A stretch of DNA of 64,000 nucleotides from Guillardia theta CCMP2712 (lineage: Eukaryota; Protista; Cryptophyta): contig NW_005434564.1 in the NCBI RefSeq assembly GCF_000315625.1, positions 163,823 through 227,822 on the forward strand, in the 5' to 3' direction. Numbering within the stretch: the first letter of the stretch is position 1; each line of letters begins with the position of its first letter. Below the pieces are notes generated by a model. It was not told where the DNA came from, made no database searches, and saw only the letters and a program-made list of their open reading frames with translations. The translations under genes and the position numbers were made by a program. Shown here piece by piece: positions 1-64,000 of the stretch.

Positions 1-265
<265 letters not shown>

Positions 266-305
266 TCCTCATCGCCATCATCAACAACAACATCACATCA
301 GTTAC

Positions 306-2210
<1,905 letters not shown>

Positions 2211-2288
2211 GGAGGGGGAACATGGTGGAAAATGTCGTGAAAAAATGTCTCATTCTCCTTTCCTCTCTTAGCCGCTGATCCCTCTAAC

Positions 2289-2410
2289 TCTCCCTCTCCC
2301 TCTCCCTCTCCCTCTCCCTCTCCCTCTCCCTCTCCCTCTCCCTCTCCCTCTCCTCCCCTCCTCCCCTCCTCTCCCTCTCCCTCTCCCTCTCCCTCCCCTC
2401 CCCTCTCCCT
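2289..2410. repeat. (CTCTCC)n polypyrimidine tract
   Basis: Directly visible. Confidence 0.9.
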
Positions 2411-2640
2411 CCCCGTCGCATGTTTCACCGTTCAACGGCATCAGTGGTTTGTCAAATTTTGACAGGCTTGGGTAAGAGTGGGGAGGAGCCTCTCCCCGAA
2501 TGACACGGCCCGCGGGGCGCGGCGGCGGGCCGGGCCAAGCCTGCCACGCCGGCGGGACGGTACTATACTGATAATGATACGGTCACCGGCAGGGCCGCCG
2601 GCCCGCCCGGGTCGGACAGTGCGGTACTAACTTGAGGTTG

Positions 2641-2899
2641 TGTTCTACTTGAATTACAAAGAACACCGTAGCCAGCAACGAAGCTAAGATGGCACATGAT
2701 GTACAAACCGTTGAACCATCATGATCACATGTACGGTACTCAATATCGGACCCTCGGAGTCTGCCAGTTGCTAAACTTGCTTCAGAGTAACCGTGAACCG
2801 ATGTCCACACAGACAGAGCGGTATCAAAGTTAAGTTAAAAAGCAGTACGAGGACAATCAGGAGAGTATCCATTTGCAAGTTGTGTTGCTGAATCTTGCC
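2641..2899 (+). repeat. Dispersed repeat family B, 5' part, heavily interrupted by micro-insertions
   Basis: Colinear by eye with 43698-43908 (aattacaaagaacac...catgtac...ttgctaaactt...gtccacac...gtatccatttg...gttgctgaatcttgc). Confidence 0.85.
2826..2867 (-). repeat. Short 3' fragment of repeat family A nested inside family B
   Basis: Reverse complement reads actctcctgattgtcctcgtactgctttttaacttaacttt, matching 51334-51372. Flanked by GTATC at 2821-2825 and 2865-2869. Confidence 0.85.
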
Positions 2900-3428
2900 A
2901 ATCATGCGTCGAGGCAAAGCCAATGATTGATTGAACGAGTGCCATGCTGGTAAGTCTACCTCAGGAGGAAAACCGTTCAGTCACCGATCATGGAGTCCTC
3001 ACTCAGCGGCCATGAACACTGACCGTGATGATTCGCATCGCATGTTATGATCGGACCTTCCAGGACCGCCTATCAGTGCAGCGCAGCGCACTGGCCTGCG
3101 CCAGTCAAGTTCACTGGCAACTTGCCCCGACGGTGGCGGGCCGCCCTACAGTACGGTCCGACGGTCGGACGCAAGCATCGGAAGAGCCTTCTCATTCAGT
3201 CGAATGCTACAGAAGACAAATGAGGGGTATGAGAAGAATGAGTGGTATGAGATGATGAAAGAACATAATCTTGACTTGCTTGAAACCAAGAGTTGAAATT
3301 CGTTTACAAATCGTTCGCATTTGAGAGTGCAGCGGATCAAGAATGCAGCAAACTTCGATCTGAAAAGATTTGTATTACAGACAAGAATGCGATTCTTCCT
3401 GCTTCATTGAAGCGTTAACATTCGCGAC

Positions 3429-3659
3429 TTGACATCAGGTTCTGACAGTGAAACAGAGCCCACAAGGGAAGAAACTCAGGAATGTCATTTCGATTGGCTC
3501 GCTGAGTTCAAGGCCCTGAAAAAAGCTGCATCATCTCAAGATTACATGATATACGACCAGAAGTTTGAAAATCATTCCTCGGCATGTTGCCATAGCCCTT
3601 ACGATCGTGGATCCCCCGTGCCGAGATATTTCTCTTCACCAAAGATTGTGCAACGCTGA
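3429..3659 (+). CDS. Possible last exon of a small hypothetical protein
   Basis: Open frame after an acceptor-like ttgacatcag; possible upstream exons from ~3252. No homology recognised. Confidence 0.25.
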   Translation: MTSGSDSETEPTREETQECHFDWLAEFKALKKAASSQDYMIYDQKFENHSSACCHSPYDRGSPVPRYFSSPKIVQR

Positions 3660-4169
3660 TACGTTCTGATTCTGACGAAATGATTTCGACATGCTTTCTT
3701 CGTTGAAATGCACAAACCCCTGTTTTTGCTTGAGAAGTCCTTTCGGGCTGAATGTCAACTTGCCATTCGGATCGGCGTCCTTCTTCGTTTCAAGCTTGAT
3801 CTCACTCAGTCGACGGAACGACGTGAAATTTTGTGGTGCTCCAGATATCTCCTTGCCACTGTACGAGCCCCTTCTCATGCTTGCCATGTGAGCAGACGAG
3901 CGCGGGACGGAGATTTGTTCAAAGGTTGGGACCACGCCGAATGGAGATTCTACCTGCTTGTTTGTATGGGTTGAAGCTAGAATTCTTTGATGCGCGTTTC
4001 GCTGTAAACAACAACCGACCAGGTCCCATGCTGAGTCCTCCATCCTACTAGCTGAGGATCCAACTTGCCCTCCAAGGAACATGCCTGACTTGAGTCCCTT
4101 CTTGCCTCTGCTCGCCATCGCCACCTCCTCTTCTCCTTTCTGCCGCTCTTTTGCATTGATCGTCCCCAT
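3636..4169 (-). CDS. Hypothetical basic protein (~177 aa, may contain an intron)
   Basis: ATG-initiated, non-repetitive ORF directly downstream of a C/G-run zone like those preceding other genes. Confidence 0.4.
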   Translation of the reverse strand: MGTINAKERQKGEEEVAMASRGKKGLKSGMFLGGQVGSSASRMEDSAWDLVGCCLQRNAHQRILASTHTNKQVESPFGVVPTFEQISVPRSSAHMASMRRGSYSGKEISGAPQNFTSFRRLSEIKLETKKDADPNGKLTFSPKGLLKQKQGFVHFNEESMSKSFRQNQNVSALHNLW

Positions 4170-4649
4170 CGCCGTCGCACTGTCAACTAGCTTGCCACCA
4201 CCCCTACCCCCTTCGCACCTTTTTTGCTAAAACTGTACCACACCCTCTACCCCACCCCCCCACCTGGTGGTATCAGTAGAGTTCCTCGGACAACAAGTTC
4301 AAAATGGCGAAAATACAGCCACCACCCCTGTACGACCAACCACCCCCCTCCGGACCACCACTACAAGGTGCGAAGTACTACCAGGAAACCTTGAAGTACC
4401 CCTCCTTTGCGCTATCGTAGTTCACATTGTCGCACGACTGAACTCCTCAGTCGGACCCCCACCCAAGTAGGACATGAGGAAATCAACTACCCCACCCCCA
4501 GTGACTGAATAGTTGACATGTCAAACAGGTCAGGTCATCCGTACCCCAAAAATGACTATCATGCCGGGGCTCCGAGGGGTGGGGGATGTGATGGTGGTGG
4601 TGGTGACAGGGATAGGGGTGGGGGGGGGGGGGGCAGGTACTTCGGTACG

Positions 4650-4826
4650 GAATCTGAAAAAAACTGAAATCATTTGTAAAGAGACGCTTCTGGTACAATT
4701 TTCATTATAAGTATTTTAGGTCGTAGTACCAGGTCTCCTCTAGTACATTGATTTAGCCTGAAGGTTGTTTCTGCTAAAACTCTCAGAGCTGTCACTTATG
4801 ATTTCAAATCTTAGAGGCCAATTGAT
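4650..4826 (+). repeat. Dispersed repeat family B, 3' part
   Basis: Colinear with 43900-44026 (aaactga-atcatttg...cttctggtacaatt...tgtttctgc-aaaac...atgatttcaaatcttag). Confidence 0.8.
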
Positions 4827-5126
4827 CGCTGTAATTTTGAACTTTGGAATAATATTGTCACGCCTCTTTGAGTCTCGGAAAGGGCCATGAAGGCTTTGAG
4901 CCTGTCAATAAACTTCCCGGCGAATCCGATGATCGGCGGCGAGTGACTGACGGGAGTCGGGAGGCCGGCCGGCCGCCGGCCCGGGCGGCCAAGAAGTTCC
5001 GGCTGGCAACTTGAAGTCACTCGAGTCGGCGGCCGCGGCCCGGGCCACCCGGTCCGGCCCCCGGGGCCGCCGGGTGACCGTACCGTACCGTGATCACTGA
5101 TCCGATCCCGGGCGCGTCTGGTCCGG

Positions 5127-5570
5127 GCGCGATACTGATACTATGATACTAGCCGGCATGACGGCGCGGCCCTCCGACTCGGGTCACGGGTGGCAAGTTT
5201 GCGCAAAGGTAAGTCGGAAGGTGAAGTAGTATCATGATCGGATGACTCTGTGAGACACCAGTAAGTTTGGGGAGCTGAGCCGTACTGGCACCGTGCCGGG
5301 CAGCCGCCGCCAGTCACTGAGTGAGCAGTCACTGACTTTCGCCGGCCAAATAGTACGACGGGCCGGGTACCGGCCACCGGCACGCCGTATACGATAGTAG
5401 GATTGGGTTTAGTTCTCGCCGCTGTCGAGTCTCTTGTCGCTGGCAGTATGGCCTGGCGAGTCACTCCGCGACTCAGGGGCCCGGCCAGGGTCAACTGCCT
5501 CCTCTACTCTGACTCTCCTGATTGTACGGTACGGTCCTCGTACTGATTTTTAACTTAACTTTGAGTAAAA
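5127..5570 (+). repeat. Dispersed repeat family A, strongly expanded copy
   Basis: Shares ordered blocks with 50645-50921 and 51085-51379: ggcatg..gcgcgg, gtaagt..gaag, taagtttgggg, gttctcgc, cagggtcaa, ctcctgattgt, cctcgtactgatttttaacttaactttgagtaaa. Confidence 0.8.
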
Positions 5571-5671
5571 GGTCTGTGAAGCAATGCTTTTGAGAGGGGA
5601 CGGGGACGAGGGCCTAGAAGACATATAAACCAAGGAAGCGCAGGGGGAGGAAGAGGAGGAGAGAGAGATAG

Positions 5672-5710
<39 letters not shown>

Positions 5711-5727
5711 TAGATAGACAGACAGAC

Positions 5728-5762
<35 letters not shown>

Positions 5763-6092
5763 GGAGGAGAGAGGATCCAGATGAGAAAGGGACTAATACA
5801 ACACGACGTATGGTCATCTAGAAATAGCTGCGTGCTTGCTTGACTGTAGTGGGAACAAAGCTGTACCAAGAGCAATGCTGTCCTTCATGTCTTGGATCTA
5901 ACAGTTCCATATAGGAGGAAAGATCCCCTGCAAGTCACTTCATACTCTCCTGCTCCCACATCACAGACCATGTGTTGAGCGAGAGCCGCTGCTCCTTGGT
6001 TTACACACTTTCGCCCTGCTGTTTCCTCCTGCTCCTGCTCCTCCTCCTCCTCCTCGTTGTCAGCACGCAGGACGAGAGTACAACAGCCACAC

Positions 6093-7622
6093 ATGAACTT
6101 GTTCTTCCTTCTCACATGCCTCTGTTTCATCATCATTGGAGCTCGGAGTGAACTGGCCCCTGTGGCCCCTCTGCTCCCCCTCCAACTCTCCACCACAGCT
6201 ACAACAAACTTGCTGAGAAGTGACTCGTGCGGGTTTGTTCTAGATTGTGGGGCAGCCTTGAAGTCTCTCAGCTGGGTTAGAGCAGAGGGACGTTGCCAGC
6301 TGTCGTGCCTGTGGAGTAGGAGAGCACCGAGGGGCGGAGCGAGACTGCAGCGACAAGTCGTGAGAGGAGGAGGAGCGACATCGAGCATGTCACAGGGGGG
6401 GAGCAGCAACGTCATCGACGGGAGGAGGATCTCGCAGCTGGTGCAGGAGGAGGTGAAGCTCCACGTGGAACAGCTCAAGAGCGAGCACGGGGTGGAACCG
6501 GGACTTGCGGTGCTGATCATCGGGGACAGGACAGATAGCCAGGTGTACGTGAAGCACAAGGTACTAGCATGCGAGAAGTGCGGTATCAGGTCCGTCAAGG
6601 TGGAGCTGGGCAAGGAGACGACGCAGGAGGAGGCGGAGAGGGTCGTGCGGGAGCTCAACGGCGACTCGTCGATCCACGGCATCCTGGTCCAGCTCCCGAT
6701 TCCAGAGCACCTCGACGAGAAGAAGCTGCTGGCTGAGATCTCCTTTGAGAAGGACGTCGACGGGTTTCACCCTACCAACATCGGGCTCCTCGCCATGCGC
6801 GATCGCAAGGCCCTTGCGCAGCCATGCACTCCCTCGGGTGTAATGGAGATCCTGAGAAGGTCCTNNNNNNNNNNNNNNNNNNNNNNNNNNNNNNNNNNNN
6901 NNNNNNNNNNNNNNNNNNNNNNNNNNNNNNNNNNNNNNNNNNNNNNNNNNNNNNNNNNNNNNNNAAGCGGGGGAATTCGGGGTTTTTTTTTTTGGGGGGA
7001 GAGGAGGAAAAAAAACCACGGGGTTTGGGGAACAAAAAGTTTTTTAACCAGAGAAAAAGGGGGTTTACCGCCCCCAAAAGGGGGGGGGGGGCAAAAGAGA
7101 ACCCCCCAAAAGAGGAGAAATTTTGGGGGGGAAATAAAGGGGTTTTGGTAAAACCGGGGGACGGGGGGGCCGCTCCAGTTTAGAAGGCCCTTGGAGGAAA
7201 AAAAAGGGGGGGGGAAAATTTCCTGAGGAAAAGGGGGGGGAGGGTACACCAACAAAAATGGGGTTCCTGCCCTGGGGGAGTGAAAAGCCGTTGGGGGGAA
7301 CAAAACCCCCCGGGGGGAAAAAAGGAAAATCAAAAGGGGGCTTTGGGCCAGCCCCCCCCCCCCCCCCCCCCCCCTTTCCTTCCTCCTTCCTCGCAGTCTC
7401 CTTTCTCGTAGCAGTTACTCTTTCCCTTTGCTCTCCTCCTGCTTGACCGCCGATCCATTTTTCACTGTCATGTTTGCTCTTGTCCTGCTGTAGCTTGTTC
7501 TCCTCCTTATTTCTACCTGCTCTTCCTCTTCTTCCTCTTCTTCCTCTTCCTCTTCCTCTTCCTCTTCCTCTTCCTCTTCCTCTTCCTCTTTTTCTTCCTC
7601 TTCCTCTTCCTCTTCCTCCTCC

Positions 7623-7653
<31 letters not shown>

Positions 7654-9302
7654 TCTCCTCTTCCTTCTCTTCCTCTTCCTCCTTCTTTTTCTCCTTCTTC
7701 CTTCTTCTCTTTCTTTCCTTCAGCTTCCTCGTCCTGCCCTGAAACAAGGGAGAATTCATGGCCTTCTTCTAACAGCAACGGCAGGGAGAAGGTGGAAACG
7801 AAAGGAGCCAAGGCTGTTGTGGTCGGCAGGTCCAACATCGTCGGCATTCCAATGGCCCTCCTCCTCCTCAAGGCCAACGCTACTGTAGAGGTGCGAGAAG
7901 GAGGGAGGGGAGGAAGAGTGCTAAAGGGCGGGGGAAGGAGAGGAGGAGGCAGTTTAGAAGGAGGACAGGAGGGAGCAGAGAGAGAGGGGGATCAGCAAGA
8001 GATCAAGAAGATCAGCACGAGATCACGGAGGGGAGGAAGAGATCAAGGAGGGGAGGAAGAGATCGAGGAGGGGAGGAAGGGATGAAGTAGGGGAGGAAAA
8101 GATCAAGGAGGGGAGGAAGAGATAGTGTGGAGGAGGACGTCTTGACGTTGACGTTGCAGGTTGTTCACTCTCAGACTCCTCGGGCTGAACTTGAGAGTGC
8201 CGTCAAGTCAGCTGACATCCTCGTCGTAGCGGCTGGAAAAGCTGGGTATGCCTCCTGCTCCTGCTCCTGCGCCTCTTGCTCCTCCTGCTCTTCCTCCTCC
8301 TCCTTCCTCCTCGTCGTCGTCATGCCCACTACCAACACCCGCTCCTGCTCCTGCTCAACTTCCTTCATCCCTTTGCTCTCTTTATCTTGCTGCTGCTTCT
8401 GCTGCTGCATCCATCTCAGGATGGTTCTCCTCGCCTGACTTTGTCTCAGCCTCGTCGATGGCTCGTGGATCAAGGAAGGATCCGTCGTCATCGATGTCGG
8501 CATGAACTCCATACCGGTCCTCTACTGCTCCGCTAACCCCTGCTCCCTCCTCTCCTTTCCTCTTCTCCTTTGCTCAGCCATCTCCTTTCATCTTCATATC
8601 TCCTCCTCTTCCTCTTCCTCTTCCTCTTCCTCCTCCTCTGTTTCCCTTCCCCTCTTCTCCTCCTCTTCTCTGCTTCCTCGCCTCGCTCCACCTCTCTCTC
8701 TCCCTGAGTATCTTTCTGGACAGGACGCGAGCAAAAAGAACGGCTACCGTCTAGTCGGAGACGTTCAGGTCCTCCGACATTCTCAGCCTTTCCTCTTCTC
8801 TTCCCCTTCGCCTCTTCTATCATCTCGCTCCCCCCCTCCCTCCTCCCCTTCCGTTACTCTCCTCCACTTCCCCCCCCTTCTCCCCCCCCCTCTCCCCCTC
8901 CTCGCTCAGCTTGACTCGCCACCAGTATGACGAGGCAGCCAAGAGGGCCAAGCTCATCACGCCGGTCCCAGGAGGAGTCGGTGAGATTCAAACTTGCCTC
9001 CTCTGCCCCCCCTAAACCACTTCTCCTTGTCTCGTTGTTCCCTTCCCCTCTCTTTTTCATCCTCGCTCTCGCTCTCCCTCCTCGCTCTCCCTCCTTGCTC
9101 TCGCTCTCGCTCTCGCTTTCCCTCCTCCCTTCGCTCTTCTCCCTCGCTCTCCCTTCTCGCTCTACTTCTTCATCCATCGACCCCCTCCCCTCATATTTTC
9201 TCAGGCCCCATGACTGTCGCCATGCTCATGCACAACACGGTGACCTTAGCGGCGACCCAGAACAAGGTCCCGGTCCCCATGCTCAAGGGCGACCTGGTTT
9301 GA
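6093..9302 (+). CDS. folD: Bifunctional methylenetetrahydrofolate dehydrogenase/cyclohydrolase, ~7 exons, with N-terminal targeting-like extension
   Basis: Motifs PGLAVLIIG, YVKHKVLACEKCGI, HGILVQLPIP, EKDVDGFHPTNIG, PCTPSG, VVVGRSNIVGIPMALLL, ADILVVAAG, VVIDVG, RLVGDV, ITPVPGGVGPMTVAMLMHNT. Exons ~6093-6859, 7785-7890, 8160-8244, 8450-8516, 8724-8768, 8926-8980, 9205-9302. Confidence 0.95.
6865..6964. other. Assembly gap (100 N), followed by low-quality homopolymer-rich sequence to ~7375
   Basis: N run; the adjacent sequence looks like a degraded read tail. Confidence 0.95.
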
Positions 9303-9426
9303 TCCTTCCAACTCCTGCTGCGGGAAGGAAGAGAGAAGGAAGAGAGGAGAAGAGAGGAGGAGAAGCCCAAGAGGACGGAAAGAAGAGCATGTTGCTTCCT
9401 CCTCCTCCTCCTCCTCCTCTGCCTCT

Positions 9427-9457
<31 letters not shown>

Positions 9458-9918
9458 CCTGGTGCCCCATGTGCTGAATGTCTGTTACGAGATTCTGTGC
9501 GAAGAAATTCTATCGTTCATTCCTCTGTATGTACATCACCGTAACTTTCATCTCCCACTTCTCCGTCGCTCTCCATCCTCCTTCTCGTTCTCTTTCTGTT
9601 CTCAGACGGGAAAACTTCGACAACCTCACGGCCGAGGGTTCAGGGGGGCAGGAGGGAGGACGAAGGGTTGCAAGTCTGACGTGAAGAGACGGCGGGAGAG
9701 CCTGAGAGGAAGGGAGAGTCTTGAAAGATCCTTCACGGAAAGGGCGACACCAACTCCCGGGGGCTATAAGATCCATCCCTTTCCCTCCTCCTCCTCCTCC
9801 TTCTCATTGTTGACCCGTCCATCCACAGCGTTCTCCTTCACAAGTCCTGATTCTTGCCTTCCTATCCCACGCTCCCGTCCGCTTGCTCTCCTCCCCTCTC
9901 CCTCCCCTTCTCCCTCCT

Positions 9919-11698
9919 TCATTCATCTTGGATGAGGGAGGAGAGCAGTCCTCGGTCAAGGTCCTCCACCCGCTTGAACGTGAAGTTGTACGTACAAATC
10001 TCCTTGTCACCCTTGGAGAAGATGTCTCCCTGGAACGACATGCCCTTGGGAGTTATCGTCCAAGTCTTGCTGCCGGGAGAAAGTCAGTCGGAAGCACACA
10101 AGCAGGAGAAGAGACAGAGGAGGAGGAGGCAGACGAGGAGCAAGAGGAGAGACAGAGAAGGAGCAAGAGGAAGGCAAGAGAGGGAGGGCATGGAGGAGAA
10201 AGGGGGGAGGGTGGAAGTGTTCTTGTTCTCAAATGAGAACAAAGGTCGACAAAAGAGATGAGGAGCTGAGAGGGGAGAGGAGGAAAAATGATGGTGCAGA
10301 AGAAAGATTGGCTGCGATCATGACAGTCGCGACTGACCTGTGGAAGCATTCCCATCCCTCCTTCGCTGGAATCTCATGGAATGCCGTCATGTGCAGACTC
10401 TCTGCCGCAGAGTTCCTGTGCGCGTAGATGCGAAGGTACGACCCTGTGTCGGACAGAAACTTCTTCACCGGCTCCCCGTTGAGCGTCGCTCGGTACAGCT
10501 CTGACCATGGCGTTGTGAACGCCCCTGCTTCCCTCGGCAGCTTCAGCCTCGTGTGCACGATGACACAAGGCGTGTCAGACTGGTTGAGGTCGAGCATGAT
10601 GTGAAACTGAGTCATCTTGTTCACACCCCTCAGCACACACTCCTCGGACGAATCATAATTGTTCGCCTTCCCGTTGATGATTTTCTCTAAGATCTCTTTG
10701 CCGATGTCGATCTTGAGCAGCGCGTTCACGCACCTCTGGCACCAGCCGAACTCCGTCTGGTCTGCCATGCGAATGTGCTCGTGCCGCTTCTTGAACTCCT
10801 CGTCCACCACCCATGGGAACGGGTGAGAAACCTTCTCGTCGTATTCGAATACCCCGCAGAGATCACGGAGGAGGTCGAACATCAACTTGGAGGGAAACTT
10901 GGTGACTGGACTTGGACACAGCTGTGGGATGCTGAGGATGAAGACAGCGATGCTCGAGCAACGTTGCTGTGTCGGAACGAACTTACAGGGCAAGCACTCG
11001 AAGGCTTGAGAACCGAAGGTGAGGACCTTAGCCGAGAACTCGCTCAGGGTAACCGGGCCGTCTTTGATGAGAAACTTCCTGAAGGCTGGAAGCTCAGGGG
11101 AAGGGACAAACCGCAGCAGCGACTGCCCGACAAGCCCTGGGGCTGGTAGACAGGAGAACCATCTTTGCAGTCCCTTGCTCATCCTCGTTACCGTCCAGTC
11201 TGCCAAGTTCACCTCCATGAGCAGCAGCATCTCACTCTCAAGCATCCCCTCCATCACTGAATCCAAGGGTATGGCAACAAAACTCTCCTTGCTACCCGCC
11301 CCGTTCCTTGCTGTTTCATCCGCCACGTCCTTGTCAACCCCGTTCTCCAGTTTGATAGTCGTTTGCAGCTTGTTTCTCTCTGACTTGGCACACTTCTCCC
11401 CTGGGCTTCTTATCGCCGTCTCCTCTTCGTTCGCACTGCATTCTTTGCTCGCACTTCCCTCTCCCTTGATCGGCGAGGTCCTGGTATCTCCGCCCAATCT
11501 CCTTCGTAGGCTCTTGACCGCGGCCAGAGTGTCTTCATGTAGCTGCATTATCGTCCTTCTCGAGGCAAGGCTGCCTTTCTCGGCAGAGAGAGGGCGATCT
11601 TGGAGGGGAACGAGCGCGTCCAGTTGCAGAACGAGGGCTCGAGTTCGTCTCCTTTGCTCTGCCTTGTCTATGCGGACCCGCTCCGAACGGGAGAGCAT
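9919..11698 (-). CDS. bHLH-PAS-like transcription factor with additional C-terminal domain (2 exons)
   Basis: N-terminal DKAEQRRRTRALVLQLDALVP...RRTIMQLHEDTLAAVKSLR (bHLH-like). LLLMEVNLADWTVTRMSKGLQRWF...LVGQSLLRFVPSPELPAFRKFL (PAS-like). Donor at ~10337; last exon ~9919-10069 ends CTYNFTFKRVEDLDRGLLSSLIQDE*. Confidence 0.7.
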
Positions 11699-12924
11699 GG
11701 CAGAGTGGGAGGCGGGAGGGAGGAGTGGAGTGAAGTGTTTTTTTCAGTCGAGTGACGAGGGAAGGGGAGGAGAGGCAAGAGGAAGCAAACAAGAGTGATG
11801 AAGCAGAGAGGATATTGGGAGGGAGGTGTTAGGGTTGAGAGAGGATGGAGGGCGGAGAAGCAGGCGCACAATGAGCAGGGATAGAGAAAGTGAGCGCAGG
11901 AGGGAGGACCGGTCCTTTCCTCCGCACAAGGGGAAGGTCCCTGGGCCTGGTGGGTAGGGTAGTTTATTTCCAAATAATTTTATAGATTACTTATTTTCCA
12001 AATTATAACGGTACAAGTATATGACTGAAATATTTTATATCAGCATTCGGGGGATGGAAATTGTTCACCTATAAGAGGGGGTGGGTGTGGGTGGGAGAAC
12101 CGAAAATACTAATACGGTGGGGTACATTGATTGGTTTCTGGGTGGGTGGGGTAGGGGACGACGAGATAATCTGAAAGGGGTGGGGTGAAATCTAGGGGTT
12201 CATTGCTGACGTCTGAGCGGATCCACGTCGATATGTCTAGATCGAGGGGGTGGGGGTAGTAAAAATAGGGGTTCTTGACATAGCAACCAAGGGGTAGTAG
12301 TGGAACGATGGCTGTCGGGTAGGGGGTTGTTGAAAAAAGGCTACACTAGTCTGTTCCTGGGGTAGGGTACCAAGTCTCAATTTTTTTTTGATCTCTTGAG
12401 AACGAAAAGCATACTTTTCGAGACACTCGGGACAGTTCCCGACAGACATATTATCAAGTACCCCTGCCAAGTACTCTTTGTTTAGCCCACCGGTACTGGA
12501 CTACAACTTCACCGCGAGTTTACTGCTGAGTGAGTAAAAAAGTAAAGATTTAAATAATAATACTAATAATATCGCCTGCCGTGACTGCCAGACTCTCGTC
12601 CCAGCTGGCCTCCGAGTCAGCAGGTGCCCCCACGCCCGGCCCGGGTAAGCCGGGCCGGGCCGGGCCCCGGCGATTCCGAGTCGAGTCCCAGCGTCACACA
12701 CCGTCTGGCACTGTGACCAGCCTGAGAGGCCGGGCTCCGACCGTCGGACTTTGTCGGAACCCGCCCGGCCGGCGCATCCGCCCGGCCGGCGGCGGCTGCA
12801 GATCGGACGGAACGTTCCGACGGTCGGCTGGCCTGAGTGCCCACCGGGCCCGGCCCCTGTACATTGCCACGGCCGGGCGCCGCGGCCCGGTACATTGCCA
12901 CGGCCGGGCGGCTACCGGGCTCGG

Positions 12925-12967
12925 ACTCCTGCCATGATTACTGATTTTTCACTTAACTTTGAGTAAA
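12925..12967 (+). repeat. 3' end fragment of repeat family A
   Basis: tactgatttttcacttaactttgagtaaa matches the family A terminus. Confidence 0.75.
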
Positions 12968-13204
12968 TTTAAAGTTCAGATTACGTAATGTTGTTGGCAC
13001 TAGGCTGAGTTATTGTACATTGCCAGTTGACCGCAAGACGTGACAAACTGAACTTCGGAACGTCCGATCTGGCAGGCCCCCGGCGGCAGCGGGCGGCCCG
13101 GGAGGCCCTCAAGTCACTGTGATAATCGATGCAGTGCCATAGCGTTGCCAGTACGGTCGGACTCCTCACTTCCGAGTTAAGACTCCGACAGTCTTGACCG
13201 GGTT

Positions 13205-15326
13205 TCAGCTCGCGGAAGGAGCAACCTGGGCAGTGAAGGCCGCTACAGACTTTTGACGGGTTGCAAGCTGGTCCTTCGTGCACGATGTCAGGAGAGGAGG
13301 AGGCGGGGAAAGAGCGGAGCTCAATTCGTTGCCTTCCGAAGTTCCTCACCTTGAGCCAATCCTCGTACTTGACCTGGAAGCTTCCGGCAAGCACTTGGGG
13401 GATGTTCTGCTGTTCGAAGAAGTCGCTTGCTCGATCCTGGCGGATCTGAGTAGAGGATCGTGAGTAGGAAGGAGAGGGGTTGAGGGAGGGAGAGGGTGAG
13501 GGAGAGGGTGAGACGGAGACGGAGACGGAGAGGTAGAGGTAGAGGTAGAGGAAGAGGGAGGGGGAGGGGTTGAGGGAGAGGAAGAGGGAGAGGGAGAGGA
13601 AAAAGAGGTAGAGGAAGAGGAAGAGGAGGGAAGAGGAAGAGGAAGAGGAAGGGGAGAGGGAGGGAGAGGAGAGGGAGAGGGAGGAGGGGGAGGAGAGGGT
13701 GACAGGGAAGGGGGAAGAGGGGACGGTAGAGCGAGGATGCAGGGGGAGGAGACGATATAGGGGTCGGAGGGGAAGAGGAAGAGGGAAAGGTACACAAAGG
13801 GAGATCAGTATGAGGATGAAGCAGCAGCTCACAGTCTTGATACGTTCTTGCAGCTTCTTTTTGAGGAAAACCTTGAGCCAGGGGAAAACATCTGGTGTGA
13901 GGACTGGGACTATTGAGGGTTCGGATGGACCTTGCATATGCTGATCATGGCGTTGAGAATGAAAGGCGGGTTTGACAGATACCTGCGAGCAGCTAAACCT
14001 TGAGGAGGACGAAGTTGGGTTCAGAGGGGCAAAGTGATAGACACGGACAGGGATCGAAGCATGAAGGGATGGGATGAGAGGAGATAGGAAGGGAAGCGAG
14101 GCAAAGAGATGAGGAGAGAACATAGGAGGAGAAGAGAGGTGAGGTGAGAGGATATGAGAGGAAAGGAAAGGAAATGAGATGAGAGAAGAGGGGAGAAGAG
14201 AGGAGAGGAGAGAAGAGGAGGTGAGGTGAGGTGAGGTGAGGTGAGGTGAGAGAAGAGGAGGGGAGAGGAGAGGAGAGAGGTCAAGAAGTGAGAACAGGAG
14301 GATCTGCTACATGGCCTTGATCTTGATCGGATAGCCGTCCTGATACAGCATACTGATTTTCTTCTCCATCTCAAAGCTGAAGGAGCAGGTGAGACGGGGG
14401 AGGTGAATGGAGGAGGTGGACGCAGTACACCAACCTGAAGTTGCTCCAACCCATCCCGTTGCAGTTGCACAACCATGAAGTCCCTTCCCGCACGTCATGA
14501 ATGCTGGCAGTGGAGGCGTCGAACGCATCGAGAAGAACTTTCAAGGTACACTGGCGGGAGGAGGGAGGGGAGTGAGTGAATGGAGGAAGCAGCGGCGGCA
14601 AATACCTTCCAGGCCTCTTCTCCGCCTCCTGAAATGGCCGATGGAAAGCATTTTGAGAAGTCGAAGAAAATTGCAGGTCGGCCTGAGATGCGTCAGCAGG
14701 CTATCCGTGGCAGCAGCGTTACATCAGCATTGCCTTGCTTGTCCCTTCCGCAGGCTGCAAACATCCCCGGACAAAGCTTGGCAAGTGTCTGGTACTGTGC
14801 AGTCGTGTGAGGATTGAGAGGCAGGGCAAGAAACTTACGGCCGTGACGGAGTCGATGGAGGAGAGGTTGTGCTCTCTCTGCCCTCCCGCTTCTCGTCAAG
14901 ACGTAGCAGAACGTGCGAGTACACTTGAACCTCCAGCTTCTTCATCTTCGCCATGCGGGACAACGCCTTCACTGTACTCCCCTTGCAGACGAGCGCATAA
15001 CATGCTATCTGCATGCAAAAGGAAAAATCACGATAGGCAAAAGAAGATCGGAGGTTGACCTCGTAGTCAGAGCTAACTTCCATATGATGAGTCTCGCAAA
15101 GGAGCTTGAGCTCGCGGAACCATGCGAGCTCTTGCGGCGTCAGTTCATTCTTGTCTGCTTGCATCCTGTCCAGGATCCCATCACATGACTCACCATCTTG
15201 AAGTGGTAAGATTTCGAATTCAGAGGAAGTGGAAGTTTTTTCTACGAGGCTATCCTCTCTCTCTCTGTGTAGGAGACTACCTACCCCTGTGCTGCTCCTG
15301 CTTCTCTTGCAGGTAGTGGTGATGCT

Positions 15327-15368
<42 letters not shown>

Positions 15369-15455
15369 CCTGATCCCCCTGCTCCTCCTGCTCCTCCTCC
15401 TGCTCCTGCTCCTCCTCCTGCTGCTCCTGCTCCTGAAACTCGGGATGGTCTGGCA
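13205..15455 (-). CDS. CRAL-TRIO (Sec14/alpha-TTP-like) lipid-binding protein, multi-exon
   Basis: Exon peptides CGRDKQG, DVREGTSWLCNCNGMGWSNF, KKISMLYQDGYPIKIKAM, WLKVFLKKKLQERIKT, QQNIPQVLAGSFQVKYEDWLK follow the CRAL-TRIO consensus order. Start codon uncertain. Confidence 0.75.
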
Positions 15456-15857
15456 TGGAGTCGCGCACTGGTCGCTACAGAGAAAGTCGTGTATGAGGAG
15501 ATGAGTAGAGGGTTGTGGCGGGGATGAGGACAAATTGGAACCCTACCCCTCACAAAAAGGACCCACCCCAATTTCCAATATCAGATTTTGAGAGCTAAGA
15601 GGGAAAGAAGGGGGTACCTCCTGCACGTGATTGTGGAGGACAGTGGGTAGGGTGGTGTCCAAAGGACATGGACCCTAGGTCGTAGGGGTATGTGAGTTTC
15701 ATGTCCATGGGGTGGGGTGAATGATGGAGTAAAAGATGGGTCCCATGTGGTATTGACTATGGTAGGGGTAGTCTCAAGGTACGGGTTCTTAGTGAGATGG
15801 GTGGTATTCTAGCGGGGGTGGGGTGGCATGAAGGTTGGGGTGAGTGAAGGCGAGGCC

Positions 15858-18800
15858 ATGGCGGCAGAAGAGCCTGAGGTGAGGAGGAGGAGGAGGAGGG
15901 AGGAGGAGGAGGAGGAGATGATGATGATGATGACGACGACGACGATGAGGATGAGGACGAGGATGAGGAGGACGAGGATGAGGATGAAGATTGTTGAGGA
16001 CGAGGTGGGGGGAGAAAGAGAAGGAGAATACATAGCTGGGTGAAAAGATTGTAGCAAGGAGGCGGAGGCATGATGATGTTGTGAAGATGATGATGACAAA
16101 CGATTGGACATCGTCAACATCATGTGTTAGGATGTCAGAACATCACCTGGAGAATAATTAAGATTTAGCTTCATGAGATTGCAGCATGACCGAGCTGTCT
16201 CCAAGACATTTGTCGAGTGTTGTGGACTGATTCCGTTCATGTTCGGCGACGGAGGGGGGTTGGGGGACGGAGGGAGTGAGGGAAGTTGTTGCACCGCCCT
16301 ATCACCTTGACTGCGTTGCTGGCTCAGGTCCAAGCCGAAACGGTTGAGCCGGTGCGGAAAGATCTGCCCAAGTTCAACATCCCTGTCCTCAAGGTTTGAT
16401 GCTGAATCACTTCGACCTGCCTTTACCTGACGGCTCCTCCTCCTCCTCCTCCTCCTCCTCCTCCTCCTCCTCCTCCTCCTCCTCCTCCTCCTCCTCCTCC
16501 TCCTCCTCCTCCTCCTCCTCCTCCTCCTCCTCCTCCTCCTCCTCCTCCTCCTCCAGATCATCATTGAAGCGCAAGGACTGCACGGGCTGCGATATGGAGA
16601 TTATCAACGATACAGGTGAATTGTGCTGTGAGGAAGAGGATGGAAAAGGATCGAATCACTTGAGATGTGTTTGTGCTGTACATGAACATTAACGTGGTCT
16701 TGTGTGGTATCTTGTGTCTGACGTGCAACGAGGAATGGAGAGAGCGTGATGGTGGTGTGGAAGAGGAGGAGCTGACGACTATCGTAGACAATACTGCACG
16801 CGAAAGATGCGCAGGCTGCGAAAAGCTCTCAACTTTCTGCATTGGGAGCAGGGGAAGGGGAAAAGCAAATTTATCCAGAAGAAGATCGATATAGATATGA
16901 TCAACGATGCCAGATATCTTTTCATTGTGCTCAACAAGGTGAGATGTGTCCTCCTCTTCCTGCCCTCCCTCCTCCTCCTCTGCCCTCTTGTCGCTTGCTT
17001 GACCCACATGTTCGACCTCTCCCTCCTCTGTTTGTGCTCCCGACGTTCCTCCTCTTCTCCTCGCTCATCGTCTCGCTCACTCCTCACCTCTCCCTCGCAG
17101 GCAGAGCGAGCATGGTCGTACGCGATGCAGCTGCGCGAGGCGCCGGGGGGGCCGGGACGGGAAGTTCATCACGTCAGCCGGTTGCTGGCCAAGGCAGTGA
17201 AGCACTCCGCCTACCTGGAGACTCTCTGCCGGGAGTTTGCGGACGATCGTTCGTGCCTGGAGGCAGAGGTGAGGGAGGAGGAGGACGGGAAGTGGGGATA
17301 GACGAGGGGAGGGGAGGAAGGGGGACAGGAAAGTAGGGGGCAAGGGAGAGGAAAAACGTGGAAAGAGAGGAGGGGAGGAGGGAAGAAGAGGAGAAGCATG
17401 TAGACACTTGAGTTCTCTCCTCAACTCTGTCGCAGGCGTACGCCGCATGGCTAGCAGGGAGCATGCTCCTGGAGAGGGAGGAGTGGGAGCAGGCGCTCGT
17501 GAAGCTGAACCGCTCCCGGACCGTCTACGACGAGCTGAGCCACTCAGCGGAGGGGGTCGAGCAAGCGATGTACAGGAAGAGGTGAGAGCAGCTGGAGTCG
17601 TGCTGGGGCCCTGCTGACTTCCTGCTGAGGGTGGAGGAGATCGAGCCTTCGGTCCGTTACTGTCGTTACAACGTGTCAAGAGAGGTAGGAGGCACATCGT
17701 TTCCTCCTCCTCCTTCTCTTCCTCCTCCTCCTCCTCCTCCTCCTCCTTCTCTTCCTCCTTCTCTTCCTCCTCCTCTTTCTCTCCTCTGTGGGGCTGCGAT
17801 TACACATAAGGAGACATGAAGACATCAAGTCTGTGCTGAGACTTTTCCTCGTTGAAGCATGAGCCTCTTTCTCTTCCTCCTCCCCGTCCCCTTCCCTCCT
17901 TCCTTGCTGCTCCTCACCGTCCCTGCAGGGGGGGTCGAGCAACCTGGAGGAGCAGAGTCAAGTGCTGATGGAGATCGGGAAGTCGGGAGGCGATATGCTC
18001 AAGGGTAAGCTGGAGAAGAGCCTGGCGGAGGCGAGGAAGAAGCAAGCGGCGGCAGCTCATATCCTGCACTGGATGGGGAAGGAGATTTCTGTGGACAACC
18101 CAGCTATCCACCAGCACATCCTCTCAGCAGAAGGGTCGCAGTTCGAGCTGGAGCAGGCGGAGAGTACAGAAGGAAAGCTGGCGATCTACGACAAGATCTT
18201 CATGGCTCTCGAGGACGCGAAGCAGCTCATCAGGGATGATATCTCCAACAACCTCAAGAGGGGGAAGGACTGCGACGACGCCCTCACCGCCTCCCTCCAG
18301 CAGGTCAGGAACATGGTCCAGAGCATCGTCCTCCTCCGGACGAGGGAGCGAGATCTCCTGCTGGTCTCCCAGCTGCAGGAGAAGCTCCAGACCGAGTTCT
18401 TCGCAAACATCGCCGGGGGGAAGGAGGTGCCCAAGAAAGCGACCCGCCCCGAGGACCTCGTGAAGCTCTTCGAAGTCTTGATGCAGGTGGGGAAAACCTT
18501 CCCTCTCTNNNNNNNNNNNNNNNNNNNNNNNNNNNNNNNNNNNNNNNNNNNNNNNNNNNNNNNNNNNNNNNNNNNNNNNNNNNNNNNNNNNNNNNNNNNN
18601 NNNNNNNNTTACCCTCTCCTCCCTCCCTCCCCTCCCTCCCTCCCTCCCTCCCTCCCTCCCTCCCTCCCTCCCTCCCCGAGGCTCTCCCTCCCTCTCTTCT
18701 CTCTCCTCTCCCTCCTCTCTCCTCTCCTCTCCTTCCCTGCCCCCAACTTGTTTCCTCCACCGCTTTGCTCTGTCTCCCCTTACATTCTTTCATTTTGCTC

Positions 18801-20234
18801 CATACACTCTTCGCCCTTCCCTCTTCCTCCTCCTTCTCCTCCTCCTCCTCCTCCTCCTCCTCCTCCTCCTTCGCTGCTCTCGTCTGTGGGCTGATTCATT
18901 TCCAGGGTACTAGCGAGTACGGCGCCATCCCTGGCATTGCTGAGGACGCGGGGCAGTCAAAGTGCGTTGCTGCCCGCACACTGCTCTACAAGGTTCAACT
19001 CCTGCTGCTGCAACCCTCTCCTCCGTTTTTCCTTTCCCCTCGTCCTCATCTTCCTCCCCTCGTCCTGCTGCTCGCTCGTCGCTCCCCTCTCCTCTCCCCT
19101 CTCCCTCCTCATTCCCTCTCCTCCACATCTTCCTCCTCATCCTCCTCCCTGGCCTGACCTGGAAGCAGGCGGGAAGGATCTTGTACCTGGGCTTGTCCTA
19201 CTCCTCGCAGAAGCAGTTTGTCGAGGCCTTCGCTCTCTTCGAGCGTGCGACGCAGCTTGTCAAGGTGGCGCGGACTCGCTTCGAGGAGAGCGGCTGCGCG
19301 GACCCGGTCGACAAGGACTGGCTGGACCGCGTGCAGCTGCTGGGGACTCAGCACAAGCTGGAGGCGCACGCGAGCTGGGTAGCGAGCAAGGGGAGTGTGA
19401 ACCCGACTAGGGAGATTTCAGGGGAGAACATGAAGAAGGTGAGGAGGAGGAGGAGGAGGAGGAGGGAAGGGAGGAGGACGAGGACGAGGACGAGGGAAGG
19501 GAGGAGGACGAGGACGAGGACGAGGGAAGGGAGGAGGACGAGGAGGAGGAGGTGGTGGTGGTGGTGGGAAGGGAGGAGTAAAGCCAGGAAAGGAGAAGAG
19601 GGAGGGCAAGAAGATTGTGGATGAGTGGGAGGAGAAGGAGGGAGAGGAGGAAGGATGAGAGTTTGCGCAGATTTCCGCCATGCCACTCACTGCTCGTCTC
19701 AACGACTACGAGGTTTCCTCTCCCTCTCTCCTCCTGCTCTCTCAGTGTTCGCGCAGGCTGCCGTGTATGGTGACAGCGGGAAAGCGCCCAAGATTGTAGA
19801 ATTTCCTCCTCCTATCGAGGCAGTTGCGTGCAAACCTGTGCTGTTTGACCTCGCGCTCAACAAGGTGAGGACTGGGCCAGGAGTCATGTAGAGGGGCAGG
19901 GGGAGGAAGGGGGAGGGGATGGGAGGAAGGGGGGGGGATGGGAGGAAGGGGGGAGAAGAGGGAAAGGAGAACACTGGGGGTTGACGGGGAGGAGGACGGG
20001 GGGGTTCGGTGTGGAAGAGGAGGGTGTGGAGGGCTCAATTGACATGGCTGGACAGATCGAGTTCCCGGATCTCACGGAGAGGTGCAAGAAGAAAGCAGGA
20101 GGTGAGGGAGTGGAGGATGGGAAGGAGGGGAGGGACGGGGGGAGGGATGGGATGGGAAGGAGGGGAGGGAGGGGGGGAGGGATGGAGGCTGACGATCACT
20201 TGTAGGCATCATGAGCTGGTTCAGTCGCAAGTGA
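15858..20234 (+). CDS. SRP68: Signal recognition particle subunit SRP68, multi-exon
   Basis: [91 protein letters not shown], C-terminal GIMSWFSRK*. Confidence 0.93.
16434..16554. repeat. (TCC)n perfect trinucleotide tract in an SRP68 intron
   Basis: Directly visible; lies between ctgac and the cag acceptor. Confidence 0.95.
18509..18608. other. Assembly gap (100 N) in an SRP68 intron
   Basis: N run. Confidence 0.95.
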
Positions 20235-20367
20235 GAGGTCGCTGGTTGTCTTGTAACTGTTGGTCTTGTATCTTCAATGAAACTTCAAACTTTGCTCTGT
20301 CAGCTGCCCCTCCTCTACTAGACGCTCCTTCCCTTATATTTACATCTTCCCTATCAATTCCTTCAGC

Positions 20368-23300
20368 TCAGCTGAAACCTGAAAACATCGTCAGTCTCTT
20401 CTCTACCTCTCCCCTCCCCTCCTGTCTCACCGAAGCCCTCGAAGCCCTCGCGCACGGCGCTCAGAAGATACTTGGACAGCTGCGGGTGCGAATCAGCATC
20501 AGATACAGGCCAGGCACTCCGGTTCTTCACCTCTTCCTCCGAGCTGTACTCCGGTAGGTCCAGCTGGTTGAAGCAAGTGTGGGATGACGGCAGTCGCTTC
20601 TTGTCACCGCAGCTGCCACCATCGTCAACGCACGTCAGGTGAGGTTGTTCCCTACCGGTGAATGTTGAACTTCTGCGGTCCATTCATCCCTCTCAAGGCC
20701 TTGAAACCGTCCATGGGGACCTGGAGCAACTTCAACCTTCCTCCCCATCTCAACTTGTTCACGGCTCCTTCCTTTCTTCACTGCCCCTCTCCCCTCCATC
20801 GCCTCCTCTCCCCCTCCCTCCCACAAGCTCAGACCTGCGATGTTCCCGTGACGAACTGAAGGAGGCGAGCCAAGTCCTCCTGGCTGAGCGTCTGTACGAT
20901 ATTCCAGAACCACTGGATCTGAGGAGACTCTCTGGTGTAGCTGCCGGACTTCAGTGTCAGAAGGTAGACAGACATCTCAGTCAGCAACATACCCGGTGTA
21001 CTCGGTGTTGAGCCGGAGGTCTTGAACTGCAGGCGCATGGTCACGACCTAGTCTACAGCAGCCGCGCATGCGCTCACCATCGATGGTCGGAAGGCCGCAC
21101 ATGAGGAGCTCGAGCTCCGCGCACGTGAAGATGGAGATGAGGTCAGGGGCATGAGCTGGTGGAAGCCCTCCTTGAACGCATCGATCTGCTCCTTGATGCC
21201 CTTGGTCATCTGCTGCTCCGCCACCAGCTGTACATACCTAAGGAGAAGGGGCGTGAGGGTTCACTAAGAGGATGCTACAGACACTGCTTACTCGTGCTTG
21301 TTCTCCTCTGTTACAGGGACGTTCCTTCCGTTGGGCTTCAAGTCGATGGTCAGCATCTCCCCGAACTGCTCTCGCACGATGCTGAAAGTTTCCTCGAGGA
21401 TGTCGGTGATATCGTTGTTGAGCATCCATCCCAGGTTCCTAAAATACTCCGGATCGATCGACTCCACGTCGGTGTACTCGATCGGCTGATTTAACATATG
21501 TTTGTACATGGACAGCGTGAAGTGGCTGTCAAGAAGCTGCTCATCCCAGATCGCCTTGCCGACTATTTGACCAGCGAACTTAAAGTACTTAAGATGATCG
21601 GGCTGGATCGTGGAGGCAGGATTCGGTTGATACGTCAGACCGTTGGCCGAATGAATGAACAGAGCCTTGTCTGGGTTCAGCATCTGTTTCGAGAGGATGA
21701 GATACCACTCCCTTGTCAGCCCTCCCGCGTCTACTCCCTCCTCCCCGTTGAAGGTGACCGTCAGCCTGCCCTTGAGCTCGTCCGGTTTCCTCAGGACTAT
21801 CTGGTGGAACGAGTCTTCAAACACGTAGTCCCTCCTGACGTTGATCCTGATGGAGTTGTATCGCTGGCTGACGTTGCGCTTCTTCAGCTCAGACCTGAAG
21901 AAGTGCTTCTTGTTGTCGAAGTCCAACAACTTGGGGTATCGGACAAGAGGCGCAAAAGCAATGGAGTGTAACAACGACTTGTCCTGGCGGATATACATGT
22001 TTAGAGTATGCCTGTGTTGTTCGGCGAATGACACGAACTCCTTCACGTTGAGTGCGCTGGGATTTCTGCCAGGCGAGCACTCACCCTCTGCAGCCTTGTC
22101 CACGTCCATTGAGCTCGAAGACTTGCCAGCATTCTTGGATGAGGAAGCGTTCTTCACAGAGTCAGGTGCCTTCACGACCAGGAAGGCCTCGAAGAGAGGT
22201 TGCATGCGACAAAGTGCCGGGGACAACGAGCCATGGCCCGTTGACTTGGTGTTTGACTCCGTCCTCTCCAGCATGGACAGACACTCTCCAAGCAGGTGCC
22301 ACAGGTCTTGGAGCTCGACAGCCTCTCCCAAGGATCTTCTTGAGACTGTGTCGATGAGCATCTCCTGGGTGTTGGGATCTTCAGCGCTCGTATCGCTGGA
22401 CTTTGTCGGCCAAAGGGACCTCAGCATCTTCACCAGCCTGAGCAATTTATAATCTTGCTCCCCGATGAATGTTTCAAGGGACATGTTCTTCGATTCCTTG
22501 CAGTCCCTCAAAAACAGTTCCAGAGCCACCTTCGACTTCTCTCCTTCACCTTTAACTTCTGCAATCAGATGAGAAATGCATGCCACCAGGTTGATAGGGT
22601 TGCACGACAAGCTCTTGAACAGTGAAGTCAACCTTTCCATGCACTTCGACGAGTTCCCTGATGCAGTTAAAGTCTGGGTGAGACAATGCAATTCAAGGAC
22701 ATTGACTTTGGGCATTGAAAACTTTGTTCCTTCAGCCGTGGGCTTGGTCTCTGCCGTTTCTTCCTCCAAGGTCTTTTCTACAAATTGAACAGCTGTGTTG
22801 AGTAGCTGCAAAACCTGCTCCTGCAGTGCAATGCTTTTGGTGGCCGTCTCCGTCGCTAAGAAAGAAATCAGGGATGAAATGGCTTTTTTGTCTGGAGTCA
22901 GGTCTGTCTTGTCTAGGAATTGAAGCTTAGGCATCAAGTGTTTCTGGAAATCCTTGACTACACGATCTTCCAAGAAATCGTCCTTGAGCATTGTTTTGCA
23001 CACTTCATTCTGATACATAGCCAGATGACAAAGGGCTTCAACGGCTCTTCTGCAGATGGTGATTGGAACAAAAGCATCGCTGACGGCATTGTTCGCGCTG
23101 TATCCGTACATCTCATGATGCTTTGAGTTTTGATCGCACGATTGCAGAATCACACTGAGCAAGAACCGAACGGCAACGTCGCGAGTGCCCTCGTGTGCCG
23201 CAATGTGCAACAAAATCTTGTTCATGAGCGCTTTGGTCACGGGTTGAACCAGGAACAGGAGCTTCAAGATGTAAGTGACACTGCCTTCGTCGATAACTTG

Positions 23301-26300
23301 CATCAACTTCTTTGCTTGTGGCTTGCTGGCATTGTTGTTTGCAGCACGAGCAGGTTCTTGGCGAGAGGAGGTATTTTGCGATTGCCTCCGTGACATACCA
23401 AAGCTGTGATGAAGGCTCCTTCCAAAATCGTTCTCCCTCTCCCTCAGCAAGGCTGCTTCAGCCACCAGATGAGGTGGAAGAGTTGCCAAGAATGCGTCGT
23501 CCGAGGTAAGAAGGACTTCTTCTCGCAATTCTTGACTCAGGGTGGCGATGAAGGAAGCATTGTCCATGTCCTGAGAACGAGAGGTGTCCGCTTCCACCGC
23601 GTTGTTCTGCTGCTCCTCCCTCTGATGTTGGCGAATAACATCAGCCTTGCAAAACAAAGTCATTCATTGTTCAGAAGCAGCAAAATAATAGAGTGTTACC
23701 TGGATGTCAGGGGGAAGGGCTGCAAGGAACTCTGGGTCGATAGAGCTCGCCGCTGTTGAGGCGAGTTGTGCAGCAGCATTTCTGTTCATCTGCTGTTGCA
23801 TGACTTCCGCCCTAAGGTCCTCAGGCAACTCTGCCAGAAACGTCGGGTCGATCCCTGCAGAGTCTGCGTCCACGTTCTGAGTGCTTGCACTCGGAGATGG
23901 TTCGTTGGGCTGCACTGCAGACGCGTTGCCGGAAGCAGGCTCTGTAGTGATTTTCTCTGCATCAGCAGCCTCAGATCGGCTTTCAATCTCTGCTGGTCCT
24001 TGTTGCTCAGCAGAAGGGGCGTCCTGCATAGTTTCCGTTGGCATTTCTTGACCCGACGATTCATCTGACTGAAGCGAGAGCTGCAATGCTGCTTGCAGTT
24101 CGTTATCGTCCTCCTCCATGGCGTCCGAACGGTTCGCAATCGACGACGAAAGAGTCACTTCCGAATCCACTTGCTGAATTTCATCAACGGAACGCTCGTG
24201 TGCTGCAAACAAATTTTTAGGAGAATCAGTCAGATACGGATAAATTGATACAAGATGCAGCATCATACCTATTGACATTGTAGAAACATTCCCCCCGTTG
24301 TCTTCCTCCATGTCATTGTCTGCTGAAGAAGTTGCACCTCGCCTGCTTGGATCAGATCCTTCTACTGGGAGTGCGGCATTCCGACTCGTTGGATCCTCGG
24401 CAGCGTTGTTTTCCATCAAAAATGAAGCTAATGTGTCCTCCATCTCTATCGCCATGTTGCGCATGGCCTGGCTAGATCCTCTTCCATCATCAGTCCACCT
24501 GCTAGTTGCACTTGCATTGTTTTCCATGTTCTGCCTTCCCAACAAGTGCATAGCTTGATCCCCAACTAAAACTCGACCCATCGACCGAGATCCAATGCCT
24601 CCAAATATGAGTTCTGTCCTCAATCTGCGCGAAATTCCGCGCTCCGCATTATCTGCACCTTCTCGGTCTCCATCCGAAGCAGAGCTTCTGCTTCGCGTAC
24701 GATCGCCATGCCTTGTCAACAGAGGATGCTCTGACGGAAGGGCTTCATGATTTGGTACAGTATTGCGTCCACCTGGCAAAATTCCTCTTTCAATGAGGGC
24801 TCTGCTTGGGAAGCGCAACAAAGGCATATCATGAAGCGAAGGAATGGCGACCATGTCGTGAAACATTCGTCTGCCACCCATAAAATCGTCCCGATTCCCT
24901 GACATCAAAAAGCTAAATACATGCTGAGGATGGGCGTCTTGATCGTCAACTTCCATACCATTGACGTCGGCAACGTCTACAACCTCGTCTCTGATCAGAC
25001 TCTCGTTTTCAACCAATTGTTCCATAATGTTGTTGAGATCATGCCTTGAGAGGCTTTGCGAGCCAGCATGGTGGTTCAAGATTATCTCCGGGACACTCTC
25101 GCGATTCAAACGAGTCAAGAAAGGCTCTTCTTCTCGGTCTCCTTCCAGGATGGCTTGGTACTCATCATCCTGACCTTGACTATCCCTGTCTTCATCATCC
25201 TCTATGAATCTCTCAAAGCTGTCATCATCAATTGTGTCTTCGTCTTCCTCCTCCTCCTCCTCCTCCTCCTCTTCATCCGAATCTTCTTCATCTGAACCTC
25301 GCATATCATCGTTGACCGAGCCTTGATCATGCATCTCTTCGTCCCGCGAAGCTGAATGATCATTTTCAATCTCGTGCTCCATGTCCATCGATTGATTTTC
25401 ATTCGACAAAGATTGCAGATTTGAACGAGAGTTATCACCATTTCTGTTCCGATCTTGGCCTGTTCCGCTATCGTTGACATTCGAGTCCGAGTTGCCCCCT
25501 TGTTTCTTGGCAGAGGGAACAGATGCCTTATCGCTTTGGTAAGCATTAGCACAGATTACTTCAAGTGGTCTCAAGATCGAGGTTGATGCCCTCGATGCAT
25601 TGGGATGATGGAGATCCATGCTTGCGACTGCTTTACATAAAGCCTGTGGAACTTTACAATCCTGCAAAAGCTTGATCGTCTCTGGAGCTGGTTCGTTTGA
25701 AGTTTGGTTGGGATGAACCTTGGCAGTGACCAAAGTGTTCAGAATATCTGAAATACTCTGCAACATCAGAAGATGACCAGTCATCCGTGATCGCGTCGAA
25801 GAATTCAAAACGCAAACTATTTCTGTTAGAACCTTCTTCCTCACTTCAGATCCTCGAGAAAGTAACGAAATCACCAGAGATGTCGAGCGGCGCGATATGT
25901 CACTGACTTCCTTGATACTTTTCTGTGCATTCTTCCCATTGGAGGGACTGCAATGAGGAAGCAATTCTCTCAGGAGATATTGCACGAAAGTTTCATTCGA
26001 TTTCTGAGAACTGTCCCCCTTAGTCTCTGACGAATCAATCGTATACTTCAACAGCATCTGTGCGCATCCAGGATAAAATTTCACAATGTCTGCCAAATAT
26101 CGTAGGATATTCACGGGAGTAATCGCGCTCAACTCTTCATTTTTTGCTGTAGAAGCAGGCTTTTCACCCTGGGACTTGTCTAGCTGCATGCTCTCTGATG
26201 ATCCGCAACTGGCATCTGCTGTGGTCTTCAACTCACTGCTCTTTTCGATGCTGTGCTCCTGAGGCTGATTCTTAATTCGTGGATCAGCCAATAACTTGTT

Positions 26301-29300
26301 GATAAGCAAAGAGACAATCGTGTTGGTAACTTCTGTCAAATTTCGTGAAGATCCCTTGCCCTTCTGCAAATTTGAAATGGATCCACCAGATGATTGGCGA
26401 TGTAGCTCAGCAGCCACATCATTGTTGGTATAATCTGCAAATCGTGGTCAGTATCGATCAACGCTAACAAAACAATTTACAAAATAAATCACCTTGATGA
26501 GTTTTGTCCTCTTTCTTATCCAAGATTGCAATCAACTTTCTCCCATCTTCATTGACAAGTTTACAGCATGATTTGATCGCTTTGGCGAAGGTATTGGCAT
26601 CTCTTTGAACCAAAGACGCAGACGAACTGAGAAAAGCCTTCAATGTGGGATTCTTCCCATTGTTGCGTGCCATCATTGATGACAGGATTGATCGGATCTC
26701 ACTGACCATGCTCGCTTGCAATGAATGGGAATCTTCTAGAACATGCCTGATGATCGATCCAGTAACAACTGCCTGGCCTTGATACGAAGATCGCTTTGGA
26801 ATGCTGAGCAATCTTTCAACCGCCCCCTCATGAAAGAATATGGAAGCTAAGGAATGATGCCTGGTCAATCGTGCGCAGACGTCCAGTATTGCCTGTAACA
26901 AGTGTGGCTCTGGATCTTTTTGCAACAAACCAATACAAAACCTCATAAGGGTTGCGTGTTCAGATATGACCTCATCATCCTTTGGATCTGCCTTCTCATT
27001 CTGGGCCCCTTGACTTACATCCTCGGTCTTGGATCCCACTTCGCGCAAATCAAGAGCCTTGTTCTTTTCAGTATTCGCCAAGACCTTGTTCAGCACAAGC
27101 AGACAGGAACAAATCCAATCAGCAGGTTTCTGCTCTGCCTCAATTGCAGAGGAGTTGTCACACAAAAACTTGCTTAAGATCTTGAATGATCCAGCGTTGC
27201 TGGCGACCGTGCAAAGATCGGAATTTTCTGAAACCAGAATGGCCAATATCAAGATAAGACGACTTAAACCATCCGGTTTCACGCTTGAATCTTGTATCGC
27301 ATTCAAGATGGATTGAATGAGGCTTTCTTGCTGCTTCTTATCATTCTTGCAAAGCCATGAAAGCATGTCTACGCATGCAAACTCAACTCTGTTTCCAGCG
27401 CCCAAAATACCAACGCACCATTCGACTGCATTGGCCCTGATGTATTCCGACTGATTTGCACGGGACGATTGATCATTGCTTGATTCTTGCACCTTCTCCT
27501 TGTGAGATACATTCGGATCACTGCTATTAGCTGTGACACCTGCATTCTGGCTTTCTGATTGGCTACTTGCTTGATTCATGGAGAGAGCTAGCGCCCTTGC
27601 TATTTCAGATTCTTCGTCTTCAACTCCAATTTCACTGTTCATGAACAGCCATTCAGTTGCATGCTGAATACTGTTTGTTTGTATTACATCCAGTGCCATG
27701 TGAACCCTTCTTTCATCGAAGCCCATTTCAACAAGAGCAGACACAGTTGCAGGATCGTGAGCAAAGCTCCTTTGGGGTTGAGTTGAAGCAGTTTCTGCGC
27801 GCCCTTCAGTAGGATTATTTTCTTCAGGCTTCATCAATAAAGCGTAAATATCTATGACTGAAGAGACCAAAGGTTTCGGCCATAGTTCAGCCGAAGATCG
27901 GATATTTGTCCACAGAGGCATCAACGAGTTGTGCATTTCTACCTTGATGAAAACATTGTGAGACTTATAGTCAAAATTGCTGTTGCCAGGCTGTGAAGAG
28001 CTTCTATTGTTTGATGGCCATTGGGTCTCCAGGACACGCTTACAGAACGAAATCGATTTCACCAGAGCAACACATTTCGCTTCAAACAATTTCTTTTCCT
28101 GTACATGTCGTGTCTCCAAGACTGATTCGACAAGATTTCCAATCAAATTGGTGGCAGCTTCCATCCCTTTTGACGTTATGAAACCTTGCAGCAAGACAGT
28201 GTTCGCGCTGTTCCTAGCTGGTGGCCGCTGCGAATCGCCGAGAAGGAACGGCATCGCTTGACTTCCAAACAAGCACAGACTAGCCGTGACAAGTGAATCG
28301 ACGATTGCACGCGGAACTGAGTCCACATCACGAATCATTGCCACATCAATGGTCAATACTCTCTGCAAAGCCTCTGACATATTCTTAGAAAGAGCTCTTT
28401 CATGAGTAGCATGCTGTGCATTCCTGTCATCTTGCCTCCTCCGACTAGAACTACTCAACGAAGTGCTAAGTCTCACAAACAGGTGTGAGATTGCAGAGGT
28501 CACTTCACTCTTCAAAGACGTACGAGTATTCGTATTTGAGCGGCGTTCGGTCGGCAAGCTTGCCTCTGCCTCCGGGGCATTATCTGACAACCAATCACCA
28601 AGAGGCTCTTCATTCGACTGCCCTTGTGTATCAACAGCAGACCTCGCTCCAGGAGATTCATTTTCCATGGTCTGTGCTTCACCTTTATCAGATTCCACTG
28701 TGTTGGTGTTTGGCTGACAGCTCAAGCGAACATAGCACTCCGCGATATCTCGAATGAGTTTGATACCCCGTTCGTTATCAAGTTCTGCCGCTGTAGAACT
28801 TCCGCGCAAACAACCAAAAATACCGGATAAAAGATTCACATGGATTTCCAAGCTTAAAAGGTCTGAGTCTGGACGTGAATCCGACAACACCGGTTCCATC
28901 ATCACACCTGGCAACGGAATCCTGCTCAAAATGGTATCGAGGAGGCTTTGAGTGCGGCGAATGACTTCTTCAAGTACACTCCCTGAAGAATGAAAGGCAG
29001 TCTTTCCAATTACTAAGATTATGTACTTTCCTGCTTCTGACTTGGAGAAATCCTGTGGGATTTCTCGTGATGATATCAGTTTGAGCACAGCATCTATGCC
29101 TTTGTTTCGAACAAAAGACCTCGCATGCTCAGAAGCTGACATTAAGGGGTCCAAGAGCTTGCCCAAGAACTCAAGAGAACACAAAAGGTACGCTTCTGCT
29201 GTGAGGTTGTTGCTCGCCCTTCCTTCTCGTGTGGTCCAGTGACTACCATCCTGCATTGCATGCTCGTTCGCAATTCTGCCCATGATTATGGGAATTTTGT

Positions 29301-31788
29301 TGGCCATATTTACACATCCTTTCATACAAGCGTCCAACAAGGAAGGATTGTGCCGCATCAATTCTTCCAGTTGATTTCCAAGATGGCACGGTGTCTCTCC
29401 TTGTAAAACTGGAATGGTTCGCTCCGAGCAGATCGAATCCATGAATTTTCCAATAGGTTGCATTTGTTCAAGCAATTGACTTCCAGAGCTTGATAGACAC
29501 AGCGCCCCCATCATGGTAGGAATGACTGATACAGATCCTCGGGAAATGGGAAAACCTTCCGAAACCGCCTTCAACGCAGCCTTGGCAATACCGTTGGAGA
29601 TCACCAATTGGAGGCAGCTTGGTTCCTGACAAACAAAAAAGTTCAGAACGAGCATACTATATAAAAGCGAAAGAAATACTTGGTGTACGAACTCTGTCAG
29701 AAGCCCAGCAGCTTTCTCAAACACAGATGCCCCAAATATCTCATTCCTCTCGAAAATCGTGCAGAGGATTTTCGGCACTTTCTCCCCTGACATAAACTCC
29801 CTCACATCACTTGAGCTTGCAACGGGAGATGCTGCTGAAGAAAGCAGATGTAAAATAGCACCCAGAAGGCGACATCTTTCAAAGTTTTCCTCCAATCTTG
29901 CACGATGTGGGATGAAGGGTACAAAGCATGCTGAGTTGTCGTCGCCTTCCACAGTTTTGACACTTTCTTCTCCCGCGGCATCGCCCTTCGCGTCGACCAT
30001 TTCTGTGTCATTACAAGAAGCGAGATCAAGCAAGGCCTTCACTTCAGCATCTGCTCTGTCAACCAAGATGCTCAAACCATTCATTTCTTTGAAGCTCTGC
30101 TGCATCTCATTACTGTAATTCATCATGACCTCTACTGTCTTTACAGCCAGAGTAATGAATCTTCCCCGCCTAGACAAAGGATTAATGCTCAGATCATCTC
30201 AAAAAGTAATATCAATCACACGTACCTCGAAGCGTGGTCCTGCAACATGGGCAAGATTAAGTGCATGATACCAGCTGAATTCAATGCATTGTTGCCATTA
30301 TTGCTTCCAGAGAACATCCAAGTGAACGCAAGCAGTGCTTCCCCAAATTTCAGGCGTTCAAGATTTGTAACGTTAGCCTTGGTTGGACTGGTGTTGCCTT
30401 CCAAAATCAAGTTTTTGGCCTGTATTAATCAATCAAAGTTCAGAATATTTCAACAGCGGAGAGATCATGATTGACGCACCCTGCGTATCATGGAGGAGAG
30501 TATAACAGCATGGGACGCAGCTGTAGACGCTAGAACAGAGCTCGACTGCTTTGACCTCTCAGACAACAACGCCGTCAACGCTTTCAAAGATAGTGTTTCA
30601 ATATCCAGTGGAAGCAGGTCGTTATCTGGCTGTTGAAGAACTTCAATCAATTCACTGAGACGGGACTCGCTTCCGATATTGGTCATTGCCGACATATTAT
30701 AGACAGATTGGCACTGTGCGAACACCGTAGTTGCCATGATTTGAACACGAATCCACTGCAATCGCTGTTCAAAAGACGTGAAAGCTTGCGCCATCCTAAT
30801 TCTAGTTTTCAACGCAAAGTGACTGTCATCTGGCACTTTGTATTCCGACATGATCTTCTGAAATATGTCCTCATCCGAAGCAGATTGATCTTTGATATCC
30901 ATAAGGATCGAAATAGGACCTTCGTCTGCAGAAGGATCAAACCTTCAAAAAAGCATTTGGAATTAGCTCTTACCATCATTTTCATTGAGGTCGCTTTGCA
31001 TGCGGTAAAAGCTCATTTTCAAAAAAGTGCCCTATGTTCCAAGTCATTCACAATTGGTGATGGAAATATGTCAAGGAGAGGATTGAAGTTTGAAAAAGTT
31101 CAGAAGGAAGCGAACCTGAGGTGAGGAGTTGGAAATGGCTTGAAGTATTGTTAGGGAGTTATCCTGCGAACAGAACGACGAAGATGCCAACGAGCTGAGT
31201 TTGGTCATAAACTCGCTCTCGCTCACTATCTGTCTTGTCGAACGGGGTGTCGCGAGGACTGAAAGAACTTTCAACACCCCCATAATGATGTCACAATTTC
31301 TATGTTCAATCAAGCGCTTAAGATGCTGCCATAATGTATGAGTTCGAGATCAGATGGAATCAAGCAATTCTTACCTCATAGGAATTGTAGACCTGCCTGT
31401 TGCCACAGTTTTCCAAAATTAGCCGAGTGAACTTCAAGACACTGACGATCAAGTCTTCGGAGGTGAACTCAGAACCAAGGAACCCATCAAACAGATCCAG
31501 GATACGAGACCACTGCAACAGATCGCCCTTTGCACATTTCAATAGGCTATTTGAAAATTCGTATGAATTACCTTCTCATATGGCCACGGCGCGTCCATTT
31601 CAAGTACATAATTCATGACTTTCAGAAGCTCCGCTGGTTTGTTCTGAAATTTCTCGATTTGTCGTTGGATGTCATCCAGACAAGAAGGCTGTTGCATATT
31701 CGTCAGACGATCAAGTAGAGAGAGGAATCATTCGAAGCATTACAAGAAGCGGCAAAGGACGCTTTCTCTTCGCGGTGACGGGAGCCAT
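20368..31788 (-). CDS. HUWE1: Giant HECT E3 ubiquitin ligase, HUWE1/Tom1/UPL1 family
   Basis: N-terminal WPYEKGDLLQW...LKFTRLILENCGNRQVYNSYE (DUF908-like); UBA (LVEMGFDERRVHMAL...ATEWLF); UIM-like EIARALALSM; acidic tract; UBM repeats (IDPTFLAELPEDLRAEV, IDPEFLAALPPDIQ); HECT domain (LDFDNKKHFF, FNGEEGVDAGGLTREWY, LLQFVTGTS, LPSSHTCFNQLDLPEY, EGFGFS*). Confidence 0.96.
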
Positions 31789-33154
31789 ATTACAAGGCGC
31801 CTGTAATTGCAAAGCAGCACATGACCAGATTAAGTGATGAGCTTGCAAACCTAACATTTTCGTACCTTGACACACTAGAAGATATATGAGAGACTGGCCA
31901 AGCACCACTTTTCACCTGCAATGTTGGGTTAGTACGCACCACCAAATGAATTGGTCTGCAAGCGTCTAGAAAATGAATCTCAAAGCCAATACATACGAGA
32001 CAATGACAGACAGATTATTCAGTATATCACGATCTTGTGGAAGACAATCATAGCAGATGTCAGACAGGAAAGGGGGGAGAAGGAGGGGGAACAGACTGAC
32101 ACGGCGAAGTCACGCGACAAGTCCCCACCAACAACATGGTGCGGTGGGGAAACAAAGGCATCTTCTAAAGGATTGAGATGCATCAAGGAAACTGCGATTG
32201 AGGGAGCATTCGACTCTTGCCATGAAGTGGGAATAGATAAGAGGAGGAGCTTGGGAGCGAGGAGCGCATACCACAACGAACGCTGGGCTGAACAAAGTTG
32301 GAGCATGGTGCCAGGACAGGTGTGAAGTAAGGGTGGGAGAAAGATGGCGTGTTTTAAAACATGTTATAAACTTTTGCTACGGGTCAACACGATGAGAAAA
32401 ATACTTGTAGAGTTTTAAAACATCCAACTCGAATTGGAATTGTGCAGGGTGAATTTTCGATCTCAGGTTGAAAATAAAGGGACAAAATCAGTTATATGTG
32501 ATCGAAATTCGCTAGGAGGTTGCTATCATTTGGGCGACATTGTCCAAATTCAAGCAAGAAATCCCCAAATGCAAATACTTTTAGTAACAGTACCAACTCT
32601 CCCAGGAATCACTCACGCATTATAGAGAGCTTTCAAAAATCGTGACATAACAAGAGCTCATCTGTAGTGCATTCCTACCTTGGATCGTGAATATAAATAT
32701 TTTTGTGGATGTGTGGTATGCAAATAACTAGCATAGATACAAAATGTTGTATATTCGGTAGAGATTATAATATGTGGTTTTAAAATAGTAAGTTGAGGCT
32801 TTTCAGATTCGCCTCAGAGCTTTTCATAGAAAGTTTGCCAAGGACACCGTTTACCTCTCGGAGTTTTGAAGGTGGGTGGGGTACTTTGCAGATTTTGTAT
32901 GGTGGGGGTAGTATCCTGTGTCTCAATATCAGATGTAACTACTGGTAAAAGGTAGGGTGAAGACCAACAATTGGTCAAATATAGGGTAGGGTACAATATC
33001 CCGAGTTCTCAACAAAGGAGGGTGGGGGGTGGTAGATTGTCGGAATGGAATGGAGACAAGGCGAAATCCAGTAGGGAGCAGTGAAGGTAGCATGCAAGAC
33101 AGGAGGAGAGTTAGGATGTGAGACCATTCACAAGACTGGAGATTGAAAAGGAAT

Positions 33155-35775
33155 ATGAGCTATGCAAGGAACACAAGAATCCGAATCCATGCAAGGTAGA
33201 TCGAAAGAACTGGGAAACTGCTGCCGGGAAAACTTCAATGAGCACAGGAAAGGTAAATGGGAAGCAGAGACCTCATACACGAAGATCGCAATGACTAAGA
33301 TATAGAGAAGAGAAGGAAGGGTTAGAAAGGTCATGCCAGAGGAGAGCATATCAGAGGAGAAGATTTCGTGTCATTACGTCTTGTGACCGTCGGGTTCATC
33401 GGGTCTGAAGACTCCGTTAAGCGAGTACAATTCCTTTATCTGAGTTATGGGGTACCTGCAGGTTTTGGTGCATCATTTCCTGCAGCCTCTTCACAGCAGG
33501 AAGAAACGTTGCGGAGACAAGACAAGATCGTAGCTGCGGAGGAATTCATCAGATATGTGACAACTTATATCTGACAACCTTGCCTATTTGCAACCAAGAT
33601 GCTCCCACCAGGAAGGGCTGTGACCATGTAATGTGAAACGCATTCTTAACGGCACCTTGCCACATGGCGATGCAGAATGCTGTTGCAGCAGATCTCGGAG
33701 ATTATCCGAAAATAGAAGAGGAAGGCCGTGGGGTTCAAAGCTCACAGCCCGTCGAAAGAAGCAAGAATCGACAAATACGAATCTTTGTGAACTGGAATGG
33801 CGAACTTGAGATGATCTTCTTTGATCCCACGAGGCTGGTTTCAGAGCTTGCAAAAGAAGTTAGAAGGTATGGTTGGCAAGGGTCTGTTGTCGGTTGTTAG
33901 TGATATACATTCTGTAGCGCGCCACAAATTCCCAGTCACCACAAGTTCTTCATCTACAAAGGACTGCTGCTTGTGCCATTCGTCAGGATCGGCCAAACGA
34001 TTCAGAATGATGGTGAGACCTATATCATCTCATCATTGCTCACAGTGACGCTGATAGGCTGCCTGTTACATCTTGTGCTCAACGAGGATCAGTACTTGGG
34101 CAAGCCTCTGCATGTCAAGTCCCTTATGGGGACGATGGTGCTCATATCCTGCTGGTCAGAGATGTTTCTTACACATTTGAACCACCAGCGGAGCATCATG
34201 TGCGGCCCTGACTTTTACATCGAAGATGTGAAAGAGGAAATCTCCTGCATACAGGTCCATCCCCCTAGTCGATCCCTCACCGTCACTGCCCTGGATAACG
34301 GCTTGCAACAGGGCGAGCTTCCCCCGGAATCTCAGCGCCTCGTGTTTGCAGGTAGAGAACTGCAAGATCAGGTCAGTGCGTCTTTCATCGACTGCCACGT
34401 GAAGTCGAGACTCCTCCTAGCACACCTTACGGGAGTACAACATACAAAAACCGTCGGTGCTGCTCGCAGTGGGCCCAGCAGGTATACCATCCTTCCGCCC
34501 ATCATGTGTATCTTGCTTCATACTATCGCTCGCCTCCTTCCTCCTCGTGGCTGTCGGGTGACTGCTCCCAGCGGGGGGACGAAGCGTGGAGCAGTTTGTT
34601 GACAGCATCTCGCCAAGAAAAGATGAGATGGAGGTTACGGCAGTTGCTGCTCTTCCCCCCTCCCTTCCCTCAACGCTGCCAAAGAAACTACCATGCTCTA
34701 CTACCGTCTTCTCTCCCTCTCTCACTCTTCACCTTCCCATCCTCCCGTCCTCCCCTTCATCATGCTATACAGGTCGACCCGGGGGCTTCCATCGTAGCAG
34801 TCAAGTTTCTATCGGAGGACCGCGCGAACTCGTTCTGGGGGAAGGTGAGAGGAGATACGGGGAGTTCAGACGGTTGACGTAGACTAGATCCATGGGGTTC
34901 CCGACCTGGCGACAGTGAGCAAGATGTTGATCAGAGGTGAACGTGAACGTGAAGAGGAAACCTTGTCGGGGAGGTGACTGGATTGACTTTCAGTGATTGA
35001 GCGGGGATGTGTGGATCGCGAGCTGGAAGGGCGAATCAGCGTCGACCTTCAAGACTGCATTGTGAGGCTTTGAGTGGAGATTTGGCAAATTCCAACTTTG
35101 TTCATTGTTGCAATGGTGTCGATGATTGCGGTGGAATGACATGTAGACTATCGTTGAGATGCTTTTCAGGTGGTCTGGACTGCAAAGAGCCATCTGCAGG
35201 TTGTTTGACAAAACATCTGCCGGAGGGTTTTGATTGGTTTGCTTCACAGCCTTGCAGACAATACACTGTTATGCTCAACCATGAGAACTTCAAGAATGCC
35301 ATTCCCTTCATTCACAAGAAGAGCAAGGTAACATGTGCTGTCAAGCAAGGAAAGGGGAAGTGACAGCTGCTTTCGATTGTACAGGAACCCGTACATGGAT
35401 CGATATCATGGAACTTCTTTACATCCGGGTACAGCCCGTTGAGATTGACAGGTATTCGCAAGAGAGAAGGGGAAAGGAGGAGGGAGGGAGGGTTTGAATG
35501 GAAGGGAAGGCAGGAAATTGATTCGAGAAGGGAGGTAGCTGTGTGTCGTAAGCTGATCATTACTGTTTCAGCTATCTTTCCAAGACCAAGTTCAAGGGTG
35601 ACAGTGGAGTCTGCGGTCATCGTGGTAGGAGGAGGAGGACGAGGAGGAGTGGAGGAAGACGAGGACGAGGACGAGGATGGGGAGGAAAGGGGCGAGTTGA
35701 ACATGACTTTCACCTTGGAAAGATCAAATTTGACCGAGAGATCCACATGGGGGAGCACGTCAATCAGTGGGTTGC
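33155..35775 (+). CDS. Protein with two tandem ubiquitin-like domains, multi-exon, ends uncertain
   Basis: IRIFVNWNGELEMIFFDPTRLVSELAKEV...FIYKGLLL, then LHVKSLMGTMVLISC|GPDFYIEDVKEEISCIQ|GELPPESQRLVFAGRELQDQ|HTLREYNIQK (ubiquitin consensus QRLIFAGKQLED..TL.DYNIQK). Confidence 0.65.
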
Positions 35776-35881
35776 AGGTAATGCTGATGGAGGAGCGAGG
35801 GAGGACAGGGCAGGACAGGACAGGACAGGACAGGGCAGGACAGGACAGGGCAGGACAGGAGAGGTGAGGTGAGGTGAGGAA

Positions 35882-37423
35882 ATGACGATGAAGTAGTTCG
35901 AGGACACGAGCTGGCGCATCCTTACTACGACAGAGAGAGCCTCGTTCGTCCTTCTCTCCTCCTGTGCTCGCTTTTTTCTGACTGCAGGACGACAGTCTCT
36001 TGTCTTCGGCTTCAAATCCCCTCCTGCTCCTAACGAGATCTGCCGCGTCCGCATCCGAGAGTTCTACGCAGCTTCTTCTTCGCTTTACTCGGTTCGTTCA
36101 TTTCTTCCGTTTCGTGCTTGAACGAGTCTCGATGATTGACAGGAAGCAAACTTGGCGTCAAGTGGAGTGGCCCGCTCTGTTCGATTGTACCGGTAGGCCA
36201 TCTACATGTAACATCTACTTGTGGACTTTTTGTTTCTCCTCTCCTGCTTCTGCTTGTTTGTCCCACTGCCTTCCTCCTCTCAGTTGTTGCTCCTGCATCC
36301 GTTGGAAAGCTTTTCTCTTGACCCTCACGATTTCTTCGATTTTCATAGAGAGCAAGTGATGAAAGAGTTCTCAACTCCTCAGGTGAGGCGTTGCTGCTTT
36401 CTCACCCATCCCTGCCACATCGTCTCTCCTCCTCCTCTCCTCTCCTCTCCTCTCCTCTCCCTCCTTTCCCTCCTCTCCCTCATCTCAGCAGTGGAAGCAG
36501 AGGGGCGAGACGGTGCAAGCGATCAACTCAGAGACGTTGACTCCGGGGAGGTGAGGGAGCAGAACGGCAGCTGGACTTTGACTAGACGTTTAAGGATACG
36601 ACGCGACGACGGGAGAAGGAACGACGCGCTCAACTGGCTGATACCATCCAACATACTCTTCTTAGGTGAGGTGCTGGTGGGAAGGGAGGAAGCAGACCAG
36701 CGGGAGGGATGGAGATGGAAGAGCGATCGAGGGCTAGACATGATGTGATGGGGAGGAGCTGAGGGAGGGTCAGAGAGGAGGAGGGAGGGAGGGGCTCAAC
36801 AGGAGGAGGGAGGGGCTCAACAGGAGGAGGGAGGGGCTCAACAGGAGGAGGGAGGGGCTCAACAGGAGGAGGAGGAGAGGAAGGAGGAGCGTCTGACTGA
36901 CGTGAAGGTCTGGTGGGTTCTATCGATGAGATGACAAGCGCTACCGGCATCACCAACAGCCAACGTGTTGGGCAGCAGCACGTGACTCCTGCAGCCCCTG
37001 CCGGCCCCTCCCTTGAGGTCTCGCCCTCTCCTCGTCTCCTTTACTTCCTCCCCACGGCCCTGCTCCTCTCCCTCACCCTCCTTCCCCTCTTCCCTTCCCT
37101 CCCCTTCCCTTCCCTCTTCCCTTCCCTCCCCTTCCCTTCCCTTCCCTTCCCTCCCTTTCCCTTCCCTCTTCCCTTCCCTCTCCTTCCCTTCCCTCTTCCC
37201 TTCCCTCTCCTTCCCTTCCCTCTTCCCTTCCCTCTCCTTCCCTTCCCTCTCCTTTCGATCTGCATCCTTCTACTCCCACTTTCATCTGCAGCTACCATCC
37301 CCTTGCCGCAGGCTGACCCGTGCTTCCCTGCTGCAGCAGGAGAAGCCAGTCGAGGAGTCAGGGCACGGAAGGGGGAGGGGGAACGAGCGGCAGGAGGAGA
37401 GAAACGTAGAGTGGTCGTTCTGA
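35882..37423 (+). CDS. Multi-exon hypothetical protein, possibly the 3' continuation of the UBL gene
   Basis: Spliceable coding blocks (GRQSLVFGFKSPPAPNEICRVRIREF, DPHDFFDFHREQVMKEF, IRRDDGRRNDALNWLIPSNILFL, ...ERNVEWSF*). Confidence 0.4.
36787..36872. repeat. 21-bp tandem repeat (GGAGGGGCTCAACAGGAGGAG) x4, intronic
   Basis: Directly visible. Confidence 0.9.
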
Positions 37424-37691
37424 GAGATCAGCTGGGGAAGACAAGCAAGTTCATTGCAGTCGGTGTAAAGACAAGTAAAAGAAAAACAATCAAGTGGCAG
37501 CTGAGAAAAAAAAACATCTTGACACCGTGCAGGCGGGAGCCAGGTGGGGCCGATGACAAGGAAAGAATATGGAAGATCGAGCTGGGCTATGAGCTGGAGA
37601 GTTTCACCCTGCAGCGCCGAACAATCTTGACAAGCGTCCGCGCGTCTCCTGTCGCTCTTTCCAGCAGCTGCTGCTGCTGCAGGGTAGCCAG

Positions 37692-40669
37692 TCAGTGAGG
37701 GTCCGGCACAAGGACGCTCTTCTGTACGGTGAACTCGACATAGAGGATGGGAGAAGAGGGAGGAGAGGGAGGAGGAGGAGAGAGGACAGGAGGAGGAGGA
37801 GGAGAACGCTGCTTGGCTGCCCACAGGAACTCTCCGCTGCCCGCCTGGACTCCCCCAAACGCCGTCATGCCTGGCAAGTCCGTCGAGAAGTGAACATTGG
37901 CAGTGAGGAAATCCTGAGGGGGGAGAGGAGGAGGAGGGAGGAGGGCGGAGGGAGGGAGGGATGTGTAGGGCGAGGAGGAAGAAGAGCTCCAGTCCGGCCG
38001 GGCAGGAGAGTCCTGCGCTTTTCGTGCTCGATGTTGGTCGGGAGGAGGAGGATAGGAGGCAGGAAGTTCCTGCCATCTCCCTCGTTCTTCTCTCACGGGA
38101 ACGAGACGGTCACATGGCTCCCAGCCCCTAGAGAAGAATGGTGAGGAAGAGGAGGAGGAAGGGGAGGAGGAGACAGAGGAGAGGAGGAAGGGGAGGAGGA
38201 GACAGAGGAGAGTACGAAGGAGAGGGAAGAGGTGAGCAGAAGGAGGCGATGGAGAGGGAGAAGGAGGAGGAGACGACTAAGCGGTCGGGGATGACAATCA
38301 CCTTGAGGTACCAAACTGGGAGACCCACTGGACTCTGCCGTTCTATACAAGAAGAAATTAGGAGGAGGGGAGAGATAAACGATCAAGTTTGAAGACGAGA
38401 TGGTGGTGTAGAGGAGGAGGAGGAGGAGAAGAAGCAGCAGCAGCAGCAGCAGCAGCAGCAGGTAATGGGGGTCATGTTGACCTGGATTGCGGCATCTCGG
38501 GAGGAGAAGACCCCCTTGACACGCCATGAGGAAGTGACCTGAGGAACGTCAGTCGAAAGAAGAAAGAGGGGGAGGGAGAAGGGCAGGAGGAAACACAGGA
38601 GCACTGGAGTAGCAGCAGAAACAGCAGCAGCACTGGAGGATAGGAGGAGGGGGAAGGAAGATGGAAGAGGAGGGGAAGGGAGAAGGGGAGAGGGGAGAGG
38701 GGAGGAACAGGAGGAAGAGGAGGAAGAGGAGGGCTTTCGTCTAACCGCATGCTGTCTGATCCATTCACAGGCAGTTGAGAGGGTCATTCGAGTCTCCAGC
38801 AGGACCCAGCACGAGCCTTGCTGGGACTGATGCTCCGAGGAGGAGGATACAGCCGCTGCGGCGTGCTCGGGTACGAAACGAGAGAGGAAGGGAGACGAAG
38901 GAAGGAGAGAGACTTGAGCGGCAGGAGGAGGAGGAAGCTTCTCAGTCTCGGGAGGAAGAGCTGCTTCGTCCCATGCCCCCCACGCCATCTGGTGGCTCTC
39001 CTGCGAGCTTCGCATGGCAGTGACGCCCGTGCGACACTTGACCTGGTCAAGCCGATGAGAAATGAGAGAAGGGAAGGAGGAGATAGGACGAGAGGATGGG
39101 GTACTGGAGAGAAGAGGCAGTGGAATACTGGCCACGAACATTCTGAGCAGCAGCAGCACCAGCAGCAGCAGCACCACCACCACCACCACCACCACCAGCA
39201 GCAGCAGCACCGGCAGGAGTAACAAACCTTGAGATGTCCCACTCTTCCACACAGGCTGCACCTCTCAGTCCTCTTGGGACAATCCTGCAGCCAAAGTATA
39301 AGGAAGAGAATTAGCATGAGCAGGAGATAGAGGAGGAGGAGGGGAAGGGAGGATAAAAAGGAGCAGGAGCAGGAGCAGGAGCAGGAGATAGAGGAGCAGG
39401 AGATAGAGGAGCAGGAGCAGAAGGAGAGGAGCAGGAGGGGCAGGAGAGAGAGAAGGAGGAGATAGAGGAGGAGGAGAAGCAGCAGAAGGTCGACCTTCTT
39501 AGAGTGTCGAACAGAACCGCATACATGGCATTGGGGAGGAAGACTGCAGACGGCGCTAGTGTGTCTGCATCTGCCGTGAGCGAGAGAGGAGAGGGAGGAG
39601 GAAGAAGTACCCCTGCTTGCCGCAGTTGTCGCAGAACCGGATCCAGGAGGAGGAGGAGGAGGAGGACTTTGCTTCAACTCCTCGCCCTCCACTGGAACGG
39701 CTTGCCCGTCCTGGAATGAGAGGTAAGGACAGGAGGCGACGGAGCAGAAGGAGCAGAAGGTCAAGGAAAGGAAGAGAATGAGGAGGAGGAGGGGGAGGAA
39801 GAGGGGGAAAGGAAGAGAATGAGGAGGAGGAGGGGGAGGAAGAGGGGAAGAAGAGGGAGAAGGAGGAGGAGGAGGGGAAGGAGGGAGGGGGAGGAGGGAG
39901 AAGGAGGAGGAGGAGGGGGAAGAGGAGGGGGAGGAGGAGGGGAAGAGGAGGGGAGGAGGAGGGGGAAGAGGAGGGGGAGGGAGAGGGAGAGGGAGGAGGA
40001 GGAGGTGAAAGTTGGTACAAAACTCACCTCGTAAAGGTGCCACGCCGTGCTCAAGAGTTAGCTGTAAAGTCGTAGAGGAGGGCGTGAGAGGAAGACAAAA
40101 GAAAGGATGGAGAGATGAGGAGGACGAAGAGCAGCGTGTGCCGAGAACAGGGAGAGAGGAGAGAGGAGAGAGGAAGGAGGAAGGCACGGACCTGATCTGT
40201 CGCTTCTTGTGCTGCAGCAGGAAGCGTCTTTCCGCTTGCTTCCGCCTGCCCCACTGCTGCTGCTGTCGCGTGCAGAGACGAGGAGAGAAAAGATGCCTCC
40301 TGCTCTGCCACGAGCCGGATGTCCTTTCCTCCCGGCCGGTTGCGAAGCTCAAAGATCTGAAGAGAATCTCAGGGGAGGGGGAGGAATGAACCAGGGGAAG
40401 AGAGTGTGTGAAGAGGAAGGGGAGGAGGCGTGAATGGGCAGAGCGGGAGGCACGTGTGGCGCAGGAGGAGGGAGAGAGGGGAAGAACCGCATGAGTGAAG
40501 CAGCAGGGGGAGGAGCAGAGTGAGGAGCAGGATGAGCAGGAGCAAGAGGACGGAGAGAAGGAGCAGGGGCAGGAGCAGGGGCAGGAGCAGGAGCAGGGGC
40601 AGGAGCAGGAGCAGGGGCAGGAGCAGGAGCAGGGGCAGGAGCAGGAGCAGGGGCAGGAGCAGCAGCTAC

Positions 40670-40703
<34 letters not shown>

Positions 40704-41117
40704 AGAGCAGGGGCAGGAGCAGGGGCAGGGGCAGGAGCAGGAGCAGGAGCAGGAGCAGGGGCAGGGGCAGGAGCAGGAGCAGGAGCAGGAGGAACTTTCA
40801 GGACCTCCGGGTGCTTCGAGAGGAAGTTGGCGAGCTTGCCGTGCTTGGTTCTTATCTCTGCCATCAGCCGCTGCCATTCCTCGGGCCCAACGTCGCGGCT
40901 GCCCCAGCTGCAGGTCGGTCAGAGCTGGAGATGGAGCTGAGAATCTCTTGCCGGAGAGACACCCCGACCACGGAGGGCTTGCGCTGCATCATGTGAGCTG
41001 CCTGCTGGCTGAGTCAGTCGGGAGTATGGCAGACAGATGGGATGAGCAAGATGAAGGAGAGGGGACGAGAAAGTGGACGAAGATGGCGATGCGAAGAGGA
41101 AGAGGAAGGAGAGCAGG

Positions 41118-41157
<40 letters not shown>

Positions 41158-42824
41158 GACCTTTGGCATGTTGGTGATGTCCACCCAGTCCTTCCCCTCC
41201 GAGCTCTTGAGGTGACGCAGAAGCGCCTTGATCAGCTCGATCACCTGCTCCTCCGGCGTCTTCACCCCTCCTTGCGCCACCATCGGGGAGCCGGAAGGGG
41301 GGTGCCTTCCCAGCTGCCCGTAACCCCCCGCGAACAGCTGGGGGGAGGCGAGCTGGGGGTTGTGCTGGGCAGCAGGTGGGGCGGGAGCCTCGGTCTCATC
41401 GTGCCGCAGGCGGACGCAGAAGTTGTTCTCGAAGGTGTCGAGGGCGAAGGTGGAGGGGAAGCGGGAGATGAAGTTCGTTAGCTTCTCCCTCCAGCTGCCC
41501 TTCTTGAGCTTCTTGTTGAGCTTCTGCAGGGAGACGCCCGAGCCCTTGACGATGGCGGAGCAGGCCTCGTTGATCTGCCTGGGGGTGGTGATGTCCACCC
41601 ACTCCCTCCCCCTCAGGAAGTCCTGCAGCGCCCTGACGATCTTGCGGTCTAGCTCGGACTCTTGCTCGTGCCCTCCTGCTCCTCCTCCTGCTGGTGCTCC
41701 GGCGGTCTCTCCTCCGGCCGCCGCTCCTCCAGCCTCGACGACTTCTCCTATCCCTCCCGTCACAGCAGGCGAACAAACTCCTGACATCCTTCCTTCGGCT
41801 CCTCCTCCTCCTCCTCCTCCTCCTGATCGTCCTGCCGCTTCGCCAGGCCCTCCGCTCCTCCCGTAGATTCTTCTCCCCATGAAGAACTTCGACTGAACGT
41901 CAGGAGGTGACAGAGGACCGGCCTGCGACGAGGCCCCCTGGTAAGCTGGCAAGGTCACTAGGGCGGGCCAACCCTGTTGTCCACCCGCATGAAGCCACGG
42001 GGCAGGAGGAGGAGGGTCAATTGAGTGAGACACTCGAGCCTCCTCGGCATAGGGAGGGGGCTGAACGTGCTTGGGGTCCTGACTCATTGACGAGAGGCAG
42101 GGGACAAGGAGGTCAGAGGCATGGCAGGCGGCAGGGGGTAGTTGGAGCCTCTTCGAGGGAAGCTCCGCCCTGTACGCCCCCTCAAACCTGAGCAAAGACA
42201 GGGTCGCACATCCCTCCTCCACCTTGCAGTCGCTCTCGCCCTCTCCTCCTCGTCCCTCCTCCTTGCCCGTCAAGAAGCCTGCTCCGATCTCGCTTTCGGA
42301 TCCAATATGATTTGCAACTCCCGGCGTAAAACAGGTCAACCCGTCCTATCCTTGCAGATCCGACCGATCGATCTCAACAGGCCCACACAAGAAACCCTGT
42401 CGTCTTGAGTGGAAAGAATCCGTGACTTGGATAAGGCGCCACCGTCTCGCTGTCGATGATAGAGTTTGAGGTGTTCGGGACCTTCGTGAAAGAATCACGC
42501 AACAAGACCAAGAAGAAGACTCTTGTCAGTGTCAGACTGTTCTGAGTACCATCTCGACGTCTTCGTTTCTCTTCAACATGATCTCCGATATGGTCTCTGA
42601 TGTTTCAGAGTTTCTCCCTCCCCTCCCAGCCCTCCCAACAATCCCACGAAAACCTCGAAGGCAACGCTCCAGGAGCTAGACAGGATGAGCCGGACACTCC
42701 AGGGGCGCAACAGGCAAGTCGAGGAGCCTGGTGACGGGGGCTTGTGCAGGAGGAGGGAGAGACGGGAACTGCTCTGCTCTCCTTCCTCCTCCTCCTACGC
42801 GCTTCTGACGGCTCCTTGCGCCAT
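37692..42824 (-). CDS. Putative RNA-binding protein: two LOTUS/OST-HTH-like repeats plus three Cys/His zinc knuckles, multi-exon
   Basis: Repeated unit WVDIT...KL(T/A)NF(I/L)S(R/K)(F/H)P..F.L......(V/I)RL. Knuckles CDNCGKQG|HTSAVC, CHVCGSVRHSKK|DC and CSLCGRVGHLK|VKC (CX2CX4HX4C across splice junctions). Ends approximate. Confidence 0.65.
40559..40792. repeat. (GAGCAG/GGGCAG)n compound hexamer tract, intronic
   Basis: Directly visible. Confidence 0.9.
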
Positions 42825-43697
42825 GGCGGGCAAGAATCCTGTCATATTCCCACCCTAAAAATATTTTTGGAGTATAAACAAGTATGAGCAATACAACCAC
42901 GGTATAAGGGAGGAATAGTATCACTACCCCCTTGAAAAACATTAAATAAGGGGGTACTTGCTCTGAGTGTCAAGGCTTCTGTTATACATTCTTATACATT
43001 CTTTACACAGTTTCTGGGGCAGCGATTTTCTTCTCCTAATGATCTGGCTAATCTGAATGAATAGAACGAAGATGTCTTCAATATGTGAGTATTGTACAAC
43101 CCCGAGGCGCACTTGTGAAAAAATATTGAGTAATATTTTATTACGGGTCAGGTATCGGGTATGAGGGGTATGAATCAAAACGGCTCATTCCCCGGTCACG
43201 GCGCACAGTGACAGGCTGCCGGCTCCGTCGGATCGCACTCAGCGGCCATGATGAATCGGCGGCCGGGCCGGCGCCGCCGGGGGCCCGGGCCCGGCGGGGG
43301 AGCCTGCCAGTGGGCCACCGGCGTGGCCCAGGAGGGCCCCGCCGCGCCGGGGAGTGGCCCGAGGGGGCTATCTCCGAGCCCGGACCGAGGTGGCGCGCCG
43401 CGCCCTCAGCCTGGCAGAGGATGAGGCTCTCTCCGGGCCGGGGCCCCTCCAGAGGCTCTAGCCGCAGCCTCAGCGAGTCACGGAGGTCCCAAGGATACGT
43501 GACTAGCCTCGGATGATAACCGTCGAGCCTCAGCCTGGCCGCCGGGAGCCGCCGCCCGCCGCCCCCCCGCGACCGGGCCGGGGCCCCCGCCCGGTCAACC
43601 TGCGGTCCGAGTCACTGTGCCGCGGTCGCCGATACGCCGGATGAAGAACGTGTTACGCACGAGACAATGTTGCATGGTCCGCCAATTACACCAGTCA

Positions 43698-44026
43698 TGT
43701 TCTAATTACAAAGAACACAGGAACGAAGTTAAGATGCAGATTACAAACCATCACATGTACTCAGTATCTGTTGCTAAACTTCAGAGCAACCGACGTCCAC
43801 ACACCTCAGCTCGAATTGGTGCTTCTCAGAACCGTCGTGATGGTATCAGACGTACTCCGAGTCAGGCTCCCCAGGCAGGCGGTATCCATTTGTGTTGCTG
43901 AATCTTGCTGAAACTGACATCATTTGAAACAGACACTTCTGGTACAATTCCTTAATTTAGAACGGTGTTTCTGCCAAAACATTCAGAACTGTGTCTGATG
44001 ATTTCAAATCTTAGGGGCACAATGAT
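43698..44026 (+). repeat. Dispersed repeat family B, most intact copy
   Basis: First part aligns to 2641-2899, second part to 4650-4826. Confidence 0.85.
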
Positions 44027-44180
44027 ATATCAATCCGAGTGATTCAGCCCGGGCCGCATGAAAGTTCAGACGGTAGCTCAGTCACTCGGAGAAGGTCACG
44101 AGCAGAAGAAAAGAATATTTCTCCTTTAATCAATTCACGCGTCCCAGTGACTCCTGCCGTCTTGCTCACCGTCTCCTCCC

Positions 44181-47100
44181 TCACCCTCGTTTCACGCTCT
44201 GCCTCTTGTTCGCCTCCACAACCTTCTTCCCCTTCCCCGTCTTGGACGAACTGGCCACCCCCTTAGACACAAGCTTCCCAGAGTTCTTCTTAGTCAGCTG
44301 CCCCTTGCCGTTAGCAACTCCCTCCTTCTTCTTCTTCTTGGCCTCTGCATCTTGCTCTCCACCCCCGCTCCCTGCCCCGAGCTCAAACTCCATGATGTCC
44401 TCTCCCGACCTGCGGCATGACGGTCAGCTCGCCAGCAGCGGGCCCGGCGGCATCACTCACGCTCTCTTAATCTCAGGATGCAGCAGCTCCAACTCGTTCA
44501 GCGCCGCGTCCAGCCGGACCCTGGAAGGATCGTACATCTCCAGTATCGCCTGCCCTTCAGTCATGGCACGACCAGTCGGTCAGGACCATTGTCACCTCGC
44601 AGAACAGCCTCCCCATGTCCAGGTAGTCCTCGAGCTGCATTCCAGCATTAGCGGCTCACAATAGGCAGCTGGGCGTTACGTTGAAGTGGATCGGAGGGCG
44701 GACAGAAGGATCCTCGCCGAAGTCTCCGCCGCCTTTACAACCGAAGTGAAGGAGGGCAGGAGCAAGAGCAGTGAGGAGAAAGAGGAGGAGGGAGGAGGAG
44801 GGAGGAGGAGGAGGAGGAGGAGGAGGAGAGAGTAAAGAGAGCAGGAGCAGGAGGGTCAGAGGCCTCGTACCGAGAGACATCTCCAGCGTGTAGCTGTTAG
44901 GGATGGCAAATTCCCGCCAGACTACAACTCTGCTCAAAATATCAGGAAGTAGGGAGAGGGGCAGTAAGGAAAAGAGAAGGAGAAAAGGAGAGGGGAACAG
45001 AAGGGAGGGTGGGAACGGAACATTGTGGGAAAAGACAAAATCAGGAGGAACCTTGCCGCTGACTCCTTGTATTTCTGGACTTTGAAGTTGCAGTCGTCGT
45101 AGCTGAACATGAGGCTCTCGTTGTGCAGGAGGTAGGGGAAGACCTGGACGAGCGACGAGGTTATGAGAGGAGGGAGGAGAGAAAGAGATGAGAGGAACGA
45201 GGGAGCTGATGAGACCAAGACGACAAGGAAGACACAGAAAGTCACGGAGAGTCTCTCACCCTCTCCTTGAGACGCAACGCTGTTTGCTTCGATGTGCACC
45301 CGTACATGAACATGTTACATTTCCGTGAATGACCTGCACGGAAGCAGGGTCAGCTGAGGTGAGCTGAGGTGAGGTCGGGGATTCACCATGAATATCGCAG
45401 AAGATGGCGACGTCGCGAGCGGCTTCACGCTGAGTCAGCGCGACTGATATCTAAGTCAACCGCCTCACCTTTGGTGTATCGGATGATCTGCTTGAACGAG
45501 TGCACCGTCGGATGGAGCACTGAGCAGGTCGCGTCAGATGGAAGGGAACAAGAAGGGGAGAGCAACGAGGGGAGGGAAGGGGAGGAGAGGAGGGAGGGAG
45601 GGAGGGAGGGAGGGAGGGAGGGAGGGAGGGGCACTGCTCAACTGACCTCGACAAGGGTTCTGCCACTGGCGGTTCAAATCATGTCCTGACAAGGAACAGC
45701 TGCGGAGATAGAGTTAGGATGCAGTGAGGCAACGAGAGCGACTGACCGATACTGCCCGTTGATCACACCATCGGGGTTGAGCATGGGAACGACTTTGAAG
45801 ATGAAGTTCTCCCGCAAGATCCGCGCGCGGGCACAGGAGCCGCACAGGAACTCAAGGAAGCTTGCAAGTACATGTCAGGCACATCGGCCTCGAGGAGAAG
45901 TAGCTCACCCGTGCATAGTCCAGGACGCACAAGTCTCGCCAGGATGGACCCGGGCGGATACACTGCAAGGATGATAAATGAGAGAGGGGAGGACAGGACA
46001 GAGTCTTGGGACCAGATGGCTCGACGACGGGAAATAACCTCAGGCGGGCTCATGAAGTTCGTGATGGTCAGCATGGGGCACTTGTTTCCAATCTGAGAGG
46101 GCAGGAGAAGTCATTGAAGAGCGCCACAGTGACGAGGAAAGGAGGAGAGCAAGAGGGGAGGAGAGCGGGAGAGCAGGAGAGCAGAAGGAAAAGAGGAAAG
46201 GAGAGCAGCAGGAGAAGAGGGGAGGAGAAGGGAGGATGGGTTGGGAGGAGAGTGCAAGTGCAAGAGAAGAATAGGATGAAGGGAAGCAGTGAAGTTACCA
46301 GAGTGTCGCACATCGTCGAGACCTTGACGATGCGAGAAGCGTTGGGTCGAGCCAGCAGCTCGGCAATGAGATGAGACAAGTCGGTATAGCTGTTAACAAA
46401 TGCCAGTCAAACCTTCCGAAGGGGAGAGCAAGCATGACGAACCTGTACGGATAACAATGCGCCAGGTAGCAGACATCGTTGCCGTGGGGGAAGACAAGGG
46501 TAAAGGTCAGCGTGTAGTAGGACTGCCCAGTCTCTGTCTCGTAATGGTTCTCGTAGTATGCTATCCTCTCCCCCACTCGCCTCCACCCAACGCCCCTGCA
46601 ACGTGGCGTCAAGATCGCCAGCAGAGCATCGCAGGCCTACCTTGAAGCCTCGGTAACTGAGAAGAGCGATGGGCGCATGCCGACGTTACACAAGGAGTCG
46701 GGCTGAGGCAGAGCCACAAGGTCAGGCAGGGGGCGAGAGAAAACAAACTATGAGGAAGACCTTGACGAAGTTGACGATGTTCAGCTTGTACTCTACACCG
46801 GCTTCCATGTTGGTCACAGCGAAGTAGTACCACTACAGAAGCCTTTCATGTCGCGTCATCCGCCACCAAGAGTCATTACCTGCGTGTTGCCGCCACTCTG
46901 AGAGGCCTTGGTGTTGATGTCCGGCATCAGGTACAAGTCGTACTCGTACTCGTGCACCTGATCACGAGGCTTCAGTCCCTTCCTTGCGACTCATCGCAGC
47001 CAGACCTGTATGACTCGTCCGAGGTTTCCGCCTTCGAACCTGGAGTCAAACAAGAGAGTCTTCGAGTTGATCTCAGATGTCACGGACTGAGGATGCTTCC

Positions 47101-49600
47101 CACTCGCCTTCTCCCCCACCATCTCCCTGGGCATGTCGTTGAGCCGCTCCATCTCACCCTGTCCTCTCTCCAAGTTGTCGCTGCAGGACTTGCTCCTTCG
47201 TGTGCCCATCACTTCTGCTCTCGCGGATTCGAGCTCAGCCAGGTCACTCATTGAAGAAAAGTTTGAGTCCAGGTCATCTTTCGAGGTCGACCTTGACATC
47301 GTTCCTAGAGCGTCTGAGGGGGAGGGAAGGTTCGAAGGGCCGGCACTCGCGATCTCTGCTCCGGCAAGCATCTTCTCTTGCTCCACAGGACTCTCCAACT
47401 TGACATCCACAAGCTCCTCGGCCACTACATGCTCATCCTCCATGGCTGCGGGGTCCAGACCTGCAGGGTCCTCAATCTCCAGGCCGGCCAAGTCAAGCAG
47501 CTCCTCAGGAGTGTCGGTATCATCAGGGTCAAGGATGTCGTCGTCGTCGCCATCGCACTCGACATCCTGCTCGATCTCCTCGTCACTCACGTCCGAGACC
47601 GTGTCACGTTGCGTCCGGGAGAGGTTAGCGGAGCGATTGACTCGTGGAAGGGTCGAGGAGCTCCACTCGTTGGCGATCGCATTCATGTCTAGGTCGTCTT
47701 CATTCCTGGCATCGACAGGATCCAGCATCGCCATCTCGTTCTCGAGCCCGTCAGGATCCACTTCGCCCTTGGGAGCTGCTGACGTCGCTTTCACCGCAGT
47801 CATCTCAAGCTCCGTGTCGTCGATCTCATCAAAACCGTTGCCATTGTCGTACTTGCCATCCGGTGAGCCCTTGTACCCTGACACGATGTGGCGAGCAAGG
47901 TCAAACAACTTCTCGCACGGAGCATCAGGAAAATGCAAGCTGTAAACGAGTCTGTCCAGTGTTGGACGAGTTTTGAGCCAGCGCGCCACATTCAGCAGCA
48001 TCACTTCGGCGAGCACATCAGGGCCCGGCGGAAGAAACGGCTCTCGAGAGTTGCTTGCGATGCTGCGGGAGAGCGCAACAGAGACCCCAGCATTCTTCAA
48101 CATGGGCCGGACACCGCTGACAGCCGGGGGAAGACCTCTTCGCGGCAAGGCCTCTGCATGCACGTCGTCGAGATACTTGATAGTATCAGGATTGTTCTCT
48201 GCATTCTCTGGAAAACAAAGGTCGTAGTTGAAGGTGTCGTCTACGACAGTCTTGTTCAGCAACTGTTTCGCCTCGGAAAATTCCCCCAGCACCTCAGATG
48301 TTAGCACCGTCCTTTGTAAACGATTGAGAACCATGTACGAACTCTTGAAAAGTTCTTGGGAGTCTGAATATCTACCTATCACGACAAACATAGCATCAAT
48401 ACCGCCGGCCCTCTTTAAGTTGTCCATATATCTCTGTAGCATATTCTCAGTAATATCTTCTGAGACATGCCTCCTGACTATACATAACAAAAATTCTGTT
48501 GCAACCGCAACAAAACGCTTGTTGCCCACACGGGCATAGATAGCATTGACAACTGATTGCATTACTTGCAGAGTTCCTACGAAAGGAAGGGTTCCATCTG
48601 AGGACTTGGCCATGCAGATCATCAGTTGTACTCCCATGATCGCAGCTTCCATGTTTTCGGCACCGAAATACTTCGTCTCTTTGTCACTCAGTACTTGAAC
48701 CACAAGTTGCACTCCCCCAGTCTTGGCCACTGCAACTGAATTTTGAGGGCTGGTGGTCAAGGAACAGAGGCATGTAAACCCCGCTTTCTGGAAAGAAATG
48801 CGCTTGATGTGCGAAGCCAGGAGAGAGACTATGGGAGGAAGACCCCCTTCCAGTCTGATGATGATGGCCACCCCTTTCAAACACTTGCAGAGGGTCGTGA
48901 GCGTCTCAAGGACTGCAAGCGAGACGGACTCATCCGAGGATCTAGATCTGATCAGCCCTAGGATTGCCTTGATCATCGGGGCCGCTGTCTTGCTTCCAGC
49001 CGCGATGAACTTGGGCGTCTTGGCATAATGTGACGTGCGTCGAAGGGCCTTGACAATATCATCGGAGCTCGCATCCGAATCCACGAGGCAGGCTGCTTCT
49101 GACATCAGCTCTGATGAGTTTGTCTTTCGTGTTGGCACTACAACCCTCACTACGAGGGGGGCTCCACTGTTCACAGCGGCCCCTGAAGAAGAATTGCCTA
49201 TGAAACAAGTCAAGCATCAGGTCAGATCTTTGCTGTTGCAGACAAGTCCGATTGAAAAGTACCTGTGTTGAATTGTCTGCCTGACATGGTCAGTCAAGCA
49301 AAGCAGATGCTTCAGACTTCTGGTCTCCGCCAAGTGCACAACGCAAGCACATGAAATAATCGGTTCATGCTCTGCTCACACAACCATTAGCACTGTGGGT
49401 AAGCAGACATGAACTTCTTCACGAAAGCAGAACTTACGTTCAAGAATTCTGCCTCGATACTTCAAGTATACTTGATTGAATTGAAGTCACGTTGACAGAT
49501 CGAAGTAAGAACGTTCATTCCCACTGCAGTGCAAAGGATATATCAATCCTACTGCATATACACTTTTGCAGTAGGACGAAGGGATTGAGAGTTGCTTGTC
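44181..49600 (-). CDS. Cytosolic carboxypeptidase (M14D, CCP1/AGTPBP1-AGBL1 type; tubulin deglutamylase) with ARM-like N-terminus
   Basis: [97 protein letters not shown]. The 5' start is uncertain. Confidence 0.93.
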
Positions 49601-50644
49601 GTCAAAGGAAAAAGGGGCGCGCAGACAAGAGGTGCTTAGCAAAACTTTGATGAATGAGGAAATAATTTCGATCACGAGGAGGAGGAGGACAGTGAGTTGT
49701 GTGATCAGGTGTTGAAAACATCAGGCTGGAACGACTCAGAAGCAACCAGACGACAAAGATGAAATCTCAGCAGGGGTGGGCTCCAGATTGGGGAAGGGTG
49801 CAGAGCAAAGTAGGTAGGAATGAATGGTCAGGAGGGGACAGAACAAGGATGGAAAGGATGCAGGGAGGAAAGGGTGGTGGGGATAATAGAAGGAAACACG
49901 ACAAGGGGACGAAAGGAGAGGGAGTTGGACAGCAATGGTGAACATGAAGGGAAGGTTGAAGAGGTAAGAACGGGATGAAGGAGGAGGAGGAGGAGGAGGA
50001 GAGGAGGAGGAGGAGAGAGTGAGGGCGAGTGTGGAGGGACATTCGCCTGCCTGTGGCCGCTATCTTGAAGTTAGCATTGGCGGGTCGGCTGCAGGTGGTC
50101 GTTTGAGTGGGGTGGTAACGGAAATAGGGGTACAATCGGTGATGGGTGGGGTATGGGGTGGTGATGTAAGAGGAAGGAAAGTCATATTGGTGGGTATTTA
50201 TATAGTCTTAGTGATCTATATTTGATGGTAGGGTAGTAAAATGTATGGTAGGGTATAGCATGTGAGAGGTGGTGGTATTACCAGTATCTATTGTTGTGGA
50301 ATACATAGGGTGGGTGTGGTGAGAAAATCCCTCATCCCCCCTCATGCCAAGCCTTCATCACTGAGCACTGCTCAGACCGTACTGAGCATCATCCTCACCC
50401 TGAGCATCATCACTGTCGGTCAGTGATCATCAGCAGCATCAGATCATGGGCCCTAGTCACGTCACTGATGAGTCCCCCAGATCATCCGGCATGATCGGTG
50501 ATCCCGGAGCCTCGGAGTCCCCAGCATCATCCGATCATGAGGGCCGGCGCAGCCAACTCGGATCATCCGCCTAAGTTCCGAGTTGACCTTGCCCGGACTC
50601 CGTTATGACCGGAGCTGGGTGCATCCCGCCGGTATGCGTCTCAT

Positions 50645-50921
50645 TCCTTCGGCGACGGCCACAGCGCGGCGATATCGCTGGCATGGCGCGGGGGAATTGT
50701 CCTGCCAGTGCGCACCGGCAGTCAGTAAGTGAAGGCATCAGTTAAGTTTGGGGGACAGCAGTTGGCCGGGCAGGAATACTGATAGGTTTCAAGTTCTCGC
50801 TGTCTTTTCTCGGAAGTTCCCGCCGTTTGGCCAGTGCGACAGTTGTCAGGGTCAATCCTCCTCTACTCTCCTGATGATTGTCCTCGTACTGATTTTTAAC
50901 TTGACTTAACTTTGAGTAAAG
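50645..50921 (+). repeat. Repeat family A, copy 1 of a tandem pair
   Basis: Aligns with 51085-51379 (gaattgtcc, aagtgaagg.atcagttaagtttgggggacagcagt, gttctcgctgtcttttctc, tgtcagggtc, attgtcctcgtactgattttt, acttaactttgagtaaag). Confidence 0.9.
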
Positions 50922-51084
50922 AGCCAGGAAGATTTTCAAAGTCACTAAGTTCGTCAGCCGCGCCCGGAGCCGCCGCGGCTGGGCCGCCCGGCGCCCCCCC
51001 GGGCCGCGGTCATCCGGGAGAGTCCGGCGCGGGTGCTTCACTGACTCCCGTCACCCGTGCCACGTGACCGTGCCGCTGGCGGCC

Positions 51085-51379
51085 CGGCGGCGGCCGCCGC
51101 GTGACATCGCTGGCCGGGCCCCGGCCCGGCCCCGCCCGGGCATGGGCCGGGGGAACTTAGGCTTCCGAATTGTCCAGCGCGCAGTTAAGTGAAGGTATCA
51201 GTTAAGTTTGGGGGACAGCAGTCGGCAGGGCATTGGGGTTGGTTCTCGCTGTCTTTTCTCTTCTCGCCGTTCAACGGTTTGGCCTGTGCGACGGAGTGTC
51301 AGGGTCCGACGGGCCAAGCCTCCTCGACTCAGGCTCCTGATTGTCCTCGTACTGATTTTTGACTTAACTTTGAGTAAAG
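51085..51379 (+). repeat. Repeat family A, copy 2 of a tandem pair
   Basis: See 50645-50921. Confidence 0.9.
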
Positions 51380-53701
51380 TACTCGGCGGTATGCGCCTGC
51401 CACCCTCAGCACGCGCGGCAGTGCGCCGCGCCGACTCGGGGCGGCTCAGCGGCGGCTTGAAAGAAGTCTCAAAGTCGGCAGTGTGACTGGCGGTGACCGT
51501 CCGAGACGGTACGGTACGCCCCAGGCTGTGACCGACGGGGCCGGTTCACGGTTGGGCTCAGACTCAGGACTCACTGAGTTACGCCGTGCGGATCTCTTTT
51601 CAAGTTTTTTTTCGCCCCCGAGGAGTCGACGGACTGGTGACCCTGTGCTGCCAACCACCCCGGCGTGAAGGGTCGGCCAGGGGGGTAGTGAACCTGTCAC
51701 AGTGTCTTGGTGAACCCTGTGACGTATGGACAACTTGGCGACGGTTAAACTCTCTTCCGCAGATCGGTATCTCCACACATCTCAGCGCGATCTCGTCAGC
51801 CGCTGAGCACCACAAAGTATGCCGGCCCCTCTCCCCGTGCCCCTTCTCCCCCTGCTCCAATTTCGGCATTCATGTTGCCTTGCCCTCGCTCGAATACCCT
51901 GCCTGCCTTGCCCACTCCTTCACTTTCATTCCTTTTCTCGCATCGCTCGAACTACTGCCTTGGCAAATATTGACCCAACATGCACGTCCATGAATGCGCC
52001 ATCGACTATCAGGATGTTTCGATTTCTTCAGACGAGGTCCCCACTGAAGTTGAGTTTGACCTCACAAGTGAGGAGTATTCTTTCCTGACCCAAACTGGTG
52101 GAGTCTTTGGATGTGCTTCATGCGACTTCTGTGTGATGAACGGCAAAGACCATATTCGTTACAAGCAATTCGGGTGTCCTTGCAAATTGAAGCAGTTGAC
52201 AGCACTATCTCACTCCATCTCGCTGATATCTTCGAAGAAAACTCGACAGATTATTGGAGCCACGGGCTGTGTGCTTAATCTACAATCTGAATGAATACAT
52301 GAAATGTCCGATCAAAAGTTTGCCATTTTTTGATACATGGCGCTTCACAGAGAATTCAATCCTTCAGATTGTATACAAACTTGAAGTCTTTCAGGCCTCG
52401 AGATTCATGCCGGTGAAGTATTCGTCAGCTTCCTCAAGACGTGGTCACGCAGGATTCAAATTCTGACTCAATGTGTCGGAGCGGTATGCGGCCGCTCAGA
52501 TGACCAGCCGCTGAGCATCGTCCCGTTGTAGTATGGCCGTAGTACTGCCGTACTCCGAACTCGGTCCGGGAAGTCCGATCGGACGGGAAGTCCGACCGTA
52601 CCGTACCGTACGGTACGGTCACGGTCCGATCTCGGTTACTGTGACAGAGTGATGCTTTCAGGCAGGCTCAGAGCCTGCGTTGGAACTTTGAAACAGTGAG
52701 ACTCGGGCCCCGGGTCGGCCCCCGATCGGACCGCCCGGCCGGTCCGATCCCGGCGATCAGTCACAGGCTGGCAGCCCCGGGTAACGACCGTACGCCGGCG
52801 CCCGGCCGCAGGCCGCGGGTCACCGGTGGGCTGTCACCGATCGGCCGCCCCCGACTGCGGCCCCCGGGCGGCTGACTCGGAGCCTATCGTGTGAGCCCGC
52901 CTGGCAGTAGGGCCGACAGACCGTGAAGTGACGAGGCCCTGAGGGGTCAACGAGAGAGGATGATGACCTTACAAGGGGGGTGGGGGTCATAGAAGTAGAA
53001 CAGAAATGCGAGAGGTGGGGGTCATTTCTAGTAAAACGATGGGGTCCGAGTCCATGATGCCAGGGGGTTTGAAGAGTGAACCTTGAGGTGAAGGGTGGGG
53101 TCTGAGGAATCATGAAGTGATGGTGGAATAGTCCCTTGGGGGTAGGTAGGGGTGGTCTAAAGTGATAGGCTGAGACTGTACTTCTGGTAGTAATGCCATG
53201 AAGTGGAGGGGGTGGGGTCCGTTGAGGGAAGAAAAGTTTGAGTCGGTTTATGGGGTGGGTCCGTCTGCCGTCAGCGGCGCCGCGGCAGTCAAGCCGCTCT
53301 GGCATGATGGCGGGAAGCAGGAGGGGAAAGACGGGGGAGCAGGAGGGAGAGACGCGTCAGGACTGATGAGGAAGGAGCGGAGAGAAGACGAGAGCATGAG
53401 GGGATAGAGATGAGAGACAAACTAAAGTGGATATTCAGTGGGCAAGTACTGAATTGAATCGCTAACACTGTTTGATATCTCAAAGTTTTCCGACTTGTTC
53501 AGTTGAGTTCAAGAGGATAGGGGATTTTCGTGAGAGGCTAGCATTTCTCACACCGGCAAGGGTAAAGAAGAGACCACATCTTGATAACCGAACCTGCAAA
53601 GCTTTTGGCTGTCACTAACTGATAGATTTGAAACCTTCTTGCACTTTCTGTTGCAGGCAAAGGTGGTGCGAAATGATTGTAACATTTTTTTATCAGCGAT
53701 T

Positions 53702-54844
53702 ATGGTAGAACATTCAGACAGAAAGACTCTCCAGGACAAAAATTCCTTTGCAGAAACGGTTGGCAAAACCAAGCTTGAAAGCGTACAGAAGTTTCGCCGC
53801 AAGAAGATCCTAGACAAGAATCTGTTGAACGCTGTTTTATCCAACTTGGAAGTGAGGGCATCAGAAAATCTTTCAGAGAAGGGAACTGAGACAACGCATG
53901 GCAAGCCGCAACAATCCACTGATAAAGAGAGAGTCTCTTCGAAGTACACTCTCACGTATGCAAAATCGCTCTACGCCGTAGAAGAAATGAAGAATACCGT
54001 CGCAACGTCAAAAGAAAGAAAGCCTGCAGAAATGACGTTGAACGAAGGTGCCTTTGCAGACAGCATGCATCATTTTTGCGTTTTGAGGTGAAGATTCATT
54101 GATGGCATCCTCAGGTGTTTACCTAAAGAGCGAGCTTGATCTCAACAACATCGAAAGAGCTAAGTCATCTGTACTGAGTGAGCTCGCGACGTCAGGCGTT
54201 GAGCCGCCAGCTTCTCAGGTACGTCTCTGTTTGCCCAGAAGCCTCGCTGATCATTTGAATAAACTCTTCCCAAATCGTGTTCTTCCTGAAATACCACCAT
54301 GTATGTTGTCCGGACTGATGACAATTTCAGATTCGTCCACATCGTGCGTGTAGACAAATTTCAGATGACAAGAAATATGCGATGTTTTTACAAGAGTCAT
54401 GGGGGCAACCCAAACGAATCATTTATGGTATTCTTCTTTTCATTACACACCAGACCTGGAATGATTCAACTTCATTTGTAGCACCTTCCAGGAAAAGGCA
54501 AAGGAACAATCAAATCTGTTCAGCATCCGGTGCGGAATTGAATCTTGAGTCCTTCGATCAAACACTTCAAGACTGAATTTCCCTGACAGATGCACAAAGG
54601 GTTCAAACCAACTCTAGTCAGTTTAAGGCAGCGAGGAAATTCACTGGCGAGGTTCGAATCCCAAGCAAAATTTCTGTTTGATAGCTGCACCTTGCAGACC
54701 CGTGGATTTGGTGGAAAACAGTTCAGGCCTAGCACGAGCCGCAACAAGGACGAGGCCAACAGCCTTGAAGACCTCCACCATGCAGCCTCACTCCTCTTGC
54801 TGTCACGAGATAGGTGTCTCAATCAGCAGTCCGCTGCCAAGTAA
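53702..54844 (+). CDS. Multi-exon hypothetical protein
   Basis: Consecutive plus-strand ORFs (53639-54091, 54099-54353, 54299-54481, 54590-54844) joinable by short introns. No domain recognised. Confidence 0.4.
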
Positions 54845-55096
54845 GAAGTGTCACTTGCAATGTTGAGCGACCAACACGCTGACGGTCAACGTTTGTGCAG
54901 AAAAGGCAAACGAGCATGATGCAGTTCACCTAAATCATAAACAAGGTCAAGCTCGACGCAAGCAGGCGGAACCACTCCAACTATTAGTCCATCTTGGTGT
55001 GCAACTCATGAGATCAAAACAAAGCTGTTTATTCAGTACATCAAAATACAAGTACAAGCACACAGAAAAAGTCCCACTTGCTCGTATTAACCCCTC

Positions 55097-56324
55097 CTAC
55101 TCCACTCCCAAGGCCCTGCGCGAAATCATTCCGAGCAGGTAATCGTCTAGCAGGCTCAAGTGCGAGTTGCCACCGAGTCGTGGGTGCTGACTCATCCATA
55201 ATGCCAGATGGAAGCTACTAAAGTGATCTATCGCCTGCTCCGCTTCCCTCCTACAACCTTCCGGCTCACCTCTCCCCGTCTCGCAGACCAACATGAGAGC
55301 CTGGACGACCCTGCTCCCCTTCACGTGGATCTGACTTTCCATGTTGCGACTCAACTCCACCACAGCCTGTAGTGCATACACAATGCTCCGATCCTGATGG
55401 AAGTACGGAGACTGATCCTTTTGCCAGGTTGACAAATACTCTGCCAACAAGAAGAGGATCCCCTTATCGATGAGAAGTCCAGCTGCCCTCTTGCTGGCCA
55501 CCAGGCTTCTCAACGGGCACAGGATGCTGTAAGGTGCAAAGTGGATGCCCGACCACACTCTGCCCTCCAACGATGACTTGAACATCTTGACGATGCAGTC
55601 GAGGATCGCGTTGAAACTACCTTCCGGCAGCCTCTCCTCATCCACGCTTCCCACAAGGTTCAAGATGGCCAGGACCGCGCGAGCGTTCTGCATGGTGTTC
55701 ACGTCGTCGCAGGCCTCCTGCAGGTCATAGAGCACATCCACAAACCCGCCATCGATCAGGCTCTGTCGCGCCGCCTCGCACCGAGAGATGCAGTTGATAG
55801 CTCCCACCGCCACGGACCGGACCCTTCGTGGACCTGAAACCAAGGAGTTCTTGAGAGCATCCAGCAGTCCCTCACAGCTAACGATCTTGGGGCACACTCT
55901 CTCACAGAATGCGGCACAGTTGTTGAGGACCAGGGCCGCGTCCTCCTTCATCCTGTTGTGACCGTAGGACAGTAGCTCCACCAGGTTCTGTAGCGCCCCT
56001 TCAGTCTCGACGATGGCCTGCGCGTTCTCCTCGTTGCCGAAGGCGAGCTCTCCGAGTGCGCTGCATGAATAAATGCGCACATACCAGGAGGTAGACTTGA
56101 GGAGGTTGCACAACAAGGGTATCCCCCCGCGAACCCGAAACTGATCTTTGCGGAGAGCAGAGAAATGGTTCGAGGTGTGCGCATGCTCGAAGAGGGTCTC
56201 TACGGCGAGCACCACGTCCCTGATGTTCTCCGACTGCAACTATAACAGAGAAAGGTGAGGCATGCAGCAAGAGGGGGCAGAGCAATCTCACTTGCGCGAT
56301 GTTGGAGTCCAAAAATCGATCCAT
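55097..56324 (-). CDS. Armadillo-repeat protein with C-terminal M..H.RLG..S..SLL...LL..I motif (2 exons)
   Basis: GGIPLLCNLL...SCSALGELA, GALQNLVELL...AALVLNNCA, AVGAINCIS. First exon MDRFLDSNIAQ followed by gtgag. Confidence 0.8.
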
Positions 56325-57193
56325 GTTCTTTCCTTCGATTTAGTTCTGTCTCATTTCCTTCTACCTGCAGTTCCATGTCAACATCGCATTCTCGTCAAAC
56401 AAACAAACGATCAGAGTGAGTGGGAAGATGGCAGTCATGGCAAATGAGCTCTGCTCGTTTCACTTCGTCTCCGCACATCTCACCACCCTGTGAGCCTACA
56501 CCTCCCTGCTCCAAACACTCACACTCGCTCATCAATCCCTCTCTCTACCCTTTCATCCCATCCCTGGTCTCCTCATCGTACTGATAGTCAGTGCAAAGAA
56601 CAACAGCTCATAACAACAGATAGTACAAGAAGGACATGCTTTCGTTGTAAACTTGGTACTAACCTCCGCACAACTCAGTACGGCAAACACTGATGTAAAG
56701 GTCAATTTGCTGACAGTTATAAAATAATGGGGTTCTTTGGAAATGATATGGGTGGGTCATCCCTCTGTTAAATTACAGGACCCGGTATTATAACTGAATC
56801 TACAGGGTAGGGTGTGACATTGAAGCTTTGTGGGTAGGGTACTTCAACCTAATAGAATTATAGAAATATTATTAAAATCATTTTGATAGCAACCCTAAAG
56901 GGCAAGAGTACTAATATGGGGGGGTGGGGGGTGGGACCGTTGGGGTACGGCGGAACAATCGCATCTAAAAATAGATTTTTAAAATATTAAAACCTTCTTG
57001 GTATAATAGTAGTTATTGATTTGATAGTCGCCAGGAGCCGGCGGGCCCGGCGGCCGCCGGCGGGCCCGGCCCGGTACTACCGTTGAGTGACTCCGAGTGA
57101 AAGAGTCACAAGTTGACTAAACTTACAGTTGACTAAAACGTTTAATGGTCACCGGGTATCTCGCAGGGAAGCAAGCTTTTTAAATCGAGTGCC

Positions 57194-58384
57194 ATGCTGA
57201 GACCGGCCGACTACCTGCCATGGTCGCTGAGCGCGCTGGTGTTCGTCTGCCTCCTATGCTTCACCTTCCTCCACCATGACAGCCAGGCTCGCTTCCAGCG
57301 CCTCATGGAGGAGGCAACGGCCAAGTGCCTGCAAGCAAGAACAAGCGAGTACGAGCAGGTGGTGGGAGCATGGAGGCGAGCAGCGCAGAGAGTAGCGAGA
57401 GAGCAGGAGGCGACCCTAAATCAGAGCAAGGAACTGGTGAGAGATCTGATGAGTCTCAAGGAAGGGCGCCTGGTTCCATCCTCCTCGACCCCCCTACCTG
57501 CCGTGCCAAGCTCAGCAGCAGGTTTGTCAGCTGAGCGAGTGGAGACGTGCTTCCAGAAGGTTTGGTCGCAGATCGATCAGTTCGAGTCGATGATGAAGAT
57601 CGAGAGGAGGTTCGCTACCTTGTGGCTCGCAAAGCAGATCCTGCTGCGGGGGCTGCGGGGCGATTTCATCGAGGCAGGGGTCGCCAACGGAGGAGGCGCG
57701 TGCATGATCCAGTCGCTCTTAAGCTGCGTGGGAGACCGTCGGGACTTTTACCTGGCGGACAGCTGGCAGGGGCTGCCAACTCCCTCGAAGACGAGCTTCA
57801 GCAAGGAGCCTTCGCAGTTTCGAGGAGGAGAGTTCTACGTGCCCTTCGCTCGCTTCGTCAAGGAGTGGGAGGGGTGGGAGAGGAACTGGACGCGGGAGGG
57901 GTTCGAGTGGCCCAGGCTCAACGGCGGTACCGCCAAGGTGCTCAAGGGAGAGTTTCAAGCTACTCTGCCTCGGCTGCGCGACGAGAACGTGAGCTTGAGC
58001 TACGTCAAGTGCGACGGTGACATGTACTCGTCGACGTTCGAGTGCGTTCAGTTCTTGTATCCTAGGCTGGAGTGCGGGGGCTACATCTACTTCGATGACT
58101 ACCATGAGTTTGGGGAGTGTCAACGAGCCGTGAAGGACTACTTGACGCAGACAAACCAGCAGGACGTGGCGGAGGACATGTTCTCTGTGCGTCAAGGCTT
58201 CGGGCTCGGCGTGTACGACAGGACGCTGACAAAAGCCAAGTACGAGGCGGTGTTTTGGCGGAAGGAGTGCGAGCGCAAGGAAGCGGGTAGGAGGAGGGAA
58301 GGGAGGAGGAGGCAGGTGTCAGCGGAGGTGGGCGAGCGGTCGGGCAAAGAGAGACAGAGATCGAGTCGTGGACAAGTGCCATAG
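57194..58384 (+). CDS. TylF/MycF/NovP-family O-methyltransferase with N-terminal membrane anchor, intronless
   Basis: GDFIEAGVANGG, LADSWQGLP, VLKGEFQATLP, KCDGDMYSST, LYPRLECGGYIYFDDY, CQRAVKDY. Hydrophobic segment WSLSALVFVCLLCFTFL. Confidence 0.9.
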   Translation: MLRPADYLPWSLSALVFVCLLCFTFLHHDSQARFQRLMEEATAKCLQARTSEYEQVVGAWRRAAQRVAREQEATLNQSKELVRDLMSLKEGRLVPSSSTPLPAVPSSAAGLSAERVETCFQKVWSQIDQFESMMKIERRFATLWLAKQILLRGLRGDFIEAGVANGGGACMIQSLLSCVGDRRDFYLADSWQGLPTPSKTSFSKEPSQFRGGEFYVPFARFVKEWEGWERNWTREGFEWPRLNGGTAKVLKGEFQATLPRLRDENVSLSYVKCDGDMYSSTFECVQFLYPRLECGGYIYFDDYHEFGECQRAVKDYLTQTNQQDVAEDMFSVRQGFGLGVYDRTLTKAKYEAVFWRKECERKEAGRRREGRRRQVSAEVGERSGKERQRSSRGQVP

Positions 58385-58499
58385 ATCAGCACCGGGAGCT
58401 GGGAGCGTGAGAAGATAGTGAAGCAAGTGATGGGAGCTCAACGGCTGCAATGAAGTCAGAAGGTTTTTTGAGATGTTCGTTTTTAGTTGTCTTGGAACA

Positions 58500-60946
58500 G
58501 TTGAACTTTCTGCTTCATCGATCGTTTCTTTAAAGACTCAGTTTGGTGCTGTTGGTTTTTGAACATTTTCAGACACGCTGCAAGTTTTTCAGAAATTATT
58601 TTTTGTCTTCATGAAGCATTTGAAACATTCGATTTGTCTGCTGAAAAGCAGATGAGAAGCATGATCAACACATGTTGTGATCTCCTCTCTTGTCAAATTG
58701 CCAAAGATGACAATGCCTCCTGTCTTTCGCTCTCGAGAATCCCAATCCTTGCTTGTTATCAAGTCTTTCATTCTCATCATCGCATCTTGCTTGTTCTTCT
58801 TCATACTCCCTTGTTGATCTTGTCAACCTTTCAGGATTCTTCGTCTTTCTCATCAGTTTTTGCCTTTCCATTGTCCTCATGTCGTCATGCAACAGTTTTC
58901 TTCTCTTATCTCTCCCTTCTCTCCTCTTCCTTTCTCTGATCTGCTCCCTGCTCCCTGCTCCCTGCTCCCTGCTCTTAGCTGTCGTCGTTCTAGCGACGAT
59001 CACATGCTACATGCTCAGGCACAGCAAGGCAGCAAGCATCAGCGAGCTTGCAAGGGGTGCTGACAGTAGCACTTCAGAAGTCGCAGTGGTGGTGGGGATG
59101 GTGATAGTAGATCAGCCTGTTTCTCTTTGGACACATCTCTTGAGAGATCTCAACATAGTCAAGGTCCCACGAGAGAGCTTTCACGTGACCGCGAGCTTGA
59201 CAGCGTGTGAATGCAGGAATGAGGTTTCAAGCTTTGAAGTTTTAGAGATGAAGTTACTGAAGCTGCTGCTCTCTCAGCTTCACTGACCGTCGGCACATCA
59301 ACTTGACTTGACAAGATCTTGTAGTGACCCCCGACCTCCGCACGTCATTGTCTCTTGCTCAGGCGCCAACAGCCTCACGTGACAGCCTCTGAAGACCGTT
59401 ACACGTCACTGAGTGTCCGAGACCGGCCCGGCCCGGGGCCTGACATGCCTCCCAGCCCTCACTGAGCCTTGTGCTGGTCAACCTGGGGAGGGCCCGACTT
59501 TGGGAAAGATGTCTCTGGGGGACATTAGCGTGCTCTCCTCCGGCCCTCCCGACTGGGCCGCCGCAGGCTGCTTGTTAAAGTTCTGCAGCATGCTGACCTG
59601 CTTGCGCATGCTCTCCGGCAGTACCGACATCTGAATTGAAGTGGTCAGAAGCGCATGGGAAAGACAGAGGGAGAGAATGAAGGAGTAGAGGGGAAGGGGA
59701 CGGGGACTGCAGGGCACAAGCCCTGCAGGGAGGAAGGGAGAGCGATAGCAAGGGCTTACCTGTTCCTGTGACATGTTCATCATGGCACTGAACTGTGACC
59801 GCTGCTCCATCGACATGTTGGACATCATCTGCGGGGGAGGTCATGGGCAAGGCTGCTGGCAGAGGTTCAAGTACCTTGGCAAACACGCTGCCTCCCGGTG
59901 TGGTCATGGCAGGCGTCGCTGGCTCGATGCTGTTGAGGAGGGAGGACGAGGGTCGGACGTCATGAATCGCCTCCGGAGGTCTGTAACCGTCTCGTCAACG
60001 AGCAACGGACATCAAACGCGTCAGAGCACCTCATGCCCGAGGCAGTAGAAGGTGACGGATCTTGATTTGTGTTGAAGCTGAAAGATGCTTCGACGTCTCG
60101 CTTGTCCTCTGAGCCGTCTTGTTTGAAGGCTCGTTTCAAGAAGGGGAGACCGAAGCTGTTCCCGTTGTTCTCCTCCGATCTCGCGGCCCCGATCTCATTC
60201 TTCGCTCTTGCTGACGTCCGCGTCTCACCCAGCTCACTTCCACTGTCGTTGTCTGACTTCCTGAATGAGGAGAGCGACTTGGACGATTTCATCTTGTCCA
60301 CGTAGATTTGCATGTTGGGTGCTGCTGGAGTATCTCCCTGCTCTTCCTGTATTTCTCCAGTCACATCGTTACGTTGATTCCTCGATGTGCTCAAGTTCTC
60401 TTCGTCGGATTCATCGCTGTTTGCCGAATCATTCTTCTTCCTTTTCCAGTCTTGCCTCGACCTGGACCCTCTGCTGTTGGTCGTTTTCCTGATCACATAC
60501 AGCCAAACCAAGACCACAAGAGCAAGGTTCACCCAGGGCAAGACTATGTAGTTGAGCAGCTCGACTGACGACTTGTCGCTCTTGCTCGGCACAGCGATGC
60601 TCTGTGTAGGGTACGACAAACCCCCGTTACACTCTAAGTTGAGCCCGTCCAGGCACATGAACAGAGTACTGAGGAGGTCCTTCTTGCAAAGATCGTTGGA
60701 AACAGGAGAATAGAAGCAGTCAACGCAGAGCTTGGTCAGGTTGCTGTACTTCCCTTGGCACTTGGCCGAGCATCGCTTCGTCTTGTCAATGCTGCACGGC
60801 AGAGCGGACACTCCACACACCGCTCCGATCCCCCCGTCGCCATTAAACAGGATGTCCTTGAGCTCGTTGATTGACTGGTCATCGCAGGACAGGGCAGCAG
60901 GTAAGATACACAGAAACAGAAGAAGGAAGATGCGGAGCATGGCCAT
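58500..60946 (-). CDS. Single-pass membrane protein: signal peptide, Cys-rich ectodomain, TM helix, long cytoplasmic tail (3' extent uncertain)
   Basis: MAMLRIFLLLFLCILPAALS; about ten Cys in the next ~90 aa; YIVLPWVNLALVVLVWLYVI then RK. Further exons at ~59760-59930 and ~59500-59632, and probably to ~58500. Confidence 0.55.
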
Positions 60947-62281
60947 ACAGCTACTTGCTCACGATAGAGTCGCCAACGTCCCAGTCCCTGCAGTTCCGAG
61001 GAATGATCGCAATGCAGCAGGAAGATAGCGAGACAACAGCAAATATCTCCTTATGTCCGTCTATTTCAATCACGAGGATCTTGTTGTCTCCTCCGACCCT
61101 CCCTTCTCACAAATTTGTAGCACCGCACCCCCGCAAGCTTGAACAAGACGTAAGAGTGTAAAACCCTTCTATTCACCCAGCACACACAGTCCTGTCTCTC
61201 CGGTATTCCTCACCTTCTGTACGCCGAGTCCCTACAAACAAGTTCTCTCTGCCCTAGTCTCGCCTCTCCTCCTCTCCTCTGCCGTCTCCTCTCCTCCTCC
61301 CTCCTTCCTCTCTCCCCTTCGCCTCATCCATTTCATTCCCCTCTACACCGACAACGGCCCCCACCCCCACCCTGCTAGAAACCCACGGTACCCCTGAATT
61401 CCCCCATACATGTACCCCTACATACTCTCAATACTACCCTACCTTACGGCACTGCGTCCCTCAGCACACCCGGAGAACCACCCCCACCCCCTCCCAGAAC
61501 ACCAGCCGCTTGATGCATGTGAAGACTCCAGGGCTCACTACTCCGATCGAGGGGGTGGGGTAGATCGAGTACCACCGGTGTCTGGTCTTCAGTAGTACAG
61601 TCATACCCCTTATTTACCCAGAAAAAATACCCCTCAGTGAGGTCACCCCTGTACCCCACCCCTGGTCTGAACAGCAACTTGAATCGGAGAGTTCTGTTTT
61701 AGGAATCTGCGAGAGAGCGTGCACCGCGTATGGCGGGAACTTGTTGACTGCGGTAGTGCATGCATGGGAGGAAGCGGGTACGACGAGCCAACATGATGGT
61801 TGAAGTCAGACAGGACGAGCAGATGATCAGCTTCGTCTCGTTCACAATGTGAAGGAGAACTGAGATGTTCAGCCAAATTTTGAGTGATTCCGAGGAGAAA
61901 ATCTCAAGTGGACAGAGAATCTGGAGCAAGAAAGCCGTGAAGGTAGTGGTAGGCATGAGGAGAAAATTGAACAAGCAGCTATCCAAGGATCTTTGCTTGT
62001 TCTCCCTCCAGCCGTCAGCTGCTCTTCCTCCTCATACTGACTCCCTCTCCCTCCAGGCTCCTCGTTCTCGTCCTCGTCCAATCCCCTCCACCTCTTCCTT
62101 CCTCATACACATGACTGAGTGATGGGACTGTGAGCTTGAGAGTGGAGTTTTTCCAGCACTCACTCTCACTAGTTTGAATCCCCAATGACCATCAGTAACA
62201 CGAGAACGATTCTTCCAAGTTTGCCTGCGAAGTCACTACGACTCGCGCCTAAGGCGCTTGCTTCCTTCACCTGCATTCACA

Positions 62282-62726
62282 GTGCTGATCTCTGGCACTC
62301 TTCCGCGACTCGATCTCTGTCTCTCTTTGCCCGACCGCTCGCCCACCTCCGCTGACACCTGCCTCCTCCTCCCTTCCCTCCTCCTACCCGCTTCCTTGCG
62401 CTCGCACTCCTTCCGCCAAAACACCGCCTCGTACTTGGCTTTTGTCAGCGTCCTGTCGTACACGCCGAGCCCGAAGCCTTGACGCACAGAGAACATGTCC
62501 TCCGCCACGTCCTGCTGGTTTGTCTGCGTCAAGTAGTCCTTCACGGCTCGTCGACACTCCCCAAACTCATGGTAGTCATCGAAGTAGATGTAGCCCCCGC
62601 ACTCCAGCCTAGAATACAAGAACTGAACGCACTCGAACGTCGACGAGTACATGTCACCGTCGCACTTGACGTAGCTCAAGCTCACGTTCTCGTCGCGCAG
62701 CCGAGGCAGAGTAGCTTGAAACTCTC
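62282..62726 (-). pseudogene. Inverted, 5'-truncated near-identical duplicate of the TylF gene 3' part
   Basis: Reverse complement matches 57948-58392 with few substitutions (YPRL to YSRL, ECQR to ECRR, stop TAG to GAG). Lacks the SAM-binding motif I. Confidence 0.9.
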
Positions 62727-62750
62727 GGCAGCAGCCGCCTCGGATCAGAG

Positions 62751-62916
62751 CCGTCCCTACCCCAGCTGTCCCTACTCCAGCTGTCCCTACTCTACCCCAG
62801 CTGTTCCTACTCCAGCCGTTTTACCGTCCCTACCCCAGCTGTTCCTACTCTAGCCGTTTTACCGTCCCTACCCCAGCTGTTCCTACTCCAGCCGTTTTAC
62901 CGTCCCTACCCCAGCC
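62751..62916. repeat. 38-bp minisatellite (ccgtccctaccccagctgttcctactccagccgtttta), ~3-4 units built from a 15-bp subunit
   Basis: Directly visible; no unique spacers. Confidence 0.9.
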
Positions 62917-63160
62917 ATCCCTTGTCAGTGTACTGAAGTCTCTCTCACTGTGAGCTTTGCGGCCGCAACGATGCTGATGCCTTCTCTTATGAGCTCGTTC
63001 GACATTCTTCAGACCTGCCCTGAGAGTTGTTCGCAGACTTTTTATTTCAACTTAAAAAATAGACCAGACTCACACCCAATACCTCCAGTGCGCTGTGCGC
63101 CCGTGCGTCCTTCCTGCTCCCCCCCGCCCTTCCTCGCTCATGCCCTCTTGGTCTCATCCG

Positions 63161-64000
63161 TCATCTCCACCCCATCTCCTCCTCCTCACTCCCGCCTATG
63201 ATCTTCTCCCACCCTGAGTCCTCCTCCCGCATCTGCGAGATGCAAAGCCCCCACGTCTCCTCCTGCTCCTCCTCCTGGCCCGCAAAGTCTCCTTGCCAAC
63301 TCGCCCACCGGTCTTGCCTACAACGCCCAGCTGTGTCCTCCTCTTCCTCTCCGTGTATCATCACCTCCGCTCCCTCCAGCCATCCCCCGACCCCTCCGAC
63401 GTCAAGCCATCCTTGGTCTGCGCGATCAGCCTCCAAGCTCAGCTCCTCTCCTTGGCTCCTGCCGTATGTCCCTCGCTCTGAGCGCTCAGGCAGCTCCACG
63501 CCATCAACCCACGCCGGACCCTCTCCCGGCATGTCCATCTCGATCTCGGACCATGTCGGCGAGTATGGCGTCGCATCATGCGGCGACGAGTATCGGTCAG
63601 TCTCGGAGCCTCCCGACCCGTCGGCTGGGACCTGCAGCCTGCTGCGTCGCCCCTTCTGGCGCACCCGACGCGGTGCCTTGCTCCAGTTGGTTGTCATCTC
63701 CGCCCACACACCGTACCTCTCCCGGCAGCACTGCTCCAGCGCCTCCAGGCTCACGTCCGCCCCGAGCCTCCACGCGAGCTGGCGGAGCTTGAGCCAGGCC
63801 TGCCGGAGCTCCTGGAGCTCGTGGGGGTCGTCGGGGTTGATCCAGCGGCGGTTGGAGAAGAAGTAGCGCGCGCTGCTGCTCCTCGAGAAGTCCGTCGCCT
63901 CCACGTCATCGGGGAGGATGCAGCGGTCGCGGATCTTGGGGAAGCCGTTGTGCTCGAGGACCTTGTTGAACTCCACCTCGCTCACCCCGTGCCCTCCCAT
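63161..64000 (-). CDS. Hypothetical protein, probably 5'-incomplete
   Basis: Long GC3-rich ORF running to the window edge, with a globular-looking N-part (EFNKVLEHNGFPKIRDR...YFFSNRRWINPDD) and an acidic tail. Confidence 0.6.
   Translation of the reverse strand: MGGHGVSEVEFNKVLEHNGFPKIRDRCILPDDVEATDFSRSSSARYFFSNRRWINPDDPHELQELRQAWLKLRQLAWRLGADVSLEALEQCCRERYGVWAEMTTNWSKAPRRVRQKGRRSRLQVPADGSGGSETDRYSSPHDATPYSPTWSEIEMDMPGEGPAWVDGVELPERSERGTYGRSQGEELSLEADRADQGWLDVGGVGGWLEGAEVMIHGEEEEDTAGRCRQDRWASWQGDFAGQEEEQEETWGLCISQMREEDSGWEKIIGGSEEEEMGWR

Follow-up and report, generated by a model that had tools for sequence, protein, structure and literature searches.

The non-coding DNA of Guillardia theta carries a specific and strand-symmetric grammar in which a C and then a G act as spacers, with 3 nt duplicated directly and 3 nt copied as an inverted arm. 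It may be written X-C-X'-G-X, where X is a triplet and X' is its reverse complement. The grammar is seen in copy A (positions 2641–2899), an old, non-coding transposon fragment that, in our preferred reading, bears a dozen scars of a process acting across the cryptophyte genome. Transposon excision is the likeliest source of that process, although our confidence in this reading as a whole falls somewhat short of even.

Throughout, the window refers to the 64-kb stretch of DNA that was analysed (C110:163823–227822) from an assembly of 87.1 Mb in 669 contigs. The genome has 23 matches to the nuclear phycoerythrin alpha-chain family, a hallmark of cryptophytes. The window is the sole unbiased part of a pooled sample of 195 kb, or about 0.2% of the genome, and all rates are derived from these sequences. 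A literature search of incomplete coverage found no description of the X-C-X'-G-X signature in cryptophytes or elsewhere.

Copy A and the polarity of its insertions

Copy A lies on the forward strand and is a decayed internal fragment of family B with 12 derived micro-insertions plus deletions. Family B is a 1.13-kb TA-flanked transposon with terminal inverted repeats (TIRs) of about 48 bp that start with GGGGGCTTATGGGCGCC (ends GGGGGC...). A second internal fragment in the window, copy B (43698–43908, forward strand), is without the micro-insertions of copy A, and at least 12 more copies of the family are found on other contigs. Copy A was polarised by a multi-copy alignment with manual curation against copy B and 12–13 family B copies from other contigs. 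Twelve additional pieces of 1–14 nt proved to be private to copy A, with neither copy B nor any of the 12–13 further copies containing them. As the earlier note had supposed from the comparison with copy B, the events are therefore insertions in copy A and not deletions elsewhere; the eight strings that the note quoted were all found at the positions it gave.

The one copy A insertion with perfect grammar is the scar AAC-C-GTT-G-AAC (2706–2716), an 8-bp gain in which the inserted sequence is GTTGAACC (2710–2717). One more is near-perfect, namely CGTGAAC (2792–2798), which gives the near-canonical AAC-C-GT-G-AAC (2789–2798). Three others depart from the canonical form to different degrees in the alignment: TGATCA (2722–2727) forms the variant TCA-TGA-TCA without tips (2718–2727), CAAGTTG (2876–2882) forms the variant TTG-CAA-G-TTG with the C tip absent (2873–2882), and GGTAC (2735–2739) belongs to a 5-bp class, GTA-CG-GTA (2731–2739), that has the 3-bp duplication with a C and a G and no inverted filler. 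A 14-mer (2748–2761) and CCAG (2764–2767) contain the odd palindromes CTC-G-GAG and CTG-C-CAG and are possibly nested events within positions 2748–2767. CTTGA (2648–2652) is inserted between two A's, and the identical string occurs at A/A in two other repeat copies. The remaining insertions are CCGTAGC (2666–2672), a single G (2691), GATG (2698–2701) and GCTT (2779–2782). The earlier note had held that most of the insertions share one structure; the grammar itself exists, but about half of the 12 insertions in copy A fit it only loosely.

The insertions were reproduced in independent data. Contigs from a 2011 study span positions 2454–4002 with no mismatches and no indels listed in 2641–2899 (the contig has one unplaced gap), and no indels were called in copy A from 2026 raw ChIP-seq reads at a depth of about 8–10×. 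From this agreement, it is clear that the copy A insertions are not an assembly error. The raw reads showed no polymorphism at the insertions, all runs possibly being from one strain.

Taken by itself, copy A demonstrates one half of the grammar. Direct duplication is strong (slide 2.55 compared to about 0.7 in shuffled and permuted controls, with 0/1000 reaching the observed value), but the excess of inverted filler is not significant since 227/1000 and 137/1000 controls reach the observed value. The latter is the one observation in favor of explaining the pattern by artefact, chance or deletions in other copies. Against this explanation stand the agreement of the 2011 contigs with the raw reads, the 12–13 outgroup copies that polarise the events as insertions, and a motif that is enriched 10–20-fold with composition-matched internal controls; its probability is negligible. 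When the inserted strings of copy A and repeat A were pooled (47 events of at least 3 nt), both halves of the grammar became evident. The palindromic stem measured 2.89 compared to 2.0–2.25 (0/1000 controls) and the duplication 1.6 compared to 0.6–0.7 (0/1000 shuffled and 0/1000 permuted). The odd palindromes among the pooled insertions are centred on a C or a G in all cases but one.

The grammar across the window and the pooled sample

Perfect 11-mers of the form X-C-X'-G-X with a 3-nt X occur 19 times in the window, compared to 1.77 expected (maximum 8 in 200 local shuffles). The same form occurs 87 times in the 195-kb sample, compared to 4.3–5.8 expected. The contexts of the 87 canonical 11-mers are all distinct, and they comprise 44 different X in 32 of 44 sequences, with a density of perfect scars in the sample of about 0.3–0.45 per kb. 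The strand-symmetric C...G grammar that the earlier note had proposed is thus borne out, and with it an excess of C/G spacers and inverted filler over shuffled sequence, both in the pooled insertions and in the 11-mer counts.

The grammar is specific in its spacers and in its lengths. Compared to 87 for C..G in the 195 kb, the spacer controls gave counts of 19 for G..C, 22 for C..C and 29 for G..G, and pairs containing A or T stood at about 1–3 times expectation. The tip pairs therefore tend to be mutually complementary (C..G 87 plus G..C 19, compared to 51 mixed). With a 2-nt X the enrichment is only 2.6-fold, and longer forms are rare (3 compared to 0.45 expected for a 4-nt X; 1 compared to 0.1 for a 5-nt X). 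When arm and duplication lengths were scored separately, a single peak was obtained at 3 + 3 (52 compared to 4.0), with other combinations near background. The composition of X equals that of the background trinucleotides, and X may be any triplet. Likewise, the scar flanks present no target motif and are only richer in GC (60% compared to 53%).

Insertion polarity was independently confirmed by private canonical 8-bp insertions in two young family B copies, GAG-C-CTC-G-GAG (L044) and GGT-G-ACC-G-GGT (L039). The target determines the product. AAC became AAC-CGTTG-AAC twice, once in copy A and once in the repeat A copy at 51205–51379, and GAA became GAA-CTTCC-GA twice in unrelated copies; some scars common to two copies may be inherited and not independent. 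Shorter relatives of the canonical event were also identified, including X-CG-X, X-X'-G-X, X-C-X' and alike. The GTA-CG-GTA insertion of copy A is in the same 5-bp class as GGC-CG-GGC, which is present in three further loci (L012, L030 and L002). For about half of the polarised insertions the fit to the grammar is only loose; some of the insertions are simple tandem duplications or pieces captured from repeats. Larger fillers are found at the same type of site, either as pieces of repeat A (copy A, L027, L044) or as tandem duplications. After removal of 138 first-layer events, 5 second-layer events were observed; given the poor design of the control, this amounts to a few nested events at most.

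One explanation for local inverted copies is replication template switching, either as a four-point model or as quasi-palindrome correction, which makes inverted and direct copies together. Local inverted copies and hairpins are a known product of template switches (PMC5453318, PMC8794818), and some of the non-canonical events do look like local inverted copies without a duplication. The template-switch mutations of Loytynoja and Goldman resemble the scar in this respect but differ in that all of their bases are templated, unlike the C and G of the scar. For the tips to be templated, X would have to be preceded by a C and followed by a G, and this is the case in only 1 of the 19 window scars and in none of the four polarised cases (A/C, A/G, G/G and T/T). 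Since the tips lack a neighbouring template, pure replication template switching is ruled out for the canonical class. It also leaves the fixed 3-nt length without an explanation. As a general account template switching is very improbable; since the canonical class contradicts it, at most a minority of events could be of this origin.

Repeat A and the mutation spectrum

Repeat A is a high-copy, retroposon-like sequence of about 150 to more than 220 nt with a fixed end (CTTTACTCAAAG...) and another end that is variably truncated. From read depth, its copy number is roughly 100 or more, with an identity of 98–100%. Pristine copies occur alongside copies that bear many insertions of the type seen in copy A. 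The middle of copy A has been replaced, and a 43-nt piece of repeat A (2824–2866, forward strand; read depth about 40–90× that of a single copy) lies in the replaced part. A similar piece of 49 nt is found inside another family B copy. An Rfam scan of the window returned no match.

Three reverse-strand copies within the window illustrate the insertion load. The copy at 5399–5569 contains 8 insertions (45 bp) and 9 mismatches; that at 50745–50921 contains 10 insertions (27 bp), including GAA-C-TTC-C-GA, and 6 mismatches; and that at 51205–51379 contains 5 insertions (25 bp) and 3 mismatches. The insertions of the last include the canonical AAC-C-GTT-G-AAC, read as GTT-C-AAC-G-GTT at 51269. For a count over the young copies, symmetric gap costs were applied and the count was restricted to consensus positions outside those used for locus selection (1,828 aligned bp). 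In these sampled neutral repeats, insertions (44 events, 244 bp) outnumber both substitutions (32 mismatches) and deletions (3), where large deletions are invisible to such a count. Most organisms show a deletion bias, and the spectrum of repeat A is the opposite. Seven near-full copies of family B inspected by eye also have more small insertions than deletions, which is weaker than the repeat A count. Partial copies of family B were left out, as their alignment yields many spurious private deletions. In repeat A copies the scars match or exceed substitutions in frequency, a very high rate that any excision model has to supply. Judged from these rates, it is plausible that intergenic DNA is built by such insertions, as the earlier note had suggested.

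The insertion load of repeat A copies rises with their mismatch load (rho 0.46, p 0.024) and with the scar density of their flanks (rho 0.46, p 0.023). The second correlation implies that exposure varies between regions. Hot spots on the repeat A consensus were also considered and rejected: the insertions are not clustered (73 close pairs compared to 71), and three sites appear recurrent by eye only.

Abortive retrotransposition of repeat A is another candidate origin for the scars. A non-LTR-like repeat A would nick its target with a 3-nt stagger, its cDNA would abort after the first base, a C (the cDNA strand starts CTTTACTC), and template jumps would produce the inverted 3-mer. The very high activity of the repeat, its fixed end with variable truncation, and the 20–49 nt pieces of it that sit in other repeats are all in keeping with this. 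So is the fixed end, which begins with a C on the first-made strand, and copying of a 3-nt single-stranded overhang would set the exact 3-nt limit. However, two template jumps are needed, including one to an identical end, and we could not derive X-C-X'-G-X otherwise. In addition, the duplication at the repeat A piece in copy A looks like 3–5 bp, and a C as first base has a 1-in-4 chance of being coincidental. Abortive retrotransposition is an improbable source of the scars.

A model of hairpin excision

The favored reading, transposon excision, may be described as a short series of steps. A two-ended break would arise with a copy of X on both ends, as left by the 3-bp staggered target cut of an integrating element. 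Each flank end would then fold back, or close into a hairpin, around a single additional C at the tip, such that the 3' strand reads X, C, X'. Opening on the 3' side would leave X-C-X' as the top tail and X'-C-X as the bottom tail, and the two could anneal through their terminal 3 nt, matching since both copies of X are identical. Fill-in after annealing would give X-C-X'-G-X, and the canonical event would thereby convert a 3-bp target X into this product with a net gain of 8 bp. Under this scheme of fold-back and annealing, the length of the inverted arm equals that of the duplication.

The minor classes could follow from the same intermediates. Without a fold-back the product would be X-CG-X, and a lost tip would lead to forms such as X-X'-G-X. 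If the fold-back opened on the other side, the tip would be flipped, which would yield the C..C, G..G and G..C classes. The source would be a cut-and-paste element with a 3-bp target-site duplication and 5'-C...G-3' termini, whose first nick falls one base inside the element. To our knowledge, a first nick at that position followed by a flank hairpin has been described for no superfamily.

The polarised insertions keep both copies of the target duplication and hold palindromic copies of the flank between them, which are traits of a hairpin-excision footprint. The hAT, Transib/RAG and MULE transposases are known to form flank hairpins, the footprints of Ac/Ds are palindromic flank copies, mariner-type footprints keep both duplications together with the end bases of the element, and microhomology derived from the duplication steers the repair (PMC5499845, PMC4561436). 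Ac/Ds and other hAT elements thus offer the closest likeness in that both duplications are kept with flank-copied palindromic nucleotides between them (PMC4561436, PMC5499845). There are several differences from hAT. The hAT duplication is 8 bp and not 3, the central base of a hAT footprint is the complement of a flank base whereas here it is a constant C or G that is not flank-derived, and the first hAT nick falls one base outside the element, of which the scheme above is the mirror image. In Hermes, a hAT element, odd hairpins arise from a 1-nt offset of the first nick.

The scar can be set against other systems in the same manner. Tc1/mariner elements and Sleeping Beauty have the canonical footprint TA-C(A/T)G-TA, which also combines the duplication with C...G terminal bases, and one product dominates via overhang pairing; their target, however, is always TA and their filler is element sequence, in contrast to the arbitrary triplet and inverted target filler seen here. 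The scar merges this trait of Tc1/mariner, end bases between both duplications, with the hAT trait of palindromic flank copies; in the length of its duplication it fits neither of them, nor Transib. The coding joints of RAG-mediated V(D)J recombination, and Transib, share flank hairpins that are opened off-centre, P nucleotides and GC-rich additions, but their hairpins are even, without a tip base, and the Transib duplication is 5 bp. The duplications of the hairpin-forming superfamilies are 8, 5 or 9–10 bp, and the scar peaks at 3 bp only. CACTA/EnSpm (CMC) elements do duplicate 3 bp of arbitrary sequence, and their termini begin with C and end with G; we know of no established excision chemistry for them. 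PIF/Harbinger elements have a 3-bp duplication that fits and a normal TWA target that does not, X being unbiased. Compared to known break or excision scars with P nucleotides, the Guillardia scar is unusual in its fixed form, its density and its insertion-dominated spectrum.

The search for a source element

The earlier note had attributed the insertions to the insertion and excision of a C...G-ended element or else to a targeted break-repair system. One part of the first attribution is supported, in that a hairpin model with a 3-bp duplication gives X-C-X'-G-X exactly; the other part is not supported, as no C...G-ended element with a 3-bp duplication was found in the 195 kb. No CACTA-ended element was seen there either. 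A search of the 195 kb for TIR pairs (10-mer and 8-mer) with a 3-bp duplication gave no excess over chance and no recurrent family. hAT and Transib, which the note had named among the transposases with a hairpin intermediate, do not match on account of their 8-bp and 5-bp duplications.

Within their limited sensitivity, the transposase searches did not turn up a matching enzyme either. Genome-wide Pfam scans, performed exon-wise and so of limited sensitivity, produced no matches to CACTA, RAG1/Transib, hAT or Zator transposases, and the hAT dimerisation domain was not detected in the genome at the same limited sensitivity. Transposase_21 also had no match in the genome; control genomes gave none either, making this weak evidence. 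A Pfam scan of the long ORFs in the sampled loci yielded no DNA transposase, its matches being host genes and a single Ty3-type integrase. MULE had 6 weak matches in the genome.

The DDE_Tnp_4 domain of PIF/Harbinger-type transposases had 17 matches in the genome, several with open frames of 450–500 aa, and of the superfamilies detected PIF/Harbinger alone has a 3-bp duplication. One PIF-type pair could be delimited. Its two 3.2-kb copies on contigs C13 and C16 are 99.9% identical, have neither TIR nor duplication, and look like a duplicated gene segment. This segment was considered as a source of the scars because its right end (...CAAG) resembles the CTTG/CAAG fillers; with a left end that lacks a TIR and a duplication, the resemblance was put down to coincidence. 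The excision model has against it the negative search for an element in the 195 kb, the Pfam scans without a CACTA, RAG1/Transib, hAT or Zator match, the TWA preference of PIF/Harbinger with X unbiased, a delimited PIF-type pair without TIR or duplication, the very high rate of scarring that it requires, the loose fit of about half of the polarised insertions, and a position of the first nick for which we know of no precedent.

Distribution of scars and a possible host nuclease

The window scars are found in GC-rich intergenic islands at 2.4–5.6, 12.7–13.3, 43.2–43.4, 50.5–53.3 and 57.0–57.1 kb. The island that contains copy A (2430–5620) holds five C..G 11-mers (2706, 3156, 4924, 5138 and 5312) and three of the CC/GG type. 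A second large island (50400–53300) holds seven C..G 11-mers (50507, 51080, 51269, 51695, 51798, 52506 and 52934) and four of the CC/GC/GG type. Scars are under-represented in long open frames, which hold 12 of 30 in the window although 66% of the window is open. No scars were observed in an AT-richer non-ORF stretch at 30–34 kb.

This clustering in GC-rich islands, with none in the AT-richer stretch, bears on an explanation that requires no element. A host nuclease would make 3-nt staggered breaks in open intergenic DNA; after fill-in, a Pol theta-like or Pol X-like polymerase would add one untemplated C to each 3' end and snap back to copy 3 nt, and the ends would pair by 3-nt microhomology. 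The nuclease is possibly a domesticated, HARBI1-type DDE protein related to PIF/Harbinger, a family that makes 3-bp staggered cuts. Such a process accounts for the same sequence facts as the excision model and is consistent with several others, among them the lack of a resident element in the 195 kb, the correlation of insertion load with the scar density of the flanks, and the DDE_Tnp_4 matches, at least one of which lies in the non-TIR, gene-like duplicated segment described above. The repeat A pieces found as templated fillers in copy A, L027 and L044 point the same way, since large templated fillers are typical of polymerase-driven end joining.

Pol theta snap-back joining is like the scar in its short inverted or direct templated fillers and its use of microhomology. 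Its scars are usually accompanied by deletions and variable microhomology, and they are heterogeneous, whereas here there is a fixed 8-bp gain (3+1+3+1+3) with a constant C and G and few deletions relative to insertions. A 1-nt loop is also sterically poor for free snap-back, and the DDE genes are no more than candidates for a nuclease that acts on host DNA. Taken together, breakage by a host nuclease without an element is rather unlikely, though a good deal less so than abortive retrotransposition or template switching.

Implications for Guillardia

A stereotyped 8-bp scar that is readable directly from a genome sequence serves as a fingerprint of break chemistry, in this case of a break staggered by 3 nt whose ends fold back around a one-base tip and are joined by microhomology. 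Transposon excision and a host nuclease may both be placed within a broader interpretation, which we consider possible though not probable: Guillardia may have a highly active, sequence-independent break-and-repair system that was not described before, either a new hairpin-forming cut-and-paste element, with a 3-bp duplication and its first nick one base within the element, or a domesticated nuclease with a 3-nt stagger. Such a system would write the fixed X-C-X'-G-X scar as often as point substitutions arise, or more often, with a strong bias for insertion, and it would be a main builder of the palindrome-rich intergenic GC islands.

If the scars are made by a transposon, its cleavage geometry would be one described for no superfamily and its rate of insertion and excision would be exceptional. 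If there is no transposon, the scars would be the sign of a nuclease and a repair pathway, native to the cell and hitherto unknown, in an alga with a secondary plastid; ChIP-seq and RNA-seq runs of this alga are publicly available. The insertions present a concrete route by which non-coding DNA grows and becomes enriched in palindromes and GC.

Repetitive and transposon-related sequences

Repeat A, a high-copy retroposon-like repeat, is found on the minus strand of the window at 5399-5569, 50745-50921 and 51205-51379, with further copies in loci L002-L030. The repeat is composed of a single fixed end (CTTTACTCAAAGTTAAG...) and a variably truncated opposite end, and many copies reach past 150 nt (...CCCCCAAACT TAACTGATACC...). 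With reads at 40-90x single-copy depth and an identity of 98-100% across many copies, repeat A probably represents the 3' portion of an active non-LTR retroposon. Pieces of 20-49 nt from the fixed end were also observed as insertions within other repeats, namely at window 2824-2866 inside copy A, which is a decayed family B fragment, in L044 (an insertion at alignment column 127) and in L027. The piece in copy A is flanked by a 3-5-bp duplication (GTA/GTATC). Such short pieces may represent either retro-copies that were severely truncated or filler DNA that was captured.

Family B itself is a non-autonomous TIR element of 1.13 kb with TA on both flanks and TIRs of ~48 bp that begin with GGGGGCTTATGGGCGCC. 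The copies (L032-L038, e.g. L033:890-2022) are 85-97% alike.

Two copies of a 3.2-kb segment share 99.9% identity and contain an open 454-aa PIF/Harbinger-type DDE frame. One is in L063/L068 (C13:53602-56814) and the other in L064/L067 (contig C16), and neither has a TIR or a target duplication. A third copy (89%) on contig C11 adjoins a masked run of N. The open minus-strand frame at L043:1798-3057 is a Ty3/Gypsy chromovirus-type integrase; it carries a chromodomain in addition to integrase zinc-binding, rve and Tf2-type SH3 domains.

Host genes and composition of the window

Three successive long open frames on the minus strand (21288-30177), containing DUF913, UBA, UBM and HECT domains, resemble a giant HUWE1-like E3 ubiquitin ligase gene. 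A TylF-type (macrocin O-methyltransferase-like) ORF on the plus strand (57194-58384) overlaps one arm of a 450-nt inverted repeat (57948-58397 and 62277-62726), the arms of which are 98% identical and 3.9 kb apart. Together, these features are possibly an inverted duplication of a bacterial-type methyltransferase gene.

Long purine-only or pyrimidine-only runs of low complexity (1-1240, 7350-7720, 16400-16590 and 38100-40800) consist of GAGGAG, CAGGAG, CTCCCT and GACA repeats with extreme strand skew, and some portions lie within open frames. The region at 30000-34000 is AT-richer (GC 43-45%), has few open frames and may be intronic. In contrast to the GC-rich intergenic islands, it contains no canonical scars, the 11-mers of form X-C-revcomp(X)-G-X with an X of 3 nt. 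If the region is intronic, introns would be spared by the scars.

Follow-up and report, generated by a model that had tools for sequence, protein, structure and literature searches.

The Locus

The window analysed here is the whole stretch of 64,000 nucleotides (64 kb) from Guillardia theta CCMP2712. It includes islands that are poor in open reading frames (ORFs), and the genes flanking these islands include two armadillo-repeat genes and a TylF-like methyltransferase gene. A tandem pair of copies of a repeat, termed repeat A, sits in one of these ORF-poor intergenic islands. The assembly is interrupted by two runs of 100 N, at 6865-6964 and 18509-18608. An inverted duplication of 450 nt (98% identical) is found at 57948-58397 and 62277-62726; it covers the 3′ part of the TylF-like O-methyltransferase gene (ORF 57194-58384) and some downstream sequence. 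This pair was considered as a transposon and rejected, being a recent inverted segmental duplication of a gene fragment. Five copies of repeat A are found in the window:

50645-50921, plus strand: copy 1 of the tandem pair, aligning to copy 2, with the family 3′ end ...ACTTAACTTTGAGTAAA
51085-51379, plus strand: copy 2 (conserved core 51178-51379), aligning to copy 1
5198-5570, plus strand: copy 3, the longest, with a 5′ end, TTTGCGCAAAGGTAAGT, that matches the 3′ end in inverted orientation
12925-12967, plus strand: short 3′ stub, with an exact 17-mer match at 12951-12967
2824-2863, minus strand: short and diverged 3′ stub, with a 95% match to 51334-51373

Copies 1 to 3 had been claimed in a first-pass annotation, at 50645-50921, 51085-51379, and 5127-5570. 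They are real and homologous, the third copy extending here over 5198-5570.

Differences Between Copies 1 and 2

The conserved cores of the tandem pair (50718-50921 and 51181-51379) were aligned formally, yielding 166 matches, 8 mismatches, and 12 gap events that hold 56 nt. The earlier statement that the copies differ mainly by insertions is borne out over the conserved core, with 12 small indels against 8 substitutions. None of the insertions is common to copies 1 and 2; they therefore arose independently after separation, as had been proposed, rather than by inheritance. Judged from their alignment, copies 1 and 2 are diverged copies that changed mainly through micro-insertions after they separated.

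The first-pass annotation had described these insertions by a common grammar. One exact form of it stands, X-C-rc(X)-G-X, in which X is 3 nt and rc(X) its reverse complement, whereas several of the listed examples are not instances. This form, hereafter a full scar, and related insertions are found at the following positions, given without strand:

51269-51279: exact full scar GTT-C-AAC-G-GTT, 8 nt of which are missing in copy 1
51304-51314: near-full scar GTC-C-GAC-G-GGC, within a 9-nt insertion of copy 2
50812-50820: half scar GGAA-G-TTCC, a 5-nt GGAAG insertion in copy 1 made of the reverse complement of TTCC and a G
50703-50720: short forms TGC-C-A-G-TGC and GCA-C-C-G-GCA, side by side in copy 1; ~6 nt absent in copy 2
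50776-50784: short form ATA-C-T-G-ATA, within a 10-nt insertion of copy 1
51330-51333: CAGG, 4 nt inserted in copy 2 only and reverse-complementary to the CCTG 2 nt downstream
5506-5536: copy 3 insertions of 6 nt (ACT-C-T-G-ACT) and of two 5-nt units (GTA-CG-GTA-CG-GT)

The gtt-c-aac-g-gtt of the annotation is an exact 8-nt insertion relative to the gccgtttgg of copy 1. The gtc-c-gac-g-ggc at 51304-51314 does belong to a real 9-nt insertion, yet departs from the rule by one mismatch plus one base. Similarly, ct-c-ag-g-ct (51328-51335) marks a real 4-nt insertion but is no instance of the 3-nt rule; its CAGG (51330) is absent in 45998/47970 of the summed contig depth of other repeat A copies. 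In copy 3, actct-g-actct and both acggt units do represent genuine insertions, of the short kind (ACT-C-T-G-ACT and GTA-CG-GTA). Other readings in copy 1 did not survive the formal alignment: ggc-cg-ggc is gapless in it and thus a substitution, actt-g-actt is a tandem 5-mer duplication, and tt-c-aa-g-tt and agt-c-agt are 2-3-nt indels of no clear kind. The gap events between the two copies include two tandem duplications (TGA, TTAAC) and four events of 1-3 nt without clear structure, and the adjacent TGC-C-A-G-TGC and GCA-C-C-G-GCA sit just upstream of the aligned core. The tally in the repeat A pair is one exact and one near case, together with a half form and two short forms.

An Exact 8-bp Insertion Rule

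With X of 3 nt, X-C-rc(X)-G-X amounts to an 8-bp insertion. It occurs at 19 sites in the window, against 1.75 expected from 200 block-wise dinucleotide shuffles of the window, among which the maximum is 6 sites and none (0/200) reaches 19. The other 15 spacer pairs with the same length of X give 1-5 sites each. The rule is specific to 3 nt: in the window, no enrichment is found for X of 2 nt with C/G spacers (41 sites, inside the range of other spacers) or for X of 4 nt (1 site), and one-mismatch versions of the 3-nt rule display a small excess only. The looser grammar proposed at first, with a variable length of X, is not supported, its 2-nt examples being mostly like chance or other kinds of indels. 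The rule reads identically on both strands, the C following the first X on either of them. Within the islands and with GC-only X excluded, 16 sites are found against 0.2 expected, and none with G..C spacers. Besides the scar of copy 2, the exact sites are as follows:

51695-51705: exact full scar TGT-C-ACA-G-TGT, from the exact-rule scan
Further exact scars starting at 2706, 3156, 4924, 5138, 5312, 12739, 13050, 13334, 29877, and 43407
Further exact scars starting at 51080, 51798, 52506, 52934, 57045, and 57147
50502-50520: nested pair, GAG-C-CTC-G-GAG inside TCC-C-GGA-G-TCC, the outer scar appearing once the inner one (50507) is collapsed

At two sites, 51269 (versus copy 1) and 2706 (versus ~43700), paralogs are missing exactly the 8 nt and carry a single X. 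By a rough estimate, the nested pair at 50502-50520 has a chance expectation of ~0.006; one scar lies within another there, and the process therefore acts serially. As the annotation had anticipated, the same rule operates in unrelated sequences, namely repeat A, a second repeat (repeat B) at 2706, and unique DNA of the islands. A string of micro-insertions sets the two repeat B paralogs (2640-2790 and 43640-43790) apart, including the exact 8-nt scar at 2706, a 6-nt TCA-TGA-TCA without spacers, GGTAC, and a 14-nt complex block.

The sequence with scars is not an assembly artefact, because contigs from two studies match unique stretches with four scars without a single difference. One contig of run X1 matches 51351-54900, and a contig of run X2, from another study, matches 51903-53523, each with 0 differences. 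Contigs of four runs (X1 and X2-X4) display 0 differences in unique stretches, where neither insertion nor empty alleles, and hence no strain polymorphism, were seen.

The empty sites of the 19 exact scars were reconstructed, and C at -2 or G at +2 is found in 19/38 positions, against ~30% expected. There may be a weak symmetric target preference, C-n-XXX-n-G, at the scar sites. A perfect 27-nt palindrome, GACCGTACCGTAC-C-GTACGGTACGGTC, lies at 52594-52620 and is made of GTACC/GTACG units. It contains the sole instance of the rule with 4 nt, GTAC-C-GTAC-G-GTAC; GTAC being self-reverse-complementary, one-sided events there would give tandem arrays.

Shorter Forms and C/G-Centred Palindromes

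Within the islands, forms with C..G spacers were compared with control forms having G..C spacers, according to the number of bases of rc(X) that lie between them:

F3, X-C-rc(X)-G-X: C..G 16 (+1 nested), G..C 0
F2, two bases, prefix or suffix of rc(X): C..G 8, G..C 5
F1, one such base of rc(X): C..G 14, G..C 4
F0, X-CG-X: C..G 21, G..C 9

Under the prefix/suffix rule, the 8 cases of F2 compare with 1.8 expected, and 0/300 shuffles reach this number; the F0 and F1 counts are confounded by ordinary tandem duplications.

In the islands, odd palindromes centred on C or G are over-represented whatever the arm length between 2 and 7 nt, those centred on A or T being as frequent as expected. With a third-order expectation, the islands are enriched in every one of the 16 pentamer palindromes centred on C or G (898 against 578 expected). 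No excess is observed there for A/T-centred pentamers (355 against 352), or for C/G-centred ones in the rest of the window (1322 against 1351). The top over-represented 5-mers of the islands are such palindromes, e.g., TCCGA, ACCGT, and AGCCT. Recognisable scars make up ~2-3% of the island sequence and account for a minority of the ~320 excess palindromic pentamers; the bulk of the palindrome signal consists of events that are incomplete, decayed, or overwritten. No enrichment is found for pairs of C- and G-centred palindromes that adjoin without overlapping, the arrangement expected from an element without target duplication.

A 13-nt palindrome, TCCGAC-S-GTCGGA, is found twice in different surroundings (3157-3169 and 12736-12748). 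The heptamers GTC-S-GAC, AGT-S-ACT, and TCA-S-TGA are far commoner than their mirror forms (AGT 13 versus 4, TCA 11 versus 1), an asymmetry for which a symmetric insertion rule alone is insufficient.

Regional Clustering of the Scars

The scars cluster at ~2.0-3.2, 4.0-6.0, 12-14, 43-45, 50-54, 57-58, and 59-60 kb, in stretches without long ORFs. Between 16 and 18 of the 19 exact sites, together with the entire excess of C/G-centred palindromes, fall within ~13 kb of ORF-poor islands. The suggestion that the process depends on location rather than on one host sequence is in line with these data: the signature is clustered in islands and occurs in unrelated sequences, which supports a regional process. 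The islands were delimited after the signal was seen, and the contrast between islands and the rest is accordingly descriptive, and partly confounded by selection against indels in exons. The controls made within the islands (A/T centres, G..C spacers, and shuffles), on the other hand, are independent of how the islands were drawn.

The observed/expected ratio of CpG is ~0.9-1.0 in the islands (e.g., 51001-53000), against ~0.5-0.7 in most of the window. The scars, which add C and G beside inverted copies, may themselves raise the CpG content of the islands.

Proposed Origin: Hairpin-Capped Breaks

Five facts call for a mechanism: a direct duplication of 3 nt, a C that invariably follows the first X on each strand, an inverted X between the direct copies, one dominant product, and one-sided forms with arms longer than 3 nt. 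We propose that the scars stem from breaks having a 3-bp duplication and C-tipped hairpin ends, produced most simply by the excision of a cut-and-paste transposon, a reading to which we give about an even chance. A double-strand break would leave two ends that both carry X, the 3-bp duplication. Both ends would then be sealed as covalent hairpins, with one extra C at each tip. Opening of the hairpins off the tip would leave each end with a palindromic tail, reading ...X-C-rc(X) at the first end and, on the opposite strand, ...rc(X)-C-X at the second. These tails would anneal through three complementary bases (rc(X) with X, their sole complementarity), and the joint would be completed by flap trimming, fill-in, and ligation. 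The product X-C-rc(X)-G-X would be independent of the opening point, provided that it lies at least 3 nt from the hairpin tip. An opening closer to the tip, or the resection or loss of one side, would give rise to the short and half forms, i.e., X-C-(0-2 nt of rc(X))-G-X and the one-sided rc(flank)-G-flank. All five facts would be accounted for if the ends, both carrying X, were sealed as C-tipped hairpins.

The breaks could come from a cut-and-paste element having 3-bp target-site duplications and 5′-C...G-3′ termini, and excising through flank hairpins; the scars would result from its inserting into and excising from the islands many times. The model assumes that the first nick is placed one base inside the element. 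To our knowledge, a nick at this position has been documented for no transposon family. The duplicated X is exactly 3 nt, as in the excision footprint of an element with 3-bp target-site duplications. The spacers are always C then G, which would fit C...G termini of which at most one base per side is retained. The one-sided GGAA-G-TTCC, with its 4-nt arms, is an insertion in copy 1 and speaks for the hairpin reading. Against a transposon, the ~40 recognisable events in 13 kb would require very many excisions, and the recognisable scars cover little of the palindrome excess. Scans for terminal inverted repeats (TIRs) found no source element with 3-bp duplication and C...G inverted ends in the 64-kb window, and a Pfam search of ten window ORFs found no transposase. 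The TIR pairs with C...G or CAC/CAT ends, or with 3-bp duplications, proved to be of low complexity or due to chance, and CACTG/CAGTG, considered as residual element ends, are not above other C/G-centred palindromes. Within the window and the aligned runs, only empty and scarred paralogs are seen, and no filled site.

Comparison with Known Systems

For hAT, Mutator, Transib, and RAG, it is established that host nucleases open flank hairpins and that their joining leaves footprints (PMC5499845), and a hairpin model with a 1-nt offset has been put forward for Ac/Ds and Hermes (PMC2921059). The footprints of hAT elements (Ac/Ds, Tam3, and Hermes) resemble the present scars in keeping the target duplication on both sides with short palindromic additions adjoining, and they are explained by hairpin-capped donor ends, off-centre opening, and rejoining (PMC2921059, PMC5499845). 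They differ, however, by 8-bp duplications and by a nick placed one base into the flank, hence a typical base change or 1-bp loss, whereas in the present scars a constant C/G is flanked by a 3-bp duplication and a full inverted copy.

The CACTA/En-Spm/Tpn1 (CMC) elements come close in another respect, with 3-bp duplications, variable targets without a fixed sequence, and ends of which the first base is a C and the last a G, CACT(A/G) in CACTA elements (PMC4423477). In contrast, the footprints of plant CACTA elements are reported to measure 3-5 bp (bioRxiv 10.64898/2026.08.24.746626), against 8-bp palindromes here, and the window contains neither a CACTA-like element nor a transposase. No demonstration of flank hairpins was found for the CACTA superfamily in the literature consulted.

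The P nucleotides of V(D)J recombination (RAG hairpins, Artemis) and Transib display palindromic additions that also result from the off-centre opening of sealed hairpins. Their hairpins are nevertheless perfect, with no extra base at the tip, Transib generates 5-bp duplications, and the RAG/Transib joints are heterogeneous, whereas one 8-bp product dominates here. No description of an X-C-rc(X)-G-X signature was found in the literature, and the scars are best seen as hairpin-type break scars of a new form, unusually stereotyped and dense.

Alternative Explanations

The scars may instead originate without a transposon, in a locally targeted process of break and repair, by which a host or domesticated nuclease would time and again produce breaks with a 3-nt stagger in the islands, a C would be added, and the ends, hairpin-capped or folded back, would be rejoined with the same geometry. 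This possibility, although somewhat doubtful, stays a serious rival because the window holds neither element nor transposase, because plant CACTA footprints are reported to measure 3-5 bp, and because the nick inside the element is an assumption. It would agree with an outcome that is highly stereotyped, strongly regional, and very dense (~320 excess C/G-centred pentamer palindromes in 13 kb), as well as with the lack of a source element in 64 kb; X-CG-X could, moreover, be obtained through fill-in, addition of one C, and end bridging. The arms longer than 3 nt in one-sided forms, however, suit covalent hairpins better than the fold-back of a 3-nt overhang, and more new assumptions are needed than with known excision chemistry, since we are aware of no enzymatic machinery by which a single C would be added and the end then capped or folded back over precisely the 3 duplicated nt. 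A dedicated, chromatin-targeted "palindrome-writing", in which a host or domesticated hairpin-forming nuclease repeatedly breaks the islands and reseals them with a stereotyped 8-bp insertion, is unlikely. If it were true, micro-insertion, not substitution, would be the main mode of evolution of the intergenic DNA of this alga.

Inverted templated insertions are a known product of polymerase-theta-type or template-switch repair. Short inverted copies could hence arise with no specific nuclease, through snap-back or inter-strand template switching of a polymerase during replication or polymerase-theta-type end joining, and some indels do invert nearby bases outside the rule, e.g., the CAGG at 51330 versus the CCTG 2 nt downstream. 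Polymerase-theta templated insertions and quasi-palindrome template-switch mutations share with the scars the short inverted copies of adjacent sequence, but they have no fixed direct duplication, constant spacer bases, or 3-nt length rule. Template switching would not explain why the direct duplication is fixed at 3 nt, why C and then G are constant on both strands, or why G..C and other spacers are absent, which makes it improbable as the main origin of the scars. Finally, the palindromes could reflect no insertion process at all, being selected motifs (e.g., sites of dimeric factors), chance, or an alignment artefact. C/G-centred 7-bp palindromes are bound by dimeric factors, and the heptamers AGT-S-ACT, TCA-S-TGA, and GTC-S-GAC recur often. 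Yet the enrichment spans all 16 arm classes rather than a few motifs, the 11-mers are exact insertions relative to paralogs, an event is nested in another at 50502-50520, and chance is excluded by the shuffles and spacer controls. As far as the paralog comparisons can tell, a reading without insertion is already largely refuted, and we consider it highly improbable.

Should the scars be excision footprints, they would form an unusually clean and dense fossil record of the activity of one transposon family and of its break chemistry, with the 3-bp stagger, the one-base offset, the hairpin ends, and the microhomology joining readable from sequence alone, and they would demonstrate that intergenic DNA can be shaped to a measurable degree by footprints. 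Should no element account for them, the genome would harbor a localised mutational process of a previously undescribed kind. With either origin, the rule is precise enough to allow an exact census across the genome.

Nature of Repeat A

The last 17 nt of repeat A, ACTTAACTTTGAGTAAA, have four exact occurrences on the plus strand, at the ends of copies 1-3 and at 12951-12967. The 3′ end is identical in position in the five copies, which are ~40 to 370 nt long, and the 5′ extent is variable. Public contigs from two studies were aligned to 49200-54900, and their depth was summed per position. It amounts to 61 for single-copy DNA, against ~1e5 for the last ~45 nt of copy 2, and climbs from ~1.4e3 over the 5′ part of repeat A to ~1e5 over 51301-51491. 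Many contigs cease matching at 51378/51379, a sharp stop that marks the end of copy 2. Repeat A is a very abundant interspersed element whose 3′ end is fixed and whose 5′ extent varies. These two features make it a probable non-LTR retroposon tail, with a 5′-truncated pattern. No long copy is found within the 64-kb window. The 17-nt 3′ end was also encountered at 85 metagenome-contig loci, which are chance matches (0/85 with upstream repeat A sequence).

Alternatively, repeat A may be MITE-like, a reading that is kept because of the inverted 5′ end of copy 3 and the closing stem of copy 2. The inverted 17-mer at the 5′ end of copy 3 matches the 3′ end with 3 mismatches, its outer 9 nt being missing from copies 1 and 2. 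The core of copy 2 folds, and its closing stem joins the 5′ and 3′ parts (z -2.0). In the flanks, the best candidate for a target duplication is AG/AAG versus AGG. Repeat A has no Rfam match at the gathering score, and the search bearing on a tRNA-derived SINE found no tRNA anywhere in the window. Between copies 1 and 2, TTTTCAAAGTCACTAAGT at 50932-50950 is similar to the 5′ end of repeat A in inverted orientation (TTTACTCAAAGTTAAGT) and, from this similarity, may be a fragment of another copy.
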